NCBI GenBank assembly: GCA_020632555.1
Contig: JACKFI010000007.1
Location: 528-64,527, forward strand
Length of the DNA: 64,000 nt
From: Candidatus Omnitrophota bacterium
Lineage (GTDB): Bacteria; Omnitrophota; Gorgyraeia; Zapsychrales; JANLHA01
Reading direction: 5' to 3'
Program-made: the position numbers and the translations under genes
In this document: positions 1 through 64,000 of the stretch, one piece after another
How the letters are laid out: each line of letters opens with the position of its first letter
Numbering within the stretch: position 1 is the stretch's first letter
Notes under the pieces: model-generated
Told to the model about the DNA's origin: nothing
The model's input: the letters and a program-made list of their open reading frames with translations, nothing else
Databases searched by the model: none

Positions 1-610
1 TACTCATTTCTTGCTTGCCTTAACGGTTACATTTAGCGCGGTTCAGATTGCGGCTGTTTCATTAATCTTGTTTTTATTTAAGGATCGTGATTTGCGCAAG
101 TATATTATGCTAACGTTTGTTCCGACTGTGTTGTGTTTTGTTTATTATTTCGCGACGCCGAAATATTCTTTTTATTTTATTGATAATGCGATGCAATTGA
201 TTTCAGCAAGTTTTCCTAAAGAGCGATTAGTATTGGTTTTCTTGCTGGGTGGATTTTTGAATTGGATGGTTGTCAGGCAGGGGATTGGCTCAATATGGGA
301 AAAGTTCAAAGATTATAAGGTTGTTTTTTTGGTTTTTATAATTTTAATGCTATTCTTCACGACGCTTGTGCTGGGTTTATTTTATTTGAAAGCGCAAGGT
401 CAAGGTGTCGGGTTCTCTTTATCCAATCGGTATTTTATTTATTTAACGCCGATAGGAGTTATTGCGGCGACACTTTTTACGGCTGAGGTGTGGTGTTTGA
501 CCGCGAAACAACTTTATTGGCGCATTGGTTTATTTTTATTTGCCGGTGGATTGTTGATTTTTCGATTAAACCAGTCATGGTTATTAGCCAGGTCTTTTTA
601 TAGCTTGTAG
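1..610 (+). CDS. 3' portion of a polytopic membrane protein, open to the left window edge; function unassigned (glycan polymerase/flippase-type is only a guess)
   Basis: Frame is open from nt 2 to TAG at 608-610. Translation is a series of hydrophobic helices (VVFLVFIILMLFFTTLVLGLFYL, IGLFLFAGGLLIF). No catalytic motif recognised. Confidence 0.5.
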   Translation, partial: THFLLALTVTFSAVQIAAVSLILFLFKDRDLRKYIMLTFVPTVLCFVYYFATPKYSFYFIDNAMQLISASFPKERLVLVFLLGGFLNWMVVRQGIGSIWEKFKDYKVVFLVFIILMLFFTTLVLGLFYLKAQGQGVGFSLSNRYFIYLTPIGVIAATLFTAEVWCLTAKQLYWRIGLFLFAGGLLIFRLNQSWLLARSFYSL

Positions 611-668
611 CTATGTTTAAATTTTAGATATTATGCGACCAAATTGTTTTTTATGACGGAATTATTTC

Positions 669-696
669 TTGACACGTGGTGGGCGAATTCTATAAT
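669..696 (+). promoter_or_regulatory. Candidate sigma70-type promoter upstream of the pseB-like gene
   Basis: TTGACA (669-674), 16 nt spacer, TATAAT (691-696), inside the 172-nt intergenic gap before the 783/789 start. Confidence 0.45.
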
Positions 697-788
697 GAAC
701 CCTTAAATTAGGTAAAGTTTATGAGCCAATAGATTTTTGAATGGTAATTAACTTTAATGTTTTCAACAGCTTATATTAAAGGATGGAT

Positions 789-1832
789 ATGTTAAATGGT
801 AAAAGTATTTTGATCACGGGCGGAACCGGTTCTTTTGGCAAGAAAATGGTGCAAATTGTCTTAGCCCATTATAAGCCTAAAGCTTTGATTGTTTTTAGCC
901 GTGATGAGTTAAAACAGTTTGAAATGGCACAGAAATTTAGTCCAACCAAATACCCATGTTTAAAGTATGTTTTAGGTGATGTCCGAGATTCAAATCGTTT
1001 AGCTCGTGTTTTTAATGGTGTTGATTATGTGATCCATTCTGCTGCTTTAAAGCAAGTTCCTGCCGCTGAATCAAATCCCGAAGAGTATATTAAAACAAAT
1101 GTTTTGGGAGCTATGAATGTTATTGAGGCTGCCCTTAATAATGGTGTTAAGAAGGTGATTGCTTTATCGACCGATAAAGCAGCTAATCCGATCAATCTTT
1201 ATGGTGCGACCAAGTTGTGTTCCGATAAGCTTTTTGTCGCTGCTAACATTTATAGTGCCCAACAGGGGACGCGTTTTGCGGTGGTTCGGTATGGCAATGT
1301 TTTGGGCAGTCGCGGCTCGGTGATTCCGTTTTTTAAAGAACGCGCGGCAACGGGTGTTTTACCGATTACTGATGAACGCATGACGCGGTTTTGGATTACG
1401 TTGGATCAGGCGGTGCATTTTGTGATTAATTCTTTGGATGCGGCTAAGGGGGGCGAGATTTTTGTTCCTCGAATTCCATCGATGAAAATTCTAGATTTGG
1501 CTAAAGCGATTGCGCCTCAGTGTAAATTAAAAATTGTTGGTATTCGTCCCGGCGAAAAATTGCATGAAACTTTGATTAGTGAAGATGAAGCGCGCAATTC
1601 TGTTGAGTTTAAACAATGTTATATTATTCAGCCGGATGCTCATCATCGTCAGCAACTTTTTGCCTCCGGGAAAAAAGGTGGCGGCAAGATTTGCGCTGAA
1701 AGTTTTCGCTACACTAGCGATGGTAATCAAGATTGGCTAACCGTCAAAGAGTTGCGGGAATTAGCTGAAAAAATACATTTAGATTACGATATCGAAGCCT
1801 CTCGCTGGTCAATGGATGATGTTCCCCGCTGA
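789..1832 (+). CDS. pseB: UDP-N-acetylglucosamine 4,6-dehydratase (inverting), PseB/FlaA1 type
   Basis: MLNGKSILITGGTGSFGKK...VFSRDELKQFEM...GDVRD...YGATKLCSDKLF: Rossmann GxxGxxG, the SRDELKQ signature of PseB-type enzymes, and a YxxxK-like catalytic region. ATG at 783 is also possible; the AAGGA RBS fits 789 better. Confidence 0.85.
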   Translation: MLNGKSILITGGTGSFGKKMVQIVLAHYKPKALIVFSRDELKQFEMAQKFSPTKYPCLKYVLGDVRDSNRLARVFNGVDYVIHSAALKQVPAAESNPEEYIKTNVLGAMNVIEAALNNGVKKVIALSTDKAANPINLYGATKLCSDKLFVAANIYSAQQGTRFAVVRYGNVLGSRGSVIPFFKERAATGVLPITDERMTRFWITLDQAVHFVINSLDAAKGGEIFVPRIPSMKILDLAKAIAPQCKLKIVGIRPGEKLHETLISEDEARNSVEFKQCYIIQPDAHHRQQLFASGKKGGGKICAESFRYTSDGNQDWLTVKELRELAEKIHLDYDIEASRWSMDDVPR

Positions 1833-1840
1833 AATTTTCC

Positions 1841-2584
1841 ATGAATAATACTAAGGCACCATTATTATTAGCGATTTACGGAGACTCTCTTAGCTTACCA
1901 AGAAGTTTTGATGGTGTTTATTGTGATCAGGTTTATTGTGAACTTTTACGTAAAGAAGGGGCTGAGTTTAAAGATTTCTCTAATATGGTTGTTTTTAATC
2001 GGTCTCATGGGGGGATTTGTATTAAGGGACTCTTTGAGCAGTTTAGTCAAGATTTGAGTTATATTTCTAAGGATAAGAATAAGATTTTGATTATTCAGTG
2101 CGGTATTGTTGATTGTGCTCCTCGTCCGATTCCATCTGTGTTGCGAATGTTGGTTGGGAAAATGCCGGTGCGCGTGAGGGTAAAGATAGCTCAGTTTCTT
2201 CATAAAAATCGTAGCAGGATACAGAATATTATTTATTTTCGTCTTACTAATCCTAAGAACTTTCGTAGAATTCTTAAAAAATGGTTACTTGTTGCTGGGA
2301 CGATGTTTAAGCGTATTTATGTGGTTAATATTTTTCCGACGACTCAAAATATTGCAGAACATTCTCCTGGGTTTTGTGAAAGTATACAAATATATAATCA
2401 GATTATTTTTGAAGAAGTTCATAAGGCAGAGATGAAAAATATTGTTTTGCTTGATGTCTTTAAAAAGATATCTATTTTAGAAAAGCCAATTGAACACTTT
2501 GTTTCCGAGAAAGATGGACATCATTTAACACCAAATGGGCATGAATTGATTAAAAGACTTATCCTAGAGAAATATGAAGAATAA
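1841..2584 (+). CDS. SGNH/GDSL-family hydrolase (putative sugar O-acetyl esterase/acyltransferase)
   Basis: N-terminal block I IYGDSLS (GDS nucleophile motif) and C-terminal DGHHLTPNGH (DxxH block V). Confidence 0.6.
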   Translation: MNNTKAPLLLAIYGDSLSLPRSFDGVYCDQVYCELLRKEGAEFKDFSNMVVFNRSHGGICIKGLFEQFSQDLSYISKDKNKILIIQCGIVDCAPRPIPSVLRMLVGKMPVRVRVKIAQFLHKNRSRIQNIIYFRLTNPKNFRRILKKWLLVAGTMFKRIYVVNIFPTTQNIAEHSPGFCESIQIYNQIIFEEVHKAEMKNIVLLDVFKKISILEKPIEHFVSEKDGHHLTPNGHELIKRLILEKYEE

Positions 2585-3503
2585 GAAAAGAATATTAATC
2601 ACCGGTGTCAGCGGGCTTTTGGGAAGCAATTTGGCTTTTTGCTTGAAAGATCATTATGATATTGTGGGATTGTATCATTCTCGAAGAATTAATTTGAGAG
2701 GGGTTTTGTCTCGACAGGTGGATATGCGATCATTGCCGCAAATGGCAGCGATTTTACGAGAGTTTAATCCGCATGTTGTTATTCATTGCGCGGCGCAGGC
2801 GAATGTTGATTTGTGCGAAATTGATTCACAAGGTGCCCAAGAAATGAATGTTGTTGCGACCGCGAATCTTGTGAAAAGTTTAGAGAATTTCGAAACTCAA
2901 CTGATTCATATTTCTACGGACCTTGTTTATGACGGCAGCAAAGGGTTGTATAGCGAGTCTGATAAAGTTTATCCGGTAAATTATTATGGTGTGACAAAGC
3001 TCGAATCTGAAAAGGAAGCCTTAAAAAAAGAAGGGGCTTTGGTTTTGCGGACTAACTTTTTTGGCTGGGGAATATTACCGCGGCGAAGTTTGGCGCAGTG
3101 GTTGATTGAAGAGCTTAAGGCTGGGCGGGATGTGCAAGGGTTTACGGATGTTATTTTTTCTTCGTTGTATACTTTTGATCTGGCAGATTTGATTTCAAAG
3201 ATGATGAGCAGGAATCTCAGTGGTATTTACAATTGTGGCAGTGCTAATGCTATTTCAAAATATGAGTTTTTATTGCAGTTAGCTAAAAAAACAGGGCTTA
3301 AAGCTGAACAAATACATGCTGGATTTGTCGATCAATTTCCTTTAAAAGCTAAAAGAGCTAAAAATCTTTCAATGAACGTAACAAAATTAGCTAAGGATTT
3401 AGCCGTTCGTTTGCCCACCAGTGAAGAATCCCTTGATCATTTTGTTGCTGACTTAGGCAAAGATTACCCGTCGTCTTGGCAGGAAGAATTCTTTGACAAA
3501 TAA
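2574..3503 (+). CDS. RmlD-like NAD(P)-dependent 4-ketosugar reductase (dTDP-4-dehydrorhamnose reductase family)
   Basis: ILITGVSGLLGSNL, HCAAQANVDLCE, ISTDLVYDG, YGVTKLESE: the typical RmlD substrate-binding family layout. Overlaps the upstream gene by 11 nt. Confidence 0.7.
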   Translation: MKNKKRILITGVSGLLGSNLAFCLKDHYDIVGLYHSRRINLRGVLSRQVDMRSLPQMAAILREFNPHVVIHCAAQANVDLCEIDSQGAQEMNVVATANLVKSLENFETQLIHISTDLVYDGSKGLYSESDKVYPVNYYGVTKLESEKEALKKEGALVLRTNFFGWGILPRRSLAQWLIEELKAGRDVQGFTDVIFSSLYTFDLADLISKMMSRNLSGIYNCGSANAISKYEFLLQLAKKTGLKAEQIHAGFVDQFPLKAKRAKNLSMNVTKLAKDLAVRLPTSEESLDHFVADLGKDYPSSWQEEFFDK

Positions 3504-3569
3504 ATTAAATTTTAATATGGTCACCATACAAAAGCAGTATAAAACTATTTCATAAATAAAGGAAATGCA

Positions 3570-4346
3570 ATGGATTTGTTTCATGCTTTGATTTTGGGAA
3601 TTGTTGAAGGGATTAGTGAATTCTTGCCGATATCATCAACCGGGCATTTGATATTAATGGCAAAGTTTTTGGGGCTGCCTAATAGTGATTTTGTCAAAAG
3701 TTTTGAGATTTCGATACAATTGGGGGCGATTCTTTCGGTGGTTGTTTTGTATGCGCGTTCCTTTTTGGTTAATATTAAAATTTTACAAAGAGTTGCCGTG
3801 GCATTTTTCCCGACGGCCGTGTTGGGTCTGATTTTTTATAAATTGATTAAAAAGTTTCTTCTTGGCAATGGTATGGTTGTGGTCTGGTCGTTATTGCTTG
3901 GCGGTATTGTTCTGATTATTTTTGAACTTTGTCATCGGGAAAATAATGAGTCAACCGATGACTTGAGTCAAATTTCTTTTAAAACGGCGTTTTGTATCGG
4001 TATTTTTCAATCCTTGGCAATGGTGCCGGGTGTTTCGCGGTCCGCGGCGACGATTATTGGCGGGATGATGTTGGGGTTAAAGCGCCGCACAATTGTTGAA
4101 TTTTCGTTTTTACTGGCTGTCCCAACGATGAGCGCGGCGGTTGGATTAGATCTTCTAAAAAGTACTCATCATTTTACGTCGCAAGAAATGTTGTCTTTGA
4201 GTGTTGGTTTTTTTGTTTCTTTTGTCGTGGCTTTAGGAAGCATTAAGTTCTTACTTGCGTTTATTAAACATAATAATTTTATTTTGTTTGGTATTTATCG
4301 TATTGTTGCGGCCGGATTATTTATATTATTTGGCATTGAAAAGTAA
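3570..4346 (+). CDS. uppP: Undecaprenyl-diphosphate phosphatase (BacA/UppP)
   Basis: N-terminus LGIVEGISEFLPISSTGHLIL and PGVSRSAATI motif; 8-TM-like hydrophobic profile; 258 aa. Confidence 0.9.
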   Translation: MDLFHALILGIVEGISEFLPISSTGHLILMAKFLGLPNSDFVKSFEISIQLGAILSVVVLYARSFLVNIKILQRVAVAFFPTAVLGLIFYKLIKKFLLGNGMVVVWSLLLGGIVLIIFELCHRENNESTDDLSQISFKTAFCIGIFQSLAMVPGVSRSAATIIGGMMLGLKRRTIVEFSFLLAVPTMSAAVGLDLLKSTHHFTSQEMLSLSVGFFVSFVVALGSIKFLLAFIKHNNFILFGIYRIVAAGLFILFGIEK

Positions 4347-4354
4347 ATGTTTTT

Positions 4355-6184
4355 ATGACTGTTTATCTATTGGAAGATGAAAAAGATTTGGCCGTTTTGT
4401 TGGCAAAGGAGCCTGCACTTCAAAATCCGCATTGTTTATTTCTTCTTGATACAAGTCCTGAAAGTCAAGCTTTAATAGCCAAGCATTCTATTCAAAAAAT
4501 TCAATTGCCTGTGTGGGATAAAGAGTGTCGAGAGAAATGGCTGGCCGCTTATGTGTGTGCGGTCGGGCAAGTAAATCTGACTTTGCATAGCCGGTTGTGG
4601 TGGGCGACGGATTTTTCTTCAAAAAATCGGTTTAATTCTCATTTGCCACAACTGGTGCAAAAGTTTTTAATGATTGTTGAGGCGTGTGAAATCAGTCCAA
4701 AAGATGATGTGATTATTTGTTCGGTGCCTTGGCAGTTGCAAGGGGCGTTGAGGACATTTTTTTTAAAATCTGACATTGAATTTCAGGCGAAGTTTTCATT
4801 ATTAACCAAATATCAGGATTTAGGATTAGAGTTCTTAAAGCGTATCGGCAGTGGGTTATTTCATTTTGTTCGTTTGATAGGTCGGTTTATATTTGCGCGC
4901 ATGATATTAACAAGTAAACTACAGACTTTTTTAGAGAATAAGCCGTCAGCCTATGTGATTAAAACTTTTGTTTATGATCATTCTTTTTCAAGGGAAGGCA
5001 GATACAGGGATGTTTTCTTTGGACAATTGTCTGAGTTTTTGGTTAAAAATGGGCAGAAGGTTATTTTTCTTGCAAACATTCTTGGTGATTTCAAATCATG
5101 CGTAAAGAAAATTGCGCATTGTCCTCATGCCGATATTATTCCGATCGAGTATTGTGTTACGCTTGGGGATATTATTTCTGCGCTGTGGCAAAGTGTGATT
5201 TATCGACCGCAGGTTAAACAGGCCGTTTGGCTTGGAGAGCATGATATAAGTGATTTGATTAATGCAGAGTTGGCTAGTTGTTCTGGTAAAATTCAGATTT
5301 ATCAATATTTGCATTATGCGGCAACGCGCGCATTGCTCAAGACGATTGCGGCGAAGTGTTTTCTGCTAACGTATGAAAATAATCCGTGGGAAAAAATGTG
5401 TTTGTTAGCTTTTCGTGAGCAAGCGCTGCAAACAGAAATTCTGGGTTATCAGCATACGGTGACTCCGCAAGCGTCGGTGAATATGTTTATCAGTGCCGAG
5501 GAAGAGGGGGTTATTCCTAAACCGGATCGCGTTTTGACGGTTGGTGCTGCGACCAAGGACATTATTGATCGATACACACAGATTTCTTCCTTACCGGTGC
5601 AAGCTGCTTGCGCTTTGCGTTATGAAGTTTTATGGAATTTAAAACCTTTAGCGCGGACTAAAACGTTTAATATTCTGCTAGCCTTAGACGGGATTGTTGA
5701 AGTTTATGAGATGGTTAATTATGTGATTCAACAGCTTATTGACCAGAAAAAATACAAAATTATCATTCGAACTCATCCGGTTTTGCCAATATCCTTGATT
5801 GAGAATAAATTACTTTATAAGTTGGCGCGTTTACCTTTTGTCGAAATTTCCCAAGGTTATTCACCGATTCAGGATATTGAACGCACCGATATGACGATTT
5901 ATTGGGGAAGCACTGTTGCGCTGGAATCTTTGTGGATGGGCAAGCCGATTATTAATTTTGATAAACAAGATCTTTTTAGTTATGATCCGCTGTTTGACTG
6001 TCCGCATTTTAAGTGGACAGTTGGTCCTCATCAAGAGCTACGACCGGTTTTGGAGGAGATTTATGCGCTCACAGATGAAGATTTCTTGGCAGGCTACCAA
6101 AATGCGCATACTTATTTGGCTCAATATTTTTACCCAGTTAATCCTGCCAATATGAGTCCATTTTTACCCAGATTACAGTCGTAA
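4355..6184 (+). CDS. Large uncharacterised protein; C-terminal half looks like a GT-B/capsule-synthesis-type Rossmann transferase
   Basis: 609-aa ORF starting 9 nt after uppP. The C-terminal pattern ILLALDG...KIIIRTHP...IYWGSTVALESLWMGKPIINF resembles the nucleotide-sugar binding half of GT-B-like transferases. No firm family assignment by eye. Confidence 0.4.
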   Translation: MTVYLLEDEKDLAVLLAKEPALQNPHCLFLLDTSPESQALIAKHSIQKIQLPVWDKECREKWLAAYVCAVGQVNLTLHSRLWWATDFSSKNRFNSHLPQLVQKFLMIVEACEISPKDDVIICSVPWQLQGALRTFFLKSDIEFQAKFSLLTKYQDLGLEFLKRIGSGLFHFVRLIGRFIFARMILTSKLQTFLENKPSAYVIKTFVYDHSFSREGRYRDVFFGQLSEFLVKNGQKVIFLANILGDFKSCVKKIAHCPHADIIPIEYCVTLGDIISALWQSVIYRPQVKQAVWLGEHDISDLINAELASCSGKIQIYQYLHYAATRALLKTIAAKCFLLTYENNPWEKMCLLAFREQALQTEILGYQHTVTPQASVNMFISAEEEGVIPKPDRVLTVGAATKDIIDRYTQISSLPVQAACALRYEVLWNLKPLARTKTFNILLALDGIVEVYEMVNYVIQQLIDQKKYKIIIRTHPVLPISLIENKLLYKLARLPFVEISQGYSPIQDIERTDMTIYWGSTVALESLWMGKPIINFDKQDLFSYDPLFDCPHFKWTVGPHQELRPVLEEIYALTDEDFLAGYQNAHTYLAQYFYPVNPANMSPFLPRLQS

Positions 6185-6201
6185 ATAAGCTTATATAAAA
6201 A

Positions 6202-6230
6202 TTGACTATTTGGGGCTGTTCCGTTAGAAT
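6202..6230 (+). promoter_or_regulatory. Candidate sigma70-type promoter
   Basis: TTGACT (6202-6207), 17 nt spacer, TAGAAT (6225-6230), in the 84-nt gap upstream of the 6269 start. Confidence 0.4.
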
Positions 6231-6268
6231 TGTCTTCCGTTGCAACCCTTTTTTAACACTTTTTATTT

Positions 6269-7324
6269 ATGAATAAACCACTTAAATGCGGAATTGTTGG
6301 TTACGGCTATATGGGCGAAATTCGCCGGGCCGTGATTGAGCGTCATCCGGAAACGATGCAATTGATTGGTATTTGTGATACCAATGAAGCTATTCGCGGC
6401 AAAATAGGCGGTGTTCGAACCTTTGGCCGTTTGGAAGACCTCTTGGCTTTGAAGATTGATATCCTTTTTGTTTGCACGCCCAATTGTTTTTCTCCCGAAA
6501 TTTGTATGAAAGCCATGGATCAGGGAATTCATGTTTTTTGTGAAAAGCCGCCGGGTCGTGATGTTACAGATATTAAGAACATCATTGCGCATGAAAAGCA
6601 AGGGGTCAAATTGATGTTTGGTTTTAATCATCGTTTTCATCCCGGTATAGTTAAAGCGAAAGTGATTGTTGACAGTGGGCGTTTTGGGCGGATTCTGAAT
6701 TTGCGCGGGCTTTATGGCAAAAGCGGCGGTATTTCTTTTAAAAAATCATGGCGCAATAATCGTGAAATCTCCGGCGGGGGTATTTTGCTGGATCAAGGGA
6801 TTCATATGCTGGATCTCTTTTCGCATTTTTGCGGTGATTTTGAAGATGTCAAATGTTTTGCCAGTGATGATTTTTGGAAATTTGCGGTTGAAGATAATGC
6901 GTTTGTGATTTTGCAAAATCGCAAAGGTCAAAGCGCTTCGTGTCATTCTTCGGCGACATTTTGGAAACACACCTTTCGCTTGGACATTACGTTAGAAGAA
7001 GGATGCATGACAGTGGAAGGATTATTATCAAAGTCGGGCAGTTATGGCCGTGAAAAATTGATTGTTGCCAATCGTCAGTTTGAAGATGCCACGCATGCGG
7101 TGGGCAATCCCGCTGAAGAAGTGACCTATTTTGACCGTGATTTATCGTGGGATTTGGAAGTTGAAGAATTTGTCCGTTGTGTTATACAAGACAGTCCTGT
7201 GATAACGAGTTCTTCACAAGATGCTCTGCGGGTTATGGAAATGATTGAACGCGCTTATGCTGATGCCCAAAAACCTAAGTCATCGGCGAAGCATACGCAA
7301 AAACAAAACTTCGGCATAACTTAA
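6269..7324 (+). CDS. Gfo/Idh/MocA-family NAD(P)-dependent sugar oxidoreductase
   Basis: LKCGIVGYGYMGEIRR N-terminal Rossmann motif, EKPPG motif (CEKPPGRD), 351 aa. Confidence 0.8.
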   Translation: MNKPLKCGIVGYGYMGEIRRAVIERHPETMQLIGICDTNEAIRGKIGGVRTFGRLEDLLALKIDILFVCTPNCFSPEICMKAMDQGIHVFCEKPPGRDVTDIKNIIAHEKQGVKLMFGFNHRFHPGIVKAKVIVDSGRFGRILNLRGLYGKSGGISFKKSWRNNREISGGGILLDQGIHMLDLFSHFCGDFEDVKCFASDDFWKFAVEDNAFVILQNRKGQSASCHSSATFWKHTFRLDITLEEGCMTVEGLLSKSGSYGREKLIVANRQFEDATHAVGNPAEEVTYFDRDLSWDLEVEEFVRCVIQDSPVITSSSQDALRVMEMIERAYADAQKPKSSAKHTQKQNFGIT

Positions 7325-7326
7325 TC

Positions 7327-8343
7327 ATGAAAAATATTGTTATTAACGATCAGTACGATCAGCTGGATTTGAAGCCTTCGCAGCTTATTGAACGTTATAT
7401 TTCGTTGACGCAAAGGGATGTTGGTAAAATTTTGGCTGATCCTGCCCAATTGTCTGTTTGTCATTGTCCGGCTTGTGGCGCGACAGAAAAGCAGCAGGCT
7501 TTTGTAAAGTTTTCGCTGACATATCAAGAATGTCAACATTGTCGCACATTGTATGTGTCTCCTCGACCCAATGACACCATGCTTAACGATTATTATTTAA
7601 AGAGCGATGCACGCGCATTTTGGTGTAATGAGCTTTCTCAGCTCACTGATAAAAAGCGTAAAGAAAAAGTTATCAAGCCGCGTTTTCAATGGATTTTAGA
7701 ATCAACGCGTGAATATTTCCCCAATGCTAAGACATGGGTTGATATCAATACCAGTCAATACAGTTACATTGATGCGATGGCGGACGCGGATATTTTTGAG
7801 AATAAAATACTTTTAAATCCGTACTTACCTTTGGAGCCACAAGATTATCCTCGCGTCGCAATTGTCAAAAAACCGTGGTGGGAAGAGCCTGCTATTGACC
7901 AAGTTAGTGTGATTTCATTGTTTGAAGTGATAGATCATACAGCGGATGTCGGCCGGTTGATGGCGACGGTCAATGCAATGTTGAGCAAAGGCGGTTTGTG
8001 TTTTTTGACCGCAATTTTATCGTCGGGATTTGATATCCAGACTTTGTGGGAGCAGGCGGAAAATCTTCACCCGCCGGATCGTTTGAATTGTTTTAGCGTT
8101 AAAGGCTTACATGCTCTTTTTGAAAAATATGGTTTTGAATGTTTAGAGTTAAGTACGCCGGGTATTTTTGATTTGGAGTTTGTTGCCAAGAAATTAAAAG
8201 AACAGCCTTGCTTAAATGTTCCGCGTTTTGTTCGTGATTTGATTGAACGCAAAGATGAAGAAACCAAACGGGCCTTTCAGGAGTTTTTGCAAAGTGCTTG
8301 TATGAGTTCGTATGGACGGATATTGATTCGTAAAAAAGGATAA
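7327..8343 (+). CDS. Putative SAM-dependent methyltransferase with N-terminal Cys4 zinc ribbon
   Basis: CHCPACG...CQHC zinc-ribbon pattern. The C-terminal SLFEVIDHTADVGRLMATVNAMLSKGGLCFLT is typical of class I methyltransferase motifs. Motif I is atypical (no GxGxG). Confidence 0.55.
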   Translation: MKNIVINDQYDQLDLKPSQLIERYISLTQRDVGKILADPAQLSVCHCPACGATEKQQAFVKFSLTYQECQHCRTLYVSPRPNDTMLNDYYLKSDARAFWCNELSQLTDKKRKEKVIKPRFQWILESTREYFPNAKTWVDINTSQYSYIDAMADADIFENKILLNPYLPLEPQDYPRVAIVKKPWWEEPAIDQVSVISLFEVIDHTADVGRLMATVNAMLSKGGLCFLTAILSSGFDIQTLWEQAENLHPPDRLNCFSVKGLHALFEKYGFECLELSTPGIFDLEFVAKKLKEQPCLNVPRFVRDLIERKDEETKRAFQEFLQSACMSSYGRILIRKKG

Positions 8344-8347
8344 AAGA

Positions 8348-8950
8348 ATGTCATACATTAAAGATTATTGTCAGGAAGCTGGCCAAATCATTGCCGCTTT
8401 GGATCAAGGTCAAATTGAAAAAATGATTTCGATTCTTTTAGATGTTCGTAAAAATGGCGGGCGCTTATTCTTTTTAGGTGTTGGTGGTAGCGCGGCGAAT
8501 TGTTCGCATGCGGTGAATGATTTTCGTAAAATTGGTGGTTTCGAGGCCTATACACCGGTTGATAATGTCGCAGAATTAACGGCGCGCACCAATGATGAAG
8601 GCTGGAATACCGTTTTTGAAGGTTGGCTTAAAGGCTCGCGCATTAATGCTAAGGACGCGGTTTTTGTTTTCTCAGTCGGCGGCGGCAGTAAAGAAAAAAA
8701 TATCAGCGCGAATTTGGTTTACGGTCTTGATGTTGCCAAAGGAGTTGGGGCTAAGATTTTAGGTGTTGTGGGGCGTGATGGCGGCTATGCGGCTAAAGTG
8801 GCGGATGCGTGTGTGATCATTCCACCTCTTAATCCGGCGACGATTACGCCGCAGTCAGAAAGTTTTCAGGCGGTGGTTTGGCATATGATTGTTTCTGATC
8901 CGCGCATTATGGTGATGAGTAACAAGTGGGAATCAGTCGCTGTTACTTAG
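8348..8950 (+). CDS. SIS-domain sugar-phosphate isomerase (GmhA / phosphoheptose isomerase-like)
   Basis: GGRLFFLGVGGSAANCSHAVNDF and VFVFSVGGGS motifs; 200 aa. Confidence 0.8.
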   Translation: MSYIKDYCQEAGQIIAALDQGQIEKMISILLDVRKNGGRLFFLGVGGSAANCSHAVNDFRKIGGFEAYTPVDNVAELTARTNDEGWNTVFEGWLKGSRINAKDAVFVFSVGGGSKEKNISANLVYGLDVAKGVGAKILGVVGRDGGYAAKVADACVIIPPLNPATITPQSESFQAVVWHMIVSDPRIMVMSNKWESVAVT

Positions 8951-8957
8951 TTTTATC

Positions 8958-8981
8958 AATTGTGAGCGCGCGCTCACAATT
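8958..8981. repeat. Perfect 24-bp palindrome AATTGTGAGCGCGCGCTCACAATT in the SIS-tal intergenic gap (operator-like or RNA hairpin)
   Basis: Read directly: the 12-nt arms are exact reverse complements. It lies 8 nt after the stop at 8950 and 30 nt before the ATG at 9011. No U-tract follows. Confidence 0.9.
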
Positions 8982-9010
8982 CAAGAATCAAGCTCAAGGA
9001 AAGGTTTATT

Positions 9011-9691
9011 ATGGCCATTTATTTAGATACCAGCAATATTGATGAGATTCGTAAGTACACCAAGATGGGGATTATTTCCGGCGTTACGACCAACCCGACG
9101 ATTCTTCATAAAGAAGGTGCCTCTGGAGGAATGAAGGGTTTGAAAGAAAAAATGCTGGAAGTTGCGCGTATTGTCGCGCCGCATCCTTTGTCCGTTGAGG
9201 TGACGACCAATCATCGGGAGGGCATGATCGCGCAAGCCAAAGAAATAGCCGGGTGGGCAAAAAATATTGTGATCAAGATTACAGTGCATGGTCCCAACGG
9301 TGAGCTGGATAATATGTCAGTTATTCATGAATTGGAAACCAAACATGATATTCGTATTAATGTCACGGCGATGATGAGCGCTCAACAGTGCTTTTTGGCT
9401 GCTTTGGCGGGCGCCAGTTATGTTTCACTTTTGGGTGGCCGTGTTAATAATATGGGGTACAACTCGATTGAAGAAGTTAAGAAATTGCGTTATCTTTTAG
9501 ATCGTTATCAATTGAAAGCAAAAATTATCCTCGCATCGACACGTGAAATTTTAAATGTGATCGAATGGCTTTGCGCGGGCGCGGATATTGTGACGGTTGC
9601 CCCCAACTTTATTGAAGGGATGATTGTGCATCCTTACACGAAGGAAACGGTGCAAATGTTTTTGGCAGATGCCGCTAAAGCGGGACATTGA
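9011..9691 (+). CDS. Short-type transaldolase / fructose-6-phosphate aldolase (Tal/FSA family)
   Basis: MAIYLDTSNIDEIRKY...GVTTNPTIL N-terminus and VIKITV Schiff-base lysine region; 226 aa. Confidence 0.85.
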   Translation: MAIYLDTSNIDEIRKYTKMGIISGVTTNPTILHKEGASGGMKGLKEKMLEVARIVAPHPLSVEVTTNHREGMIAQAKEIAGWAKNIVIKITVHGPNGELDNMSVIHELETKHDIRINVTAMMSAQQCFLAALAGASYVSLLGGRVNNMGYNSIEEVKKLRYLLDRYQLKAKIILASTREILNVIEWLCAGADIVTVAPNFIEGMIVHPYTKETVQMFLADAAKAGH

Positions 9692-9704
9692 AAGGACCTT
9701 GGCA

Positions 9705-10487
9705 ATGAACAGATCGTTAAACAAGAGGCAAGAATTAAAACAAAAATTTCAAAAGTGTGAAACAATTTTTGGTTCGTGGACGTCTTTAGCGCATCCTTCG
9801 ATAACTGAAATTTTTGCTCGTTCAGGGGTAGGTTTTCTGGGTATTGATTTGGAACACAGCACGACCAGTCAGGAACAGTCACAGCGGATTATTGCGGCCG
9901 CGCAAGCGGACGGTGTTGTCTGTTTGCCGCGTGTTGCCTCACATAATCCAGAAATGATTCGCCGTGTTCTTGATTCCGGCGCGGATGGCATGATTGTGCC
10001 GATGGTACAAAATGCTTTAGACGTTGAGCGGATGATTGAATGGGCGAAATATCCGCCTTTGGGTCGTCGTGGTTTTGGTGTTTCGCGTGCGCAGGGTTAT
10101 GGTATGGATTTTGGGGAATATACTCAGACGTGGAACGACAGTTCGATTATGATTGCGCAAATTGAGTCTATTGGTGCCGTTGACCGTATTGATGAAATTT
10201 TATCTTTTAAAGAATTGGATGGAGTTATGGTTGGCCCGTACGATATTTCCGGTTCATTGGGTATTCCTGGACAAATTGAACATCAAAAGGTGCTGGACGC
10301 CAGCAAGAGGGTGATTGCGGCTTGTCAACGTCATAAAAAATCCTGCGGGACACATCTTGTGGAAGCCAGTGAACAGCGTATCAAGAAGGCTTTAGAAACA
10401 GGTTTTAGTTTTGTGATCCTTTCTTCGGATGTGTTTTTATTGTGGAAATGGGCCGAACAAATTAAGAATTTAATTTCTGTTAAGTAA
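9705..10487 (+). CDS. HpcH/HpaI-family class II (pyruvate) aldolase
   Basis: FGSWTSLAHPSITEIFARSGVGFLGIDLEHS, MIVPMV, PPLGRRG, ESIGAV, GPYDIS motifs. I trimmed the track ORF (9624) to the ATG at 9705, just after the tal stop, with an AAAGGA RBS. Confidence 0.8.
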   Translation: MNRSLNKRQELKQKFQKCETIFGSWTSLAHPSITEIFARSGVGFLGIDLEHSTTSQEQSQRIIAAAQADGVVCLPRVASHNPEMIRRVLDSGADGMIVPMVQNALDVERMIEWAKYPPLGRRGFGVSRAQGYGMDFGEYTQTWNDSSIMIAQIESIGAVDRIDEILSFKELDGVMVGPYDISGSLGIPGQIEHQKVLDASKRVIAACQRHKKSCGTHLVEASEQRIKKALETGFSFVILSSDVFLLWKWAEQIKNLISVK

Positions 10488-10513
10488 AGTTTTATTTTGA
10501 ATGGTTCTTTTAT

Positions 10514-11167
10514 ATGAAAAACTATCAGGCTATTATCCTTGATTTTGACGGAGTTATTGTGGAATCGGTTGGAATTAAGGATGATGCTTTTCGTGAATTA
10601 TTTAAGGATTTTCCCCATCATCTGGATTCTATCATGACGTATCATTTGACGAATAATGCGATTATTCGTTATGAAAAGTTCAAAGTCATTTATGAGGAAA
10701 TATTAGGATTGCCGTATACGGCAGAAGTTTCTGCTCGTTTGGGTGCGCAGTTTTCGAAAATGATTTTTGAGAAAATTGTTTTGTGCCCATTTGTTAAAGG
10801 GGCATTGGAGTTTTTAGGAGAATTTGAGAAACAGACTTTGTTTTACTTGGTGTCGATTAATCCGGCACAGGAGTTAAAGTCGATTTTGGCTGCCAAGAAG
10901 ATTGATCGTTTTTTTTGTGATGTCTATGCTTATCCATGGGGCAAGGCGGATGCGATTCGTGAAATTTTGCAACGCAATGATTTCTTAGAAAAAGATGTTG
11001 TTTTTATTGGCGATAGTCCAGAGGATTATCAGGCTGCCAAAATGGTTGGGATTGATTTTATTGGCCGTCAGTCTGTTCGTTCGTGGGATGGCAAAGGATG
11101 TTTGGTTTTTAATGATTTGCAGGAAATTGCGAATTATTTGAAGATACAGAATGGTGCGGTTCTTTAA
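10514..11167 (+). CDS. HAD-superfamily phosphatase (phosphoglycolate phosphatase-like subfamily)
   Basis: Motif I ILDFDGVIVES, a later VSINP motif, and IGDSPEDYQAA (motif IV-like). Confidence 0.8.
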   Translation: MKNYQAIILDFDGVIVESVGIKDDAFRELFKDFPHHLDSIMTYHLTNNAIIRYEKFKVIYEEILGLPYTAEVSARLGAQFSKMIFEKIVLCPFVKGALEFLGEFEKQTLFYLVSINPAQELKSILAAKKIDRFFCDVYAYPWGKADAIREILQRNDFLEKDVVFIGDSPEDYQAAKMVGIDFIGRQSVRSWDGKGCLVFNDLQEIANYLKIQNGAVL

Positions 11168-11282
11168 TCTGCGGTGTACCAGTAAATTCCGGTAAAATGT
11201 TTTTTGTTAAGAATTGTTGAGATTCAATAGGTCCGGCAATTAAGGGATAGTTTTTAATCATGTATTGCGGAGTTCTAATAGA

Positions 11283-12044
11283 ATGAAAGTGGTCGCTGTC
11301 ATCCCTGCCCGCATGGGTTCTTCTCGCTTTCCTGGAAAACCACTCAAGAAAATTCTCGATTTGCCGATGGTGGAGCATGTTCGCCGTCGTGCTTTGTTGT
11401 GTAAGGCTGTTGATGAGGTTGTGGTTGCAACGTGTGATCAAGAAATTATTGATGCTGTTAATCAAGCTGGCGGCAAAGCGGTGATGACATCTGATAAACA
11501 TGAGCGCTGCACGGATCGCGTTGAAGAGGCGGTTCGCGGCAGTTCTGCCGATCTGGTGATTGTTTTGCAGGGCGATGAGCCATTGTTGGGTTTAGATGTT
11601 ATTGATCAATTGATAACGCCATTTGAGGCGGATCAAAATGTATTGTGCACGAACCTGATTTCGGTGATTCATGATGAAACTGATTTGGATAATCGTGATA
11701 TTGTTAAAGCGGTTTTGAATCAAAAGAATGACGTTTTGTGTTTTTCTCGATCAGCGATTCCTTATCGCCGGGTTAAGACTGAATGTCCTCTGTATCGGCA
11801 AACAGGATTCTCAGTTTTTCGCCGTTTATTTCTCGAACAATTTTCTCAATTGCCGCCGACACCTTTGGAAATCTTAGAATCGGTTGATTTCCTGCGAATT
11901 TTAGAGCATGGGTATTCGATTCACGGCGTGATTTATCGGCAGGTTACTGTTGGCGTTGACCGGCCGGGCGATATCGCCGTTGTTGAAAATATTCTCAAAA
12001 ATGATCCCGTGCAAAAAAAGATTTACGAAATGATTTGTCAATGA
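11283..12044 (+). CDS. KdsB-like cytidylyltransferase (3-deoxy-ulosonate / CMP-sugar-acid synthetase family)
   Basis: MKVVAVIPARMGSSRFPGKPLKKILDLPMVEHV and VLQGDEPL motifs, typical of CMP-Kdo synthetase-type enzymes. ATG at 11283 preferred over 11265. Confidence 0.8.
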   Translation: MKVVAVIPARMGSSRFPGKPLKKILDLPMVEHVRRRALLCKAVDEVVVATCDQEIIDAVNQAGGKAVMTSDKHERCTDRVEEAVRGSSADLVIVLQGDEPLLGLDVIDQLITPFEADQNVLCTNLISVIHDETDLDNRDIVKAVLNQKNDVLCFSRSAIPYRRVKTECPLYRQTGFSVFRRLFLEQFSQLPPTPLEILESVDFLRILEHGYSIHGVIYRQVTVGVDRPGDIAVVENILKNDPVQKKIYEMICQ

Positions 12045-12970
12045 CTAAGCCGAAGATTCTTGTCGCTTTATCGACGTTTGCCCAATACGGCGAAAAACCA
12101 GTAGAACTTTTAAAAAGCAGCGGCTTGCCATTTGTTCTTAACTCAACCGGGCAACGTTTGAATACGGATGATATTTTAAAACTTGGGCAGGACTGTCAGG
12201 GAATTATTGCTGGTGTTGAACCATATACGAAAGATGTGTTGTCTCAACTTCCGAATCTGCGTTGTATTAGCCGCTGTGGGGTGGGAATTGATAGTATTGA
12301 TTTGGCTAAAGCCAAGGAATTAGAGATCAAAATTCTCAATACACCAAATCCTGTGATTGTGCCGGTTGCGGAGTTGACCGTTGGGATGATGCTGGATCTT
12401 TTGCGTCAAATTACGTGGCATACGGTGACCTTACGTAATCAAAAATGGCAGAAAAAAGGTGGATATAATTTGCAGGGTAAAACGGTTGGCATTATTGGTT
12501 TAGGGCGTATCGGGAAAAAAGTTGCACAACTTTTGAAAAGTTTTTCTGTGGATGTGATAGCGTCGGACTCTTATCCTGATGATCTTTGGGCGAAGGAAAA
12601 TAATATTCGAATGGTGTCAGTTGAGGAATTATTGAGAAATTCTGATATTGTGACTTTGCATTTGAAGACAGACAAGAGATTTCCTTTTGTTTTAGGAGAA
12701 AAAGAAATTCGAATGATGAAGTCTAAAGCTTTTTTGTTAAATCTTGCGCGCGGAGAGATGGTGGATGAAAATGCGCTTTATTGTGCTTTGACTCAAGGAC
12801 ATTTGGCTGGTGCTGGATTGGATGTTTTTTCACAGGAACCTTATAGCGGGAAATTGGCTACGCTGGATAATGTTTTGATGACGCCGCATATCGCGACTTT
12901 AACAGCGGAGTCGCGGTTAGAAATGGAAACACAAGCGGTAGAAAATCTTTTAACATGGTTTGGGTCGTAA
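12041..12970 (+). CDS. D-isomer-specific 2-hydroxyacid dehydrogenase (phosphoglycerate dehydrogenase-like, no ACT domain)
   Basis: GKTVGIIGLGRIGKKVA NAD motif, LNLARGEMVDE, GAGLDVF, MTPHIA. The ATG at 12041 overlaps the upstream TGA (ATGA). Confidence 0.85.
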   Translation: MTKPKILVALSTFAQYGEKPVELLKSSGLPFVLNSTGQRLNTDDILKLGQDCQGIIAGVEPYTKDVLSQLPNLRCISRCGVGIDSIDLAKAKELEIKILNTPNPVIVPVAELTVGMMLDLLRQITWHTVTLRNQKWQKKGGYNLQGKTVGIIGLGRIGKKVAQLLKSFSVDVIASDSYPDDLWAKENNIRMVSVEELLRNSDIVTLHLKTDKRFPFVLGEKEIRMMKSKAFLLNLARGEMVDENALYCALTQGHLAGAGLDVFSQEPYSGKLATLDNVLMTPHIATLTAESRLEMETQAVENLLTWFGS

Positions 12971-12978
12971 ATTCAACG

Positions 12979-13680
12979 ATGAGCTTTGCAGATTTTAAAA
13001 ATAAATTGCATCCGTTTGAGCTGACCATGCGTCTGCATGCGTTTTTGACTTGGCCGGCAATGACGCGCAAAGAAATGCAAATCTTAAAGCGTATTTTTTT
13101 GTCATTTCCCAAAGAACAAACGATTCATATATTTGAGTATGGGATGGGTTTTTCAACAGTTTATTTTGCGAAGTTTTTGCGAAAAGCGGGTTATTTATTT
13201 CATTTGTATTCGGTGGATAATAATCGTTTCTGGTATGAAAAAGTAACAGCTATGATCAAGTCTGAGAAATTGACAGAACATGTTACTTTGCATTTGCGTG
13301 AATTTATTCCGTTCTGGGAGAAACCGGGTTGGGATTGGACATCAGAGCCGCAACAAGGAGTTTTCGCTCCGCAAACTCAAATGGAATTAGAGTATATCAA
13401 TTTGCCGCAGATGTTGAAGATTCCTTTTAATGTCATTTTTGTCGATGCGCGTTTTCGCCGGCGTTGTTTGGAAGCGGCACTGACGAGTGTTGATTATCGC
13501 GGGTTTGTGATCATGCATGATGCCCAGAAGAAACATTATCATTCGGCAACTGAAAAATATCGGTATTCACGATTTATTGACAGTGGTCAATATTTTCCCT
13601 TTGCTCGGCGCAAGTATCAACTGTGGTTAGGTAGTCCGATGAATTCTTTGGTTGACAAAATTGCTGTGGAATTTGATTAA
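12979..13680 (+). CDS. Hypothetical protein, possibly a class I methyltransferase-fold enzyme
   Basis: IFEYGMGFSTVYFA (resembles motif I of Methyltransf_24-like proteins) and VIFVDA...MHDA. Weak assignment. Confidence 0.4.
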   Translation: MSFADFKNKLHPFELTMRLHAFLTWPAMTRKEMQILKRIFLSFPKEQTIHIFEYGMGFSTVYFAKFLRKAGYLFHLYSVDNNRFWYEKVTAMIKSEKLTEHVTLHLREFIPFWEKPGWDWTSEPQQGVFAPQTQMELEYINLPQMLKIPFNVIFVDARFRRRCLEAALTSVDYRGFVIMHDAQKKHYHSATEKYRYSRFIDSGQYFPFARRKYQLWLGSPMNSLVDKIAVEFD

Positions 13681-13681
13681 T

Positions 13682-14809
13682 ATGGCCCACCCTGAAATTA
13701 CAGTTTTGATGACGGTTTATAATGGCGGCGCATATTTAAAAATGGCGGTCGAGAGTGTTCTTAAACAAACTTTTACGGATTTTGAATTTCTCATTATTGA
13801 CGATTGTAGTTTGGACCAGTCTCGGGAGACTATTCTTTCTTTTAAAGATGAGCGAATTAAGTTGATCAAAAATGAAATCAATCTGGGACAAACACGTTCA
13901 CTTAACAAAGGGTTAGCTTTAGCGCAAGGCCGGTATATCGCGCGCATTGACGCGGATGATTTTGTTTTTTCGTCATGGCTTGAGAAGACTTTGGCTTTAT
14001 TGAAAGCTCAGCCTTTGACTGCCGTTGTCAGTTGCAAGGCGATTGTTGTTGATGAGCAACATAAGATTCGCAAAACATTAAGGACGGGGTGTTGTTATGC
14101 GCAAATGGTTTTACGTTCCTTGACAGCGACACCGTTGAATCATGTTGGTGCTCTTTATAAAGTTGATGTGATTTCTTCTGTTGGGGGATACGATGAAACA
14201 TTTAAGATTGCGGCGGATTTTGAGTTATGGTCAAGATTGATTCGCCGCCGTATTCAATTGGCTTGCATTGATGAGCCATTGGTCGCAATTCGTGTGCATG
14301 CTAAGTCTGAGAGTATGATTCAACGAGGCCAGATTGATATGATTGAAATTTCGGAAGTTATGAAGCGGAACTTTGACGTCTTGATTGCATTTGAAATTTC
14401 CCGGCCAGAGATTGAATTGTTATGGAAACTGCATTATGCGACGATACAATTAAGTGCGGTTGAGTTTCAAGATGCTTTCATGCTGTTGTGTAAAGCCTAC
14501 AGAACGATGAAAGCGGAATTCGCCGTATCTTCTGACGCTGTTGAGGCCTTTATTGCTCATCAGAAGAAAGTATTCTATGCCAAGCGGGCTTTAGGTCAGA
14601 TGGCGCAAGGACAGCTGCCGCAACTGCGGGTTTTGGCTAAGGATTATTGTAAGACAGAAGGGTGGCTGAATCTTTTGTCTTTGGTGTGGTTGGGGACATG
14701 GCTTGGAAAGCCGGCATTGAGAAATTTGCCTATTATTTATGAACGATGGCGCGGCTGGATAGCAAGAAAGAAATTGCCGCATCAGGTTTATTCGGAATGT
14801 GTGCGTTAA
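13682..14809 (+). CDS. Family 2 glycosyltransferase
   Basis: ITVLMTVYNGGAYLKMAVESVLKQTFTDFEFLIIDDCSLDQS and ARIDADD (DxD) motifs. Confidence 0.85.
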   Translation: MAHPEITVLMTVYNGGAYLKMAVESVLKQTFTDFEFLIIDDCSLDQSRETILSFKDERIKLIKNEINLGQTRSLNKGLALAQGRYIARIDADDFVFSSWLEKTLALLKAQPLTAVVSCKAIVVDEQHKIRKTLRTGCCYAQMVLRSLTATPLNHVGALYKVDVISSVGGYDETFKIAADFELWSRLIRRRIQLACIDEPLVAIRVHAKSESMIQRGQIDMIEISEVMKRNFDVLIAFEISRPEIELLWKLHYATIQLSAVEFQDAFMLLCKAYRTMKAEFAVSSDAVEAFIAHQKKVFYAKRALGQMAQGQLPQLRVLAKDYCKTEGWLNLLSLVWLGTWLGKPALRNLPIIYERWRGWIARKKLPHQVYSECVR

Positions 14810-14813
14810 GATC

Positions 14814-16319
14814 ATGTTAAAAATGTCTGATGATATTTTGCAAAAGATTATTAAAAGGATCATTTTGGTTCTGGTTGGTTTCTTTTGTTATTTTTATGCT
14901 TTGTATGCGTCCGATTTTGCTGAACTGCATATTCAATTTGCTGGTCTGGATTTTCCGATTTTTATTGGAGAAATTCTTTTGGGTGTTTGTGTTCTCTTGT
15001 TTTTGATTTATATTTTAAAATTTTCGGTATGTTTCAACTTGAGATTTGTTTGGCTGGGGACACTTTACGTGTCGTGGGTATTAGCTAAAGCGTTTTTAGG
15101 GTATGTTCATTGGGGGCCGCTGGCATTGCGCAATGCGGCGTTATTTTATTATCCGTTTTTTGCTTTGATTGGGTATATGATTTTTGAACGTTCACTTTAT
15201 CAAGGTTTGGGTCGATGGTTTCTATTAGGTTTTTTGTTGTGGAATCTGCTTTTTGTTAATATCAATGATTATTTTGTTATAGCGTTTTTGATGTTAGCTT
15301 TTGGTTTGTCTTGGCATTTACGTCAGCAAGTTCTACGATTTGCTGGAATTTTTCTTTGTGCTTTTTATGTTATCCATTCTCGGGTTATGTGGTGGGGTTG
15401 CCGGTCGCATATGGTTGGCATTGGTGTAATGGCTATTTTTCTGGCGGGGTATTTTCTTTTTGGGATGTTTAAAGCGCAACGGCGGGTTAAGTTATTGACC
15501 TTGTTTGTTTTGGTGGTGATATTTGTTGGCTTTCTTTTTAAATTTGGCGACCACAATGCTTTAAAATCGATGATGACGTTTCGCCAATTAGTAAAGGAAT
15601 ATAAGAAGTTGGATGTGGATGTTCGCAAGAATGAGACAACGTATATTCATGAACCGTTGATTGTCAGGCTTTATAATGAAAACAGTAAAACTCTGCCTTT
15701 ATTTACAAATAAAAATAGTAAAAACCAATCTTTATTTCTAGATAAGCCGCGGGAAGAAGTTGAAAAACATTCTTTACCGGAAATAAAAATGATAGCAGAA
15801 CCGAGTCAAGTGCCCGTTGAGCCCGCTGTACAATCAGATTCGTCCCCAAGTCATGAGCGTCGGCTTGATGTTGCTTATGCTAATATTTGTTTTCGTCTTT
15901 TTGTTTGGAAGGATATGGTGGACGATTTTATAAAACAAAAGGCATGGGGTGGCGTTAGCTTTGGGCAGCCGCAACGTTCTCCATCCTTGGAAGCGGCGCA
16001 TTGGGCTACCGCGGATTGGTTGCGGGATGGGTGGATTACGCCGCATAATTCTTTTTTGCATATGATTTATCGAGGGGGGTTAGTGGGATTTGTTTGTGTG
16101 GTTATGATTTTTGGTCTATTAGTTAATATGACTCGACGTTTTCTAAAACTTCGTTCTGTCTGGGGAGGCCTCTTGGTGGGGTGTTTGGTGTACTGGGTGA
16201 CGATTAGTAATTTCTTGGTATTTTTAGAATTTCCTTATAATGCAATTCCGTTTTGGACTTTTTGGGGAATGACGTTGGCGTATTTGCATACACTGGAGAA
16301 AGATTCTTTATGCGCTTGA
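14814..16319 (+). CDS. O-antigen ligase/polymerase-like (Wzy_C) membrane protein with a large soluble insert
   Basis: About 10 hydrophobic helices. A signature PHNSFLHMIYRGGLVG follows a hydrophilic segment of roughly 130 aa. Confidence 0.6.
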   Translation: MLKMSDDILQKIIKRIILVLVGFFCYFYALYASDFAELHIQFAGLDFPIFIGEILLGVCVLLFLIYILKFSVCFNLRFVWLGTLYVSWVLAKAFLGYVHWGPLALRNAALFYYPFFALIGYMIFERSLYQGLGRWFLLGFLLWNLLFVNINDYFVIAFLMLAFGLSWHLRQQVLRFAGIFLCAFYVIHSRVMWWGCRSHMVGIGVMAIFLAGYFLFGMFKAQRRVKLLTLFVLVVIFVGFLFKFGDHNALKSMMTFRQLVKEYKKLDVDVRKNETTYIHEPLIVRLYNENSKTLPLFTNKNSKNQSLFLDKPREEVEKHSLPEIKMIAEPSQVPVEPAVQSDSSPSHERRLDVAYANICFRLFVWKDMVDDFIKQKAWGGVSFGQPQRSPSLEAAHWATADWLRDGWITPHNSFLHMIYRGGLVGFVCVVMIFGLLVNMTRRFLKLRSVWGGLLVGCLVYWVTISNFLVFLEFPYNAIPFWTFWGMTLAYLHTLEKDSLCA

Positions 16320-18088
16320 TAAAATTAATGTTTAAAGAGTGGGTGGTTTTGACCATTCTTCTATTTGTTGGGCTAGCGGTTGGTATTCTCGAAGGTATGG
16401 GGATTGCTGTTTTTTTGCCCATTTTGCAGAGTCAGGATGCGATGAATGTTGGGGCGTTGCCAAAATTCTTTCGCGTTCCATTTGAGTTTTTGAGTCATTA
16501 TTCTTTGGGCGATAAAATTCGCATTATTTCAGTTTTATTATTGGCGGTTAATCTTTTGCGTTTAGGCTTTATTTATATAGATATCAACCTTTCCGTTTTT
16601 GTGCGAACCAAGGTTTTGACTCATTACAAAATGGAATGTATGAAACAGATGATGAAAATGAATATGGGTTTCTATAATCATCGGCGATTATCAGATTTTC
16701 AGCTGTTGTTTAAGAATCGAATTGAATCGCATATTGGGATGATTATTGAAGTTTTATGTAATGCGCTTCCTGCCGTTTTAACATCGATTATTTTGGTTGT
16801 GCTGCTGGTGATGTCTTCATGGAAAATCTCGCTTATTCTTTTAGTTTCTTTAGGAATCTCCGGATTCTTGCTGGAATTGTTGGCGCGATTGGTCAGAAAA
16901 TCAGGCAGTCAGTATATCAAGACAGAGGCAAGCTTTAATAAGATTCTTTTTGACATTATCAATGGCATGAAAATTATACGAACTTTTAACGCTCAGAATT
17001 TGATGCTTCAGAATTTCCAGGGTGAAGTTAAGGAGTTGATCAAGTCTTATAACCGGATGTCGGTTATAACAAAATTAGTTGGACCTTTCTTTGAAGTTTG
17101 TGGCGTTTTAATTATTTGTGTAATTCTTATTTGCGGCACGATGTTATTCGATGGACATAATAGTTCAAAAATCTTACTCACATTGTTCACTTTTGTTTTA
17201 ATTTTGGCACGATTGATTCCAGCTTTAAAACAAATTAATCATGCCTGGGGGACTATTGCCGCGCGGTTATCTGGTCTTAAGGAAGCTGATCAATTCTTGA
17301 TGACAGAAGAAACAGAAAGTTTGCAAAATGGGCAGATAGTATTTTCTGATTTAAGTGACAGTATCGAGTTTAAAGATGTTACATTCTCTTATGACCTAAA
17401 GGATAAGGTTGTTTTGGATCATGTAAGTTTTACGATTAAAAAAGGACAAAGAGTTGGTATTATTGGCGCGTCGGGTTCTGGAAAATCTACTTTGACGGAG
17501 CTTCTTTTACGTTTTTATGATCCGCAAACTGGAGGCATTTGGGTCGATGGAGTTAATTTGCAAGAATTAGATATTTTGTCTTTTAGAAATCATATTGGTG
17601 TTGTCCCTCAGGATGTTTTTCTTTTTAATGAAACGGTCAAAGGCAATATTGGTTTCTCCAAGCCGCAAGCTACAGATATGGAAATCAAAGATGCCGCTTT
17701 GCGTGCTAATGCTCACGAGTTTATTAAGAATCTTCCGGCTGGATATTCAACGAATATTGGTGAACGCGGTGTTTTGCTTTCTGGAGGCCAAAGGCAGAGA
17801 ATTGTTATCGCTCGAGCTATTTTGAGAGATCCGCAGATTTTGATTTTTGATGAAGCAACTTCAGCGTTAGATACGAATTCGGAACGGTTGGTGCAACAGT
17901 CATTAAATAATATTGCTAAGGGTAAGACCGTAATTATTATCGCGCATCGTTTGTCGACGGTTGCCGATTGCGATCAAATTATTGTTTTAGAACGCGGGAA
18001 GATTATTGAGAAGGGCTTGCGGGAAGAACTTCTTAGCAAAGATAGCGTTTATAAAGGATTGGTTAATGAACAGTCAATTGTTATTTAG
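16310..18088 (+). CDS. MsbA-like ABC exporter (fused permease and ATPase)
   Basis: N-terminal 6-TM region. Walker A GASGSGKST, signature LSGGQRQRIVIARA, Walker B ILIFDEATSALD. ATG at 16310 overlaps the upstream stop. Confidence 0.85.
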   Translation: MRLIKLMFKEWVVLTILLFVGLAVGILEGMGIAVFLPILQSQDAMNVGALPKFFRVPFEFLSHYSLGDKIRIISVLLLAVNLLRLGFIYIDINLSVFVRTKVLTHYKMECMKQMMKMNMGFYNHRRLSDFQLLFKNRIESHIGMIIEVLCNALPAVLTSIILVVLLVMSSWKISLILLVSLGISGFLLELLARLVRKSGSQYIKTEASFNKILFDIINGMKIIRTFNAQNLMLQNFQGEVKELIKSYNRMSVITKLVGPFFEVCGVLIICVILICGTMLFDGHNSSKILLTLFTFVLILARLIPALKQINHAWGTIAARLSGLKEADQFLMTEETESLQNGQIVFSDLSDSIEFKDVTFSYDLKDKVVLDHVSFTIKKGQRVGIIGASGSGKSTLTELLLRFYDPQTGGIWVDGVNLQELDILSFRNHIGVVPQDVFLFNETVKGNIGFSKPQATDMEIKDAALRANAHEFIKNLPAGYSTNIGERGVLLSGGQRQRIVIARAILRDPQILIFDEATSALDTNSERLVQQSLNNIAKGKTVIIIAHRLSTVADCDQIIVLERGKIIEKGLREELLSKDSVYKGLVNEQSIVI

Positions 18089-18175
18089 TTTTAGAATGCG
18101 GTGTACAGAATATGTTGAAAGTTCACTTGAAGCAGTTGGGCCATTGATCAAATTATTAAAACATGAGGGACGTTG

Positions 18176-19150
18176 ATGAAGAAGATTCTTGTGACGGGAG
18201 CAGCTGGTTTTATTGGTTCGCATTTGACGGAATTGTGCGTGCGCAAAGGATTGGCGGTCAAAGCTTTGGTTCGTTACAATTCCCAAAATCATTGGGGTTG
18301 GCTGGAACAGAGCGATGTGAAGAATGATATTGAAATTGTGACGGGCGATGTTCGTGATTATGACAGCGTGTCTAAAGCGTTAAAAGATTGCGAAGCAGTG
18401 TTTCATCTAGCGGCGCTGATTGGAATTCCTTATTCCTATGTTTCGCCGTTGGCGTATATTAAAACGAATGTGGAAGGGACATACAATATTTTAGAGGCCG
18501 CTAAACAGCAACAGCTTAAACAGATTTTGATTACGTCGACCAGCGAAACTTATGGGACGGCACAATATGTTCCGATTAATGAAGAACATCCCTTGGTGGC
18601 ACAATCCCCGTACGCGGCCAGCAAGATAGCCGCTGACCAATTGGCATTGAGTTATTATCGATCATTTGGTTTGCCAGTCAAAGTGGTTCGCCCTTTTAAT
18701 ACGTTTGGGCCGCGACAATCCGCGCGCGCGGTTATTCCAACAATCATTACCCAGATTTTATCTGGACAAAAAGAAATAAAACTTGGCAATTTGACACCGA
18801 CGAGAGATTTTACTTTTGTTCGTGATACAGCGGAGGCTTTTTGGGCGGTTTACCAATCCCCGGATGTTATTGGTCAGGTTGTTAATGTTGGACGTGGTGA
18901 AGAAATTTCCATTGGACAGCTGGCTCAAGAAATTTCAATTTTGACAAATCGCAACATTGAAGTTGTTTCCCAAGAACAAAGAACGCGGGTTAAAGATAGC
19001 GAAGTGGAACGCCTATGCGCGGATAGTACGAAGTTGCAGAAATTAACAACATGGAAACCGCAATTTGATTTAAAAACTGGTTTACAAGAAACGATTCAAT
19101 GGTTTGAAAGTCGGCTGAATTTATATAAAGCTGAGGTTTACAATGTCTAA
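18176..19150 (+). CDS. NAD-dependent sugar-nucleotide 4,6-dehydratase/epimerase (LegB-like)
   Basis: ILVTGAAGFIGSHL, GDVRD, STSETYG, SPYAASKIAADQL (YxxxK). Confidence 0.7.
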   Translation: MKKILVTGAAGFIGSHLTELCVRKGLAVKALVRYNSQNHWGWLEQSDVKNDIEIVTGDVRDYDSVSKALKDCEAVFHLAALIGIPYSYVSPLAYIKTNVEGTYNILEAAKQQQLKQILITSTSETYGTAQYVPINEEHPLVAQSPYAASKIAADQLALSYYRSFGLPVKVVRPFNTFGPRQSARAVIPTIITQILSGQKEIKLGNLTPTRDFTFVRDTAEAFWAVYQSPDVIGQVVNVGRGEEISIGQLAQEISILTNRNIEVVSQEQRTRVKDSEVERLCADSTKLQKLTTWKPQFDLKTGLQETIQWFESRLNLYKAEVYNV

Positions 19151-20123
19151 ACGTATTTTACTGGTTGGGTGTGGACAAATCGGTAGTCGTCATTTGCAGG
19201 CCGTCAGTTGTTTGAAAGAAGTGGAGTCGGTTGATATTGTTGACTGTTATGACGACTCTTTAGTTTTGGGTCAGACACGTTTGAAAGACGTTGCGGATGC
19301 CAATGCGGCGATTGCGTATCGTTGGCTCAAAGCTGTCGATGTTTCTTCTCGTGGCGTTGATCTTTGCATCGTGGCGACATCAGCTCAAGGTCGTGTCGAA
19401 TTGGTCAAAGAAATTTTTGAAAAGACCGGTGTAAGTCAATTTATTATTGAAAAATTAGTAACTCAATCCTTGACGGAATATCAAGAGCTGATGGCTTTTG
19501 CCCAGCGGCATGATTTAAAGATTTGGGTCAATTGTCCGACCAGAGCTTATAGTATCCATCAATATATCAAGTCTAAAATTGATCATCGCCAGCCGCTTTT
19601 ATTTAGTCAGATTGGCGGTAATTTTGGTTTGGCCTGTAACGGAATTCATTATGCTGATCTTTTTTTGTTTTACGACGGAGGCAATGAAATTCGGCCTGCC
19701 GGGACAAGCATAGATCCTATTCTTCATCCGTCTAAAAGAGGTAAAGATTTCTTTGATCTTAGCGGTGTCTTGACGGGATATTCTGCTAAGGGGAGCAAAA
19801 TGATTCTTTCTTATGCCGCGGATCATCTCTTGCCGGATGTGGTTACGATAATGACAAAACAGGCTAGGTTTATGGTGGATATTATTGGCGGTTGGGCACA
19901 AGAGAGTATTGATGGTCAACCCTGGCAGAAAACTTGCATTGAGTCAAAGACCAATGTTAGCTATACTACTCAAATTTTTTGTGCAGATATCTTTTCTCGC
20001 AGGGCTTGTGATTTGCCTACACTTCAGGAATGTTGGCCAGCGCATCAATATATTTTGACGGTGCTTTTACCGCATTTTAATCAATTATTAAAAGTTAAAA
20101 ATCAATTTTGTCCGGCTACGTAA
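19143..20123 (+). CDS. Rossmann-fold oxidoreductase, distant Gfo/Idh/MocA-like
   Basis: RILLVGCGQIGSRHLQAV N-terminus and IIEKLVT (EKP-like) motif; 326 aa. Confidence 0.6.
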   Translation: MSKRILLVGCGQIGSRHLQAVSCLKEVESVDIVDCYDDSLVLGQTRLKDVADANAAIAYRWLKAVDVSSRGVDLCIVATSAQGRVELVKEIFEKTGVSQFIIEKLVTQSLTEYQELMAFAQRHDLKIWVNCPTRAYSIHQYIKSKIDHRQPLLFSQIGGNFGLACNGIHYADLFLFYDGGNEIRPAGTSIDPILHPSKRGKDFFDLSGVLTGYSAKGSKMILSYAADHLLPDVVTIMTKQARFMVDIIGGWAQESIDGQPWQKTCIESKTNVSYTTQIFCADIFSRRACDLPTLQECWPAHQYILTVLLPHFNQLLKVKNQFCPAT

Positions 20124-20127
20124 ATCG

Positions 20128-21090
20128 ATGAGTAAAAAGAAAATAAGAATTGGTCTCGTGGGAGCAGGCTGGGTTGCTCAACAGCATTTGCTGGTGCTTG
20201 CGGCCATCAAAGACATAAACGTTGTTGCGATTACCTCTCGCACTTTACCTAAAGCGCAGGCTTTGGCCAAAACATTTGCTATCCCTTATGTTTACGCTGA
20301 TCTTCCCAGTTTAGTGAAAGAAGCGCAACCTGATGCTTTAATGATTCTGGTCAGTGAAAATCAAATTTTCGAAGTTGCAATGAAAGCTATGAAATTTGGT
20401 TTGCCGTTATTTATCGAAAAACCAGCGGGTTTAACACCTTCGGAGAATTTGAAACTTGCTTACGCCGTCAAGAGAAGAAAGTTGCCGACGATGGTGGGAT
20501 TTAATCGACGCTATTATTCGATTTTCCATAAGGGGCTTGAGATTATTCGTCGGCATGGTCGGCTGCTGGGTGTTTTTGTTGAAGGTCATGAACGGATGTG
20601 GCGTGTGCGAGATGCGCAAACATTTTCAAAAAAAACTTTGGACCATTGGATTTATGCCAATAGTACGCACACCATTGATCTTTTGCGTTTCTTTGGTGGG
20701 GAGTTAAAGACGGTGAAAGCTATTTCAAAGCGTTGTTTTGGGGAAGCTTTGGGCGATCAATTTGCGGCAGTTGGCGAGTTTAAGTCGGGCGCGATTGCTC
20801 AGTATCAGGCGCATTGGTACTCTCCCGGCGGCTGGCGGGTCGTGTTGTATGGGGATGGCGTAACGGTTGAGTTTAAGCCTTTAGAACAGGGAGTATGGAC
20901 AGATAAAAATTTTAAGCAGCACCCGATTGAGCCAGAAGAATGTGATAAGAAATTTAAGGTTGGGTTTTATCAGCAGATGATTGCTTTTGGTCAATTAGTT
21001 CGTGGTGAGAAACAAGCTTGGCCGTTGCAGGATATTCATGGCAGTTATCAAACGATGCTTTTGGCGCAAAAGATTTCGCAAGGGAAGTGA
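20128..21090 (+). CDS. Gfo/Idh/MocA-family oxidoreductase
   Basis: IRIGLVGAGWVAQQHL, FIEKPAG, GFNRRY. Confidence 0.8.
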   Translation: MSKKKIRIGLVGAGWVAQQHLLVLAAIKDINVVAITSRTLPKAQALAKTFAIPYVYADLPSLVKEAQPDALMILVSENQIFEVAMKAMKFGLPLFIEKPAGLTPSENLKLAYAVKRRKLPTMVGFNRRYYSIFHKGLEIIRRHGRLLGVFVEGHERMWRVRDAQTFSKKTLDHWIYANSTHTIDLLRFFGGELKTVKAISKRCFGEALGDQFAAVGEFKSGAIAQYQAHWYSPGGWRVVLYGDGVTVEFKPLEQGVWTDKNFKQHPIEPEECDKKFKVGFYQQMIAFGQLVRGEKQAWPLQDIHGSYQTMLLAQKISQGK

Positions 21091-21096
21091 TTCTTT

Positions 21097-21744
21097 ATGA
21101 GTGTTAAGAATATTTTAGTGATTGGCGGCGGCGGGCATGCTAAGAGTGTGATCAGTGTCATTAAGAAGTCTGGTCAATTCAAAATTGTTGGTTATACAGA
21201 TGTTCAGGATCAAGGTGAAATTCTGGGCGTCGCGTGGATCGGCACTGACGAGGACCGTGTCGCGATTTATAATCAGTATCATTGCTGTGCGGTTTTGGGT
21301 ATTGGGTCAACAAAGATTTCTGATCAGCGATGTAAAATTATCAAAAAGTTTACTGCATCCGGATTTACCTTTCCGGTGATTATTTCGCCAACGGCCATCG
21401 TTAATGAAGATGTGGAAATAGGCGAAGCAACGGTTATTCTCGACGGAGTGATTGTCAATGCGGGAACGCGGGTTGGACAAGGGTGTATTCTAAATACGGG
21501 TTCGATTATTGATCATGATTGTACGATTGGCGATTTTGTGCATATTGCTCCGGGGGTTATTTTGAGCGGCGGTGTACAAATTGGCGATCATTGTTTGTTG
21601 GGCACTGGTGCAAAAGTTATTCAATGCCGATCGATTGGTTCGGATTGTTTAATCGGAGCAGGCGCTGTGGTGGTTGAAGATATCAAACGTTCGGGGACGT
21701 ATGTGGGTGTTCCTGCCCGGGGCAAGAAAGAGCAGTCGGTATGA
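21097..21744 (+). CDS. NeuD/PglD/LegH-family sugar N-acetyltransferase (left-handed beta-helix)
   Basis: ILVIGGGGHAKSVISVI N-terminal Rossmann-like domain, followed by hexapeptide repeats (IGDFVHIAPGVILSGGVQIGDHCLLGTGAKV). Confidence 0.8.
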   Translation: MSVKNILVIGGGGHAKSVISVIKKSGQFKIVGYTDVQDQGEILGVAWIGTDEDRVAIYNQYHCCAVLGIGSTKISDQRCKIIKKFTASGFTFPVIISPTAIVNEDVEIGEATVILDGVIVNAGTRVGQGCILNTGSIIDHDCTIGDFVHIAPGVILSGGVQIGDHCLLGTGAKVIQCRSIGSDCLIGAGAVVVEDIKRSGTYVGVPARGKKEQSV

Positions 21745-22769
21745 ACCATTCAACAAAAGATTCTCAGACTTTTATCATTGCCGAAGCTGGGGTTAATCAC
21801 AATGGCAAGATTGCTTTAGCAAAACGCTTAATTGACGCGGCAAAAAAAGCTGGTGCCGATGCGGTGAAGTTTCAAACGTTTATAGCCGAGCGTTTGGTCA
21901 CAGCCAAGGCGGTGAAAGCGGATTATCAAAAGAAACGGACCTCGCAAGGTGAGAGTCAACTAGCGATGTTAAAAAAGTTCGAATTGAGTTTAGCTGATCA
22001 TCAGGAGTTGATCCAACATTGTCAAAAAAACAAAATTTTGTTTTTATCCACTCCCTTTGATGAAGAGAGCTCGGACTTGCTGGATAAACTTGGCATTACG
22101 ATCTTTAAGATTTCTTCGGGTGAAATCACCAATATCGCTTTTCTTAAATATATTGCGCGCAAAGGAAAGCCGATGATTTTGTCGACGGGAATGTCGACAC
22201 TCTTAGAAGTGCGGCAAGCGGTGCGAAGCATTTTTTCGGCGGGTAACAAGCAGCTAACATTATTACATTGTGTTTCGGATTATCCAGCGCCTTTTACGCA
22301 GTTGAATCTGAAGGCAATTGCGACTTTGCAAAAAACTTTTCGTTTGCCGGTTGGTTTTTCTGATCATAGTCAAGGGATTTTGATATCACCTGTCGCTGTG
22401 GCTTTGGGAGCGACCGTGATTGAAAAACATTTGACGTTAGATCGCACTTTGCCCGGGCCTGATCAGCAGGCTTCTTTGGAACCCCAAGAGTTTAAATGTT
22501 TGGTTGACCATATACGTTTGGTCGAGAAAGCTTTGGGAGATGGTCAGAAAGTTCCAGCTTTATGTGAAGCAGATTGCCGTTTGGTCGCTCGCAAGAGTTT
22601 AACGGCGGTTGTTGCGATTGGTAAAGGGGAAAAAATATTAAATCGTCATATTGTGCTCAAGCGCCCCGGCACAGGAATTTTACCGGGAGAATTAAGAAAA
22701 GTTATTGGCCGGCGAGCAAAACAGAATATTGCAAAAGATGAGACATTGACGTGGGCAAAAATAAATTAA
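21741..22769 (+). CDS. neuB: Nonulosonic acid synthase (NeuB/LegI family)
   Basis: FIIAEAGVNHNGKIALAKRLIDAAKKAGADAVKFQTF, KISSGEITN, GFSDHS, and a C-terminal SAF/antifreeze-like domain. Confidence 0.9.
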   Translation: MNHSTKDSQTFIIAEAGVNHNGKIALAKRLIDAAKKAGADAVKFQTFIAERLVTAKAVKADYQKKRTSQGESQLAMLKKFELSLADHQELIQHCQKNKILFLSTPFDEESSDLLDKLGITIFKISSGEITNIAFLKYIARKGKPMILSTGMSTLLEVRQAVRSIFSAGNKQLTLLHCVSDYPAPFTQLNLKAIATLQKTFRLPVGFSDHSQGILISPVAVALGATVIEKHLTLDRTLPGPDQQASLEPQEFKCLVDHIRLVEKALGDGQKVPALCEADCRLVARKSLTAVVAIGKGEKILNRHIVLKRPGTGILPGELRKVIGRRAKQNIAKDETLTWAKIN

Positions 22770-23941
22770 AAAAAAGAAAAATTTGTGTCGTGACAGGTTC
22801 GCGGGCCGATTATGGTCATCTGCAAAATCTGATGCGTCAGTGTGTTTTGGATTCGGCGATAGATTTGCAGATTATTGCAACAGGATCACATCTTTCAAAA
22901 GAACAGGGGCAAACGTATCGGCAGGTTGAAAAAGATGGATTTTCTATTACCGCCAAAGTCAATATTGCAAAGTTTGATGATTCACCGGTGGGTGTTGCCA
23001 AACGTATTGGTTTAGCTTGCCATGGTTTTGCGGATGTTTTTTCGCGGTTAAAGCCTGACATTGTTGTTGTTCTCGGCGATCGTTATGAAATTTTGGCCGC
23101 TACGATAGCCGCTTATGTTGCCAATTGTTTGGTTGCCCATTTGCATGGCGGTGAATCATCGCAAGGCGCGTTGGATGAAGGATTTCGTCACGCTATTACT
23201 AAAATGTCGCATATTCATTTTGCCGCAACGAAGGAATATCGTCAGCGGATTATTCAATTAGGAGAACAGCCTAATTATGTTTTTAATTTTGGGGCGCCGG
23301 GTTTGGATATTTTGCCGCAAATTCAATATTTATCACGTGCAGAGCTTTCCAAAATGCTGAATTTTGATCTGAGCGGACAGGTAGCGATGATGACTTATCA
23401 CCCTGTTACGCTCGAGAAATCTTCGCCCAAGCGCCAGTTGAGAGAAATTTTGAAAGCTATTGATCAAAGTCATTTGAAAGTTTTGTTCACGGCAGCCAAC
23501 ATGGATAGTCAGGGGCAAGTGATTAATCAGATGTTATCAGATTTTTGTAAAAAATATCCGCAGCGTTACAAATTCGTCAATAATTTAGGTCAGCAAAAGT
23601 ATATGAGTTGTTTGAAAAGTTTTGATTTGATGATTGGCAATTCTTCCAGTGGTATTATTGAAGCGCCATCATTTGCTTTGCCGGTGATTAATATTGGTGA
23701 CCGGCAAAAAGGGCGTATTCGAGCTGGGAATATCATTGATGTGAATTGTGATTGTGCTGCGATTAAAAAGGGTATTGGTTTGGCTTTCAGTGAACGATTT
23801 CGTAAATCTTTAAAGGGTATGAAAAATCCTTATAGTGGTGTCACAGATGGTCGCGCGAGTTGGTTGATTAAAGAGCAAATAAAGAAAGCTTGTCTGGATG
23901 AAACAGTTCTTAAGAAAGAGTTTTTTGATATTCGATTTTAA
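22751..23941 (+). CDS. neuC: Hydrolysing UDP/GDP-N-acetylhexosamine 2-epimerase (NeuC/LegG family)
   Basis: KICVVTGSRADYGHL, VLGDRYE, HLHGGE motifs. GTG start overlaps the neuB end. Confidence 0.85.
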   Translation: MGKNKLKKRKICVVTGSRADYGHLQNLMRQCVLDSAIDLQIIATGSHLSKEQGQTYRQVEKDGFSITAKVNIAKFDDSPVGVAKRIGLACHGFADVFSRLKPDIVVVLGDRYEILAATIAAYVANCLVAHLHGGESSQGALDEGFRHAITKMSHIHFAATKEYRQRIIQLGEQPNYVFNFGAPGLDILPQIQYLSRAELSKMLNFDLSGQVAMMTYHPVTLEKSSPKRQLREILKAIDQSHLKVLFTAANMDSQGQVINQMLSDFCKKYPQRYKFVNNLGQQKYMSCLKSFDLMIGNSSSGIIEAPSFALPVINIGDRQKGRIRAGNIIDVNCDCAAIKKGIGLAFSERFRKSLKGMKNPYSGVTDGRASWLIKEQIKKACLDETVLKKEFFDIRF

Positions 23942-25024
23942 ATGTTGACTAGAGGATTTGAGATGTCTATGAAATTAACAGATTTTCTTATTTTTCGAAA
24001 TGAGTCAATTAAGCAGGCGATGAAAAAGCTCAGTGAGTTTGGCGAGAAACAATTGATTGTCGTCGATGATAAACAGCGACTGATCGGGGCTTTGAGTGAT
24101 GGTGATATCCGTCGGCGTATTCTTCAGGGGGGTTCTATCAGGGGACGGGTGGAAGTCATTTGTAATAAGAATCCGGTCTTTGTTAATATTGGGTATTCAT
24201 TGGATTATGTTCGAACAACCATGCTCAAGTTGAAAATTGAAGTGATCCCGGTTATTAACGCGGATAAAAAAGTAGAAAAGGTATTGACCTGGGATGAGGT
24301 TTTTGCCGGTCGGGTTAGTAAGCAGAAAGAAAGGGTTGATGCGATTGTGGTTGTTATGGCCGGCGGCAAAGGAACTCGTCTGGATCCGTTTACCCGGATT
24401 TTGCCTAAACCGCTTATTCCCATTGGTGAAAAACCGATTATTGAAGTTATTATGGACAAATTTAATGGATATGGAATTAAAGATTTTTATGTTTCTGTTA
24501 ATTTTAAATCCAGAATGATCAAGTCTTATTTTGAAGAGGCCAATGAAAGCTATACGATTCATTATATCGAGGAGAAGACGCCTTTGGGGACGATTGGTAG
24601 TTTGAAGTTGATTGAAGAAAAAGTTAAAAGTCCTTTTTTTGTGACAAATTGTGATGTGTTGATTGATGTGGATTATGCTGAGTTGATGCGGTTTCATCAG
24701 GATTTTAACTATGATTTGACTTTGACGGTTTCTTGTAAACATTATGTGATTCCTTATGGTGTTTGTGAAATCAAAAGCGGTGGCATTTTGAAGAAAATTA
24801 ATGAAAAACCAGCGTATGATTTTTTGGTCAATACTGGTCTGTATTTGATGAATCCCAAGGTTATTTCTTTGATTCCAAAAAACAAATTTTTTAATTTTAA
24901 TGATTTGGTCAAACGGGCTCAGAAAAAGAAATTACGTATTGGCGTTTTTCCTATACCGGAAAGTTCCTGGGTTGACGTCGGGCATTGGGAAGAATATAGC
25001 AAAACATTAAAGATGGTTTATTAA
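23942..25024 (+). CDS. CBS-domain sugar-phosphate nucleotidyltransferase (PtmE-like)
   Basis: N-terminal CBS pair (LIVVDDKQRLIGALSDGDIRR; VIPVINADKKV), then VVMAGGKGTRLDPFTRILPKPLIPIG nucleotidyltransferase motif. Confidence 0.75.
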   Translation: MLTRGFEMSMKLTDFLIFRNESIKQAMKKLSEFGEKQLIVVDDKQRLIGALSDGDIRRRILQGGSIRGRVEVICNKNPVFVNIGYSLDYVRTTMLKLKIEVIPVINADKKVEKVLTWDEVFAGRVSKQKERVDAIVVVMAGGKGTRLDPFTRILPKPLIPIGEKPIIEVIMDKFNGYGIKDFYVSVNFKSRMIKSYFEEANESYTIHYIEEKTPLGTIGSLKLIEEKVKSPFFVTNCDVLIDVDYAELMRFHQDFNYDLTLTVSCKHYVIPYGVCEIKSGGILKKINEKPAYDFLVNTGLYLMNPKVISLIPKNKFFNFNDLVKRAQKKKLRIGVFPIPESSWVDVGHWEEYSKTLKMVY

Positions 25025-25035
25025 AAAGGTATGGA

Positions 25036-25950
25036 ATGTCTGTCATTCGTGTGATTCCCCGCTTAGATATTAAAGGACCAAATCTTGTCAAAGGGGTTCA
25101 TTTGGAAGGGTTGCGTGTTTTGGGCAAGGCGGAGCATTTTGCTAATAAGTATTTTCAGCAGGGTGCGGATGAGATTCTTTATATTGATACTGTCGCCAGT
25201 CTTTATGGACGCGATAATCTTTTAGATATTGTTCGGCGTTCTGCGGAAAATATTTTTGTTCCACTAACAGCCGGTGGCGGGATTCGTTCAATTGAAGATA
25301 TCCGCAGCCTTTTGCGGGCGGGTGCGGATAAGGTTGCTATCAATACTGGGGCCATTCAGAATCCTCATCTTATTTCTGAATCTTCGCGGATGTTTGGTGC
25401 TCAATGCATTGTGATTTCGATTTGTGCGAAACATCGAGGAAAAGGGGATTATGAAGCGTGGACGGATAATGCCCGCGAACGATCAGGAAAGAATGTTTTT
25501 GATTGGGCTTGCCAAGCTGTGGATTTAGGGGCGGGTGAACTTTTGATCACATGCATTGATCAGGAGGGAACCAGTAAAGGATATGATATTGATTTGGTAA
25601 GGCGTATTGCTGATTCTGTTTCTGTCCCAGTCATTGCTTGCGGCGGAGCGGGATTATCTCAACACTGCTTGGAGGTAATTCGTGATGGTCATGCCGATGC
25701 GCTTTGTGCCGCCTCGATTTTTCACTATTGTGAGCTGGAAGAATTGCAATCGCGTGAACAGTATCAGGAAGAAGGCAATGTTGAGTTTCTTAAAAAAAGC
25801 CGCGATACGATGGGCTTTTTAAAAAATCGTTTGCACCCAATTAACATCCCAGATTTAAAAGTCTATTTACAGACTCATGGAGTCAACTGCCGGATGTTAG
25901 AATCGACGGAAGAAGTCAAAAGTGAACATTGTCAGAAATTCATGCAGTAG
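25036..25950 (+). CDS. HisF-like cyclase subunit (WbuZ-type, glycan amidotransfer)
   Basis: RVIPRLDIKG...LVKG, TAGGGIRS, GADKVAINT, GAGELLITCIDQEGT, ACGGAG: HisF TIM-barrel motifs, encoded inside a glycan cluster. Confidence 0.85.
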   Translation: MSVIRVIPRLDIKGPNLVKGVHLEGLRVLGKAEHFANKYFQQGADEILYIDTVASLYGRDNLLDIVRRSAENIFVPLTAGGGIRSIEDIRSLLRAGADKVAINTGAIQNPHLISESSRMFGAQCIVISICAKHRGKGDYEAWTDNARERSGKNVFDWACQAVDLGAGELLITCIDQEGTSKGYDIDLVRRIADSVSVPVIACGGAGLSQHCLEVIRDGHADALCAASIFHYCELEELQSREQYQEEGNVEFLKKSRDTMGFLKNRLHPINIPDLKVYLQTHGVNCRMLESTEEVKSEHCQKFMQ

Positions 25951-25978
25951 CGCCAAAGTTTGTTGGTGAGGTTATTTT

Positions 25979-26635
25979 ATGGATGCGTGCATTGTTGATT
26001 ATGGTTTAGGGAATCTTTTTAGCTTGCAGAAAGTGTTTCGTTTTTTGGGAGCAAAAGTTGAGGTGACTGATGATCCGGTCAAAATTCGTTCTGCCAATAA
26101 ATTGATCTTGCCGGGTGTGGGGGCTTTTGAAGATGGTATTCATAATTTGAAAAAAACAGGATTAGATATCGCGATTAAAGATTTTGTGCAAACAGGAAAA
26201 CCATTATTGGGCATCTGTTTGGGAATGCAGCTTTTGATGGATGAAAGCGAAGAAAATGGATTATTTCAAGGTTTGGGAATAATCCCGGGGAGAGTTGTTC
26301 GTTTAGAGGGGCCAGGTCCAGAGGATATGCCTTACAAAATTCCTCATGTGGGTTGGAATAGGGTTTTTTATCCGCAAAGCAAGGAAAAATTGTTGCAGCC
26401 TTGGGATGGCACTATTTTCGGACATCTTAAAGATGGTAGTTTTATTTATTTTGTTCACTCTTATCAGGTTGTTCCGAGTGATCAATCTGTAATTTTATCG
26501 GAAACGGTTTATGGCCGTAATCGCTTCTGTTCAGCATTACAACGCGGTTCTCTTTATGCATGCCAATTTCATCCCGAGGTCAGCGGCGGGGCCGGTCTGC
26601 AAATCATGGATAATTTTCTTAAAATTGTAAAGTAA
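25979..26635 (+). CDS. HisH-like glutamine amidotransferase subunit (WbuY-type)
   Basis: LILPGVGAF, LGICLGMQLL (catalytic Cys), FVHSY, QFHPE. Confidence 0.85.
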   Translation: MDACIVDYGLGNLFSLQKVFRFLGAKVEVTDDPVKIRSANKLILPGVGAFEDGIHNLKKTGLDIAIKDFVQTGKPLLGICLGMQLLMDESEENGLFQGLGIIPGRVVRLEGPGPEDMPYKIPHVGWNRVFYPQSKEKLLQPWDGTIFGHLKDGSFIYFVHSYQVVPSDQSVILSETVYGRNRFCSALQRGSLYACQFHPEVSGGAGLQIMDNFLKIVK

Positions 26636-26647
26636 TGGAGAAATCAT

Positions 26648-27865
26648 ATGTTGTTTCCCGGGAAAACGATGGATCGTCAGTTAAGCAAGAGTCCAAAAAC
26701 AGTATTTTTTTGTAAAAAATGTGTTGTCTCAAATCAAAGACCGCGGATTACTTTTAATGAACAAGGCATTTGCAGTGCTTGTCAATACGCGCATATTAAA
26801 CATAACGTTATTGATTGGGATAGTCGGGAGAAAATGCTTATTGAGTTGCTGGATCGTTTTCGTTCTCAAGACGGCAGTTATGATTGCGTGGTTCCCGGCA
26901 GTGGCGGCAAAGACAGCAGTTATGTTGCCCATCAATTAAAATACAAATATGGCATGCACCCTTTGACCGTGACGTGGGCGCCGTTTTTGTATACGGATGT
27001 GGGTTGGCAAAATTATATTACTTTTAAAGATCATGGTTTCGATAATTTATTATGTTTTCCCGACGGGATAGTTCACCGGAAGCTGGCCCGGCTTGCCTTT
27101 GAACTTTTGGGGGATGCGTGGGAACCTTTTGCTTACGGTCAAAAAGCTTATGCGTTTCATATGGCCTGCAAGTTTAAGATTCCTTTGATTTTTTATGGAG
27201 AAAGTGGAGAAATTGAATATGGCGGTTCGACAAAAAATATGAATAGCCCGCATGAAACTGTTCAAGATTGGAAAGAATTTTATTACAAAGGTTCCGGGAT
27301 TGATGAACTTACCCAGCATGGTTTGAGTGCCGGAATATTTACGCAAGATGAGATTAAAGAAAATTCTTTTATGCTTTATCGGCCCCCTGCGCCGCGGGAA
27401 TTGCAGGAGGTGAATCCGCAAATGCATTGGTTTTCATTTTATAAAAAATGGGTGCCGCAAGAAAATTATTATTATGCTGTCGAGCATACAGGTCTTCAGG
27501 CTAATGCGGACGGGCGTTCAGAGGGCACATATTCTAAGTATGCCAGCTTGGATGATAAAACCGATGGTTTTCATTTTTATTTGGCATATATCAAATTTGG
27601 CATTGCGCGGGCGACTTCTGATGCGGCGCATGAAATCCGTGATGGACATTTGACCAGAGAAGAAGGGATGGCGTTGGTTAAACGTTACGATGGCGAATTT
27701 CCCAAGAAGTACTATCAGGAATTTTTGGATTATTTGGGTATTACGGACCAGGATTTTTGGGAAATTATTAATTTTTATCGTGCTATGGCTCCTCAGGTCT
27801 GGAAGCAAGTTAATGGAGAATGGAAATTGCGGCACACCGTTAATAAAAGCGGAGTGGATGATTGA
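26648..27865 (+). CDS. N-acetyl-sugar amidotransferase (WbuX/PseA-like PP-loop ATPase)
   Basis: CKKCVVSNQRPRITFNEQGICSACQY zinc-ribbon-like start; PP-loop VPGSGGKDSS. Confidence 0.8.
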   Translation: MLFPGKTMDRQLSKSPKTVFFCKKCVVSNQRPRITFNEQGICSACQYAHIKHNVIDWDSREKMLIELLDRFRSQDGSYDCVVPGSGGKDSSYVAHQLKYKYGMHPLTVTWAPFLYTDVGWQNYITFKDHGFDNLLCFPDGIVHRKLARLAFELLGDAWEPFAYGQKAYAFHMACKFKIPLIFYGESGEIEYGGSTKNMNSPHETVQDWKEFYYKGSGIDELTQHGLSAGIFTQDEIKENSFMLYRPPAPRELQEVNPQMHWFSFYKKWVPQENYYYAVEHTGLQANADGRSEGTYSKYASLDDKTDGFHFYLAYIKFGIARATSDAAHEIRDGHLTREEGMALVKRYDGEFPKKYYQEFLDYLGITDQDFWEIINFYRAMAPQVWKQVNGEWKLRHTVNKSGVDD

Positions 27866-27869
27866 TCGA

Positions 27870-28811
27870 ATGAAAAAATTAAAGATTGTTATTTTTGGCT
27901 TAGGCTCGATTGGACAAAGGCATGTTGAAATTCTGCGTAAGCATTTTAAACATGAGCTTTATGCTTTTCGATCTGGGGGGGCTTGTGGCAATGTGTTTGG
28001 AATTCCTGAATTGACCACATGGTACATGGTTGACCAAATTAAACCGCAGGTGGCTTTTATTACCAATCCAACGTCAGAACATTTACATGTGGCCTTGGAA
28101 TGCGCACGGCGGGGGATGAATCTTTTTATTGAAAAACCTTTGTCAGATTCTTTAACGGGAATACAAGCGTTGATAACATTGTGTGACAAAAACAAACTCA
28201 CCGCGTATGTGGCCTATTGTTTACGCTTTCATCCGGTGATTGAGAAAATCAAGAGTTTGTTGAAAGGTCAAAAAGTTGTTCATGCTCGGGTTGTTTGTTC
28301 GTCGATGTTGCATCAGTGGCGAGCTGGCAAGGATTCCAGGAAAAGTTATTCGGCTTATCGGGCAATGGGTGGGGGAGTGATTTTGGATCTTTCACATGAA
28401 TTTGATTATATTCGTTTTTTATTGGGAGAAATCAAGAGCATTGCTGGAGTCAAAGGCCGTATGGGGCAAGTAACGGTTGACAGCGAGGATTTCGCGGATG
28501 TTTTGGTGACTTTAGAAAACGGCATTGTAGTCAATTGCCATTTGAATTTTGCCAGCTGGGATACAGAGCGCGTTATCCAAATTGATTTAAAAGATGGATT
28601 TATTAAAGGGGATTTGATCCAGAATACTGTTGTTTATCAGAAGAATAATAAACTTCGTCAGTTTAAATTTCCCGTCGACCGCAATCATTATTTGAAAAAA
28701 CAAACACAGTATTTCTTTAAGAATTTGAATCATCCGGCATTGATGAATAATCTTAAGCAAGCGCAAGTGCTTTTGAAACCAATCTTGGAGTTTCGAAATG
28801 GCCGCGGATAA
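27870..28811 (+). CDS. Gfo/Idh/MocA-family oxidoreductase (PtmF-like)
   Basis: KIVIFGLGSIGQRH, FIEKPLS. The track ORF (27690) was trimmed to the ATG at 27870, just after the upstream stop. Confidence 0.75.
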   Translation: MKKLKIVIFGLGSIGQRHVEILRKHFKHELYAFRSGGACGNVFGIPELTTWYMVDQIKPQVAFITNPTSEHLHVALECARRGMNLFIEKPLSDSLTGIQALITLCDKNKLTAYVAYCLRFHPVIEKIKSLLKGQKVVHARVVCSSMLHQWRAGKDSRKSYSAYRAMGGGVILDLSHEFDYIRFLLGEIKSIAGVKGRMGQVTVDSEDFADVLVTLENGIVVNCHLNFASWDTERVIQIDLKDGFIKGDLIQNTVVYQKNNKLRQFKFPVDRNHYLKKQTQYFFKNLNHPALMNNLKQAQVLLKPILEFRNGRG

Positions 28812-29517
28812 AATTTTATTAACAGTTTGTGCGCGGGGTGGTTCTAAAGGTGTTAAAAATAAGAATATCCGTTTGCTTTGTGATGAGCCTTTGATTGCGC
28901 ACACGCTAAAGCAGGCCAAAAGCTGGGGAAAAGCAGATAAGATTATATGTTCGACCGATTCAGCGGACATTGCTCAGATAGCGCAGCAGTATGGTGCGGC
29001 TGTTCCTTTTATTCGTCCGGATCAACTGGCGACAGATACAATGGGCAAGTTGGCGGTTTTACAACATGCTTTAAAAACGGTGGAAGAAAAGGACAAAATG
29101 CAGTATACGACCGTCGTGGATTTGGATGTGACGTCGCCGATTCGGCAAGTCAGTGATATTGAGGGAGCGTATCAATTGTTTTTGCAACATCAGGCGGATT
29201 CTGTTGTTAGTGCTACCAAAGCTCGTCGGAATCCTTATTTTAATATGCTTGAACTGCAGGCTGATGGTTTCGTAAAGTTGGTCAAAATGCCGTCTGTGCC
29301 GTTTTTACGGCGGCAGGATGCGCCGGTGATTTATGATATGAATGCTTCGATTTATGTGTACAAGCGTGAATTTATTTTAAATCCAGCGACGAAAACATGT
29401 TTATCGGAGAAAACTTTAGCTTGGGAGATGGGAGAATGGTCTGCTTTTGACATTGATTCGGAGGTTGATTTTCAACTCATTGAACTTTTAGTGAGCAAGG
29501 GGGTTGTTAAGTTATGA
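28798..29517 (+). CDS. Acylneuraminate (nonulosonate) cytidylyltransferase, NeuA/LegF family
   Basis: LLTVCARGGSKGVKNKNIRLLCDEPLIAHT, DVTSPIR. Confidence 0.85.
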   Translation: MAADKILLTVCARGGSKGVKNKNIRLLCDEPLIAHTLKQAKSWGKADKIICSTDSADIAQIAQQYGAAVPFIRPDQLATDTMGKLAVLQHALKTVEEKDKMQYTTVVDLDVTSPIRQVSDIEGAYQLFLQHQADSVVSATKARRNPYFNMLELQADGFVKLVKMPSVPFLRRQDAPVIYDMNASIYVYKREFILNPATKTCLSEKTLAWEMGEWSAFDIDSEVDFQLIELLVSKGVVKL

Positions 29518-30305
29518 CAGATTATTTAAAGAAATTTGTTTTAAAGGGTAAAAAAGCTGTTGTCGCCGGCGGTGCGGGTTTGATTGGTCGGGAAGTTGTG
29601 ATAGCTTTGGCGCAGGCTGGCGCTGATGTGGTGATTGCGGATACTAATATTACTGCTGGGAAGAAATTGGTAAAGGGATTGGTTCGTTCAAAAGGTAAAG
29701 TGACCTTTGTCACATTTGATATTTCGCAAATGGATGATATGAAAGGTCATGTTGCCGCTGTCGTGAAGAATTTAAAAGGAATTGATGTTTGGGTTAATTG
29801 CGCTTATCCACGAACGGCGGACTGGGGTGTTTTACCAGAACAGGTTTCGGCACAATCCTGGCGGCAAAATGTCGACGATCAGTTGAGCGCGACCGCTTTG
29901 TGTTGTACCACGGTTGCTGATCATATGAAGAAAAAAGGCGGCACGATTATTAATTTAGGTTCGATTTATGGTATCGGTGGTGGAAAGTTTGATATTTACA
30001 ATGGCACAGCGGTTAAACCGGTGCCGATTATTTATTCAGTTGTTAAAGGTGGCATTGTGAATTTGAGCCGCTATTTGGCGTCGTATTATGGCTGTTATAA
30101 TATTCGTGTGAATACGGTTTGTCCCGGCGGTGTTGCCGATGGGCAAGATCCAAAGTTTGTTAAGCAATATGCTGGGCAAACGCCTTTAGGCCGCATGGCG
30201 CGTTCTGAAGAAATTGCGTCGACAGTTTTGTTTTTGGCGTCTGATGCTGCTTCATATATCAGCGGAGCGACCGTGATGGTTGATGGCGGGTGGACTGCGG
30301 TTTAG
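29514..30305 (+). CDS. Short-chain dehydrogenase/reductase (PtmA-like)
   Basis: VVAGGAGLIGREV (TGxxxGxG-like), NCAY, YSVVKGG (YxxxK), PGGV. Confidence 0.85.
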   Translation: MTDYLKKFVLKGKKAVVAGGAGLIGREVVIALAQAGADVVIADTNITAGKKLVKGLVRSKGKVTFVTFDISQMDDMKGHVAAVVKNLKGIDVWVNCAYPRTADWGVLPEQVSAQSWRQNVDDQLSATALCCTTVADHMKKKGGTIINLGSIYGIGGGKFDIYNGTAVKPVPIIYSVVKGGIVNLSRYLASYYGCYNIRVNTVCPGGVADGQDPKFVKQYAGQTPLGRMARSEEIASTVLFLASDAASYISGATVMVDGGWTAV

Positions 30306-30315
30306 AGAAAATTTT

Positions 30316-31506
30316 ATGAAAGCAAAAGATTTGAAAACCGCTCAGCTAAATAGTTTTATTCCTTTAAGTGTTCCGGACATTTCTGGCAATGAATGGAAGT
30401 ATGTCAAAGAATGCCTCGATACCGGTTGGGTTTCTTCGGCGGGACCATTTGTTAGAAAGTTTGAACAATGTTCTGCCGATTATATCGGACGCAAATATGC
30501 GGTGGCTTGCAGCAGTGGAACAGCTGCACTGCATACAGCTCTTTTGGTTTTGGGTATACAGCCTGATGAGGAAGTGATTGTTCCCGATTTGACTTTTGTC
30601 GCGCCGGCTTTTGCGGTGCGCTATATCGGGGCTTGGCCGTTGTTTATGGATGTGGATGAAAAGTATTTTCAGCTGGATCCGCAAAAACTGAAAGATTTTT
30701 TATCGAAACAATGTTCTTTTAAGCGTGGACAATGCATTAATCGTAAAACAAAACGCCGAATCCGCGCGATTTTGCCAGTGCATTTGCTGGGTCATCCTGT
30801 TGAGATGGATCCGATTCTAGATTTAGCGAAAAAGTATGGATTAAAGATTATTGAGGATGTGGCGGAAAGCTTGGGGGCTGAGTATAAAAGAAAGAAAGCC
30901 GGCGCATTTGGGGATATTGCGGTGCTGAGTTTTAATGGCAATAAAATTATAACCTGCGGCGGAGGCGGCATGTTGTTGACAGATTCGAAGAAGTTTGCAC
31001 AAAAAGCGAGTTATTTAACAACTCAAGCCAAAGATCATCCGATTGAATTTGTTCATAACCATATCGGATACAATTATCGATTAAATAATCTTCAGGCGGC
31101 TATTGGACTGGCACAGTTTGAGCAGTTGGCCAATTATCTGAAGAAAAAGAATAACATTGCGAATGATTACGCGGATTCTTTAAAGTCTGTTCAAGGATTA
31201 TCTTTGCCGCAACAGGCTTCATGGGCAAAATCAATTTGGTGGTTATATACGATTTTAGTGGATCGCAAAGAATATGGCATAAACTCACGATCTTTGATGA
31301 AAGTTTTAGAATCATATAATATTCAAGCGCGACCGTTTTGGCACCCTTTGCATAGTCTTAAGGCTTTTAAAGGTTGTGATGCCTATAAAATTGAAAAATC
31401 GTTGCAGTTATATCAAAGTGGGTTAAGTTTGCCATCGTCGGTGGGATTGACCAAAGCGCAACAAGCTAAAGTGATTCAGGTTCTTCAGGATAATGTAAAA
31501 ACTTAA
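30316..31506 (+). CDS. DegT/DnrJ/EryC1-family PLP-dependent sugar aminotransferase (LegC/PglE-like)
   Basis: CSSGTAALHTALL, VPDLTFVA, SFNGNKIITCGGGG (PLP lysine region). Confidence 0.85.
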   Translation: MKAKDLKTAQLNSFIPLSVPDISGNEWKYVKECLDTGWVSSAGPFVRKFEQCSADYIGRKYAVACSSGTAALHTALLVLGIQPDEEVIVPDLTFVAPAFAVRYIGAWPLFMDVDEKYFQLDPQKLKDFLSKQCSFKRGQCINRKTKRRIRAILPVHLLGHPVEMDPILDLAKKYGLKIIEDVAESLGAEYKRKKAGAFGDIAVLSFNGNKIITCGGGGMLLTDSKKFAQKASYLTTQAKDHPIEFVHNHIGYNYRLNNLQAAIGLAQFEQLANYLKKKNNIANDYADSLKSVQGLSLPQQASWAKSIWWLYTILVDRKEYGINSRSLMKVLESYNIQARPFWHPLHSLKAFKGCDAYKIEKSLQLYQSGLSLPSSVGLTKAQQAKVIQVLQDNVKT

Positions 31507-31519
31507 GAAAAGAGATGAT

Positions 31520-31801
31520 ATGTTCTCACATTTTGTTTTTGATTTTTGGGCAGGCTGGGGTTTTTTTGCGCAGTTTGTATTTATGATGAGTTTTGTGGTG
31601 CAGTGGTATAAGTCGGAAAAATTAAAACAAAGTCATTTGCCCAATGAATTCTGGTATTTGCGATTGGCGGCATCTGCCATGTTGCTGGTTTATGTGATTA
31701 AAAAGCAGGATTTGGTTTTTTTTGTTGGTGTTATTTTGCAATCGGCGATTTATGTGCGCAATATTGTTTTAATAAAACGCGGGGAGGAAAGAAATGCGTA
31801 G
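31520..31801 (+). CDS. Small membrane protein with lipid-A-disaccharide-synthase N-terminal-like (LAB_N) domain
   Basis: 93 aa with 3 TM segments. GFFAQFVFMMSFVVQWYKSEKLKQSHLPNEFWYLRL matches my memory of the LAB_N pattern that accompanies GtrB-like GT2 genes. Confidence 0.55.
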   Translation: MFSHFVFDFWAGWGFFAQFVFMMSFVVQWYKSEKLKQSHLPNEFWYLRLAASAMLLVYVIKKQDLVFFVGVILQSAIYVRNIVLIKRGEERNA

Positions 31802-32744
31802 TTTAATTTCTATTGTTGTCCCAGTTTATAATGAGAAGGATAGTCTTGTTTTATTGGTGGATCAGATCAGCAAAGTGATGGCTGCTCGGGCCAAAGAATC
31901 TTTCGAGATTATTTTTATTGATGATGGCAGTACAGATCAGTCTTGGGACGTTATTCAAAATCTTGCGGCTCAACATGCGAAGTATGTTCGAGCTATTCGC
32001 TTTCGAAAAAACTTTGGTAAGTCGCAAGCATTATCAGTCGGTTTTCAATTAGCGCAAGGCGACCCGATTATTTCGATGGATGCGGATTTGCAGGATGACC
32101 CTCAAGAGATTCCCCTTTTTCTCGATAAAATCAATGACGGTGCTGATCTTGTTTCGGGCTGGAAAGTGAATCGTCAGGATCCCTTGTCTAAAACTTTGCC
32201 GTCAAAAGTTTTTAACGCGGTTGTTCAATTGATGTCGGGCGTCAAGCTGCATGATTTTAATTGTGGCTTTAAAGCGTATCGTAAGGAGGTTCTCAGGCAT
32301 ATTAAAATCTATGGAGAGCTTCATCGTTTTATTCCCGTGTTGGCTCATGGCTATGGTTTTAAAATCGCGGAAGTGGGTGTTCGGCATAATCCTCGTCAGT
32401 TTGGCTATTCAAAATATGGTTTAGAACGTTATGCTCGTGGTTTTTTAGATTTGTTAACGGTAATTATTACGACGCGTTTTATCAAAAGGCCATCACATCT
32501 TTTTGGGGGATTTGGAATTATTGCGGGATTGATTGGTTTTAGCATTTTGTTTTATTTGAGTGTTCATTGGTTGATGGGTACACATATTGGAGCCCGGCCG
32601 TTATTTTTTCTAGGGATTATGTTGAGCATTATGTCGATTCAAATGATTTCTTTGGGTTTGATTGCCGAATTGTTTCTTTACTATGCGAAGTCAAATGAGA
32701 ATGAAGATTTGATTCAACAAAAAATAAATATTGTTTTAAATTAA
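31794..32744 (+). CDS. Polyprenyl-phosphate glycosyltransferase (GT2; GtrB/ArnC/DPM1-like)
   Basis: ISIVVPVYNEKDSL, FIDDGSTDQS, MDADLQDDP, plus two C-terminal TM helices. Confidence 0.85.
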   Translation: MRSLISIVVPVYNEKDSLVLLVDQISKVMAARAKESFEIIFIDDGSTDQSWDVIQNLAAQHAKYVRAIRFRKNFGKSQALSVGFQLAQGDPIISMDADLQDDPQEIPLFLDKINDGADLVSGWKVNRQDPLSKTLPSKVFNAVVQLMSGVKLHDFNCGFKAYRKEVLRHIKIYGELHRFIPVLAHGYGFKIAEVGVRHNPRQFGYSKYGLERYARGFLDLLTVIITTRFIKRPSHLFGGFGIIAGLIGFSILFYLSVHWLMGTHIGARPLFFLGIMLSIMSIQMISLGLIAELFLYYAKSNENEDLIQQKINIVLN

Positions 32745-32749
32745 AGCTT

Positions 32750-34117
32750 ATGGAATTTCAAAGAATTCTCTCTCAGCGGAAAAGTGTTCGAAGTTTTAGG
32801 GATGAGCCTGTAACTCAAAAGGATATTTTGACAATTATTCAAGCTGGCTTAACAGCGCCGTCACCATGCAATCAGCAGTTGTGGCGATTTATTGTACTTG
32901 ATGACTCAAAAGTTAAGGATCGTTTGATTTCAGAAGCTTATTCGTCAACGATAATCCGTCGGGCGGCAAGTGTGGTTATTGTTATGTATGATGGTTGGAA
33001 TTATAAAGAGGCTATCCAATCAGGGGCAATGGCAATTATGAATATGCTCAATTGTAGTTGGGAGTTGCAGATTGGTTCGTGTTGCATTAATAGTTTTGGT
33101 AATGCAAAGAAAATTAAGGATATCCTTAAGATTCCAGAGAACTATGTGATTGTTGCTTTTGTAATTCTCGGTCATTCGGATGAATTGAAAAACTTGGATG
33201 TTCCCTTGGTTGACCGGCGACCGGTTCAGGAGGTGGTCAGTTATAATATGTATCAGGCTCAGGGGGATTATGTCAAAAGCTATAATCCTCAGATTTGGAA
33301 AAGGCAAAGTCTTGATGATTATCAAAAGTATTTTTGCCGCAAGACGTTTCTTGGTAAACAAATGGATTTGGTTGCGGAACAAGAACTTCAGGTGATTAAA
33401 GCACAGCTGGAAAACTTAAATGGCGATATTCTTGATATTTTTTCTTATGATGGTTCGTATTTAAAGTTTTTCCCTAAGCAGAAAATATATTCTTTGAATC
33501 TTAATGAGATTACTGGGCGGTATGCTTTGAGTGCTTTGCCTTTAGAGCCGCAGGATAAAGATTATATTAAAAGTGTGACGTGGGAGATGCTCGGTAAGGA
33601 TGATTTTGATCTTCGTTTGGTTGCTCAGGTGACAATGATTATGAAAGCTGAGCGAATATCGCAGGATATATTAGGTGAGTTGTTGGATGTTCTTGGTAAG
33701 AAGCTTCAGCCGGGGACAAAGTTGACTATTATTGCTCGAAAAAAGAATTTTTTCCTTAATATATTTTTGTTTTGTTTACGGTTGGCGTTTGGGGATGATG
33801 TTCGCAAAACTGGAATCTTTGCTTTCTGGGGACCTTTTTCTCCTATAGATATTCATCAAGTGTCTCGAATTTTTAAAGGGAAAGGCTGGCAGCAAATTGA
33901 GGAAAAACAATATTTCTTTTTGCCAGCTTTTTTTCAACAGATTTTGCAAATGGTGTTTCAATATTATAAAAGCGGAAAAACAAGCTATATTCATCGCACT
34001 GTACACCAGAATTATATAACGCGAAGTTATGATTGGCTTTTACAGAGGCAGGGATTCAAATTAACTCGTCATGGGTCATTAGCGGTTCTAAAATTTCGTC
34101 TTAAAAATATCTCATGA
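32750..34117 (+). CDS. Nitroreductase-domain protein fused to a C-terminal methyltransferase-like domain of about 280 aa with a degenerate motif I
   Basis: N-terminus RKSVRSFRDEPV...APSPCNQQLWRFIVL (nitroreductase fold). C-terminus ILDIFSYDGSY ... LQPGTKLTII (class I MTase-like but lacking GxGxG). Confidence 0.6.
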   Translation: MEFQRILSQRKSVRSFRDEPVTQKDILTIIQAGLTAPSPCNQQLWRFIVLDDSKVKDRLISEAYSSTIIRRAASVVIVMYDGWNYKEAIQSGAMAIMNMLNCSWELQIGSCCINSFGNAKKIKDILKIPENYVIVAFVILGHSDELKNLDVPLVDRRPVQEVVSYNMYQAQGDYVKSYNPQIWKRQSLDDYQKYFCRKTFLGKQMDLVAEQELQVIKAQLENLNGDILDIFSYDGSYLKFFPKQKIYSLNLNEITGRYALSALPLEPQDKDYIKSVTWEMLGKDDFDLRLVAQVTMIMKAERISQDILGELLDVLGKKLQPGTKLTIIARKKNFFLNIFLFCLRLAFGDDVRKTGIFAFWGPFSPIDIHQVSRIFKGKGWQQIEEKQYFFLPAFFQQILQMVFQYYKSGKTSYIHRTVHQNYITRSYDWLLQRQGFKLTRHGSLAVLKFRLKNIS

Positions 34118-35706
34118 AAAATACAATTTACTCGAATGTTATTCTTCCTAATATTCCTCGAATATTAAGTCAGATTAATACCAATATTGGTTCATCGACC
34201 TTTGGGTGTTGTGAGCGTTATCATTGGCATAATAGTGTGACCGCAGCCCCTAATGCGCGTTTTCAAGAAGCCGTTTTAACTTTGGCGCTTTTTTATAAAC
34301 AGGGGCCAGTTGAATACAAAGATAATCCCTTACTGTTATCTTTGGTTAATGCCATTATCGGATTTTGGATTAAAATTCAAGAGCCAGATGGGTCCTTTAA
34401 TGAGTGGTATGTTCATGAAGGCAGTTATGTGGCAACGGCTTTTTCTTCGTATGCAATTTCGGAAACAGTTTTATTGTTGGGCAAAGAGCAGGTTACGAAT
34501 GTTGAGCATGTTCTTGCAGCGTTGGTTAAAGCAAGTTCTTGGCTTGGCCAGCATAGTCAAAAGGCTGTTTGTAATCAACAGTCTGGTGCTTTGTTAGCGA
34601 TTCATAATACTTATATGTTGACGGCAGAAGATGCTTTAAAAGTTATTGCTCAAGATTATGAGCAGCTCATTGCTTCATGTCAAACAACGGAAGGATGGTT
34701 TTTGGAATATGGTGGCCCAGATATTGGTTATTTATCATTAACTATTGATTATTTGGCTAAGTATTATCACAAAACAAAATCTGATCTTATCGCGAGAGTG
34801 ATCGACAAGGCTTTGGGTTTTATTGCGAACTTTATTCACCAGGACGGCACAGTCGGTGGGGCTTACACAAGCCGGGAAACGGAATTCTTTATTCCGCATG
34901 GGGTTGAATTGTTGGCCGCAAGCAATGAGAATGCTGCTTTCATTGCTGGTGTGATACGTCGGAACTTAGCTGGCGGCAAGAGTATTACGCCATCCTCTCT
35001 GGATGATCGATACCTGATGTACAATGGCTACACATTTTTGCAGGCAGGGTTAGATGGACTTGAGGATTTACCAGAGGTCATTATGAAGCGACCACGTTTT
35101 ATGCATTATCCATTAGCTGGGATTGCGATTTGGCGATGGGATCAGTTTGAGTTTATTGCTAATTTAAATAAAGTGGGGACATTTGTCGCGTTTGTTGGTG
35201 ATAAAAAGATTTGTGATAGTGGAATCTTAATTGAAGGTCAGCCGAACCTTTTTAGTGGGTATTTGCAAAAGCACGTGAAGATTTTACATATGAATGAACA
35301 AGGTTTTGAGGTGCAAGGGCATTTTTGCCTTTTACGGGAAAATTCAATGTCGCCATTAAAGCAAATTTTTCTAAATGGTGTGCAATTGATTATTGGGAGA
35401 CTTGGTGCATTACAAGTTTTTGTCAAAGAATACTTGCGCAAAAAGTTGATTACAGGGCATAAATACTCGACCGTCACTTTGAAAAGAGCAGTTGTTTTGA
35501 CGGATGAGGGTATAGAGATTGATGATCGGATTGAAGGATTAAAAACATTTGAACGAATTGTTGTCGGTGCGAGACTTTCCTATATTTATGTTCCGTCGTC
35601 GCGTCTTTTTCAGAGAGAAAATCTTAAAGAACATGGGCCTGAGTTTATTAATATGGATCAGCTTCATAATGATGCCGTTGTGGTTAATAGACAGTTTTAT
35701 AAGTAG
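34114..35706 (+). CDS. Hypothetical 530-aa protein (possible alpha/alpha-toroid plus beta-sandwich polysaccharide-modifying enzyme)
   Basis: ORF is coupled to its neighbour by an ATGA overlap. Recurrent DG-aromatic motifs (EPDGSFNEWY, TTEGWFLEYGG, HQDGTVGGAY) in a helical N-terminal half, with a beta-rich C-terminal half. The fold guess is weak. Confidence 0.35.
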   Translation: MKNTIYSNVILPNIPRILSQINTNIGSSTFGCCERYHWHNSVTAAPNARFQEAVLTLALFYKQGPVEYKDNPLLLSLVNAIIGFWIKIQEPDGSFNEWYVHEGSYVATAFSSYAISETVLLLGKEQVTNVEHVLAALVKASSWLGQHSQKAVCNQQSGALLAIHNTYMLTAEDALKVIAQDYEQLIASCQTTEGWFLEYGGPDIGYLSLTIDYLAKYYHKTKSDLIARVIDKALGFIANFIHQDGTVGGAYTSRETEFFIPHGVELLAASNENAAFIAGVIRRNLAGGKSITPSSLDDRYLMYNGYTFLQAGLDGLEDLPEVIMKRPRFMHYPLAGIAIWRWDQFEFIANLNKVGTFVAFVGDKKICDSGILIEGQPNLFSGYLQKHVKILHMNEQGFEVQGHFCLLRENSMSPLKQIFLNGVQLIIGRLGALQVFVKEYLRKKLITGHKYSTVTLKRAVVLTDEGIEIDDRIEGLKTFERIVVGARLSYIYVPSSRLFQRENLKEHGPEFINMDQLHNDAVVVNRQFYK

Positions 35707-35739
35707 CATTAGATATCATGAAATCGGGAAAGGACAGTA

Positions 35740-37401
35740 ATGAGTAGAGAAAAAGACATGTATGGTAAAGACAAGAGATTTTATTTTTGTTTATTAGCTG
35801 GAATCATTGTTTTATTTTTATGTGTTTGGTTTTTTAGTGCCAGAAGTTTTTCTGGATGGGGAGATGAAATAACCCATTTTGGAACAGCTAAGGGGTTAGC
35901 TCAAACGGGGCAATATAAAATGTGGTCTTTTGATCAAGGTCAAATCAGCCCGATCAATTATACGCGGGGGCTTGTGATTACTTATTTGGCCAGCCTATCT
36001 TATAAAATGGCTGGTCTTTCTCGTCTGGCTTTTCGTGTGATACCATTAGTTTTCGTATTGTTGACATTTTTAACGTTGGTTTTGTATATTCGTTTGCGGC
36101 ATTATGCGTCGTGGAAAGCGCTGGCTTACGCGGCTGTTTTCTTTTTTGGGCAGGTTTTTGTTTTTGAACAATCAGTGTATGTTCGAATTTATGCGCCATT
36201 GGGATGGTTGATGGTTTGCGGCTTGATTCTTTATTGGGAGGCATATTTACAATTTCAAAAACGTAAGGTTCTTCTGGGGTGCGTGCTGCTTGGGGGCAGT
36301 ACTGGAACATTGATTTTACCAACCATTGATCATTGGCAGATGGAACATTTAGCAATTTATGCTTTGGCGATTGTTTTAAGCTTTCCTTTGATTACAGGAA
36401 TGATGACAAAAATTGACCAGAAGTTAAGTGTTAAGGTCAAAATTCTTCTTGGAATATGTTTAGTTTTCTTTGCTTTATTTGTAGCTTTGATTTTGGATTA
36501 TGCTATGGGCTATTGGGTCATTGATGCCAAACGACGTTTGATGGGACGTAGTTTTGTGACCTATTGGGATAATCTCGCCGGTATGATTCGTTATGCTTTG
36601 GCTTTGAATGTTTGTTTCATAGGCTTGGGTTGGGTGATGCAAGATCTAAGAAAAAATAAAACTTTGGATTTTTATTCATGGTCATTCTTGACGGGTATTG
36701 TATCTGGTATTTTGATTGGACTTTTTAATCCGCATAATCATATTTTTTATTCGCGATTTTTTTATGTTTCTGTTCTTTTGGTTGCGATTGGTTTCCCGCA
36801 AATGTTGCTGCGGATGAATTTGTCTAAAAACAGCTTGCGGTGGATTTTCACTGTTTTTTTAGTTTTCAATGTTGGATTGTTTGTTATCAATGTGTATTGT
36901 GAACGAAGCAATATTCGTATTCCGATTGCTTGGCTTGAGAAAAACTTAAAGCAAAATGAGCTGTTGATTGTTTTTACGACTCACTTGGAATTGCACGGCG
37001 GCGAGTCTTTGATCAAACGCGCGTATGCCATTTCTCCAAGTCAAGATCCGTCTAATACTCAACAATTAATGAATCGTATTGAATCAAGCACAGCTGAGGA
37101 CATTTATTATCTTTATACCGACGAGTATGAATTTCGCGATCAGCTGTATTTGTGGACGATGGGCGATGATCGCAGTCCTCCTAATGATTTGTTTCGGTAT
37201 CTCAAAGAGAAAATTCCTTCCCAAACGGTGATGCCGGGTTTAAGGACGTGTGGTCTCGTTAAATTTAAAAAAAGTGATTTGATTATATCGTTGCAGAAGT
37301 TGTTACAAGATGGGTATCCACCGCAATTTAAAGGGGTAGAGAAGAGGATATTAAAGAAAATTCTTAAGCCTTGGTTAAAAGAAAAACTTTCCACAAGTTA
37401 A
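35740..37401 (+). CDS. GT-C-type polytopic glycosyltransferase (ArnT/PMT_2-like)
   Basis: About 12 TM helices. The first loop carries GWGDEITHFG (DE motif as in ArnT/PMT-type enzymes). Soluble C-terminal domain of about 150 aa. Located downstream of the GtrB-like GT2. Confidence 0.6.
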   Translation: MSREKDMYGKDKRFYFCLLAGIIVLFLCVWFFSARSFSGWGDEITHFGTAKGLAQTGQYKMWSFDQGQISPINYTRGLVITYLASLSYKMAGLSRLAFRVIPLVFVLLTFLTLVLYIRLRHYASWKALAYAAVFFFGQVFVFEQSVYVRIYAPLGWLMVCGLILYWEAYLQFQKRKVLLGCVLLGGSTGTLILPTIDHWQMEHLAIYALAIVLSFPLITGMMTKIDQKLSVKVKILLGICLVFFALFVALILDYAMGYWVIDAKRRLMGRSFVTYWDNLAGMIRYALALNVCFIGLGWVMQDLRKNKTLDFYSWSFLTGIVSGILIGLFNPHNHIFYSRFFYVSVLLVAIGFPQMLLRMNLSKNSLRWIFTVFLVFNVGLFVINVYCERSNIRIPIAWLEKNLKQNELLIVFTTHLELHGGESLIKRAYAISPSQDPSNTQQLMNRIESSTAEDIYYLYTDEYEFRDQLYLWTMGDDRSPPNDLFRYLKEKIPSQTVMPGLRTCGLVKFKKSDLIISLQKLLQDGYPPQFKGVEKRILKKILKPWLKEKLSTS

Positions 37402-37429
37402 TGTCATATTTGCCAATCCCAAAGTCCAT

Positions 37430-39535
37430 ATGAAGACAGAATCATCTGGATTAGAAAATTGTGTTTTATTCATCGAGTGGTTGGACATTCGAAGTTTGTT
37501 TTTTGATATTATTCCTTGTTTTATGAAGCAGAGGGAAAAAGTATCAAAGACTGTTTTTATTTTTGATGCTTCGTCAATAGCTTTATCAGTTGCTAGATGG
37601 TTAAGTTTTTTGTTGAAATGGAAAATTAAAATAGTTCGTTTTGAGTTGGTAGACATTCAGGATCAGAATCATTTTTCTCTGCGTCTGCGTTTGGATTATT
37701 TTGATTTGGGGATCATTCAGGACAAGATTGTTGCCAGTCGAGTTTTTCAAAATTATATTCACCATTTTAAGAATGAACAATTTCTCGGCAGCTATCTTGC
37801 CAAAGATTTGCTTGCCTTTGATCACACCAGTCTTAATCGCCACCGTCAAATTCTTCACGCTTTAACATTGATTAATGTTAGTCGTTGGTATTTGAAAGGA
37901 AAAGAAGAGCGTATCAAATTGTTTTTGAGACAAAGAGATTGGGCTGAGGTTTTGAGGGAATACGCGTGTGATTTTGATGTGGAATTAATTTTTGTCGCAG
38001 CTTTTCAAAACACGGCGTTTACTTTAAAGAAAGTTCTGCGCCAATTTTTTGCCAAATATATTCATTGGAGTATTTGGGGTTTAAGAAATTTGCAGTTCTT
38101 TTTGAGAAAGACGTCCGACGCCAACAAGTTGTCTACAAAAAGAAAATTCTTGGGAGCATCCAGGTATCAATTGGCAGTTGAGTATTATGGTCATTTGAAC
38201 TTGGACAGAATGGATACTTTTTCTGATCTGTTCTTTTTGCAGCCATCAGTGTTAAAGGGAGAAGATATCACTCTTCTTTTTAGTTTGCCGCAGGATCCTT
38301 TTGATGAGAATAAATGGCAACAATTGCAGAAACAGCATATTTCTGCCTTGGTGCGTTTTCCGCGGGCAAGCTGTTTACCTCAGGACAAGGCTCCTCTTCA
38401 TGATCCGTGGTCGGTTCCCGCAGCTTGGCATTTGAGTGGTCGTTTACCTGATAGAGAGAAAGAATCTGATGATTTTGAAATTCTCCGTAATAAAACGATA
38501 GAATATAATCGCTACTTTGGCTATTGGAAAGATCTTTTTCAAAAGGGCAATATTCGGTTATATACGCATTGGTATAAATATGATGCTGGGCATATTCCAT
38601 TGACGGATGCTTTAAGAAGTTTGGGCGGCATAACAACTTTTTATCAGCGGGCGCTGGAAACACAGTCGATGAGAGCGTTGGCTGTTGTTGCAGATGTCGT
38701 ATTTTGTTACAGTCCAAATAATTTTGCTGTAGAAAAGGAAAATCATTCGCAGATTGCGCATCAAGTCGTGACGGGATTTTTGGGAGATTTTCGTTTCCCC
38801 TATTTAAAGGAAAAGGCTGTTGAGATTGCACGACCACTGCGGCAAAAAGGTGTAAAGTGCATTATCGCGTTCTTGGATGAGAATACACTAGACGACGGGC
38901 GCTGGTTTACGGGGCATGCGTTCACACAAAAGAATTATTCTTATTTAATTGAAAAGGTTTTGCAAGATTCGCACTATGGTATTATTTTTAAACCTAAAAG
39001 TCCGGGGAATTTAATGCGTCGGCTTGGTCCGGTTGCGGGAATGATGGAAGATTTGCAAAGATGTGGCCGGGCTGTTATTTTGGGTGGTGGCTCTTTGCAA
39101 GGCATGTATCCGCCGGTTCTCGCGTCATTGGCGGCAGATTTGACCATTCATGAATGTTTGAGTGCGGGTTCTGCTGGAGTAGAGGCGGCATTGGCGGGCG
39201 CGTCAACGTTATTTCTCGATACCGAAGGATGGCCGGTGAGTCCATTTTATCAGGGAGGTCTGGGAAAAGTTGTTTTTCAAGATTGGAATTCCATGTGGCA
39301 GGCGTGTGTGGATTTCTTTGAAAAACCTCAGGCTAAAGCTAGTTTAGGAAATTGTGAACCATTCTTGGCCGCTGTAGATCCTTTTCGCGACGGGCAGGCT
39401 GCCCAGCGTATGGGCAATTATTTAAAGTGGCTGATTGATGGACTGAATTGTGGTTTACCTCGTGAAACCGTCCTAGCTGATGCCAATGAGCGATATGCGC
39501 GTCTTTGGGGAAAAGATAAAATTCATTCAATATAA
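37430..39535 (+). CDS. Hypothetical 701-aa protein; C-terminal Rossmann-like transferase-type region
   Basis: Long ORF with no TM segments. The C-terminus KCIIAFLDEN...GIIFKPKSPG...AGSAGVEAALAGASTLFLD is reminiscent of GT-B/capsule-synthesis proteins. No firm family. Confidence 0.35.
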   Translation: MKTESSGLENCVLFIEWLDIRSLFFDIIPCFMKQREKVSKTVFIFDASSIALSVARWLSFLLKWKIKIVRFELVDIQDQNHFSLRLRLDYFDLGIIQDKIVASRVFQNYIHHFKNEQFLGSYLAKDLLAFDHTSLNRHRQILHALTLINVSRWYLKGKEERIKLFLRQRDWAEVLREYACDFDVELIFVAAFQNTAFTLKKVLRQFFAKYIHWSIWGLRNLQFFLRKTSDANKLSTKRKFLGASRYQLAVEYYGHLNLDRMDTFSDLFFLQPSVLKGEDITLLFSLPQDPFDENKWQQLQKQHISALVRFPRASCLPQDKAPLHDPWSVPAAWHLSGRLPDREKESDDFEILRNKTIEYNRYFGYWKDLFQKGNIRLYTHWYKYDAGHIPLTDALRSLGGITTFYQRALETQSMRALAVVADVVFCYSPNNFAVEKENHSQIAHQVVTGFLGDFRFPYLKEKAVEIARPLRQKGVKCIIAFLDENTLDDGRWFTGHAFTQKNYSYLIEKVLQDSHYGIIFKPKSPGNLMRRLGPVAGMMEDLQRCGRAVILGGGSLQGMYPPVLASLAADLTIHECLSAGSAGVEAALAGASTLFLDTEGWPVSPFYQGGLGKVVFQDWNSMWQACVDFFEKPQAKASLGNCEPFLAAVDPFRDGQAAQRMGNYLKWLIDGLNCGLPRETVLADANERYARLWGKDKIHSI

Positions 39536-39547
39536 AAAGGAAAAATA

Positions 39548-40564
39548 ATGCCTAAGAAAACAAAATATTTAGTAACCGGCGGGGCGGGATTTATTGGCAG
39601 TAATTTTGTGCATTATCTTTATCGCCATCATCGCAATATTCAGGTGTGTGTTTTAGATAAGCTGGGATATTCGGCGAGTTTAGAAAATTTGAAGCAATAT
39701 GCTGGTCGCAGCGATTTTGAATTTATCAAAGGAAATATTTGTGATGCTAAAGTTGTCGCCAAAGCCATGGCTGGCGCGCATGTTGTGGTGAATTTCGCGG
39801 CCGAAGTGGCGGTGGATCGTTCAATTGATGATCCGCAATCTTTTTTGAAAACTGATATTTTTGGGGTGTACACTTTATTGGAAGAAGCTCGCAAACAAAA
39901 AAACCTAAAGAAGTTTATTCAAATTTCAACCGATGAAGTTTATGGACAAATTCTAAAGGGGAGTTTTCGCGAGAATTCGGAAACTTTGCCACGTAATCCT
40001 TATGCTGCTTCTAAATTAGGCGGTGAGCGAATTGCGTATAGCTTTTTTAAAACTTATGATTTGCCGGTTGTGATTACGCGCGCCGCCAACAATTATGGTC
40101 CGTCGGCTTATCCAGAAAAAGTTATTCCATTATTTATTACCAATTTAGTCGACAGCTTGCCGGTGCCGGTTTATGGTCAGGGGCGACAGATGCGTGATTG
40201 GCTGTATGTTGATGATCATTGCAGCGCGATTGATTTATTGGTCAGCAAGGGGGAAAATGGTGAAGTTTACAATGTCGGCGCCGGTGAGGAATGCACTAAT
40301 ATTGATTTGACCAAGCGAATCTTAAAATTGATGGGCAAAGATCAGTCGTTCATTAATTTTGTTGCTGATCGACCCGGGCATGATTTTCGTTACAGTTTGA
40401 GTTGTGCGAAGTTAAAAAAATTGGGTTGGCAACCGCAATACAATTTGACTGACGGGTTAAAGGCAACAGTGTTGTGGTATCAAGATAATGAAGCTTGGTG
40501 GCGGCCCTTAAAGAAAAACTTGGACCAACGTTTTGTGAAAGGATTTTGGGGAGGTAGAAAATGA
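39548..40564 (+). CDS. rfbB: dTDP-glucose 4,6-dehydratase
   Basis: YLVTGGAGFIGSNFV, ISTDEVYG, PYAASKLGGE, RPGHDFRY. Confidence 0.9.
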   Translation: MPKKTKYLVTGGAGFIGSNFVHYLYRHHRNIQVCVLDKLGYSASLENLKQYAGRSDFEFIKGNICDAKVVAKAMAGAHVVVNFAAEVAVDRSIDDPQSFLKTDIFGVYTLLEEARKQKNLKKFIQISTDEVYGQILKGSFRENSETLPRNPYAASKLGGERIAYSFFKTYDLPVVITRAANNYGPSAYPEKVIPLFITNLVDSLPVPVYGQGRQMRDWLYVDDHCSAIDLLVSKGENGEVYNVGAGEECTNIDLTKRILKLMGKDQSFINFVADRPGHDFRYSLSCAKLKKLGWQPQYNLTDGLKATVLWYQDNEAWWRPLKKNLDQRFVKGFWGGRK

Positions 40565-41307
40565 AAGGTGTTTTATTAGCCGGAGGTAGTGCTCAGCGTT
40601 TGCGGCCGTTGACCAAGGTGACCAATAAGCATCTTTTGCCGGTTTATAAAAAGCCAATGATTTATTATCCTTTAGAAACTTTGCTTAAGGCGGGCATTAA
40701 AGATATTTTGATTGTCACCGGTGGAGAACACGTGGGCGATTTTTTCCAACTGTTGGGTTCCGGCAAAGAGTGGGGCGCACATTTTAGTTATGAAATTCAG
40801 GAAGGCAATACCGGCACCGGCGCTGCTTTATTATTGGCCGAGGAGTTTGTTCGGGATCAATCATTTATGGTTATTTTGGGGGATAATGTGGTCAGTGAGG
40901 ATATCGGGAAGTTTGTGCAGAATTTTAAGAGCGAGCAAGAGAAGTTTAAAGCAAAGATTCTCATTGCCAAAGTTAAGGATCCGGAAAAATATGGTGTCGT
41001 TGAGTTTGTTGGTAAACGAATTAAAAATATCATCGAAAAACCTCGTCATCCGGTTTCTTCGTATGTTAATACCGGCTTGTGGATGTTTTTGCCGGAAGTA
41101 TTTAGCCTGTTAAAAGATTTGAAAAAAAGTCCTCGGGGTGAGTATGAAGTGACGGATGTTTTGGCGCATTATGCGCAAAGGGAAGTTTTGTCTTATTCAA
41201 TTCTCAAAGGTCCTTGGACAGATGCGGGGAGTTTTGAGTCGCTTTATAATGCAACTGTTTTGATGAAAAAGTTTGAAGATCAGCAGATAAAGAAAAATAA
41301 AACGTGA
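40561..41307 (+). CDS. Short-form sugar-1-phosphate nucleotidyl(thymidylyl)transferase (RmlA-like)
   Basis: MKGVLLAGGSAQRLRPLTKVTNKHLLPVYKKPMIYYPL, ILGDNV; 248 aa; ATGA overlap with rfbB. Confidence 0.8.
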   Translation: MKGVLLAGGSAQRLRPLTKVTNKHLLPVYKKPMIYYPLETLLKAGIKDILIVTGGEHVGDFFQLLGSGKEWGAHFSYEIQEGNTGTGAALLLAEEFVRDQSFMVILGDNVVSEDIGKFVQNFKSEQEKFKAKILIAKVKDPEKYGVVEFVGKRIKNIIEKPRHPVSSYVNTGLWMFLPEVFSLLKDLKKSPRGEYEVTDVLAHYAQREVLSYSILKGPWTDAGSFESLYNATVLMKKFEDQQIKKNKT

Positions 41308-42164
41308 ATCAGTCTGCTAAAATTCTTGTTACTGGTGCGAATGGTTTTGTCGGGCAGGCTCTTTGTCGGCGGTTGATTCATCTGGGTTATTCGGTGTTTG
41401 GTTTAGACCGAAATTCTCCGGTAATTGCGGGATTGACTCATTTTTATCAGCAGGATATCACTCAGTCTTTTACATTAAAAGAAGATTTTGACTTTGTCTT
41501 TCATCTGGCCGCGTATAATGTGACGCACGTTGGTCAACAATCTGCACACCAGTATCAAATGGTTAATGTTTTAGGCACGCAGAATGTTGTGGCCGCTGTC
41601 AAAACAGCGCATTTTGTCTTATTATCAACAACAAAAGTTTATTTGGCGCAAGGAAAAATCATTGATGAGGATGCGCCATTATTGCCTTTGCAGGAATATG
41701 AAAAAAGTAAATTAGCCGCGGAAGAGGTTTGCCGCAAAGAATTGGATAATCGCAGTTTAGTCATTCTTCGTTGTGTTAATATTGTTGGTGCAGGCCAGCC
41801 AGAGAAAGCGGTTATTCCGGTTTTGTTTAAAAAAGCCAAAGCAGGTGAAACATTAGAAATTTTTGGTCCACGATCAACGGTTTTGCAATTTTTATTTGTA
41901 GAAGATGTTGTTGACGCTTTTGTTCATTTGATTGAAAAAAACAATGTAAGTGGTGTTTACAATTTGGCGGGGTCGCAGCATATTCGTTTAGATGAATTGG
42001 CTTTTCAAATTAAAGAAATTTGTCATTCGAACAGTGAAATCCATTATAACAATGAGGATTTGGTTGAATTTTCGCAAGTGAGCAGTGCAAAAGCAGAAAA
42101 AGCATTGCATTGGCAAGCTAAAACCTCAATTCAGGAAATTTTAGCAAGTTATCAATCACCATAA
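41304..42164 (+). CDS. NAD-dependent epimerase/dehydratase-family protein (probable 4-ketoreductase)
   Basis: ILVTGANGFVGQAL, YEKSKLAAE (YxxxK). GTG start overlaps the upstream stop. Confidence 0.7.
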   Translation: MNQSAKILVTGANGFVGQALCRRLIHLGYSVFGLDRNSPVIAGLTHFYQQDITQSFTLKEDFDFVFHLAAYNVTHVGQQSAHQYQMVNVLGTQNVVAAVKTAHFVLLSTTKVYLAQGKIIDEDAPLLPLQEYEKSKLAAEEVCRKELDNRSLVILRCVNIVGAGQPEKAVIPVLFKKAKAGETLEIFGPRSTVLQFLFVEDVVDAFVHLIEKNNVSGVYNLAGSQHIRLDELAFQIKEICHSNSEIHYNNEDLVEFSQVSSAKAEKALHWQAKTSIQEILASYQSP

Positions 42165-42226
42165 AGTTGTTTTTAGCCAAAATAAGCTTATAAAAAGCAA
42201 AAATGGCAAAATAAAGGAAATTTGCT

Positions 42227-42232
42227 TATAAT
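42227..42232 (+). promoter_or_regulatory. Possible -10 box (TATAAT) for the J-like/Hsp70/kinase/FHA cassette
   Basis: TATAAT at 42227-42232 in the 129-nt gap upstream of 42294. The only -35 candidate is poor (TGGCAA at 42204-42209, 17 nt spacing). Confidence 0.3.
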
Positions 42233-42293
42233 AGCCGTTGATGGTACAAATTAAAGATATACAGATTGAATTAATCCATAGGAGATTTGAGCG

Positions 42294-44474
42294 ATGAATC
42301 TATATCAAAATAATGCATTTAGAGTTTTGGGGCTTTTAACGAATGTCACAACCGCGGAAATTATGGCGCGAGCCAATGAGATCAATGTGAAAAAATCGGT
42401 CGATTTTGATGGGGGTTATGAATATGATTTTCCTTGGCTAGGTCCGTTGGATCGCAGTGAAGAAAATATAACCAGCGCTGTTCAGCGCTTAGAAGATCCG
42501 GTGCGGCGCATTAAACAGGAATTATCTTGGTTTTGGTTACACTCGGAGAGTGATCGACAAGCGATCAAGGCTTTGACCAACCGGCAATTTAAGTCGGCGT
42601 TTGAAACGTGGGTTAAAGCCAGCGGTTTAACCATTGACCAACTTTCTGACAAAGAAATCTCCCCTTTAACGACACCAGACGCTTTAACCGCACTACATAA
42701 TCTTTTTGTGCTTTTTCAGGCCACATTATTACGTAATGAACTAAAAGCCCCGGAGGATCAGAGTATTGTGCTTTTAGAAGCTAGCGCTCAGAGTGAAAAG
42801 AATTGGGAAGTGGCTCTGAGGATTTTTAATTTTCTCCACAATAAGGAACAGTTTTGGAGTTTGGTTCAGTTGCGTATTGCCGGGATGCAAGATCGTCGGG
42901 TACAAAATATTTCCTTGGATGAGATCAAGGAAAGTGCTTTAAACAATGCTCTTTCGGCGCATTTCTTTTTGATTACCAAGGCTTTGAGTGCAAAAAATTT
43001 ATCGATGCTAGATAAGCATATTGAAATTCTTGAAAATGCGAATATGCCGATGGATTTGTATAAGTCGGGATTGAATTTAGTATTGAATTCGCGGATTGCG
43101 AATATCAATTCGCTGTGCGAAGAATTTGTTCGTGAAAGAAAAGTCGCGGAAGATAAAGGAGATGGGGCTTTATATAAAAGCCTTTTTTATAAATATCGGG
43201 ATAGCGGCCAGTCTTTGATTGAAGATTGCAAAATTGTGGATCGCAAAGGAATGACGGACTTTGTGGTCACTCGCGAAAAATATGCCAAGTCTTTTCATCA
43301 ATTATCCTGGAAATTGAATAAGTGCGGCGATGCCTTGGGCGCTTTGGAAAGCATGGGGGAAGCGTATAAGAATTTATATTCTGACGCCTTGAAGATGGAA
43401 TGTGAAAAAGATGCGGAACGGATTATGCAGGATGCGGTAGAACAGTATAGTAATGCTGTGACCAAAATGATTAGTCCTTTGCAGGGGCAAGTTCCCTTAG
43501 AAAAAGTCATCGACAGCAAAGCCCAATATTTAGACCAGGTTCGATCGGTGTTTTCCATGGGTGAAGTTTTTATGACAGATAAATTGCAAAGTTTATTGCG
43601 CGAATTGGTTGCCAAAGAACTCAAATTGATTTCCGTGGAAGTTCACAATAAGTATCAGGCTTATGAGCATGCGCAAAGTATTATGAAAGAAGCGATTGGT
43701 TGGGCGGAAGAAGCGAAGAATGACAGTTTTAAAGAAGAATTAGAAGCAATCAAAAGGCAGTGGGTCAAGGATGTTGTCGCGCCCCAGGAGGCTGCTGCTG
43801 TTGAGGCAAAGGCTAAGTCTATGCCGATTGTTCCTTGGGCGGTTGCTTTGGGTATTTGTATTGTTGTGATTGTTGTTATGAATAATGGAGTGAAGACGTC
43901 ACCCCAAATCCCTGTTCCACCGGTTGCAGTCAATACTTCAGTTTCTTCATCAGCAGAAGATCCTCTTCATTCCAATACGACGCAATCAACGCAACCAACA
44001 GCTGTTATCAATAGCCCATCTGGATTAATGAAGGCGGCGACGGTTGCGGCGGTGGTAACACCTGCTGTTTTGCCGGCATCATCGGCGCAAGCGGAAGTTG
44101 TCAGTGACAGCGGGATTATGGTGCCGGTTGAAATGCCACTTTCCGCGGTTGACAAAGAGCTGCTGGCAGAGGCGTCTAAGGTTAAAGCTGAAATTATCCA
44201 GCATAAGGAAAAAGTTCGCACAATGGAAGAAGAATTGAATTTGCGAAAGCGGGAAATAGACGTCCGGCAAGCATCCATTGATCGATTGGACAATAAAATA
44301 GGAACTAATCCAGATAGCCCGGAATACAATTTTTGGGTTAATGAACACAATGATTTGGTCCGAGAGCAAAATCAAGCTTTAGAAATGTCTAAAGAAATGT
44401 ATAAAGATTATCAGATAGAATTTAAGCGTCAGCAAGATTTGATTACATCTTACAATGAACGTTTTGCGCGGTAG
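42294..44474 (+). CDS. Membrane-anchored coiled-coil protein with an N-terminal J-like domain lacking the HPD motif
   Basis: The N-terminus NAFRVLGLLTNVTTAEIMARANEI...AVQRLEDPVRRIKQEL follows the J-domain helix I/II/III/IV pattern, but no HPD is present. Single TM PIVPWAVALGICIVVIVVM at about aa 511-531. It is followed by an S/T/P/A-rich linker and a heptad-rich C-terminus (EKVRTMEEELNLRKREIDVRQASIDRLDNK). AGGAG RBS. Confidence 0.6.
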   Translation: MNLYQNNAFRVLGLLTNVTTAEIMARANEINVKKSVDFDGGYEYDFPWLGPLDRSEENITSAVQRLEDPVRRIKQELSWFWLHSESDRQAIKALTNRQFKSAFETWVKASGLTIDQLSDKEISPLTTPDALTALHNLFVLFQATLLRNELKAPEDQSIVLLEASAQSEKNWEVALRIFNFLHNKEQFWSLVQLRIAGMQDRRVQNISLDEIKESALNNALSAHFFLITKALSAKNLSMLDKHIEILENANMPMDLYKSGLNLVLNSRIANINSLCEEFVRERKVAEDKGDGALYKSLFYKYRDSGQSLIEDCKIVDRKGMTDFVVTREKYAKSFHQLSWKLNKCGDALGALESMGEAYKNLYSDALKMECEKDAERIMQDAVEQYSNAVTKMISPLQGQVPLEKVIDSKAQYLDQVRSVFSMGEVFMTDKLQSLLRELVAKELKLISVEVHNKYQAYEHAQSIMKEAIGWAEEAKNDSFKEELEAIKRQWVKDVVAPQEAAAVEAKAKSMPIVPWAVALGICIVVIVVMNNGVKTSPQIPVPPVAVNTSVSSSAEDPLHSNTTQSTQPTAVINSPSGLMKAATVAAVVTPAVLPASSAQAEVVSDSGIMVPVEMPLSAVDKELLAEASKVKAEIIQHKEKVRTMEEELNLRKREIDVRQASIDRLDNKIGTNPDSPEYNFWVNEHNDLVREQNQALEMSKEMYKDYQIEFKRQQDLITSYNERFAR

Positions 44475-44535
44475 TTTAGAAACTTCTGTGGAAAAGAATT
44501 CAGTCTAGTGATCTTTTTTATATTAAGGTTGATTT

Positions 44536-47040
44536 ATGAGTCGTAGAACTGTTGATTTTGGAATTGATTTGGGAACGACCAACTCCGCGATTGCTTTGTT
44601 AGATGGCTCTGCAATTAAAGTTCTCAAAAATTCTTTGCAAAGCGAGATTACTCCTTCGGTGGTGAGAATTGATGAAAAAAATAATATCATCGTTGGTCAG
44701 GATGCTTTGAATCAGTTGTATGGTGATAGTGAAAATACGTGTACTGCATTTAAACTGTTGATGGGAACCCGTCAGGCTAAAACATTTGCCCGCTCTGGCC
44801 GGGTGATGAAACCAGAAGAATTATCTGCCGAAGTTCTCAAAGATTTAAAAGCTACTGTTGTTTTGCGAATGCCTGCCGAGCCAGAGGTGACGGCCGCTGT
44901 TATTACAGTTCCTTGTTATTTTGAAATGACACAATCGCAAGCCACATTGCGAGCCGCGAAGTTAGCTGGTATTGAATTTGCGCCGCTTTTGCAAGAGCCC
45001 ATTGCCGCGTCGATTGCTTATGGGTTTTTAGAGAAGATGCCCAAGGGGTATTGGATTGTTTATGATTTGGGCGGCGGGACGTTTGATGTCGCTTTATTGT
45101 CAGCGAGGGACGGCCATTTGATTGTGGTTGATCATGATGGCGACAATTATTTGGGCGGAACAGATTTTGATTGGCGCATTGTCGAGGATATTGTTTATCC
45201 GGCTTTGCGTCAGCAATATCATCTTCCTGATCTTGCCCGGTTGTCGAAATACAGTTTATTAAATGTTGTCCTAAGACGTGCTGCTGAAGAGGCTAAAATT
45301 CATCTTTCAGAGAATGAAAAGACGGAAATTGTGGTTAAAGATATGGATTGTCTTAAAGATCAGGATGGCAAGTTGATTCAGGCAAGGATTGGGTTAACTC
45401 GTCAGCAATTGAATCTGGTGATTGAAGAAGATGTTGAAAAGAGTTTGCGGCTTTTTCGTAATGTTTTAAAGAACCAGAAATTAGCTGCCGCCGATATTGA
45501 ACATTTGATTCTGGTCGGTGGTCCGACACAGATTCCTTATATTCGCGAATGTTTGCAGAAGGAATTTAATATTCCCGTCAATTGTACAATTGATCCGATG
45601 AATGTGGTGGCCAAGGGCGCCGCGATTTATGCGGCATCGCAATTATTGCCGGTTGTAAGAAAGCAGAAAGACAATATTGCTGTTGCCTTAGAGTTGAAAT
45701 ACGATCCGATGACAACGGCTTTAGAAACGGGCTTGGGAGGCAAGATTCTTCTATCAGAAGCGAAAAGTTTACCGGTCGGTGTAAAAGTACAAATTTGCAA
45801 TGCAGCTGGAGATTGGCAAAGTGACTTATTAGAAATCAAAAATAATGCATTTTTTGTGACGGTGATATTGCAAGCCAATTGTATGAATACATTTATTGTT
45901 CGAGTGTTCGACGCTAGTGGAAAATCGGTCGCGGTAGAAAATGATACCTTTTCAATTAATCAAGGCATGTCAGTTGGCGCACCCCCCTTGGCACGGTCTA
46001 TTGGTGTCGAATTGCATGACGGATCTTTTGATCGTTTATTAAATAAGGGTGTTTCTTTGCCGGTGAAGGCTTCCTATACTTATCACGCAGCGCGTGATAT
46101 TAATCCCGGGCAGGAAGAGCAAGCTATTGAGATTCCGGTACGGGAAGGGGAGAGTGATCGTTTTGATCACAATCGTCATTTGGGCAGCTTGGTGATTCGC
46201 GGCACTGACGTGGGGCGCAAGATTCCGGTCAATGCGGACGTTGAAGTGACTCTTTTTGTTGATCAGTCGCGGTGTGTTTCTGCGGAGGCTTTTATTCCTA
46301 TTCTTAATCAGAAATTTACTATGAAAATTCCTAATATGACTTCGCCTTTGCCGGATAGCGCGGATTTTCCTTTTGTGCTTCAACGGGAAGAAGAGCGCTG
46401 GAAAGAAATTAAAAAAAAGGCTGAGGTGTTAAATATTTCTTTGGCTGAGGCTATTGTTTTGATTAATGGTTTATTTTTAGAAATTAAAAAAGAAATTCAG
46501 GCAGCCAGTGGCGGGGACGTGATTGCCGTTGAAAAGGCGGATCGACGGGTCAAGGAATTGAAAGAACATATTGATGCCGCGGATAAAATGATTCTCTGGC
46601 CCAATTTATTGCGTGATTATCAACAGCGTTTGATTGATGTTCAAGATACGGTAGACAGTTGGGGCGATCGTCAGGATTATATCAATCGGTTGGGATTGTT
46701 AAAAAAGGATGCTGATAAAGCGGTGGTTTTAAATGACAGCCGGCGTTTGGCCAAAGCTTTGGATGATCTTAATGACTTGAAATGGGAAATTCTGTTTCGA
46801 CAGAAGGATTTCTGGATTGGTGCTTTTCAGGAATTGCGGCAGAAAGATACAAAAGCATTTGTTGATCAGCGGCGTGCTCAGCAACTTTTGGAAGAAGGCG
46901 CTCGGGCGCTTTTGCGTCAGGATACTGAGTCAGTGCAAAGCATTACTATTGAATTGTGGAAGCTGATTTCTCGGGATGAGCAAGCGCATATTGCGCAGAC
47001 AGTTAATACGCGTTCGGGCATTAAGAAAAAGAATTCGTAA
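44536..47040 (+). CDS. Atypical Hsp70-family ATPase (834 aa) with an inserted domain and an extended helical tail
   Basis: DFGIDLGTTNSAIALL (phosphate-1), VITVP...QATLRAAKLAGIE, VYDLGGGTFDVALL (phosphate-2), LILVGGPTQIPYIRE (adenosine motif). SBD-beta-like ARSIGVELHDGSFDRLLNKGVSLPVKAS...IEIPVREGES. A beta-rich insert of about 100 aa precedes the SBD. Confidence 0.8.
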   Translation: MSRRTVDFGIDLGTTNSAIALLDGSAIKVLKNSLQSEITPSVVRIDEKNNIIVGQDALNQLYGDSENTCTAFKLLMGTRQAKTFARSGRVMKPEELSAEVLKDLKATVVLRMPAEPEVTAAVITVPCYFEMTQSQATLRAAKLAGIEFAPLLQEPIAASIAYGFLEKMPKGYWIVYDLGGGTFDVALLSARDGHLIVVDHDGDNYLGGTDFDWRIVEDIVYPALRQQYHLPDLARLSKYSLLNVVLRRAAEEAKIHLSENEKTEIVVKDMDCLKDQDGKLIQARIGLTRQQLNLVIEEDVEKSLRLFRNVLKNQKLAAADIEHLILVGGPTQIPYIRECLQKEFNIPVNCTIDPMNVVAKGAAIYAASQLLPVVRKQKDNIAVALELKYDPMTTALETGLGGKILLSEAKSLPVGVKVQICNAAGDWQSDLLEIKNNAFFVTVILQANCMNTFIVRVFDASGKSVAVENDTFSINQGMSVGAPPLARSIGVELHDGSFDRLLNKGVSLPVKASYTYHAARDINPGQEEQAIEIPVREGESDRFDHNRHLGSLVIRGTDVGRKIPVNADVEVTLFVDQSRCVSAEAFIPILNQKFTMKIPNMTSPLPDSADFPFVLQREEERWKEIKKKAEVLNISLAEAIVLINGLFLEIKKEIQAASGGDVIAVEKADRRVKELKEHIDAADKMILWPNLLRDYQQRLIDVQDTVDSWGDRQDYINRLGLLKKDADKAVVLNDSRRLAKALDDLNDLKWEILFRQKDFWIGAFQELRQKDTKAFVDQRRAQQLLEEGARALLRQDTESVQSITIELWKLISRDEQAHIAQTVNTRSGIKKKNS

Positions 47041-47092
47041 GCTTTTTTTCTTGCGGGTTTCAGAAATATTCCAAAATAAATAAAGGGTTTGT

Positions 47093-48160
47093 ATGATGTC
47101 GCGGAAATTTGAGATTTTGCCGCAATTTACGGTCATTCGGGATACGTATACTGTTGATCGTTTCTTGGGTGAAGGCGCTTTTGGCGTTGTTTATAAAGTG
47201 CGCCATAAATTTCTTGGTATTCAAGCACTCAAAGTTTTTCATCCGGAAAAATCATTGGTCAGTCAGGTTGATGATTTTTTTAATGAAGCTATTATTCTTT
47301 CCAAAATGACGCATCCTAACGTGGTGCGTGTTTTCGAAGCTAATCACTTTGATTGGAAAGGTCAGCGGATTGCCTATGTCGCTATGGAATATGTTCCCGA
47401 CGGCACTCTCGATGGATATATTCGTCAAAAGGTGCGGGTGGATCAGAAATTAGCGGTGCGGATCATGATGATGATTTGTCGAGGATTGCAACAAGCTCAT
47501 CAACAAAAGCCTGCGATTATTCATCGGGATATTAAGCCGCAAAATATTATGCTCGACGGCACGGAGTCTGATCTGATTGCCAAAGTTTCTGATTTTGGGC
47601 AGGCTTTGCATGTTGATCCTTTGACTAAATTGGCACAATCGGCTGGCACTTTAGCTTATATGGCTCCAGAAGGATTTTGGAATTACAAATCACCAGCCAG
47701 CGATATTTACTCGGCAGGGATGATTTTTTATATTATGCTCACCGGAGTTGCGCCGTTTAAAATGCCAGCCAGTGGGCAGTATAAGGATAGCAAAGACGTG
47801 GAGAGAGCGATTCGTAAAGCGCGTCAAGTTGCCCCTAAGGCTCTTTCGGAATTTAATGTTGGTATCGATTCACGTTTGGATCAAATTGTGCTTAAAGCGC
47901 TAGAGCAGAAAGTTGAAAATCGTTATCAGGACGCCGGGGAGTTTTTGCTGGCTTTAGAGCATTATGCGGAATTTGACGGTGAATCTTTTGAAAAACAGAT
48001 GGGTGAAGTTTTGACTTTGGGACGACAATATCGTGATTTGCCGGAAGCGATTCAAAAGTTGGAGGCGATTTTACAAAGTTTACCTGAGAACCAGCGGCAA
48101 AGTTTCCTTAATCGTTACGGCGTATTTTTAGAGAGTTGGAAGAAAGGAATAATAATGTGA
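47093..48160 (+). CDS. Soluble Hanks-type Ser/Thr protein kinase
   Basis: LGEGAFGVVYKV (G-loop), ALKVF (VAIK Lys), HRDIKPQNIML, SDFGQA (DFG), LAYMAPE (APE). No TM segment. C-terminal helical region of about 80 aa. Confidence 0.9.
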   Translation: MMSRKFEILPQFTVIRDTYTVDRFLGEGAFGVVYKVRHKFLGIQALKVFHPEKSLVSQVDDFFNEAIILSKMTHPNVVRVFEANHFDWKGQRIAYVAMEYVPDGTLDGYIRQKVRVDQKLAVRIMMMICRGLQQAHQQKPAIIHRDIKPQNIMLDGTESDLIAKVSDFGQALHVDPLTKLAQSAGTLAYMAPEGFWNYKSPASDIYSAGMIFYIMLTGVAPFKMPASGQYKDSKDVERAIRKARQVAPKALSEFNVGIDSRLDQIVLKALEQKVENRYQDAGEFLLALEHYAEFDGESFEKQMGEVLTLGRQYRDLPEAIQKLEAILQSLPENQRQSFLNRYGVFLESWKKGIIM

Positions 48161-48501
48161 TGAAAACAATATGTTTGATTGTTAAGACAGGCCCGTTAAA
48201 GGGACATAAATATTTTGTGAAAGCCGATTGTCCGGTTTTGATTGGGCGCGGGGAAGAGGCGAATATTCGGATTAATTATGATAAATTTTGTTCGCGCAGT
48301 CACGCGGTGGTGTATTTTGAGAATGGGGCGTGTTTTGTTAAAGATCTTAATAGCACCAATGGAACGTATGTGAATAAAATACGAATTTTAGGTAATGTGC
48401 AATTGCAAAATCAAAATACTTTGAGTTTTGGCGCTACAGATTTAACTGTTTTTATTATGGATAAGCCGCAAACCGGCAAATCGCTGATGGACGTGGTTTA
48501 A
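48160..48501 (+). CDS. Stand-alone FHA-domain protein
   Basis: VLIGRGEEANIRINYDKFCSRSHAVVYFENGACFVKDLNSTNGTYVN (the GR...SR.H...NGT FHA signature). The ATG shares one nt with the kinase TGA (ATGTGATGA). GTG 48157 and TTG 48136 are alternative starts. Confidence 0.85.
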   Translation: MKTICLIVKTGPLKGHKYFVKADCPVLIGRGEEANIRINYDKFCSRSHAVVYFENGACFVKDLNSTNGTYVNKIRILGNVQLQNQNTLSFGATDLTVFIMDKPQTGKSLMDVV

Positions 48502-48519
48502 TGTCAATGAGGCACATAA

Positions 48520-49638
48520 ATGAAAAAAAATAAGATTCTGATCTGTGGGATTTTACCGCCGCCAAATTTTGGACACAGTATGCTTTATAAAGCGCTGATG
48601 GAATCACATTTTGTGGATGAATTTGATGTTGTGTTCTTTAATATGAAGTTTTGGTCTTATGAAAAACATAAAAAAGTCACGCTGGCTAAGCTGTTCAAAT
48701 TCATTCAATATTATTTTCAGTTTATGGCTTTGGTGTTAATCCATCGTCCGCGTTATGCTTTGTACGCTATCAGTTTTGATAAAATGCCATTTTTAAAAGA
48801 TTTTGTATTTTGTATGACAGCCAGAATTTTAGGCTGCAAAGTTGTGCTTCATGACATGGGCCAGTATTTGGCAGAACTTTACGAAGGGTCGAGTGTATTT
48901 GTTAAAAAATTGATTCGCTGGATGATGAGATCAATGACGGCCAGTATTGTCTTAGGTGAGGTTACCCGGCGAGTGTATGTTGGGTTGATGGATATTAAGA
49001 ACGTGTACGCGGTCCCTGGGGCTGTTGCTGATTCGATCGGGTTACTGCCGAAACTAAAGCGGCAGCAGACAGATGATAAGATCAATGTTCTTTTTTTCTC
49101 ATTTCTGCAAAAGTCTAAAGGGATTTGGGTTGCTTTGCAAGCGATGCCCAGCGTGATTGCGCAAAATCCTAAAGTGCATTTTACCTTTGCCGGGCCAGCC
49201 GAGTCTGAGGAATTTGTGGCCGAAATGAAAGAATATATTCAAAAGAATAATTTGCAGGATCATTTTGAGTATGTTGGTTATGTTGCTGATGATAATCAGC
49301 GCACGGAATATTTTCGTAAAGCGGATGTCTATATCTTTCCGACTTTGCGTGATGTATTTGGTTTGGTTTTATTGCACGCGATGGCCGAAAGCTGCCCGGT
49401 TGTCGCTTCGATGGAAGGTGCGATTTGTGAAATTGTTGATGACGGTCAGACTGGTTTTCTTTTTCCAAAAGGAGAGGATACCGTTTTAGCAGAAAAGATT
49501 TTGTGCTTAGCCAAGGATTCGCAAGCTCGTGCCAAGATGGGCGCGGCCGGGCGGTTAAAATATGAACAATGTTATACCTTGGACGTTTATGCGCAACGAA
49601 TGGTGCAAGTTTTTAAATCTTTAGAATCTGTTTCGTAA
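48520..49638 (+). CDS. Family 4 (GT-B) glycosyltransferase
   Basis: C-terminus FPTLRDVFGLVLLHAMAESCPVVASMEGAICEIVDDGQTGFLF (EX7E-type motif). Starts 18 nt after the FHA gene. Confidence 0.85.
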   Translation: MKKNKILICGILPPPNFGHSMLYKALMESHFVDEFDVVFFNMKFWSYEKHKKVTLAKLFKFIQYYFQFMALVLIHRPRYALYAISFDKMPFLKDFVFCMTARILGCKVVLHDMGQYLAELYEGSSVFVKKLIRWMMRSMTASIVLGEVTRRVYVGLMDIKNVYAVPGAVADSIGLLPKLKRQQTDDKINVLFFSFLQKSKGIWVALQAMPSVIAQNPKVHFTFAGPAESEEFVAEMKEYIQKNNLQDHFEYVGYVADDNQRTEYFRKADVYIFPTLRDVFGLVLLHAMAESCPVVASMEGAICEIVDDGQTGFLFPKGEDTVLAEKILCLAKDSQARAKMGAAGRLKYEQCYTLDVYAQRMVQVFKSLESVS

Positions 49639-49658
49639 AGAAAAACTTCCTTATATTA

Positions 49659-49686
49659 TTCCAAAGAAAATGGTTGATGGTAGAAT
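49659..49686 (+). promoter_or_regulatory. Possible extended -10 promoter
   Basis: TTCCAA (49659-49664), 16 nt spacer, TGgTAGAAT (49678-49686), in the 93-nt gap before 49732. Confidence 0.3.
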
Positions 49687-49731
49687 CTTTGAGTGAAAAG
49701 ACCCGTAAAGTGAAATTGAGTTGAGGAGTTA

Positions 49732-50505
49732 ATGGACAATTTTTATACGATTCTTGGTGTGCGGATTAATGCTGTGAATTTGCAGTTGGCGGCTCAGCAA
49801 ATTGAAACGTGGATCACAAATCGAATTCCAACCTATGTGTGTGTGGCTCCGGTATCAACGGTGATGGATTGTCAGGATGATCCAGAGTATCGGGCGATTG
49901 TCAATAGTGCCGGCATGGTGACCCCTGATGGCATGCCCCTTGTTTGGCTAGGACGTCAGCGCTGCGGCAAGACAGTTCAACGGACGTATGGTCCAGATTT
50001 GATGACGTTTTTTTGTGCATTAAGTGAAGAGAAAGGGTATAAGCATTTTTTTTATGGGGGATCTTCGATTGCAAATCGACTGTTGGTCGAAAAGTTAAAG
50101 AAACAATTTCCAAAACTTTTGATTGTTGGGCAATATGCCCCGCCGTTTATGCTATCTAAGCAAAAAGAAAAGCCCGAAGTTATTGCTCAAATCAATGCCT
50201 CAGGCGCGGATGTGTTGTGGGTTGGTTTGGGTTCCCCGAAACAAGATTTTTGGATGGCGGGACATCGTTCACAAATAAATGTTCCGGTGATGATTGGAGC
50301 AGGGGCAGCTTTTGACTTTTTAGCGGGAATTAAGGCGCAAGCTCCGCGATGGTTGCAGCGCACAGGATTAGAGTGGCTGTTTCGGCTCTGTTGCGAACCA
50401 CGACGTTTGTGGCGACGGTATCTTGTGGGGAACACTCGGTTTATTTATCTGTTGTTTAAAGAGCGGTTTTTACGCAAATCAGTTGATTCAGAAATACTTT
50501 TATGA
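49732..50505 (+). CDS. WecG/TagA/CpsF-family (GT26) glycosyltransferase
   Basis: ILGVRINAVNL..., VTPDGMPLVW, GLGSPKQDFWM, GAAFDFLAG. Confidence 0.85.
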   Translation: MDNFYTILGVRINAVNLQLAAQQIETWITNRIPTYVCVAPVSTVMDCQDDPEYRAIVNSAGMVTPDGMPLVWLGRQRCGKTVQRTYGPDLMTFFCALSEEKGYKHFFYGGSSIANRLLVEKLKKQFPKLLIVGQYAPPFMLSKQKEKPEVIAQINASGADVLWVGLGSPKQDFWMAGHRSQINVPVMIGAGAAFDFLAGIKAQAPRWLQRTGLEWLFRLCCEPRRLWRRYLVGNTRFIYLLFKERFLRKSVDSEILL

Positions 50506-51923
50506 AAATTATAACGCGGTCTTATATGATTAAGTTTTTTTACATCTGCATTGATGTTTTCTTTGTTGCTTTGGCTGTTTATTTAGCTTGTTGGTTGAGA
50601 AAAGAAACATTGCCATTCTCGATTAATATTATCGATTTCTTTAATGCGAAAAGTCCCTTCTATTACATTTTTATTTTGTGGTTACTCGCGATTATTTTAT
50701 TGAATAATATCAATGGTCTGTATCAGACGCGTCGAGAATTAGCTGAAAGTATTGAAATTTGGAAAGTGATTCGTTCTGTTTTTGATTCTGTTGTGGTTGC
50801 GGTCGTAGCCATTTATTTTTTCAAGATTCAATCTTTCCCGCGAACTGTGTTGCTTTTGTCAGGGCTTTTTATTGTTATTTTTTTATCGTTCTGGCGCATT
50901 TGCAAAAGAGTTTTTGTTTTATTTTTAGTATCAAAAGGTTATAACAATTTTAATGTTTTGATCATCGGCGCCGGCAAGGTTGGCAGTGCTTTGGTTCAGG
51001 AAATTGAAAAACGGAAAGCTTTAGGGCTTAAGGTTTTCGGATTTCTTGATGATTTTAAACCTTCGAATGAGACTTGTCAGGGACATCCTATTCTCGGGAA
51101 GATTGCTGATTTTCCGATTATTGCCCAAAAGAATTTTATTAATACGATTTATATTACAATTCATCATGATAGTCAGGTTTTTTTACAATTGTTGGAACAA
51201 GCCCAAGATATGCGTTTGGCGGTACGGGTGGTGCCGGAAGGGTTTGAATTAACGACGGGGGAATTTGGAAAATATAATATTGGTTTTATTCCAGTTCTAG
51301 AGTATTTCAATCAGGGCATTGAGTTGCGTCATCCAGGCAAACGGGTCTTTGATGTGGTGATATCGTCATTGATGTTGTTGGTTTTTGCGCCTTTGTTTGT
51401 GGTGTTGGCATTTTTGATTAAGAGAGATAGCCGCGGACCGGTTTTTTATCATTCCTGCCGTTATGGCCGGCGCGGAGAGAAATTTTTTATGTATAAGTTT
51501 CGCAGTATGGTCAGTAATGCTGATGATTTGCAAAGTCAATTGCAGCACAAAAATGAAGTTGACGGTCCGATTTTTAAAATTCGCAGTGACCCGCGCGTTA
51601 CCAAGTTTGGCAAGGTTTTGCGCAAGTTTAGTTTGGATGAACTGCCGCAATTGATCAATGTTCTTAAAGGTGAAATGAGTTTGGTCGGACCGAGGCCATT
51701 TCCGATTGAGCAGATTGAGAAAGAAGATTTGCGGCAGTTAAAGAGGCTTGAAGTCAAGCCAGGGATTACGGGGCTTTGGCAGATTCGCGGGCGCAGTGAT
51801 ATTTCATTTAATCGGTTGATCAAATGGGACATTTGGTATATTAACAATTGGTCGTTTTGGCTGGATATTAATATTCTGCTGCAGACGGTGCCGGTAGTGG
51901 TTAAGGGCAAAGGCGCTTACTGA
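50502..51923 (+). CDS. Polyprenyl-phosphate phosphoglycosyl transferase (WbaP/EpsB-type initiating sugar transferase)
   Basis: 4 N-terminal TM helices, a central Rossmann domain (VLIIGAGKVG), and the C-terminal KRVFDV...RDSRGPVFY...KFRSM...DELPQLINVLKGEMSLVGPRP. Confidence 0.85.
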   Translation: MKIITRSYMIKFFYICIDVFFVALAVYLACWLRKETLPFSINIIDFFNAKSPFYYIFILWLLAIILLNNINGLYQTRRELAESIEIWKVIRSVFDSVVVAVVAIYFFKIQSFPRTVLLLSGLFIVIFLSFWRICKRVFVLFLVSKGYNNFNVLIIGAGKVGSALVQEIEKRKALGLKVFGFLDDFKPSNETCQGHPILGKIADFPIIAQKNFINTIYITIHHDSQVFLQLLEQAQDMRLAVRVVPEGFELTTGEFGKYNIGFIPVLEYFNQGIELRHPGKRVFDVVISSLMLLVFAPLFVVLAFLIKRDSRGPVFYHSCRYGRRGEKFFMYKFRSMVSNADDLQSQLQHKNEVDGPIFKIRSDPRVTKFGKVLRKFSLDELPQLINVLKGEMSLVGPRPFPIEQIEKEDLRQLKRLEVKPGITGLWQIRGRSDISFNRLIKWDIWYINNWSFWLDINILLQTVPVVVKGKGAY

Positions 51924-51958
51924 TTTATTTTAACCAACATCCTTGATAGAGAGAAGAA

Positions 51959-55351
<3,393 letters not shown>

Positions 55352-55360
55352 GTGGCTTTA

Positions 55361-55388
55361 TTGACAAAACCATCTTCTTTCGTATAAT
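55361..55388 (+). promoter_or_regulatory. Near-consensus sigma70-type promoter for pgk-tpiA-secG
   Basis: TTGACA (55361-55366), 16 nt spacer, TATAAT (55383-55388). GGAAGGAAGG RBS before the ATG at 55456. Confidence 0.5.
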
Positions 55389-55455
55389 ACTAAAATTCTT
55401 AACCTGAAAAAATCACAATTACTAGAGCCGTTATATATAGGGAAGGAAGGGTGCC

Positions 55456-56637
55456 ATGAGTAAATTGACCGTTCGAGATTTGGATGTTAAAGGGAAAAAA
55501 GTTCTGATTCGTGTGGATTTTAATGTTCCGCTGGATGAACAATTGCATATTACTGATGATCGCCGTATACGGGAAGCATTGCCGACTATTCAATATGTGT
55601 TAAAGCAGAAAGCTGCTAAAGTTATTTTGATCAGTCATCTGGGTCGTCCCGATGGGCAAGTGGTCGAAAATCAACGACTTGCGCCGGTAGGTAAACAATT
55701 GGAAAAACTTTTGGGCGAAAAAGTTCTTTGTCCTAAAGATTGTATCGGCGAGGACGTTAAGCAAGCGATTGCTGCTAGCAAAGAAAGAGTTGTTTTATTA
55801 GAAAATCTTCGTTTTCGTAAAGCTGAGACGAAAAATGATCCGGAATTTGCTAAGAGCTTGGCTTCTTTAGCAGATGTTTTTGTCAATGATGCCTTTGGAA
55901 CATCCCATCGGGCGCATGCTTCGACCCATGGGGTGACGCAGTATCTTAAATCCGCGGCTGGTTTTCTTCTTGAGAAAGAAATCAAATATCTTGGCCAGGC
56001 GATTGACAATCCGGCTAAGCCCTTTGTTATTATTCTAGGCGGCGCTAAAGTGTCTGATAAAATCGCGCTGATTGAAAACATGTTGCCCAAGGTTAGTTCG
56101 ATTATTATTGGCGGCGGGATGGCGTATACATTTTTAAAATCACAAGGTAAAGAGATCGGAACGTCCTTGTTGGAAGCGGAGAAAGTCGAAACTGCCCGGT
56201 CGATTCTCGAAAAAGCAAAGGCAGCCAAGGTGAACATTGTTTTGTCTTCAGATTTTGTTGTGGTGAAAGATTTCAAAAATCCAGCGGAACGCAAGATTGT
56301 CAAAGAAATTGAACCCGGCTGGTCGGGTGTGGATATTGGACCGGAAACCCGCAAAGCGTTCAAAGCTGTTTTGTCGACGGCCAAAACGGTTGTTTGGAAT
56401 GGGCCGGTTGGTGTTTTTGAAGTCAAAGAATATTCCGACGGAACCCGGGAACTTGCCGAATATTTATCAAGTCTTAAAGGCGTGACCAGCATCGTTGGTG
56501 GTGGTGATACAGCGGCCGCGGTTGCTAAGTTTAATTGTGAACAAGGCATAACTCATATTTCAACCGGCGGCGGAGCTTCTTTGGAGCTTTTGGAAGGCAA
56601 AGTTCTTCCGGGCATTGCCGCTTTAACCGATAAGTAA
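55456..56637 (+). CDS. pgk: Phosphoglycerate kinase
   Basis: VLIRVDFNVP, SHLGRP, NDAFGTSHRAHAS, GGGDT. Confidence 0.95.
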   Translation: MSKLTVRDLDVKGKKVLIRVDFNVPLDEQLHITDDRRIREALPTIQYVLKQKAAKVILISHLGRPDGQVVENQRLAPVGKQLEKLLGEKVLCPKDCIGEDVKQAIAASKERVVLLENLRFRKAETKNDPEFAKSLASLADVFVNDAFGTSHRAHASTHGVTQYLKSAAGFLLEKEIKYLGQAIDNPAKPFVIILGGAKVSDKIALIENMLPKVSSIIIGGGMAYTFLKSQGKEIGTSLLEAEKVETARSILEKAKAAKVNIVLSSDFVVVKDFKNPAERKIVKEIEPGWSGVDIGPETRKAFKAVLSTAKTVVWNGPVGVFEVKEYSDGTRELAEYLSSLKGVTSIVGGGDTAAAVAKFNCEQGITHISTGGGASLELLEGKVLPGIAALTDK

Positions 56638-56678
56638 CAGAGATAAGAAATTATTAACCATCAAACATTGGAAGAGAT

Positions 56679-57443
56679 ATGCGAAAAATTATTATTGCTG
56701 GAAATTGGAAAATGTATAAAACCTCGGTTGAGGCTGTTGAATTGGTGACCGAGTTAAAAAGAACTTTAGGCGATATGAATGATGTGGATGTTGTGGTTTG
56801 CCCGCCGGCGACGGCTTTGGCTGAAGTGAAAGATGTTCTCAATGAATGCAGCATTGGTTTGGGTGCTCAAAATATGTATTGGGATGATTTTGGCGCGTTT
56901 ACCGGTGAAGTTTCTGCTCCGATGATCAAGGCGATTGGTGTTGAATATATTATTATCGGGCACAGCGAGCGCCGCCAATTCTTTGGTGAAACAGACGCCA
57001 CGGTTAATAAAAAAATCAAAGCCGCGTTAAAGCATCAATTAATTCCGATTGTGTGTATTGGTGAAGTTTTGGCAGAGCGCGAATCGGGCAAAACTTTTGA
57101 TGTGATTAAAACTCAATTGGAAGGTTCATTGGTGAATTTGACTGCTGCTGAAACAGAAAATTTGATTTTAGCGTACGAACCGGTGTGGGCAATTGGTACT
57201 GGCAAGACCGCAACACCAGACCAAGCGCAAGAAGTGCATAAATTTATTAGAGAATGGTTGACAAAGAAATTTGATGCCGCTGTCGCCAATAAAGTTCGTA
57301 TTCAGTATGGCGGGAGTGTCAAACCTGAAAATACCGCGGAATTGATGGGGCAGCCTGACATTGACGGAGCTTTGGTCGGTGGCGCAAGTTTAAAAAGTGA
57401 TTCATTCGCCGCCATTGTCAAAAACTGTTTGGCACTTAAGTAA
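56679..57443 (+). CDS. tpiA: Triosephosphate isomerase
   Basis: IIAGNWKM, IIGHSERR, AYEPVWAIGTG, YGGSV. Confidence 0.95.
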   Translation: MRKIIIAGNWKMYKTSVEAVELVTELKRTLGDMNDVDVVVCPPATALAEVKDVLNECSIGLGAQNMYWDDFGAFTGEVSAPMIKAIGVEYIIIGHSERRQFFGETDATVNKKIKAALKHQLIPIVCIGEVLAERESGKTFDVIKTQLEGSLVNLTAAETENLILAYEPVWAIGTGKTATPDQAQEVHKFIREWLTKKFDAAVANKVRIQYGGSVKPENTAELMGQPDIDGALVGGASLKSDSFAAIVKNCLALK

Positions 57444-57462
57444 TCGATTAGAAAGGGAAAAC

Positions 57463-57885
57463 ATGACATTTATTTTAATTATTCATTCATTGGTGTGCGT
57501 TCTTTTGGTGACGGCGATTTTGATGCAGTCCGGGCGAGGGGGAGGCTTAACCGATAGTTTTGCCGCGGCGGAAAATATGTTTGGAACCAAAACCAATGAG
57601 TTTATGGTTCGTGCGACCAGTATCCTGGCTGTTATTTTTGTTTTGACCAGTTTGACCTTGGCGCATCTGTATGCTCGTCGAGATCAATCGTTAATGGAAC
57701 GTTTGATGGATAAAACAAAAAAGCCGGATATAGAGATTAATATTCCATTGGATGATAAAGATGCCAAAACGAATGCTAGTACCACTGTTCCAGCTGCCAA
57801 AGATCAGAAAACAATGGCAGAGCCAGTGGCAGCAACACCACCAACGGTTGATGTGACAGCAGCCCCAGATGTAAAGAAGCAGTAA
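57463..57885 (+). CDS. secG: Preprotein translocase subunit SecG with a long hydrophilic C-terminal tail
   Basis: ILMQSGRGGGL motif between two TM helices. Conserved pgk-tpiA-secG synteny. The track ORF (57397) was trimmed to the ATG at 57463. Confidence 0.8.
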   Translation: MTFILIIHSLVCVLLVTAILMQSGRGGGLTDSFAAAENMFGTKTNEFMVRATSILAVIFVLTSLTLAHLYARRDQSLMERLMDKTKKPDIEINIPLDDKDAKTNASTTVPAAKDQKTMAEPVAATPPTVDVTAAPDVKKQ

Positions 57886-57905
57886 AGAATCTGTTGCCTG
57901 ACCTT

Positions 57906-59624
57906 ATGGCTTATTTCTTTTCGAATTATCACTGTTTTCTTCGAAGTGTATTTATTGTGTTTTTCTTTCTTGTATCCGCTGTAGCGAGGGCTGATGTTCC
58001 TCGTTATGGCGGCAGTTTAATTCTCTCTTCAACATCTGATCCTAAATCTTTTAATGATATCACCGCTCAAGAAACGTCAACGCATACCGTAACGGGCAAT
58101 ATTTTTGAAGGTTTAACTCGACTGAATGCGATAACTCTCAAAGTTGAACCAGCCTTAGCTCAGAGTTGGGAAGTTAGCGAAGATGGACGTGCGTGGACAT
58201 TTCATTTGCGTCCCAAAGTTGTTTGGAACGACGGCTTGCCGTTTAGCGCGGATGATGTTGTTTTTACGTTTAATGATTTGATCTATAATGAAGACATTGT
58301 TTCTTCCGCCCGTGATATCTTCAAGATTGGTGATGAAATTTTTAAAGTTGAGAAAGTAGATGATTTAACTGTTCGTTTTACACTGCCGGTTAAATTTGCT
58401 CCTTTTTTGCAGAGCATGAGTCAATCGATTTTGCCCAAGCATAAATTAGCTAAGGCGGTTGCCGAAAAGAAATTCAATTTCACCTGGGGAATTGATACAC
58501 CGCCGGCTGAGATTGTCGGTACCGGTCCCTTTAAATTGGAGTCGTATCGGCCGGGCGAACGGTTTGTTCTGGTGCGTAATCCTTTGTATTGGAAAAAGTC
58601 TGCCAATGGCGATGCTTTGCCGTATTTGGACCGCATTATTTATTTGATTGTTCAGAATCAAGATACCGCAATGCTTAAGTTTCTTGACGGAGAAGTGGAT
58701 TTGATTTCTTTGCGTGGTTTCGAGTATCCGATGATCAAACCGTTAGAGGCTAAGAAAAATTTTACTGTGTATGATTCAGGGCCGGATTTTGGCAGCAGTT
58801 TTTTTGTCTTTAATCAGAATACAAGCCGTAACCCTAAAACACAAAAGCCTTTTGTTGATCCGGTTAAATCGAAATGGTTCTTGGATATCAATTTCCGCCG
58901 AGCCATAGCGCATGCCATTGATAAAACCAAAATGATTGAGATCTTGATGAATGGGTTGGGATATCCGCAAAACTCGGATATGAGTGAAAGTGCCGGTTTT
59001 TTCTACAATCCGAATGTCGAGATTTATGAATATGATTTGAGCAAAGCCAAAAGGATTTTGTCGGATGCCGGGTATCGTGATCGTGATGGAGACGGTGTTA
59101 TTGAAGATTCAAGCGGCCATCCAATAGAATTCAATCTTTTTACGAATTCCGGAAACGTTGAGCGCGTTCAAATTGCCAGTATTATTCGTCATGATTTGCA
59201 GTCTTTGGGAATGAAAGTTAATTTTCTTTCCTTAGAATTTAATACTTTAGTAACCAAACTTAACGCGACTTTTGATTGGGACGCGATTGTGCTGGGATTG
59301 ACGGGTGGCATTGAGCCGCATTTTGGTAAAAATGTTTGGCACTCGACGGGAGGATTGCATTTGTGGTATCCGCAACAAAAAACGCCGGCTACGGCCTGGG
59401 AAAAGCGGGTGGACGAGATTTTTGACCAAGGGGTTCAGGAATTAGACGAGAATAAGCGTAAAACTCTTTATGATGAATTTCAGGTGATTATTTCGCGTCA
59501 GCTGCCGTTGATTTATACGGTGCTCAATAGCAATTTGTACGCTGTTCGTAATAAATTTGGCAATTTGCATCCGACCAGTTTTGGCGGCGCGTTTCATAAT
59601 ATTGAAGAGATTTACATTAAGTAG
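57906..59624 (+). CDS. ABC transporter substrate-binding protein, family 5 (peptide/nickel, OppA/DppA-like)
   Basis: Signal-like N-terminus, GGSLILSSTSDPKSFN, WNDG..F.ADDV, GTGPFKL. TTG at 57894 is an alternative start. Confidence 0.85.
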   Translation: MAYFFSNYHCFLRSVFIVFFFLVSAVARADVPRYGGSLILSSTSDPKSFNDITAQETSTHTVTGNIFEGLTRLNAITLKVEPALAQSWEVSEDGRAWTFHLRPKVVWNDGLPFSADDVVFTFNDLIYNEDIVSSARDIFKIGDEIFKVEKVDDLTVRFTLPVKFAPFLQSMSQSILPKHKLAKAVAEKKFNFTWGIDTPPAEIVGTGPFKLESYRPGERFVLVRNPLYWKKSANGDALPYLDRIIYLIVQNQDTAMLKFLDGEVDLISLRGFEYPMIKPLEAKKNFTVYDSGPDFGSSFFVFNQNTSRNPKTQKPFVDPVKSKWFLDINFRRAIAHAIDKTKMIEILMNGLGYPQNSDMSESAGFFYNPNVEIYEYDLSKAKRILSDAGYRDRDGDGVIEDSSGHPIEFNLFTNSGNVERVQIASIIRHDLQSLGMKVNFLSLEFNTLVTKLNATFDWDAIVLGLTGGIEPHFGKNVWHSTGGLHLWYPQQKTPATAWEKRVDEIFDQGVQELDENKRKTLYDEFQVIISRQLPLIYTVLNSNLYAVRNKFGNLHPTSFGGAFHNIEEIYIK

Positions 59625-59667
59625 AAACTGTTTCTTTTAACTGTGGGTCAGCAGAAAGCACGGAGAC

Positions 59668-60633
59668 ATGTTGCGCTACATTCTAAAACGCTTAATAACG
59701 ACTTTACCGCTTTTGTTGGGTATGTCATTGATTCTTTTTGCTTTGATGAAAATGACTCCCGGGAATTATTTTGACAGCTTAAAACTCAATCCGCAAATCT
59801 CACCCGAGACCATTGATCGTTACATCAAGTTGTATCAATTGGATAAGCCGCTTTTGGTGCAATATTTTTCGTGGCTTACCAATATTTTGCACTTGGAGTT
59901 TGGGTATTCGTTTTTTTATAATATTCCCGTCGCTAATGTTATCGGCGGACGGATTTGGAATACCTTTATTTTGTCTTTCGTTAGTTTGATTTTAACGTGG
60001 GGTGTTGCGATTCCGCTGGGTATTTGTGCCGCGATTTATCGCAATAAATTTGCTGACCGCTTGATTCAATTTTTGTCGTATGTGGCTTTGTCTAGTCCCA
60101 GTTTTTTTATTGCTATGTTGCTTTTGTATTTTGTTAGTCAAAGTGGCTTTTTGCCTTTGGGGGGGATGCACAGTGCTAATTATGAAGAATTCAATTGGAT
60201 CGGTCGATTTTTTGATGTTTTGCGGCATGTCGCGATTCCGGCGATTGCGCTGTCTATTGCTTCGATTGGTGCTTTGCAGAGAATTATGCGCGGCAATATG
60301 TTGGAAGTTCTCGGCCAACAATATATTTTAACCGCACGCGCGAAAGGTTTGCCGGAGCAACGGGTGATTTATGTGCATGCTTTGCGCAATGCAATCAATC
60401 CTTTGATTACACTGTTGGGGTATGAATTCTCTGGACTTCTCAGCGGCGCTGCGCTTTTGGAAATCATTTGCAGCTGGCCAGGGTTGGGAGCTTTGATGTT
60501 GACTGCGGTGCAATCCAAAGATATTTATTTGGTTATGGCCACTTCTTTGATGGGCAGTGTTTTGTTGATTATGGGTAATCTTCTGGCAGATATTTTATTG
60601 GTCCGACTTGATCCGAGGATTCGTTATGAATAA
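59668..60633 (+). CDS. ABC transporter permease (OppB/DppB-like)
   Basis: MLRYILKRLITTLPLL start; EAA-loop region YILTARAKGLPEQRVIYVHALRNA. Confidence 0.9.
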   Translation: MLRYILKRLITTLPLLLGMSLILFALMKMTPGNYFDSLKLNPQISPETIDRYIKLYQLDKPLLVQYFSWLTNILHLEFGYSFFYNIPVANVIGGRIWNTFILSFVSLILTWGVAIPLGICAAIYRNKFADRLIQFLSYVALSSPSFFIAMLLLYFVSQSGFLPLGGMHSANYEEFNWIGRFFDVLRHVAIPAIALSIASIGALQRIMRGNMLEVLGQQYILTARAKGLPEQRVIYVHALRNAINPLITLLGYEFSGLLSGAALLEIICSWPGLGALMLTAVQSKDIYLVMATSLMGSVLLIMGNLLADILLVRLDPRIRYE

Positions 60634-61711
60634 ATCTGCTCTTGGCTTAAGTCAATGGGAACGTGCGTTGACACAGTTTTGTGCTAATCGTTTTGCGGTT
60701 GTATGCCTGATTATTTTGGCGCTGATTCATGGCGCGGCAATTTTTGCTGATTTTTTAGCGCCTTATTCATTTAGTAATGAGGATCGGACGTTTTCATACG
60801 CTCCGCCCAGCAAAATTCATTTTATTGACGAGAACGGTCAGTGGCGTGCACCTTTTATTTATGGGCGCAAGATCACATTTGATCAATATCATAAACGGGA
60901 ATATCTTGATCAAGTTGAACAAAAGTATTCTTTGCGGTTTTTTGTAAAAGGTGACGCGTATAAGATTCTGTGGATGGTGCCGTGTTCTTGGCATTTGTTT
61001 GGCGTTAAAGAGGGGGGGCGGATTTATTTGTGCGGCGCGGATTCGCGGGGACGAGATTTATTCTCACGGCTTTTGCATGGTGCCCGAATTTCTTTGTCTA
61101 TTGGCATCGTTGGTGTTTTAATTTCATTCTCGATTGGCTTGTTGGTTGGCGGAATTGCTGGTTATTATGGGGGAAAAGTTGATGATATCCTGATGCGTGT
61201 TTGTGAAATGTTTATGTTGTTTCCTGGGTTTTATTTATTGCTGGCTTTGCGCGCGGTTGTGCCGGCGAGTTTTACGTCGGTGCAAGTGTATGTTTCAATT
61301 ATTATTATTTTGTCTTTTATTGGTTGGGCGAGTTTGGCACGGGTTATTCGCGGCATGTGTCTTTCCTTAAAAGAACGAGAATATGTTTTAGCGGCTAAGA
61401 CGATGGGCTTGTCGGATTTGACAATTATTATTCGTCATATTTTGCCGCATACTTTGTCGTATTCATTGATTGCGGTGATGTTGTCGATTCCGGGTTATAT
61501 TCTTGCTGAGTCGTCTTTGAGTTTGATTGGTTTGGGGATTCAGGATCCGTATGCCAGTTGGGGTAATCTTTTGTCGGAAGCGATGGGTATTGTTAAAATC
61601 AAATTTGCCCCATGGATCCTTTTGCCGGGGTTCTTTATTTTGGTAACGGTCATGTGTTTTAATATCGTCGGAGATGCTTTGCGGGATGCACTGGATCCAA
61701 AATCGTCATAG
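60626..61711 (+). CDS. ABC transporter permease (OppC/DppC-like) with an extended periplasmic loop
   Basis: GADSRGRDLFSRLLHGARISL, YVLAAKTMGLSDLTIIIRHILP. ATG at 60626 overlaps the upstream stop. Confidence 0.9.
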   Translation: MNKSALGLSQWERALTQFCANRFAVVCLIILALIHGAAIFADFLAPYSFSNEDRTFSYAPPSKIHFIDENGQWRAPFIYGRKITFDQYHKREYLDQVEQKYSLRFFVKGDAYKILWMVPCSWHLFGVKEGGRIYLCGADSRGRDLFSRLLHGARISLSIGIVGVLISFSIGLLVGGIAGYYGGKVDDILMRVCEMFMLFPGFYLLLALRAVVPASFTSVQVYVSIIIILSFIGWASLARVIRGMCLSLKEREYVLAAKTMGLSDLTIIIRHILPHTLSYSLIAVMLSIPGYILAESSLSLIGLGIQDPYASWGNLLSEAMGIVKIKFAPWILLPGFFILVTVMCFNIVGDALRDALDPKSS

Positions 61712-61723
61712 GGAGGGAGTATA

Positions 61724-62266
61724 GTGAAATTATTAAGGGTACAAATCGTTGTCTTGTTGTTTGCGTTGGCAGTTCTTTTGTTAAATCAATCAAGTCTTTT
61801 TGCTGAATCAATGGATTTAATCAAAGACGAAAAAGTTGTGGCTGGTGCTATTGCGACTTTTGAGGAAAGTTATTCAGAGGATGTTAACAAAAGGCTTTTT
61901 CGAGCTACGGTGATTATCAATCAAGCTTTGATTGGACTTTCTTGTGATGAATTGACGGAAGAACGGTTTAACGCTTTTACCAGCAGAATTCATCTGTTGA
62001 TTGATGAAAAATTAACAGGCTCAGATTTTGTTTTTCGATTTGAAGAGGTTTCTGCTGGACAAGAATTACACATTGTTGGCAAGACGGTTGATGCTGCTGA
62101 GAAAGCCGCGATGCATTTTCTGAAAGAGTCTTTAAAATTAACCCCAGAAGAGGTGCAAGCTTTAACGACTTATGTAGATCAGGTGATGAAGATGCAAGAT
62201 CAGCAAGCGCAAATCACTGCGATGGCGCCGGTTTTTCAAAAAGTTGAGAATTTAAAATATGAGTGA
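61724..62266 (+). CDS. Hypothetical secreted protein
   Basis: GTG start with GGGAGGGAG RBS. Signal-peptide-like MKLLRVQIVVLLFALAVLLLNQSSLFA. No recognisable domain. Confidence 0.5.
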   Translation: MKLLRVQIVVLLFALAVLLLNQSSLFAESMDLIKDEKVVAGAIATFEESYSEDVNKRLFRATVIINQALIGLSCDELTEERFNAFTSRIHLLIDEKLTGSDFVFRFEEVSAGQELHIVGKTVDAAEKAAMHFLKESLKLTPEEVQALTTYVDQVMKMQDQQAQITAMAPVFQKVENLKYE

Positions 62267-62509
62267 TATTTTTGTCTTAACAAAGAAAATTAGATAATTT
62301 CGTGATCAAAGGGATTAGCTGCAATTTTATAATCATAAGGATGTAGCTTTGTCTTTGGTTTTAGAAGCGGCTGAGGTTTTGGAACATTTTCAGTGGAAGT
62401 CGCCAGAAGAAGTTATGCTGTCCGGAAAAACCAATTTTTGTGCGCAACATATCGTCACACACTGTGGTGTAATGCAAAATTTGGGATAAATTGTGATGGG
62501 ACGATATGA
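62259..62509 (+). pseudogene. Decayed MazG/DCTPP1-like nucleotide pyrophosphohydrolase gene with two in-frame stops and a probable frameshift
   Basis: Reading from the ATG at 62259 gives MSDIFVLTKKIR*FRDQRD*LQFYNHKDVALSLVLEAAEVLEHFQWKSPEEV. This matches the conserved IREFxxERDWxQFHxPKNLxxALxxExxELxExFQWK pattern, with TAA at 62295-62297 where Glu is expected and TAG at 62316-62318 where Trp is expected. The C-terminal half diverges; a GI(N/D)-containing stretch appears in the +1 frame. Confidence 0.6.
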
Positions 62510-62739
62510 ATGAATCGCGTAATTTTGGTGAACAACCGCTGGCTGCTTTGATGACACGTTTAGGTGTAACTGCTGCCATGCTGGTTGCGGGATCAGCGAA
62601 TCAATTGACGTTTAAAATGATTGCCAAAGGGTGCAAGGGTCGCAAACTTACTGCTAAGGCGCAATATAAAATTTTAGCTGCTTTGCATGCTCTGCGGCCA
62701 CAGGAAGTTTTAACGCTTAAAGACCTTTTTAATTATTAG
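62506..62739 (+). CDS. Small hypothetical protein (77 aa)
   Basis: ORF with an ATG start between the pseudogene and the ATPase gene. No motif recognised. Confidence 0.35.
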   Translation: MNESRNFGEQPLAALMTRLGVTAAMLVAGSANQLTFKMIAKGCKGRKLTAKAQYKILAALHALRPQEVLTLKDLFNY

Positions 62740-62754
62740 AATGCAGAAGGATTT

Positions 62755-63546
62755 GTGATTTTGATGATGTTAATGCAAATAAAGAATTTATCAGTGACAG
62801 TTAATGCAAAAGCTGGCGGCAAAAAGATTCTCGATGATGTCTCTTTACAAATTTCGCAGCGGTCTATTTTTGCTTTGGTGGGTGGTTCTGGTAGCGGCAA
62901 GAGTACAACCGGCCTTTCGATTTTGCGGCTTTTGGATCCGGGTTTAACGATTTCAAGCGGCGAAGTTCTTTTTTCAGGACGGGATATACTAAAACTTCCG
63001 CCTGAGCAGTTGCGGCAGGTTCGCGGCAAGGACATTGCGATGGTTTTTCAAGAGCCTTTATACGCTTTTAATCCTGTTCTGCCAATTGGCCGACAGATTG
63101 AAGAAGTTTTTTTAAGTCATACGGATTTTTCTCCACAGAAAAGAACCGCTGAAACTTTGAGGCTTTTGGATATTGTCGGAATTAAAGAGCCGCGGCGAGT
63201 TTATAAAAGTTACGCTCATCAGTTAAGTGGTGGCATGCGTCAGCGGGCGATGATTGCTCAGGCGGTGGCTTTAAAACCAAAATTGATTATTGCCGATGAG
63301 CCGACCAGCAGTTTAGACGTTACTTTGCAGGCGCGGATTATTGAACTTTTTATGAAATTGCGGGATGACTTGAATTTATCAGTTCTTTTAATTACGCATG
63401 ATTTGGGCATTGTTGAACACATGGCGGATACAGTGGCCGTGATGAATGGCGGGCAAATTATTGAAACAGGAGCGGTGACCCAAGTTCTTAAGAATCCTCA
63501 ACATTCTTATACACAGGAATTATTGACTTATGCTGGTCGAACTTAA
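62755..63546 (+). CDS. ABC transporter ATP-binding protein (OppD/DppD-like)
   Basis: Walker A GGSGSGKST, signature LSGGMRQRAMIA, Walker B IIADEPTSSLD. True start uncertain (GTG 62755, ATG 62764/62767/62773). Confidence 0.9.
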   Translation: MILMMLMQIKNLSVTVNAKAGGKKILDDVSLQISQRSIFALVGGSGSGKSTTGLSILRLLDPGLTISSGEVLFSGRDILKLPPEQLRQVRGKDIAMVFQEPLYAFNPVLPIGRQIEEVFLSHTDFSPQKRTAETLRLLDIVGIKEPRRVYKSYAHQLSGGMRQRAMIAQAVALKPKLIIADEPTSSLDVTLQARIIELFMKLRDDLNLSVLLITHDLGIVEHMADTVAVMNGGQIIETGAVTQVLKNPQHSYTQELLTYAGRT

Positions 63547-64000
63547 GAATATAAAAAAATATTTTCCTCTGCCTAAAAAGATTCTGGCCGCGCGGCCAGA
63601 ATTCGTCAAAGCTGTCAATGGGGTAGACCTTATTATTGAGGAAGGGGAGAATTTGGGTTTAGTCGGTGAATCCGGCTCTGGCAAGACGACTTTGGGCCGT
63701 ATTATTTTGAAGTTGTATCAGCCGGATGCGGGTTCATTTGCTTTTGATGGAAAAGATTGGACAAATCTTTCGGCGTCTGTCTTGCGATCATTACGAAAGA
63801 ATGTTCAAGTTGTTTTTCAGGACCCTTATAACAGCCTAGATCCTCGGTATAGCGTAGACGGTATTTTGAGAGAAGCTTTGCAAGCGCAGACAGCTGATCA
63901 GAAAATAACCAAGGCCGCACAACAAGAACGGATGATTGAGATTTTGCAAGCTGTTGGTTTGGGTGCTGACGCTTTGAACCGTTTTCCACATGAATTTAGC
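63540..64000 (+). CDS. ABC transporter ATP-binding protein (OppF/DppF-like), 5' part running off the window
   Basis: My own translation from the ATG at 63540: MLVELKNIKKYFPLPKK...GLVGESGSGKTTLGR...VQVVFQDPYNSLDPR. The frame is open to the window end and is not in the supplied ORF track because it has no stop. Confidence 0.85.

Follow-up and report, generated by a model that had tools for sequence, protein, structure and literature searches.

Which sugar is activated by a gene cluster that follows the logic of CMP-Kdo synthesis, but with enzymes of other families? In the 64,000-nucleotide stretch of DNA analysed here (the window), six plus-strand open reading frames (ORFs) lie back to back and fill positions 8348–12970, their ends matching exactly the borders given in a preliminary description of the locus. 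The contiguous run claimed there (SIS isomerase, transaldolase, HpcH aldolase, HAD phosphatase, KdsB-like enzyme and 2-hydroxyacid dehydrogenase) was verified by ORF calls and family assignment, and the catalytic motifs are intact in all six proteins.

Extent and conservation of the cassette

The conserved unit is wider than these six genes on both sides and spans approximately 4355–13680 (Table 1). The limits first proposed were thus too narrow, missing the co-conserved f12, GFO, the methyltransferase-like protein MT23L and MT24. The cassette genes are tightly packed in the window, with intergenic gaps of –16 to 115 nt; the CMPT and 2HADH genes overlap by 4 nt.

Table 1. Genes of the cassette and its downstream neighbour in the window.
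Gene	Assignment	Position	Strand	Evidence
f12	Candidate glycosyltransferase for the CMP-sugar, 609 aa, GT-B fold	4355..6184	+	Weak NCBIfam, AF2, Foldseek
GFO	Gfo/Idh/MocA NAD(P) sugar oxidoreductase	6269..7324	+	Pfam PF01408, PF22725, PF02894
MT23L	Zn-ribbon and class I methyltransferase-fold protein	7327..8343	+	Pfam Methyltransf_23, AF2, Foldseek
SIS	GmhA-like SIS_2 sugar-phosphate isomerase	8348..8950	+	SIS_2, NCBIfam gmhA, PDB 1TK9
TAL	Short transaldolase, TAL type	9011..9691	+	Pfam TAL_FSA 135 bits, PDB 3S0C
HpcH	Class II metal-dependent pyruvate aldolase of the HpcH/HpaI family, hallmark of the module	9705..10487	+	Pfam PF03328, HpcH_HpaI
HAD	HAD-IA phosphatase	10514..11167	+	Pfam HAD_2 and Hydrolase, NCBIfam HAD-SF-IA
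CMPT	KdsB-family CTP:ulosonate cytidylyltransferase, altered sugar pocket	11283..12044	+	CTP_transf_3, PRK13368
2HADH	D-isomer-specific 2-hydroxyacid dehydrogenase, translationally coupled to CMPT	12041..12970	+	Pfam 2-Hacid_dh, 2-Hacid_dh_C
MT24	Methyltransf_24 methyltransferase, lineage-specific accessory gene	12955..13680	+	Pfam PF13578
GT2	GT2 glycosyltransferase, frequent downstream neighbour	13682..14809	+	Pfam Glycos_transf_2

A CMPT gene lies near the HpcH orthologue in 71 of 83 loci. Considering only fully flanked loci, defined as those in other genomes where the sequence reaches 6 kb or more upstream and 8 kb or more downstream of the HpcH orthologue, CMPT falls within the flanks in 40 of 46, which argues that the adjacency of the two genes is not due to chance. 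The co-occurrence of an HpcH aldolase with a KdsB-like gene in other glycan loci, put forward for checking in the preliminary description, is thereby borne out. The GFO/MT23L/2HADH and SIS/TAL/HAD sets occur together in 27 of the 46. Carriers span at least ten phyla and include Omnitrophota, Flavobacteriia, Legionella, Chloroflexota and one methanogenic archaeon of the Methanomicrobiaceae. To our knowledge, neither Methanomicrobiaceae archaea nor Chloroflexota would be expected to have an LPS/Kdo pathway. The genes thus form one linked module in glycan loci, as had been suggested, conserved and co-inherited across other genomes. Most related loci add two classical SDRs (mannonate, gluconate-5 or KduD-like) and several methyltransferases; the SDR pair is not found in the window. 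One locus without SIS and TAL (L049) has an HldE-like heptose gene adjoining the cassette. A literature search found no description of the HpcH–CMPT cassette, which appears to be previously undescribed.

The cytidylyltransferase has an altered sugar pocket

CMPT clears the models of the KdsB subfamily (PRK13368 with 274 bits, cut-off 255; the TIGR00466 cut-off is also passed), and its top PDB match is the capsule-type enzyme K-CKS (KpsU, 1GQ9). R10, K19, Q98 and D100 are conserved and the nucleotide-site CTP/Mg residues are kept. The sugar site differs: H181 is replaced by Q, Y185 by S, and the LEQLR motif reads VDFLR. Roles of Q98 and Y185 in KdsB-type enzymes have been described (PMC12199768). 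Of 48 CMPT members from type A loci, 47 have lost the Kdo ligands H181 and Y185, as have all 15 from the type B loci introduced below. As both residues contact the C5 hydroxyl of Kdo, the sugar bound by CMPT is probably not Kdo, and its product is likely a non-Kdo sugar. The unusual product suggested earlier therefore appears likely from the sugar-contact residues of this KdsB-like enzyme.

Enzymes of the proposed precursor route

Pfam and NCBIfam profile searches detected no KdsA, KdsC or KdsD in the window, and the profiles bear out that HpcH, HAD and SIS are not orthologous to these enzymes. The isomerase is GmhA-like, as described previously: its top NCBIfam match is gmhA (43 bits, far under the cut-off of 209) and its top PDB match is GmhA, 1TK9. 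H54, D58, E171 and H179 are invariant across 40 family members, with a spacing that we take to be that of the metal and catalytic positions of GmhA.

The nearest solved structure to the transaldolase is Thermoplasma transaldolase 3S0C; in the alignment of the two, the Schiff-base Lys, Glu and Asn/Thr are all retained and a Leu occupies the Phe/Tyr position. Because the TAL Glu is kept and Leu stands where FSA enzymes have their catalytic Tyr, the protein is of TAL and not of FSA type; of the earlier label 'short transaldolase/FSA', only the first half holds. Orthologues in other phyla are 56–92% identical, and the gene is absent from a few loci (L036, L044, L029). The HAD enzyme gives weak matches to phosphoglycolate-phosphatase models, and no KdsC model is among the NCBIfam matches listed, in keeping with its original classification. 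Its DxDG and GDxxxD motifs are conserved in the family, and the gene lies directly 3' of HpcH in most type A loci.

HpcH scores 106 bits against HpcH_HpaI and reaches none of the HpaI, GarL and RhmA equivalog cut-offs. It has the fold of YfaU/RhmA, GarL and HpaI, which reversibly combine pyruvate with aldehydes into 4-hydroxy-2-oxo (3-deoxy-2-ulosonic) acids, and contains their residues for binding metal and pyruvate; none of H51, R76, E154 and D180 varies among 20 diverse orthologues. Characterised enzymes of the HpcH family are catabolic and use non-phosphorylated substrates, whereas the module subfamily forms a clade of its own, tightly conserved (50–96% identity across phyla) and confined to glycan loci, beside a CMP-transferase. 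In the tree a long branch separates it from 3QZ6, its closest PDB entry. A phosphate site specific to the family was not found.

Within this same aldolase family, nested inside the type A tree, lies a clade of approximately 18 type B loci. Here HpcH directly adjoins a KdsA-like gene whose product scores above the equivalog cut-offs for KDO8P synthase, and the SIS, TAL, HAD, GFO and 2HADH genes are missing. If the HpcH aldolase builds the sugar backbone, this arrangement is left unexplained; its role may therefore differ from, or go beyond, backbone building. The proposed substitution of HpcH for KdsA is accordingly plausible for the window but not secure.

Oxidoreductases, methyltransferases and a candidate transferase

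GFO, found by tblastn in 50 of 83 loci, is nearest in structure to inositol dehydrogenase, DgpA and aldose–aldose oxidoreductase. A natural GFO–MT23L fusion protein exists (P0386), whose N-terminal part is 44% identical to the window GFO. The MT23L family counts 523 representatives at the 50% identity level (E ≤ 1e-30). Pfam Methyltransf_23 covers only its residues 191–274; its AF2 model (pLDDT 88.4) has the sugar C3-methyltransferases MtmC (4RV9) and KijD1 (5T6B) as best-coverage Foldseek matches. Like these and other TylC3-type enzymes, MT23L combines a Zn-ribbon with a methyltransferase domain and is coupled to an oxidoreductase, which could supply the activating keto group. Unlike them, it has no recognisable glycine-rich SAM motif (motif I shows no conservation within the MT23L family), and its substrate would not be an NDP-4-keto-hexose.

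2HADH, encoded after CMPT in 51 loci and directly so in most type A loci, is PGDH-like (222 bits, against a PGDH equivalog cut-off of 454). Its top PDB match is 1WWK, and the catalytic triad of Arg, Glu and His is visible in the alignment. The roles we propose below for GFO, MT23L and 2HADH are guesses. MT24 follows 2HADH in 12–13 loci, mostly of Omnitrophota, and the GT2 gene is present in 32–35 loci.

The protein f12, encoded upstream of GFO in 21 loci, had no match in the Pfam search. It weakly matches the NCBIfam 'surface carbohydrate biosynthesis protein' models TIGR04326/TIGR04396 and a BFO_1060 glycosyltransferase model, which we presume to be tied to nonulosonic-acid loci. Its AF2 model (pLDDT 92.7) returns only generic GT-B enzymes in Foldseek. 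f12 is homologous (hhalign probability 100%, E 5e-48) to f10, the product of the gene after CMPT in type B loci, and GT-B homologues thus accompany both cassette types.

Proposed pathway and alternatives

Our preferred reading, held tentatively and at a little under an even chance, is that a horizontally mobile cassette makes a non-Kdo, CMP-activated 2-keto sugar acid, which a dedicated GT-B transferase would pass to a surface glycan. Every step is drawn from family membership and synteny. The transaldolase would make more of a ketose phosphate available (in the simplest case sedoheptulose-7-P), which the isomerase would turn into an aldose phosphate, as in GmhA and LmbR/LmbN. Attack of the pyruvate enolate on the aldehyde, catalysed by HpcH, would yield a 3-deoxy-2-ulosonate phosphate; the adjacency of HpcH and HAD suggests such a phosphorylated aldol product. 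The HAD enzyme would remove the phosphate and CMPT would form the CMP-sugar. GFO and MT23L may carry out oxidation-enabled enolate chemistry (epimerisation or C-methylation), and an intermediate that is an alpha-keto or alpha-hydroxy acid may be the substrate of 2HADH. The SDR pair and several methyltransferases would tailor the sugar further in most related loci, the window lacking the former.

It is possible, if rather unlikely, that the backbone does not come from HpcH. In loci of the window type, SIS would then provide an aldose phosphate, GFO would oxidise C1 to give an aldonate phosphate and 2HADH would oxidise C2 to give a 2-keto-aldonate phosphate, with the KdsA-like synthase of type B loci yielding an equivalent 2-keto-3-deoxy acid and HpcH performing a common step. 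This step could be C4 epimerisation (retro-aldol and re-addition), C3 enolisation, or addition of pyruvate onto the keto group, the branched diacid of the last version fitting no known natural product. Aldose C1 dehydrogenases and 2-ketogluconate reductases do occur in the GFO and 2HADH families, and the scheme would explain both the nesting of type B aldolases and why GFO/MT23L/2HADH (with SIS/TAL/HAD) and KdsA'/CBS are mutually exclusive around a constant HpcH–(SDR–SDR)–CMPT–transferase core. However, it gives no role to the methyltransferase-like partner fused to GFO, makes 3-hydroxy and 3-deoxy keto acids odd shared substrates of one enzyme, and sits poorly with the phosphorylated product hinted at by HpcH–HAD adjacency. 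Moreover, 3 of the 46 fully flanked loci (L049 and L067 among them) carry GFO/MT23L/2HADH with neither SIS/TAL/HAD nor KdsA'.

Two further readings concern the product. We regard it as improbable that this is a short-chain, non-glycosidic CMP-keto or -hydroxy acid, for instance from pyruvate and a C2–C4 aldehyde phosphate (glyceraldehyde-3-P or erythrose-4-P, say), destined for a phosphodiester- or acyl-type glycan substituent instead of a higher ulosonic residue. By their family names, HpcH enzymes usually handle C5–C7 acids, transaldolase also gives erythrose-4-P and glyceraldehyde-3-P, and small alpha-keto acids would suit 2HADH; but the co-conserved GmhA-like ketose/aldose isomerase, the large dedicated GT-B protein and the retention of Q98 and the Mg/CTP residues in CMPT all speak against it, as does KdsB-family activation, which targets the anomeric hydroxyl of pyranose ulosonic acids. 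An ordinary reading, in which the KdsB-like gene serves CMP-Kdo synthesis with Kdo from another source and its neighbours are unrelated paralogues of central metabolism or catabolism, adjacent by accident, is disfavoured and very improbable. A PGAP-type pipeline would annotate KdsB from the cut-offs passed; yet the adjacency to HpcH is kept across phyla, with orthologues 50–90% identical, the pocket is altered in nearly all members, an archaeon and Chloroflexota carry the cassette, and the glycan island around it has transferases of its own.

Comparison with known systems

The preferred pathway shares with CMP-Kdo synthesis (KdsD, KdsA, KdsC, KdsB; KpsF/KpsU in capsules) the sequence of isomerase, C3-unit condensation, phosphatase and CMP activation, and its cytidylyltransferase is a true KdsB-family member. 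It differs in having a GmhA-like SIS_2 isomerase without CBS domains, a class II aldolase dependent on pyruvate as the candidate for condensation, with no DAHP_synth_1 in the window, and a HAD-IA phosphatase rather than KdsC. GFO, MT23L, 2HADH and TAL are additions.

The transaldolase-supplied sugar phosphate of the preliminary description has an experimental precedent in LmbR/LmbN, where, by published description, a dedicated transaldolase builds a higher ketose phosphate and a GmhA-like isomerase converts it to the aldose phosphate (PMC5854111, PMC4351081). Later steps of this lincomycin octose-8-phosphate route involve a phosphatase and oxidoreductases of the Gfo family (PMC5854111, PMC4351081, PMC12945683). 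Whereas a kinase and a guanylyltransferase there lead to GDP-octose, the module continues with a pyruvate aldolase and a CMP-transferase.

With the sialic acid, Kdn and other nonulosonic acid pathways (NeuB-type synthase, 9-phosphate phosphatase, NeuA), the module has in common the order of synthase, HAD phosphatase and CMP-transferase and a dedicated transferase, but it has no NeuB/SAF enzyme. A separate, complete NeuB/NeuC/PtmE/NeuA-type pathway lies at 18173–31506 of the same window.

Organisation of the gene cassette

It is well supported that the cassette is a mobile pathway dedicated to making a CMP-activated 2-keto sugar acid that is not Kdo, with its own transferase included. The preliminary description had listed six genes between positions 8348 and 12970 of the window, and exactly those six ORFs were found there (Table). 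The conserved unit exceeds this interval, taking in a candidate GT-B transferase (f12), a Gfo/Idh/MocA oxidoreductase (GFO) and a methyltransferase-fold protein (MT23L) upstream as well as a Methyltransf_24 gene downstream, which is followed by a GT2 gene. Intergenic gaps range from -16 to 115 nt, and the genes for the cytidylyltransferase (CMPT) and the dehydrogenase (2HADH) overlap by 4 nt. In the gene calls of public contigs, the aldolase HpcH begins at the ATG. Existing annotations are generic only ('RhmA', '4-hydroxy-2-oxovalerate aldolase', 'methyltransferase domain-containing protein' and 'hypothetical protein').

Over the 64 kb, long ORFs are confined to the + strand; GC content is about 0.40, with a strongly positive GC skew from end to end. 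The skew amounts to about +0.2 in each 2-kb bin across positions 1-64000, an unusually uniform strand bias. Searches of the window yielded no tRNA or Rfam matches, and a promoter and terminator scan returned nothing above chance.

Table. Positions and family assignments of the cassette genes and of a separate NeuB-type pathway in the window
Feature	Position	Strand	Assignment
f12	4355-6184	+	609 aa; candidate GT-B transferase
GFO	6269-7324	+	Gfo/Idh/MocA oxidoreductase
MT23L	7327-8343	+	338 aa; Zn-ribbon and methyltransferase fold
SIS	8348-8950	+	isomerase; SIS_2, GmhA-like
TAL	9011-9691	+	transaldolase; TAL_FSA
HpcH	9705-10487	+	aldolase; HpcH_HpaI
HAD	10514-11167	+	phosphatase; HAD-IA
CMPT	11283-12044	+	cytidylyltransferase; CTP_transf_3, KdsB family
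2HADH	12041-12970	+	D-2-hydroxyacid dehydrogenase
NeuB-type pathway	18173-31506		extended SDR, two GFO genes, PglD-like acetyltransferase, NeuB, NeuC-like epimerase, PtmE-like NTP-transferase with CBS domains, HisF/HisH-like pair, another GFO, NeuA-like gene, PtmA-like SDR, DegT aminotransferase
NeuA-like gene	28798-29517		CTP_transf_3
SDR	29514-30305		PtmA-like

Enzyme subtypes and catalytic residues

HpcH scored 106 bits against PF03328 (cut-off 25) and stayed below the equivalog cut-offs of HpaI (144 versus 369), GarL (134 versus 407) and RhmA (118 versus 441). Its nearest structure is the uncharacterised 3QZ6. Residues H51, R76, E154 and D180, which we take to be the equivalents of H45, R70, E149 and D175, the catalytic and metal residues of HpaI, are invariant across 20 diverse orthologues.

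The isomerase is GmhA-like rather than KdsD-like, as originally described. This 200-aa SIS_2 protein finds its best matches among GmhA models and lacks a CBS domain, whereas the canonical isomerase of CMP-Kdo synthesis, KdsD/KpsF, combines the SIS domain with two CBS domains. Its matches are confined to GmhA structures and models and are weak (43 bits against an equivalog cut-off of 209). All 40 family members compared share H54, D58, E171 and H179, which are spaced as in GmhA; the phosphate loop carries an insertion. The assignment of the phosphatase to the phosphoglycolate-phosphatase kind, and not to KdsC, likewise agrees with our searches: the protein carries DxDG and GDxxxD motifs, matches the HAD-IA subfamily model and has weak matches to phosphoglycolate-phosphatase models, with no KdsC model among the listed matches. 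Canonical KdsC, in contrast, is a HAD-IIIA enzyme.

Of two other labels in the preliminary description, transaldolase/FSA and SerA-like, the FSA and SerA readings were rejected. In a full-length alignment with Thermoplasma transaldolase 3S0C, the transaldolase retains the Lys that forms the Schiff base, the acid-base Glu and the Asn/Thr pair, and has Leu at the Phe position (the catalytic Tyr in FSA). With Lys and Glu aligned and Leu at the Phe position, the protein is thus TAL-like; the Glu and the missing FSA Tyr rule out FSA. Its score falls short of the transaldolase equivalog cut-offs (163 versus 246). In an alignment with 1WWK, the dehydrogenase has its catalytic triad of Arg, Glu and His in place, and the PGDH segment IIVRSKPKVT reads IIAGVEP-YT (VRS..K is gone). 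The absence of this motif, together with a TIGR01327 score of 222 against a cut-off of 454, rules out SerA.

Distribution and locus types

HpcH orthologues, 50-96% identical across phyla, occur in Omnitrophota, Marinimicrobia, Margulisiibacteriota, Chloroflexota, Elusimicrobia, Aminicenantes, SAR324, Desulfobacterota, Nitrospirota, Bdellovibrionota, Alpha- and Gammaproteobacteria, Flavobacteriia and one Methanomicrobiaceae archaeon, represented by the MAG JAFGKW01. Synteny was counted by tblastn and ORF clustering over 83 loci, 46 of which were fully flanked (at least 6 kb upstream and at least 8 kb downstream of HpcH). A CMPT gene lies near HpcH in 71 of the 83 loci. The linkage of the aldolase with a KdsB-like gene in other loci, put forward earlier as a check on the module, is borne out, with both together in 40 of the 46 fully flanked loci.

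The constant core consists of HpcH, usually two classical SDRs, CMPT and a GT-B protein, either f12 or f10; these two are homologous (hhalign probability 100%). To this core, type A loci, including the window, add both GFO, MT23L and 2HADH and the SIS, TAL and HAD genes (27/46 fully flanked loci). The SDR pair is absent within the scanned range from the window and from four type A loci (of 27) that keep CMPT. Type C loci, such as L049, add GFO, MT23L and 2HADH only. In L049, the cassette without SIS, TAL and HAD is followed at 14808-16337 by a single HldE-like gene, bifunctional with PfkB kinase and cytidylyltransferase-like parts, a heptose-pathway context.

Type B loci (L041, L047, L050-L052, L057, L059, L062, L063, L068-L070, L073, L076 and L080) include Flavobacteriia, Legionella, Methylobacter and Aquirufa, the last with Aquirufa sp. 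1-SAACH-A3 (L068). Of the 46 fully flanked loci, 12 are type B. Here, the core is joined by a KdsA-like synthase and a stand-alone CBS pair resembling the KpsF C-terminus, in the order KdsA-like gene, CBS pair, HpcH, SDR, SDR, CMPT, f10. The KdsA-like gene scores above KDO8P-synthase cut-offs, but 14 of 15 members carry KDCRS in place of the KANRS motif, a substitution suggesting that the enzyme acts on a different aldose phosphate. A neighbour-joining tree groups the type B aldolases into a single clade that branches within the type A sequences.

The slot between HAD and CMPT is variable (L001, L003, L011, L067, L083 and others), holding FkbM-, NanM-, TylF- and Methyltransf_23/12-type methyltransferases and hexapeptide acetyltransferases, suggesting heavy O-methylation or acetylation of the sugar in many cases.

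The cytidylyltransferase departs from KdsB in its sugar pocket

CMPT scores above the cut-offs of the KdsB models PRK13368 (274 versus 255 bits) and TIGR00466 (169 versus 155), with E. coli KpsU (1GQ9) as the nearest structure. It shares with KdsB the family membership and the CTP/Mg residues, kept as R10, K19, Q98 and D100, but not the Kdo-contact positions: in the window protein H181 is replaced by Q, Y185 by S and LEQLR by VDFLR. We count the LEQLR motif, by assumption, among the Kdo-contact residues. In E. coli KdsB, Y185 binds the C5 hydroxyl of Kdo and H181 is an active-site residue (PMC12199768). H181 is kept in no locus compared, and Y185 in one type A member alone.

The combined pocket signature of the window type, QSDFD, was found in 28 of 67 CMPTs compared. 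Hydrophobic signatures (ILDQN and similar) occur in a minority of type A and C loci, and IIEQN in type B. QSDFD does not differ between loci that have the SDR pair and loci that lack it, and the SDRs therefore give no handle on the identity of the sugar.

Because the cassette CMPTs pass current KdsB models, annotation pipelines will label them CMP-Kdo synthetases, and Kdo or LPS would then be falsely attributed to organisms that may possess neither. Such mislabelling would reach the archaeal and Chloroflexota orthologues, despite their absent Kdo-contact residues.

MT23L, GFO and the GT-B protein

The MT23L model has a pLDDT of 88, and its best-coverage Foldseek matches are the sugar C3-methyltransferases MtmC and KijD1. 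A glycine-rich SAM motif is not recognisable across the family, which comprises 523 representatives at 50% identity with E<=1e-30. One member, P0386 (705 aa), is a natural GFO-MT23L fusion whose GFO part is 44% identical to the window GFO, arguing for a functional tie between both proteins. The couple could plausibly carry out keto-enabled enolate chemistry. In P0438 and P0473, MT23L is fused to other N-terminal domains, that of P0473 appearing FkbM-like.

The f12 protein models as a GT-B enzyme (pLDDT 92.7) and weakly matches TIGR04326/TIGR04396 and the BFO_1060 glycosyltransferase model. Foldseek returned generic GT-B matches only for f12, with no specific relationship to sialyl- or Kdo-transferases.

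Proposed pathway and role of the aldolase

For window-type loci, the most economical route would comprise five steps. The transaldolase would yield a ketose phosphate that the GmhA-like isomerase would convert to an aldose phosphate; HpcH would join this to pyruvate, giving a 3-deoxy-2-ulosonate phosphate, from which HAD would strip the phosphate before the KdsB-like enzyme attaches CMP. Experimental precedent for the first two enzymes comes from LmbR/LmbN, a transaldolase and GmhA-like pair shown to build octose-8-phosphate (PMC5854111, PMC4351081). In the window, a dedicated transaldolase gene adjoins that of a GmhA-like isomerase, a likeness of gene pairing. The precursor might be sedoheptulose-7-P/heptose-7-P, as weakly indicated by GmhA enzymes being the isomerase's only characterised relatives and by the heptose gene adjoining a cassette without SIS and TAL. 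A heptose-7-P precursor would lead to a C10 acid. Where present, the SDR pair resembles mannonate, gluconate-5 and KduD dehydrogenases, and this likeness to enzymes oxidising or reducing the penultimate carbon of sugar acids suggests epimerisation at that carbon.

We classify the cassette within known CMP-ulosonic acid biosynthesis. To our knowledge, all characterised CMP-ulosonic acids (Kdo, Kdn, sialic, pseudaminic and legionaminic) are made by PEP-dependent KdsA/NeuB-type synthases. KdsA, KdsC and KdsD are all missing from the window; DAHP_synth_1, the KdsA family, had no match among annotated ORFs across it, and a KdsA-like gene occurs in type B relatives only. The proposal that HpcH takes the place of KdsA may hold for the window itself but is less certain in view of type B, where the same aldolase clade stands beside a KdsA-like synthase and the GFO/MT23L/2HADH and SIS/TAL/HAD sets are both absent. 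One possibility is that the type B synthase contributes to a different residue, with the aldolase drawing on a housekeeping aldose phosphate. The other is that the aldolase performs a tailoring step shared by the locus types, in which case the 2-keto acid of type A loci would arise through oxidation by GFO/2HADH. We therefore regard HpcH as a possible builder of the sugar backbone, at slightly under an even chance.

That the product represents a new class of sugar has a modest probability. The full proposal, a CMP-activated higher-carbon 3-deoxy-2-ulosonic acid (for example C10, from heptose-7-phosphate and pyruvate) made by a pyruvate-dependent class II aldolase replacing PEP-dependent KdsA/NeuB and displayed on the surfaces of many uncultured phyla and some archaea, is unlikely on present evidence. 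In the published full-text literature, we found neither a description of the cassette nor a natural C10/C11 ulosonic acid. A widespread route centred on a pyruvate-dependent class II aldolase would represent new biosynthetic logic, and would probably extend the prokaryotic surface-glycan repertoire by a new acidic sugar. The Omnitrophota, Marinimicrobia, Margulisiibacteriota, Elusimicrobia and Aminicenantes carriers are known from metagenomes only. Aquirufa, Legionella, Methylobacter and Ensifer are carrier genera with cultured members, which makes the question directly testable.

The surrounding glycan island

The module sits within a glycan island of about 55 kb that ends at pgk-tpiA-secG. 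The island also holds BacA, a PseB-like dehydratase, an ABC exporter, a GDP-mannose dehydratase, a Wzy_C protein, GT2, GT4 and WecG transferases and a Bac_transf initiating transferase. Moreover, it contains a complete, separate nonulosonic acid pathway of the NeuB/NeuC/PtmE/HisFH/NeuA type (canonical, legionaminic-type). Two distinct CMP-sugar pathways therefore share the island. The NeuA-like cytidylyltransferase would serve the NeuB pathway, leaving the KdsB-like CMPT presumably to serve the module's own product. The SDR gene directly after the NeuA-like gene was considered for the window's missing SDR pair and ruled out, because it is PtmA-like and belongs to the separate NeuB-type pathway.

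Four large ORFs (530, 553, 701 and 726 aa; 34114-37401, 37430-39535 and 42294-44474) have no Pfam match. The 701-aa ORF recurs in 9 related loci and is weakly related at the profile level to the TIGR04417 'PFTS motif' polysaccharide proteins of other loci (hhalign probability 75%). At 44536-48160, an 834-aa Hsp70/MreB-like protein is followed by a Ser/Thr protein kinase amid glycan-biosynthesis genes, an unusual neighbourhood for both.

Follow-up and report, generated by a model that had tools for sequence, protein, structure and literature searches.

Gene content of the locus

Within the window, the whole 64,000-nucleotide stretch of DNA analysed from an uncultivated Omnitrophica bacterium, six tightly packed open reading frames on the plus strand lie where the initial annotation had placed them (Table 1). 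They are spaced by -8 to +33 nt, with successive intergenic distances across the module of 13, -8, 5, -4, 33, 28 and 12 nt, and the ATGA overlap reported at 34114 is present (TCTCATGAAAA). T530, P553 and P701 returned no matches in Pfam, NCBIfam or PDB sequences.

Table 1. Genes of the module and of its immediate flanks, in window coordinates.
Feature	Coordinates	Strand	Evidence and assignment
Context: LegC-family aminotransferase	30280..31506	+	TIGR04181 1.5e-139 (465 bits; cut-off 420)
LAB_N small membrane protein, 93 aa	31520..31801	+	Pfam LAB_N 3.2e-22; semiSWEET-like, candidate lipid-linked-sugar translocator
ArnC/GtrB-like GT2, 316 aa	31794..32744	+	PF00535; predicted polyprenyl-phosphate glycosyltransferase, C-terminal membrane anchors
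Nitroreductase + methyltransferase-like fusion, 455 aa	32750..34117	+	PF00881; hhalign for the C-terminal domain
T530, 530 aa, cytoplasmic lyase/epimerase-fold protein	34114..35706	+	AlphaFold2 and Foldseek
P553, 553 aa, putative divergent ArnT/PMT-like GT-C	35740..37401	+	Hydrophobic segments, hhalign, broadened profile
P701, 701 aa, soluble GT-B-fold protein	37430..39535	+	AlphaFold2 and Foldseek
Context: dTDP-glucose 4,6-dehydratase, glucose-1-P thymidylyltransferase-like gene, SDR	39548..42164	+	TIGR01181, RmlA and Epimerase models

Nucleotide-sugar genes flank the module on both sides. The LegC-family aminotransferase closes a legionaminic-acid-like nonulosonic acid set (about 19143-31506), with genes for NeuB, NeuC-like, PglD-like and HisF/HisH proteins, an NTP-transferase, a CMP-synthetase and an SDR upstream of it. 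Downstream, the three genes are translationally coupled by ATGA-type overlaps and match TIGR01181 (4.4e-125, 417 bits for a cut-off of 365), RmlA models (2e-64, under the cut-off) and Epimerase (9e-41); they might supply the donor used by the GT2.

A conserved membrane core with an inserted cassette

The LAB_N protein scores 78.9 bits against a Pfam cut-off of 26.7, and the 3′ end of its gene shares 8 nt with the beginning of the GT2 gene, an adjacency that recurs in L086, L089/L094, L095, L096, L024 and L033. Pfam assigns Lab-N to the MtN3-like clan (PMC4499210), and a three-sequence profile searched against the PDB matched solely SemiSWEETs (4qnc, E 0.01; 5uhq, E 0.08), over residues 12-76. 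The GT2 matches Pfam Glycos_transf_2 at 3.3e-30; its top NCBIfam match is ArnC (NF007986, 1.2e-55), at 189 bits under the equivalog cut-off of 529, with PgfS (2.7e-39) and AglJ (7.6e-22) also matched, and its C-terminus carries two or three hydrophobic segments, including 239-257 and 267-295.

P553 has ten hydrophobic segments (~10 TM) and ends in a soluble domain (aa ~390-553), with invariant W40, D42 and E43, the DE motif following TM1. The initial annotation had called it a GT-C, and although no single family matched, remote homology upholds that call: hhalign placed it with a PMT_2 cluster (92% probability, E 6e-7, 360 columns), some of its distant relatives match PMT_2, and a broadened profile reached ArnT (5ezm, 2.8e-8), PglB (1.2e-4) and TMEM260 (7e-3), aligning the DE with DEGRYAE of ArnT. 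Members of its family are few (35 representatives at E ≤ 1e-30), and P553 is best described as a putative divergent ArnT/PMT-like GT-C.

LAB_N, GT2 and P553 are directly contiguous, with nothing between them, in L086, L095 and L096, and the GT2-P553 pair is contiguous in L097 and L098, which supports a conserved three-component-type core, as had been proposed. Because this core is uninterrupted in other genomes, the nitroreductase fusion and T530 have genuinely been inserted between GT2 and GT-C, the status first given to them from this one locus. The same slot holds the nitroreductase-T530 pair in the window, L001 and L006, T530 without another insert on the P0012 contig, T530-UPF0104-FrhB-like genes in L092, and methyltransferase plus B12-radical SAM genes in L089. 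The gene order of the window repeats on the independent contigs of L001, L006 and P0012 at 46-67% T530 identity, and the arrangement is therefore no chance juxtaposition.

The first insert begins with a nitroreductase domain of ~180 aa (1.7e-22) that is of the FMN type and matches PDB nitroreductases down to 1.9e-12; this superfamily takes in C=C reductases and dehydrogenases, and CLA-ER, albonoursin synthase and FbiB are among its ene-type enzymes. Its C-terminal domain, searched alone, found no match in Pfam, and hhalign aligned it with a methyltransferase cluster from the neighbourhoods (97% probability, E 8.6e-11), giving a class-I methyltransferase fold with a degenerate motif I (ILDIFSYDGSY). 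Elsewhere the two halves are encoded separately, as a nitroreductase of ~214 aa and a methyltransferase of ~250-290 aa. No TM segments were found in the fusion protein.

T530 and P701 in their genomic contexts

AlphaFold2 modelled T530 with a pLDDT of 93.5 and a pTM of 0.93 as an (alpha/alpha)6 toroid (aa 1-315) followed by a beta-sandwich (aa 329-530), and Foldseek with this model returned PL8, PL33, PL12, PL15/17 and PL21 lyases and dermatan-sulfate epimerase 1 (E 5e-7 to 2e-5). Toroid plus beta-sandwich lyases and dermatan-sulfate epimerase 1 all abstract the uronate C5 proton. T530 shares the overall two-domain fold of these proteins but has no detectable sequence family membership, is cytoplasmic whereas polysaccharide lyases are secreted, and is partnered by a polyprenyl-phosphate GT2 gene rather than by polysaccharide-utilisation genes; neither a signal peptide nor a TM segment was found in it. 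Across 48 family sequences, 44 residues are invariant (including R35, R49, N154, Y199, Y206, Y213, R254, Y300, R442 and R458), many of them charged, a pattern more in keeping with an enzyme than with a scaffold. No counterparts of the catalytic Tyr/His/Asn of the lyases could be assigned in T530, whose toroid has no invariant His among the 48 sequences. The "DG-aromatic repeats" seen by the initial annotation do exist, yet as merely three [DE]G-x-aromatic motifs (residues 92, 102 and 193) in loops of the toroid. A conserved cationic amphipathic helical hairpin at aa ~412-450, with 8-13 K+R against 0-6 D+E, suggests peripheral membrane binding.

Gene neighbourhoods, which the initial annotation had proposed as a check, bear out both inserts. 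An ArnC-like GT2 of the polyprenyl-phosphate type lies within 2.5 kb of T530 in 60 of 84 loci, from bacteria and archaea, and a nitroreductase, found in 29 of the 84, directly adjoins T530 in 24 of these 29, two of the 24 lacking a nearby GT2. LPG_synthase_TM, an MprF-like putative flippase, is near T530 in 41 loci and a GT-C-like gene in 35, with one or the other in 56; the two are fused (LPG_synthase_TM+PMT_2) in 7. Minimal modules without polymer genes occur in Dictyoglomota (GT2-T530-(UPF0104+PMT_2)) and in a cultured Phyllobacterium (GT2-T530-UPF0104). The wider T530 family thus sits in exactly the triad of an archaeal neighbourhood comprising an AglD-like GT2, UPF0104 (an MprF-like flippase domain) and a PMT/STT3-like protein (Makarova et al. 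2015, PMC5898192), although the neighbourhood section of that paper names no lyase-fold or nitroreductase component and, in the window, LAB_N and P553 stand in for UPF0104 and PMT_2. UDP-sugar dehydrogenase or AsnB-type amidotransferase genes in 17 of the 84 loci hint at uronic acids; the window holds no UDP-sugar dehydrogenase and its adjoining nucleotide-sugar genes are of the dTDP-6-deoxyhexose type, so the uronate idea fits this locus poorly.

P701 had been taken for a further enzyme tailoring the lipid-linked sugar, a role that does not survive its structure and distribution. With its AlphaFold2 model (pLDDT 89.2), Foldseek retrieved UDP-GlcNAc 2-epimerases, SPY/OGT, TagF, MurG and MGD1 (E 5e-7 to 3e-4), a GT-B fold, and its relatives, only 35 in 5.8 billion clusters, accompany CTP_transf_3 (CMP-sugar synthetase) pathways and a second unknown family, P609 (605-610 aa), at times without the GT-C. 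P701 is probably a Leloir glycosyltransferase using a nucleotide sugar, likely a CMP-ulosonic acid. The initial reading is thus partly supported: it holds for the core and for the inserted position of the nitroreductase fusion and T530, and fails for P701.

Known parallels and a proposed model for sugar remodelling

We read the region as a glycosylation module of the polyprenyl-phosphate ("three-component") type into which a two-gene cassette has been inserted. We have high confidence in the architecture taken alone, a core that carries the cassette and a P701 that is a GT-B enzyme in its own right; the whole model with all its steps has about an even chance of being right. The analysis establishes what the six proteins are and how they fold, that LAB_N, GT2 and P553 form a conserved core, that the cassette is an insert, and that T530 genes are coupled across the family to GT2, putative flippase and GT-C genes; in the model, all catalytic activities, the sugar, the acceptor and the choice of lipid-linked over nucleotide-linked sugar as substrate for T530 and the nitroreductase are inferred. 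The GT2 would move a sugar from a nucleotide donor to polyprenyl phosphate at the cytoplasmic face, and the cassette would remodel the loaded sugar, most likely by proton abstraction beside a carboxylate leading to C5 epimerisation or 4,5-elimination, with flavin-dependent reduction afterwards at loci that have the flavoprotein. LAB_N would then carry the lipid-linked sugar across the membrane, and P553 would hand it to an extracytoplasmic acceptor. P701 would act separately, as a Leloir-type transferase of the neighbouring CMP-ulosonic-acid pathways, probably building or extending the acceptor glycan. The remodelling is placed most probably on the lipid-linked sugar at the membrane, an assignment that we make tentatively.

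The Arn pathway (ArnC, the deformylase ArnD, the flippase ArnE/F and ArnT) resembles the module in the best NCBIfam match of the GT2, in the nearness of P553 to ArnT, and in a soluble enzyme standing in ArnD's place between loading and transfer. It differs in that the window GT2 falls far under the equivalog cut-off for ArnC, a LAB_N/semiSWEET-like protein rather than an SMR-type one is the putative translocator, the inserts are a nitroreductase/methyltransferase-like fusion and a lyase-fold protein rather than a deformylase, and the module has neither ArnA nor ArnB. Gtr-type O-antigen and teichoic acid glycosylation (GtrA, GtrB and a Gtr-type GT-C; CsbB/GtcA/YfhO) likewise encodes, in neighbouring genes, a small membrane protein, a GT-C and a GT2 whose C-terminus bears TM helices, whereas the window has no GtrA-family protein, its GT-C is a rare family of its own, and two additional cytoplasmic enzymes are inserted. 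ArnD and mycobacterial DprE1/DprE2 are enzymes acting on lipid-linked donors. The pentofuranose three-component system of Citrobacter youngae O1/O2 comprises PPPRS, a MATE flippase, a GT136 GT-C and the auxiliary epimerase ORF13 (PMC11127046). In the Citrobacter and DprE1/DprE2 systems, auxiliary enzymes change the identity of the polyprenyl-phosphate-borne sugar before GT-C transfer, although the donor synthase (PRPP-dependent), flippase, GT-C and tailoring-enzyme families all differ from those of the window; with ArnD, these precedents temper the novelty first claimed for tailoring inserts.

Several observations count against the preferred model. LAB_N is not known to flip lipids, and its SemiSWEET match is weak; solved GT-C structures were reached from P553 solely via the broadened profile; the methyltransferase-like domain has no glycine-rich SAM loop; and 24 of the 84 T530 loci, several on truncated contigs, have no GT2 within 2.5 kb.

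Operon position does not discriminate between lipid-linked and nucleotide-linked sugar as the substrate, and reaction order is not readable from gene order. Soluble T530, nitroreductase and methyltransferase-like domain might therefore make an unusual NDP-sugar that the GT2 then loads. The absence of TM segments from T530 and the fusion protein fits such tailoring, as do the SDR, DegT and UDP-sugar dehydrogenase genes common in T530 loci and the Arn operon, where nucleotide-level ArnA and ArnB are co-operonic with ArnC and ArnT. We nonetheless consider it unlikely: T530 is coupled specifically to polyprenyl-phosphate-type GT2, putative flippase and GT-C and not to other glycosyltransferase types, its gene often overlaps that of the GT2, its hairpin suggests membrane association, and we know of no lyase-fold enzyme with a nucleotide-sugar substrate.

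It is less probable still that the locus encodes a lipid-monophosphate-linked oligosaccharide pathway, in which an AglJ-like GT2 initiates, P701 and P609 add CMP-ulosonic acids in the cytoplasm, LAB_N flips the product and P553, as an oligosaccharyltransferase or ligase, passes it on en bloc. The AglJ and PglB matches point that way, P701 directly follows P553 in the window, L001, L006, L086 and the P0012 contig, and the P701 and P609 families always occur together and with CMP-sugar synthetase genes. L087, L088 and L091, however, have P701 but neither P553 nor LAB_N, and L097 and the short contigs L095 and L096 have LAB_N-GT2-P553 but no P701; ArnT, the GT-C that P553 matches best, transfers monosaccharides, and the window also encodes the means of conventional assembly, with Wzy-like, ABC-transporter and Bac_transf initiating genes. 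That T530 is instead a genuine polysaccharide lyase or C5-epimerase that works on finished or nascent polymer, with GT2 proximity a by-product of large glycan islands, is highly improbable despite the fold of T530 and the weak match of half its family to the pectate lyase model TIGR02474, since TIGR02474 and Pfam matches span only one ~40-55-residue toroid repeat, the conserved, structured N-terminus carries no signal peptide, minimal modules of 3-4 genes lack polymer-synthesis genes, and the GT2 adjacency extends over many phyla, often with overlapping genes.

T530, with relatives in the genomes of at least 553 bacterial and archaeal species, belongs to a widely distributed and uncharacterised family with the shape of a polysaccharide lyase, which, on the preferred reading of remodelling within a polyprenyl-phosphate module, may alter sugars before their export.

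Layout and variable slot of the glycosylation module

The six ORFs of the module lie exactly where the initial annotation had placed them, with inter-gene gaps of 13, -8, 5, -4, 33, 28 and 12 nt along the module and the ATGA overlap at 34114 confirmed in the sequence. Pfam and NCBIfam bore out the identities of the LAB_N protein, the GT2 and the nitroreductase. The 530-, 553- and 701-aa proteins (here T530, P553 and P701), which are 100% identical to the hypothetical proteins H6753_03745, H6753_03750 and H6753_03755, had no Pfam, NCBIfam or PDB-sequence match, either singly or as family profiles.

Contexts anchored on P553 in related loci revealed a conserved core. LAB_N, GT2 and P553 are immediate neighbours in L086, L095 and L096, the GT2-P553 pair is contiguous in L097 and L098, and nothing stands in the slot between the two genes in these five loci. 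Of 14 P553 contexts, 12 have a GT2 next to it. Where occupied, the slot holds the nitroreductase fusion and T530 in the window and in L001, the same two genes followed by two more ORFs (one methyltransferase-like) in L006, T530 by itself in the P0012 contig, T530 with a UPF0104 protein and an FrhB-like oxidoreductase in L092, and a methyltransferase with a B12-radical-SAM enzyme in L089/L094. Because the core is uninterrupted elsewhere and the slot content varies, the two inserts nearest GT2 have truly been inserted into a core of the three-component type, as had been proposed for the genes between GT2 and the GT-C, and the slot behaves like a site for tailoring cassettes.

Two of these loci carry further genes. 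In L092, the flavin/FeS oxidoreductase (FrhB/FdhB-like) sits between UPF0104 and P553, where the nitroreductase stands elsewhere, and is followed by an ArnA-like formyltransferase; an additional LAB_N-P553 pair lies in the same locus. In L089/L094, on a 917-kb metagenome contig, a carbamoyltransferase (Carbam_trans_N/C) and two B12-radical SAM genes surround the P553 homologue, which suggests more variants of donor or acceptor tailoring.

Positions of the module, its surroundings and compared loci (each in the coordinates of its own sequence)
Feature	Sequence	Position	Strand	Length (aa)
LAB_N protein	window	31520-31801	+	93
GT2	window	31794-32744	+	316
Nitroreductase fusion	window	32750-34117	+	455
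T530	window	34114-35706	+	530
P553	window	35740-37401	+	553
P701	window	37430-39535	+	701
Surface-glycan island	window	~783-55351		
Soluble member of the 546-610-aa family	window	4355-6184	+	609
Second CMP-sugar set: GFO oxidoreductase, Methyltransf_23, SIS_2, TAL_FSA aldolase, HpcH/HpaI aldolase, HAD phosphatase, CTP_transf_3, 2-Hacid_dh	window	6269-12970	+	
Legionaminic-acid-like nonulosonic acid set: NeuB, Epimerase_2, PglD-like, HisF/HisH, CBS-NTP-transferase, CTP_transf_3, SDR, LegC aminotransferase	window	~19143-31506		
ORF directly after the HisF/HisH-like pair	window	26648-27865	+	405
Next called ORF	window	27690-28811		
726-aa ORF, 834-aa Hsp70/MreB-like protein, Ser/Thr protein kinase	window	42294-48160	+	
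FrhB/FdhB-like oxidoreductase region	L092	5624-9441		
Additional LAB_N-P553 pair	L092	13101-14698		
Carbamoyltransferase and B12-radical SAM genes	L089/L094	11747-13552		
Phyllobacterium locus	L093 (NZ_CP104967.1)	64041-83570		
GT2-T530-LPG_synthase_TM ORFs	L093	7985-11537		
Deacetylase module	L005	260-6532		

Core enzymes and P701 in a surface-glycan island

The GT2 matches PF00535 (3.3e-30) and the ArnC, PgfS and AglJ models (1e-55 to 8e-22), and hydrophobic segments at residues 239-295 identify it as a predicted polyprenyl-phosphate glycosyltransferase with a C-terminal membrane anchor. ArnC is its best model, yet the score of 188.8 bits is far short of the NCBIfam equivalog cut-off (NF007986) of 529: the protein is a relative and no ArnC orthologue. 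None of the known three-component flippase families (GtrA, ArnE/F, GtcA, MATE) is present in the module; the small membrane protein here is the LAB_N protein, a member of the MtN3/semiSWEET clan that is kept beside GT2 in at least six other loci. A three-sequence LAB_N profile matched only SemiSWEET structures in the PDB, over nearly the full length (E 0.01 and 0.08), and Pfam assigns Lab-N to the MtN3-like clan (PMC4499210), which points to a putative homodimeric, semiSWEET-like translocator.

P553 has about 10 hydrophobic segments followed by a soluble tail of about 165 aa, with W40, D42 and E43 invariant right after TM1. Its family is rare (18 word-index matches; 35 representatives at E<=1e-30 among 1.84 billion), and neither P553 at E<=0.01 nor, in precomputed results, 18 close relatives had a direct Pfam match, including to PF13231 (PMT_2/ArnT-like). 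HMMER extended the family to further multi-TM proteins (1e-18 to 1e-4), some of them PMT_2 proteins such as the distant relative P0232 (5.7e-8); in a 50-sequence alignment with distant relatives, E43 is invariant and conservation is 90% or more at D42, H46, R76, R149 and Y151. The broadened profile matches ArnT (5ezm) at 2.8e-8 over 350 positions, with the DE pair aligned to ArnT DEGRYAE, and also PglB (1.2e-4) and TMEM260 (7e-3), all of them GT-C enzymes. An independent hhalign comparison with PMT_2 proteins of related loci gave 92% probability, and comparisons with other multi-TM clusters near T530 (c24, c31, c35 and the PMT_2 half of a fusion) were not significant. The earlier GT-C call for the 553-aa protein is thus upheld by its topology, the invariant DE and the broadened-profile matches: these profile methods place P553 in a predicted divergent GT-C family, linked to Pfam only via distant relatives and profile searches.

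P701 departs from the initial annotation, which had grouped it with inserts suggesting that the lipid-linked sugar is tailored. Its AlphaFold2 model (pLDDT 89.2) has two Rossmann-like domains with a predicted nucleotide-sugar site in the C-terminal one, and Foldseek returned GT-B enzymes and GT-B-like UDP-GlcNAc 2-epimerases (E 5e-7 to 3e-4); the model thus argues for a GT-B fold, with no CAZy or Pfam family assigned. The family, of 35 members only, comes after P553 in five contexts (the window, L001, L006, L086 and the P0012 contig), whereas L087, L088 and L091 have it but no P553; in most contexts CTP_transf_3 and the SIS/aldolase/HAD gene set are there too. We therefore infer that P701 is a Leloir-type transferase tied to CMP-ulosonic-acid pathways; it does not belong among the enzymes tailoring the lipid-linked sugar. 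A UDP-GlcNAc 2-epimerase role, raised by the top Foldseek matches, ranks below glycosyltransferase, as the locus already has an Epimerase_2 gene and P701 has no sequence family in common with such epimerases. A family of 546-610 aa accompanies P701 in the window, L001, L087, L088, L089, L091 and the P0012 contig, L006 and L086 being the exceptions; its 609-aa window member, with no Pfam match even at E 0.05, may be a second transferase of CMP-sugar pathways.

The module belongs to a single large surface-glycan island in a window of ~40% GC in which all substantial ORFs are on the plus strand and each 2-kb bin of 1-64000 shows a positive GC skew (0.13-0.27). The conventional assembly genes of the island comprise BacA, two Wzy_C-like proteins, an ABC exporter, a Bac_transf initiating transferase, WecG/TagA, a GT4 and another GT2. 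The island also has GDP-mannose dehydratase-type genes, and PGK, TIM and an Opp transporter follow downstream of it. The LegC aminotransferase of the nonulosonic acid set scores above the TIGR04181 cut-off, and the second CMP-sugar set appears to serve the synthesis of an unusual CMP-activated keto-deoxy (ulosonic) acid by a route other than that of NeuB; the same gene set was found again alongside P701 in L001, L087, L088 and L091. The 405-aa ORF, also lacking a Pfam match, is kept in L001 (79% identity), L086 (49%) and L089 (26%), and its place behind the HisF/HisH-like pair is reminiscent of the WbuX/WbuY/WbuZ-type amidotransferase genes for acetamidino sugars. Its overlap with the next called ORF is 176 nt, so the start of the latter is probably miscalled. 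Downstream of the module, the 726-aa ORF (one TM segment, no Pfam match), the Hsp70/MreB-like protein and the kinase form an odd trio for a glycan island.

T530 and its predicted flavoprotein partner

The AlphaFold2 model of T530 (pLDDT 93.5) comprises an (alpha/alpha)6 toroid (residues 1-315) followed by an antiparallel beta-sandwich (329-530). Foldseek matched it with probability 1.0 (E 5e-7 to 2e-5; query-normalised TM-score 0.38-0.54) to PL8 chondroitin and xanthan lyases, PL33, heparinase III, PL15/17 alginate lyases, PL21 exo-heparinase and human dermatan-sulfate epimerase 1, placing the predicted structure in the PL8/12/15/17/21/33 and DS-epi1 fold class. Weak sequence matches (Pec_lyase, Ulvan_lyase_N, DUF4962 and TIGR02474, the last in 24 of 48 family members) are confined to single toroid repeats. 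The label 'terpene cyclase', the NCBI name of one member, was rejected: squalene cyclase models match 2 of 48 members only, weakly, and the structures that match over the entire protein are lyases and not double-barrel cyclases.

Among 44 invariant residues are five Arg and several Tyr, Asn, Asp and Glu, including N154, N165, Y199, Y206, Y213, R254 and Y300. A search among these for a lyase-type catalytic Tyr/His and a carboxylate-neutralising Asn/Arg found no invariant His; the N154...Y206...R254 spacing resembles what we take to be the Asn...Tyr...Arg spacing of PL8 lyases. T530 has a conserved N-terminal helix and neither a signal peptide nor a TM segment, and its minimal modules lack polymer-assembly genes, unlike what a secreted or periplasmic polymer-acting enzyme would show; the invariant residues and absent signal peptide fit a cytoplasmic enzyme. 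A helical hairpin within the sandwich (aa ~412-450) is consistently cationic (8-13 K+R vs 0-6 D+E), whereas the remainder is neutral or acidic, making the hairpin a possible peripheral membrane anchor.

The family comprises at least 308 clusters, and 553 of the 599 pattern matches among 185,579 searched species genomes encode a T530 relative. Its bacterial hosts include Omnitrophota, CPR groups, Dictyoglomota, Sumerlaeota, Myxococcota, Acidobacteriota and Chloroflexota, and its archaeal hosts Woesearchaeota, Nanoarchaeia, Altiarchaeota, Theionarchaea, Methanosarcinales/Methanocrinis and one Asgard MAG; none was found in a phage collection.

We called and clustered ORFs in 84 non-redundant T530 loci, labelled the clusters with Pfam and counted loci. 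An ArnC-like GT2 (270-460 aa) lies within 2.5 kb of T530, often overlapping, in 60 of the 84. LPG_synthase_TM/UPF0104, the MprF flippase-domain family, is nearby in 41 (fused to PMT_2 in 7 of these) and a GT-C-like protein in 35, with one or the other in 56. A nitroreductase occurs in 29/84, directly adjoining T530 in 24 of these (with no GT2 nearby in L065 and L067) and forming a ~455-aa fusion in 12. Class-I methyltransferases occur in 35/84, over and above the 12 fusions; B12-radical SAM proteins (15/84), AsnB-type amidotransferases (10/84) and UDP-sugar dehydrogenases (7/84) recur as well. Minimal modules, free of polymer-assembly genes, include GT2-T530-(UPF0104+PMT_2) in Dictyoglomota and, carried by a megaplasmid of the cultured Phyllobacterium sp. 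A18/5-2, GT2-T530-UPF0104; the PLSDB gene table has no features annotated over the latter stretch.

A second module recurring near T530, seen in L005 and also in L021, L024, L027, L030, L047, L048, L051 and L054, combines a short GT2 (~231-244 aa), a DUF2334/polysaccharide deacetylase, LPG_synthase_TM, B12-radical SAM and PMT_2, and resembles the hopanoid HpnI/HpnK/HpnL/HpnJ set. A context of deacetylase, glycosyltransferase and UPF0104 is noted in PMC5898192. There, the triad of GT2, UPF0104 and a PMT-like protein was predicted to be an archaeal glycosylation module; the section on that triad describes no lyase-fold or nitroreductase component.

The N-terminal domain of the fusion scores 80.8 bits against PF00881 (gathering score 23.5) and matches many PDB nitroreductases, down to 1.9e-12, identifying it by sequence as a bona fide nitroreductase-superfamily member. 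The matches include CLA-ER, albonoursin synthase and FbiB, and the superfamily accordingly covers C=C reductases and dehydrogenases. The C-terminal 270 aa have no Pfam match and align to the neighbourhood methyltransferase cluster with 97% hhalign probability; where the glycine-rich SAM motif I (E/DxGxGxG) would be expected they read LD-x-x-SYDGSY, so this domain is methyltransferase-like and possibly non-catalytic.

A candidate tailoring step and its meaning

In the best-supported model, GT2 would put a sugar on polyprenyl phosphate, T530 together with the flavoprotein would remodel it, LAB_N would translocate it and P553 would hand it over outside the cytoplasm. A lipid-linked rather than a nucleotide-linked substrate is weakly favoured by the cationic hairpin and by how often the T530 gene overlaps that of the membrane-anchored GT2. 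T530 might abstract the C5 proton, so that the sugar is epimerised or undergoes 4,5-elimination, and the nitroreductase might carry out an ene-type reduction. The fold class, the redox partner and occasional uronate-related genes suggest this chemistry; it is a poor fit to the window, where the neighbouring nucleotide-sugar genes are of dTDP-6-deoxyhexose type. We put forward only as a rather doubtful proposal that T530 is the founder of a new enzyme class, cytoplasmic and membrane-peripheral, with a polysaccharide-lyase/epimerase fold, whose members remodel a single polyprenyl-phosphate-linked sugar, by C5 epimerisation or by 4,5-elimination and then flavin-dependent reduction by the nitroreductase, to give an epimerised or deoxygenated sugar. 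Such enzymes would be an unrecognised fourth component of GT2/flippase/GT-C systems, present in no fewer than 553 species of bacteria and archaea, CPR and DPANN lineages among them.

The LAB_N-GT2-P553 core is a known kind of system. New are the T530/nitroreductase cassette, coupled throughout the family to modules of GT2, flippase and GT-C, the rare P553 GT-C family, and the P701 GT-B family linked to ulosonic-acid pathways; literature on PF25840, on LAB_N with glycosyltransferases and on nitroreductases with GT-C enzymes yielded no account of this module. Auxiliary enzymes that act on lipid-linked donors include ArnD and DprE1/E2. A further precedent is ORF13 (PMC11127046), and the module with the T530 cassette is therefore not a new category.

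The T530 family is present in a cultured Phyllobacterium isolate, so the question is open to experiment. Three-component systems are the general route for the extracytoplasmic decoration of O-antigens, teichoic acids, lipid A and proteins, and the sugars available to them are generally taken to be determined mainly by nucleotide-sugar metabolism. A widespread lyase/epimerase-fold accessory enzyme whose gene is coupled to the lipid-loading GT2, often with a flavoprotein, would bring a new chemical step to these systems. It would also give a role to a family that spans many phyla, among them CPR bacteria and DPANN archaea, about whose surfaces hardly anything is known.
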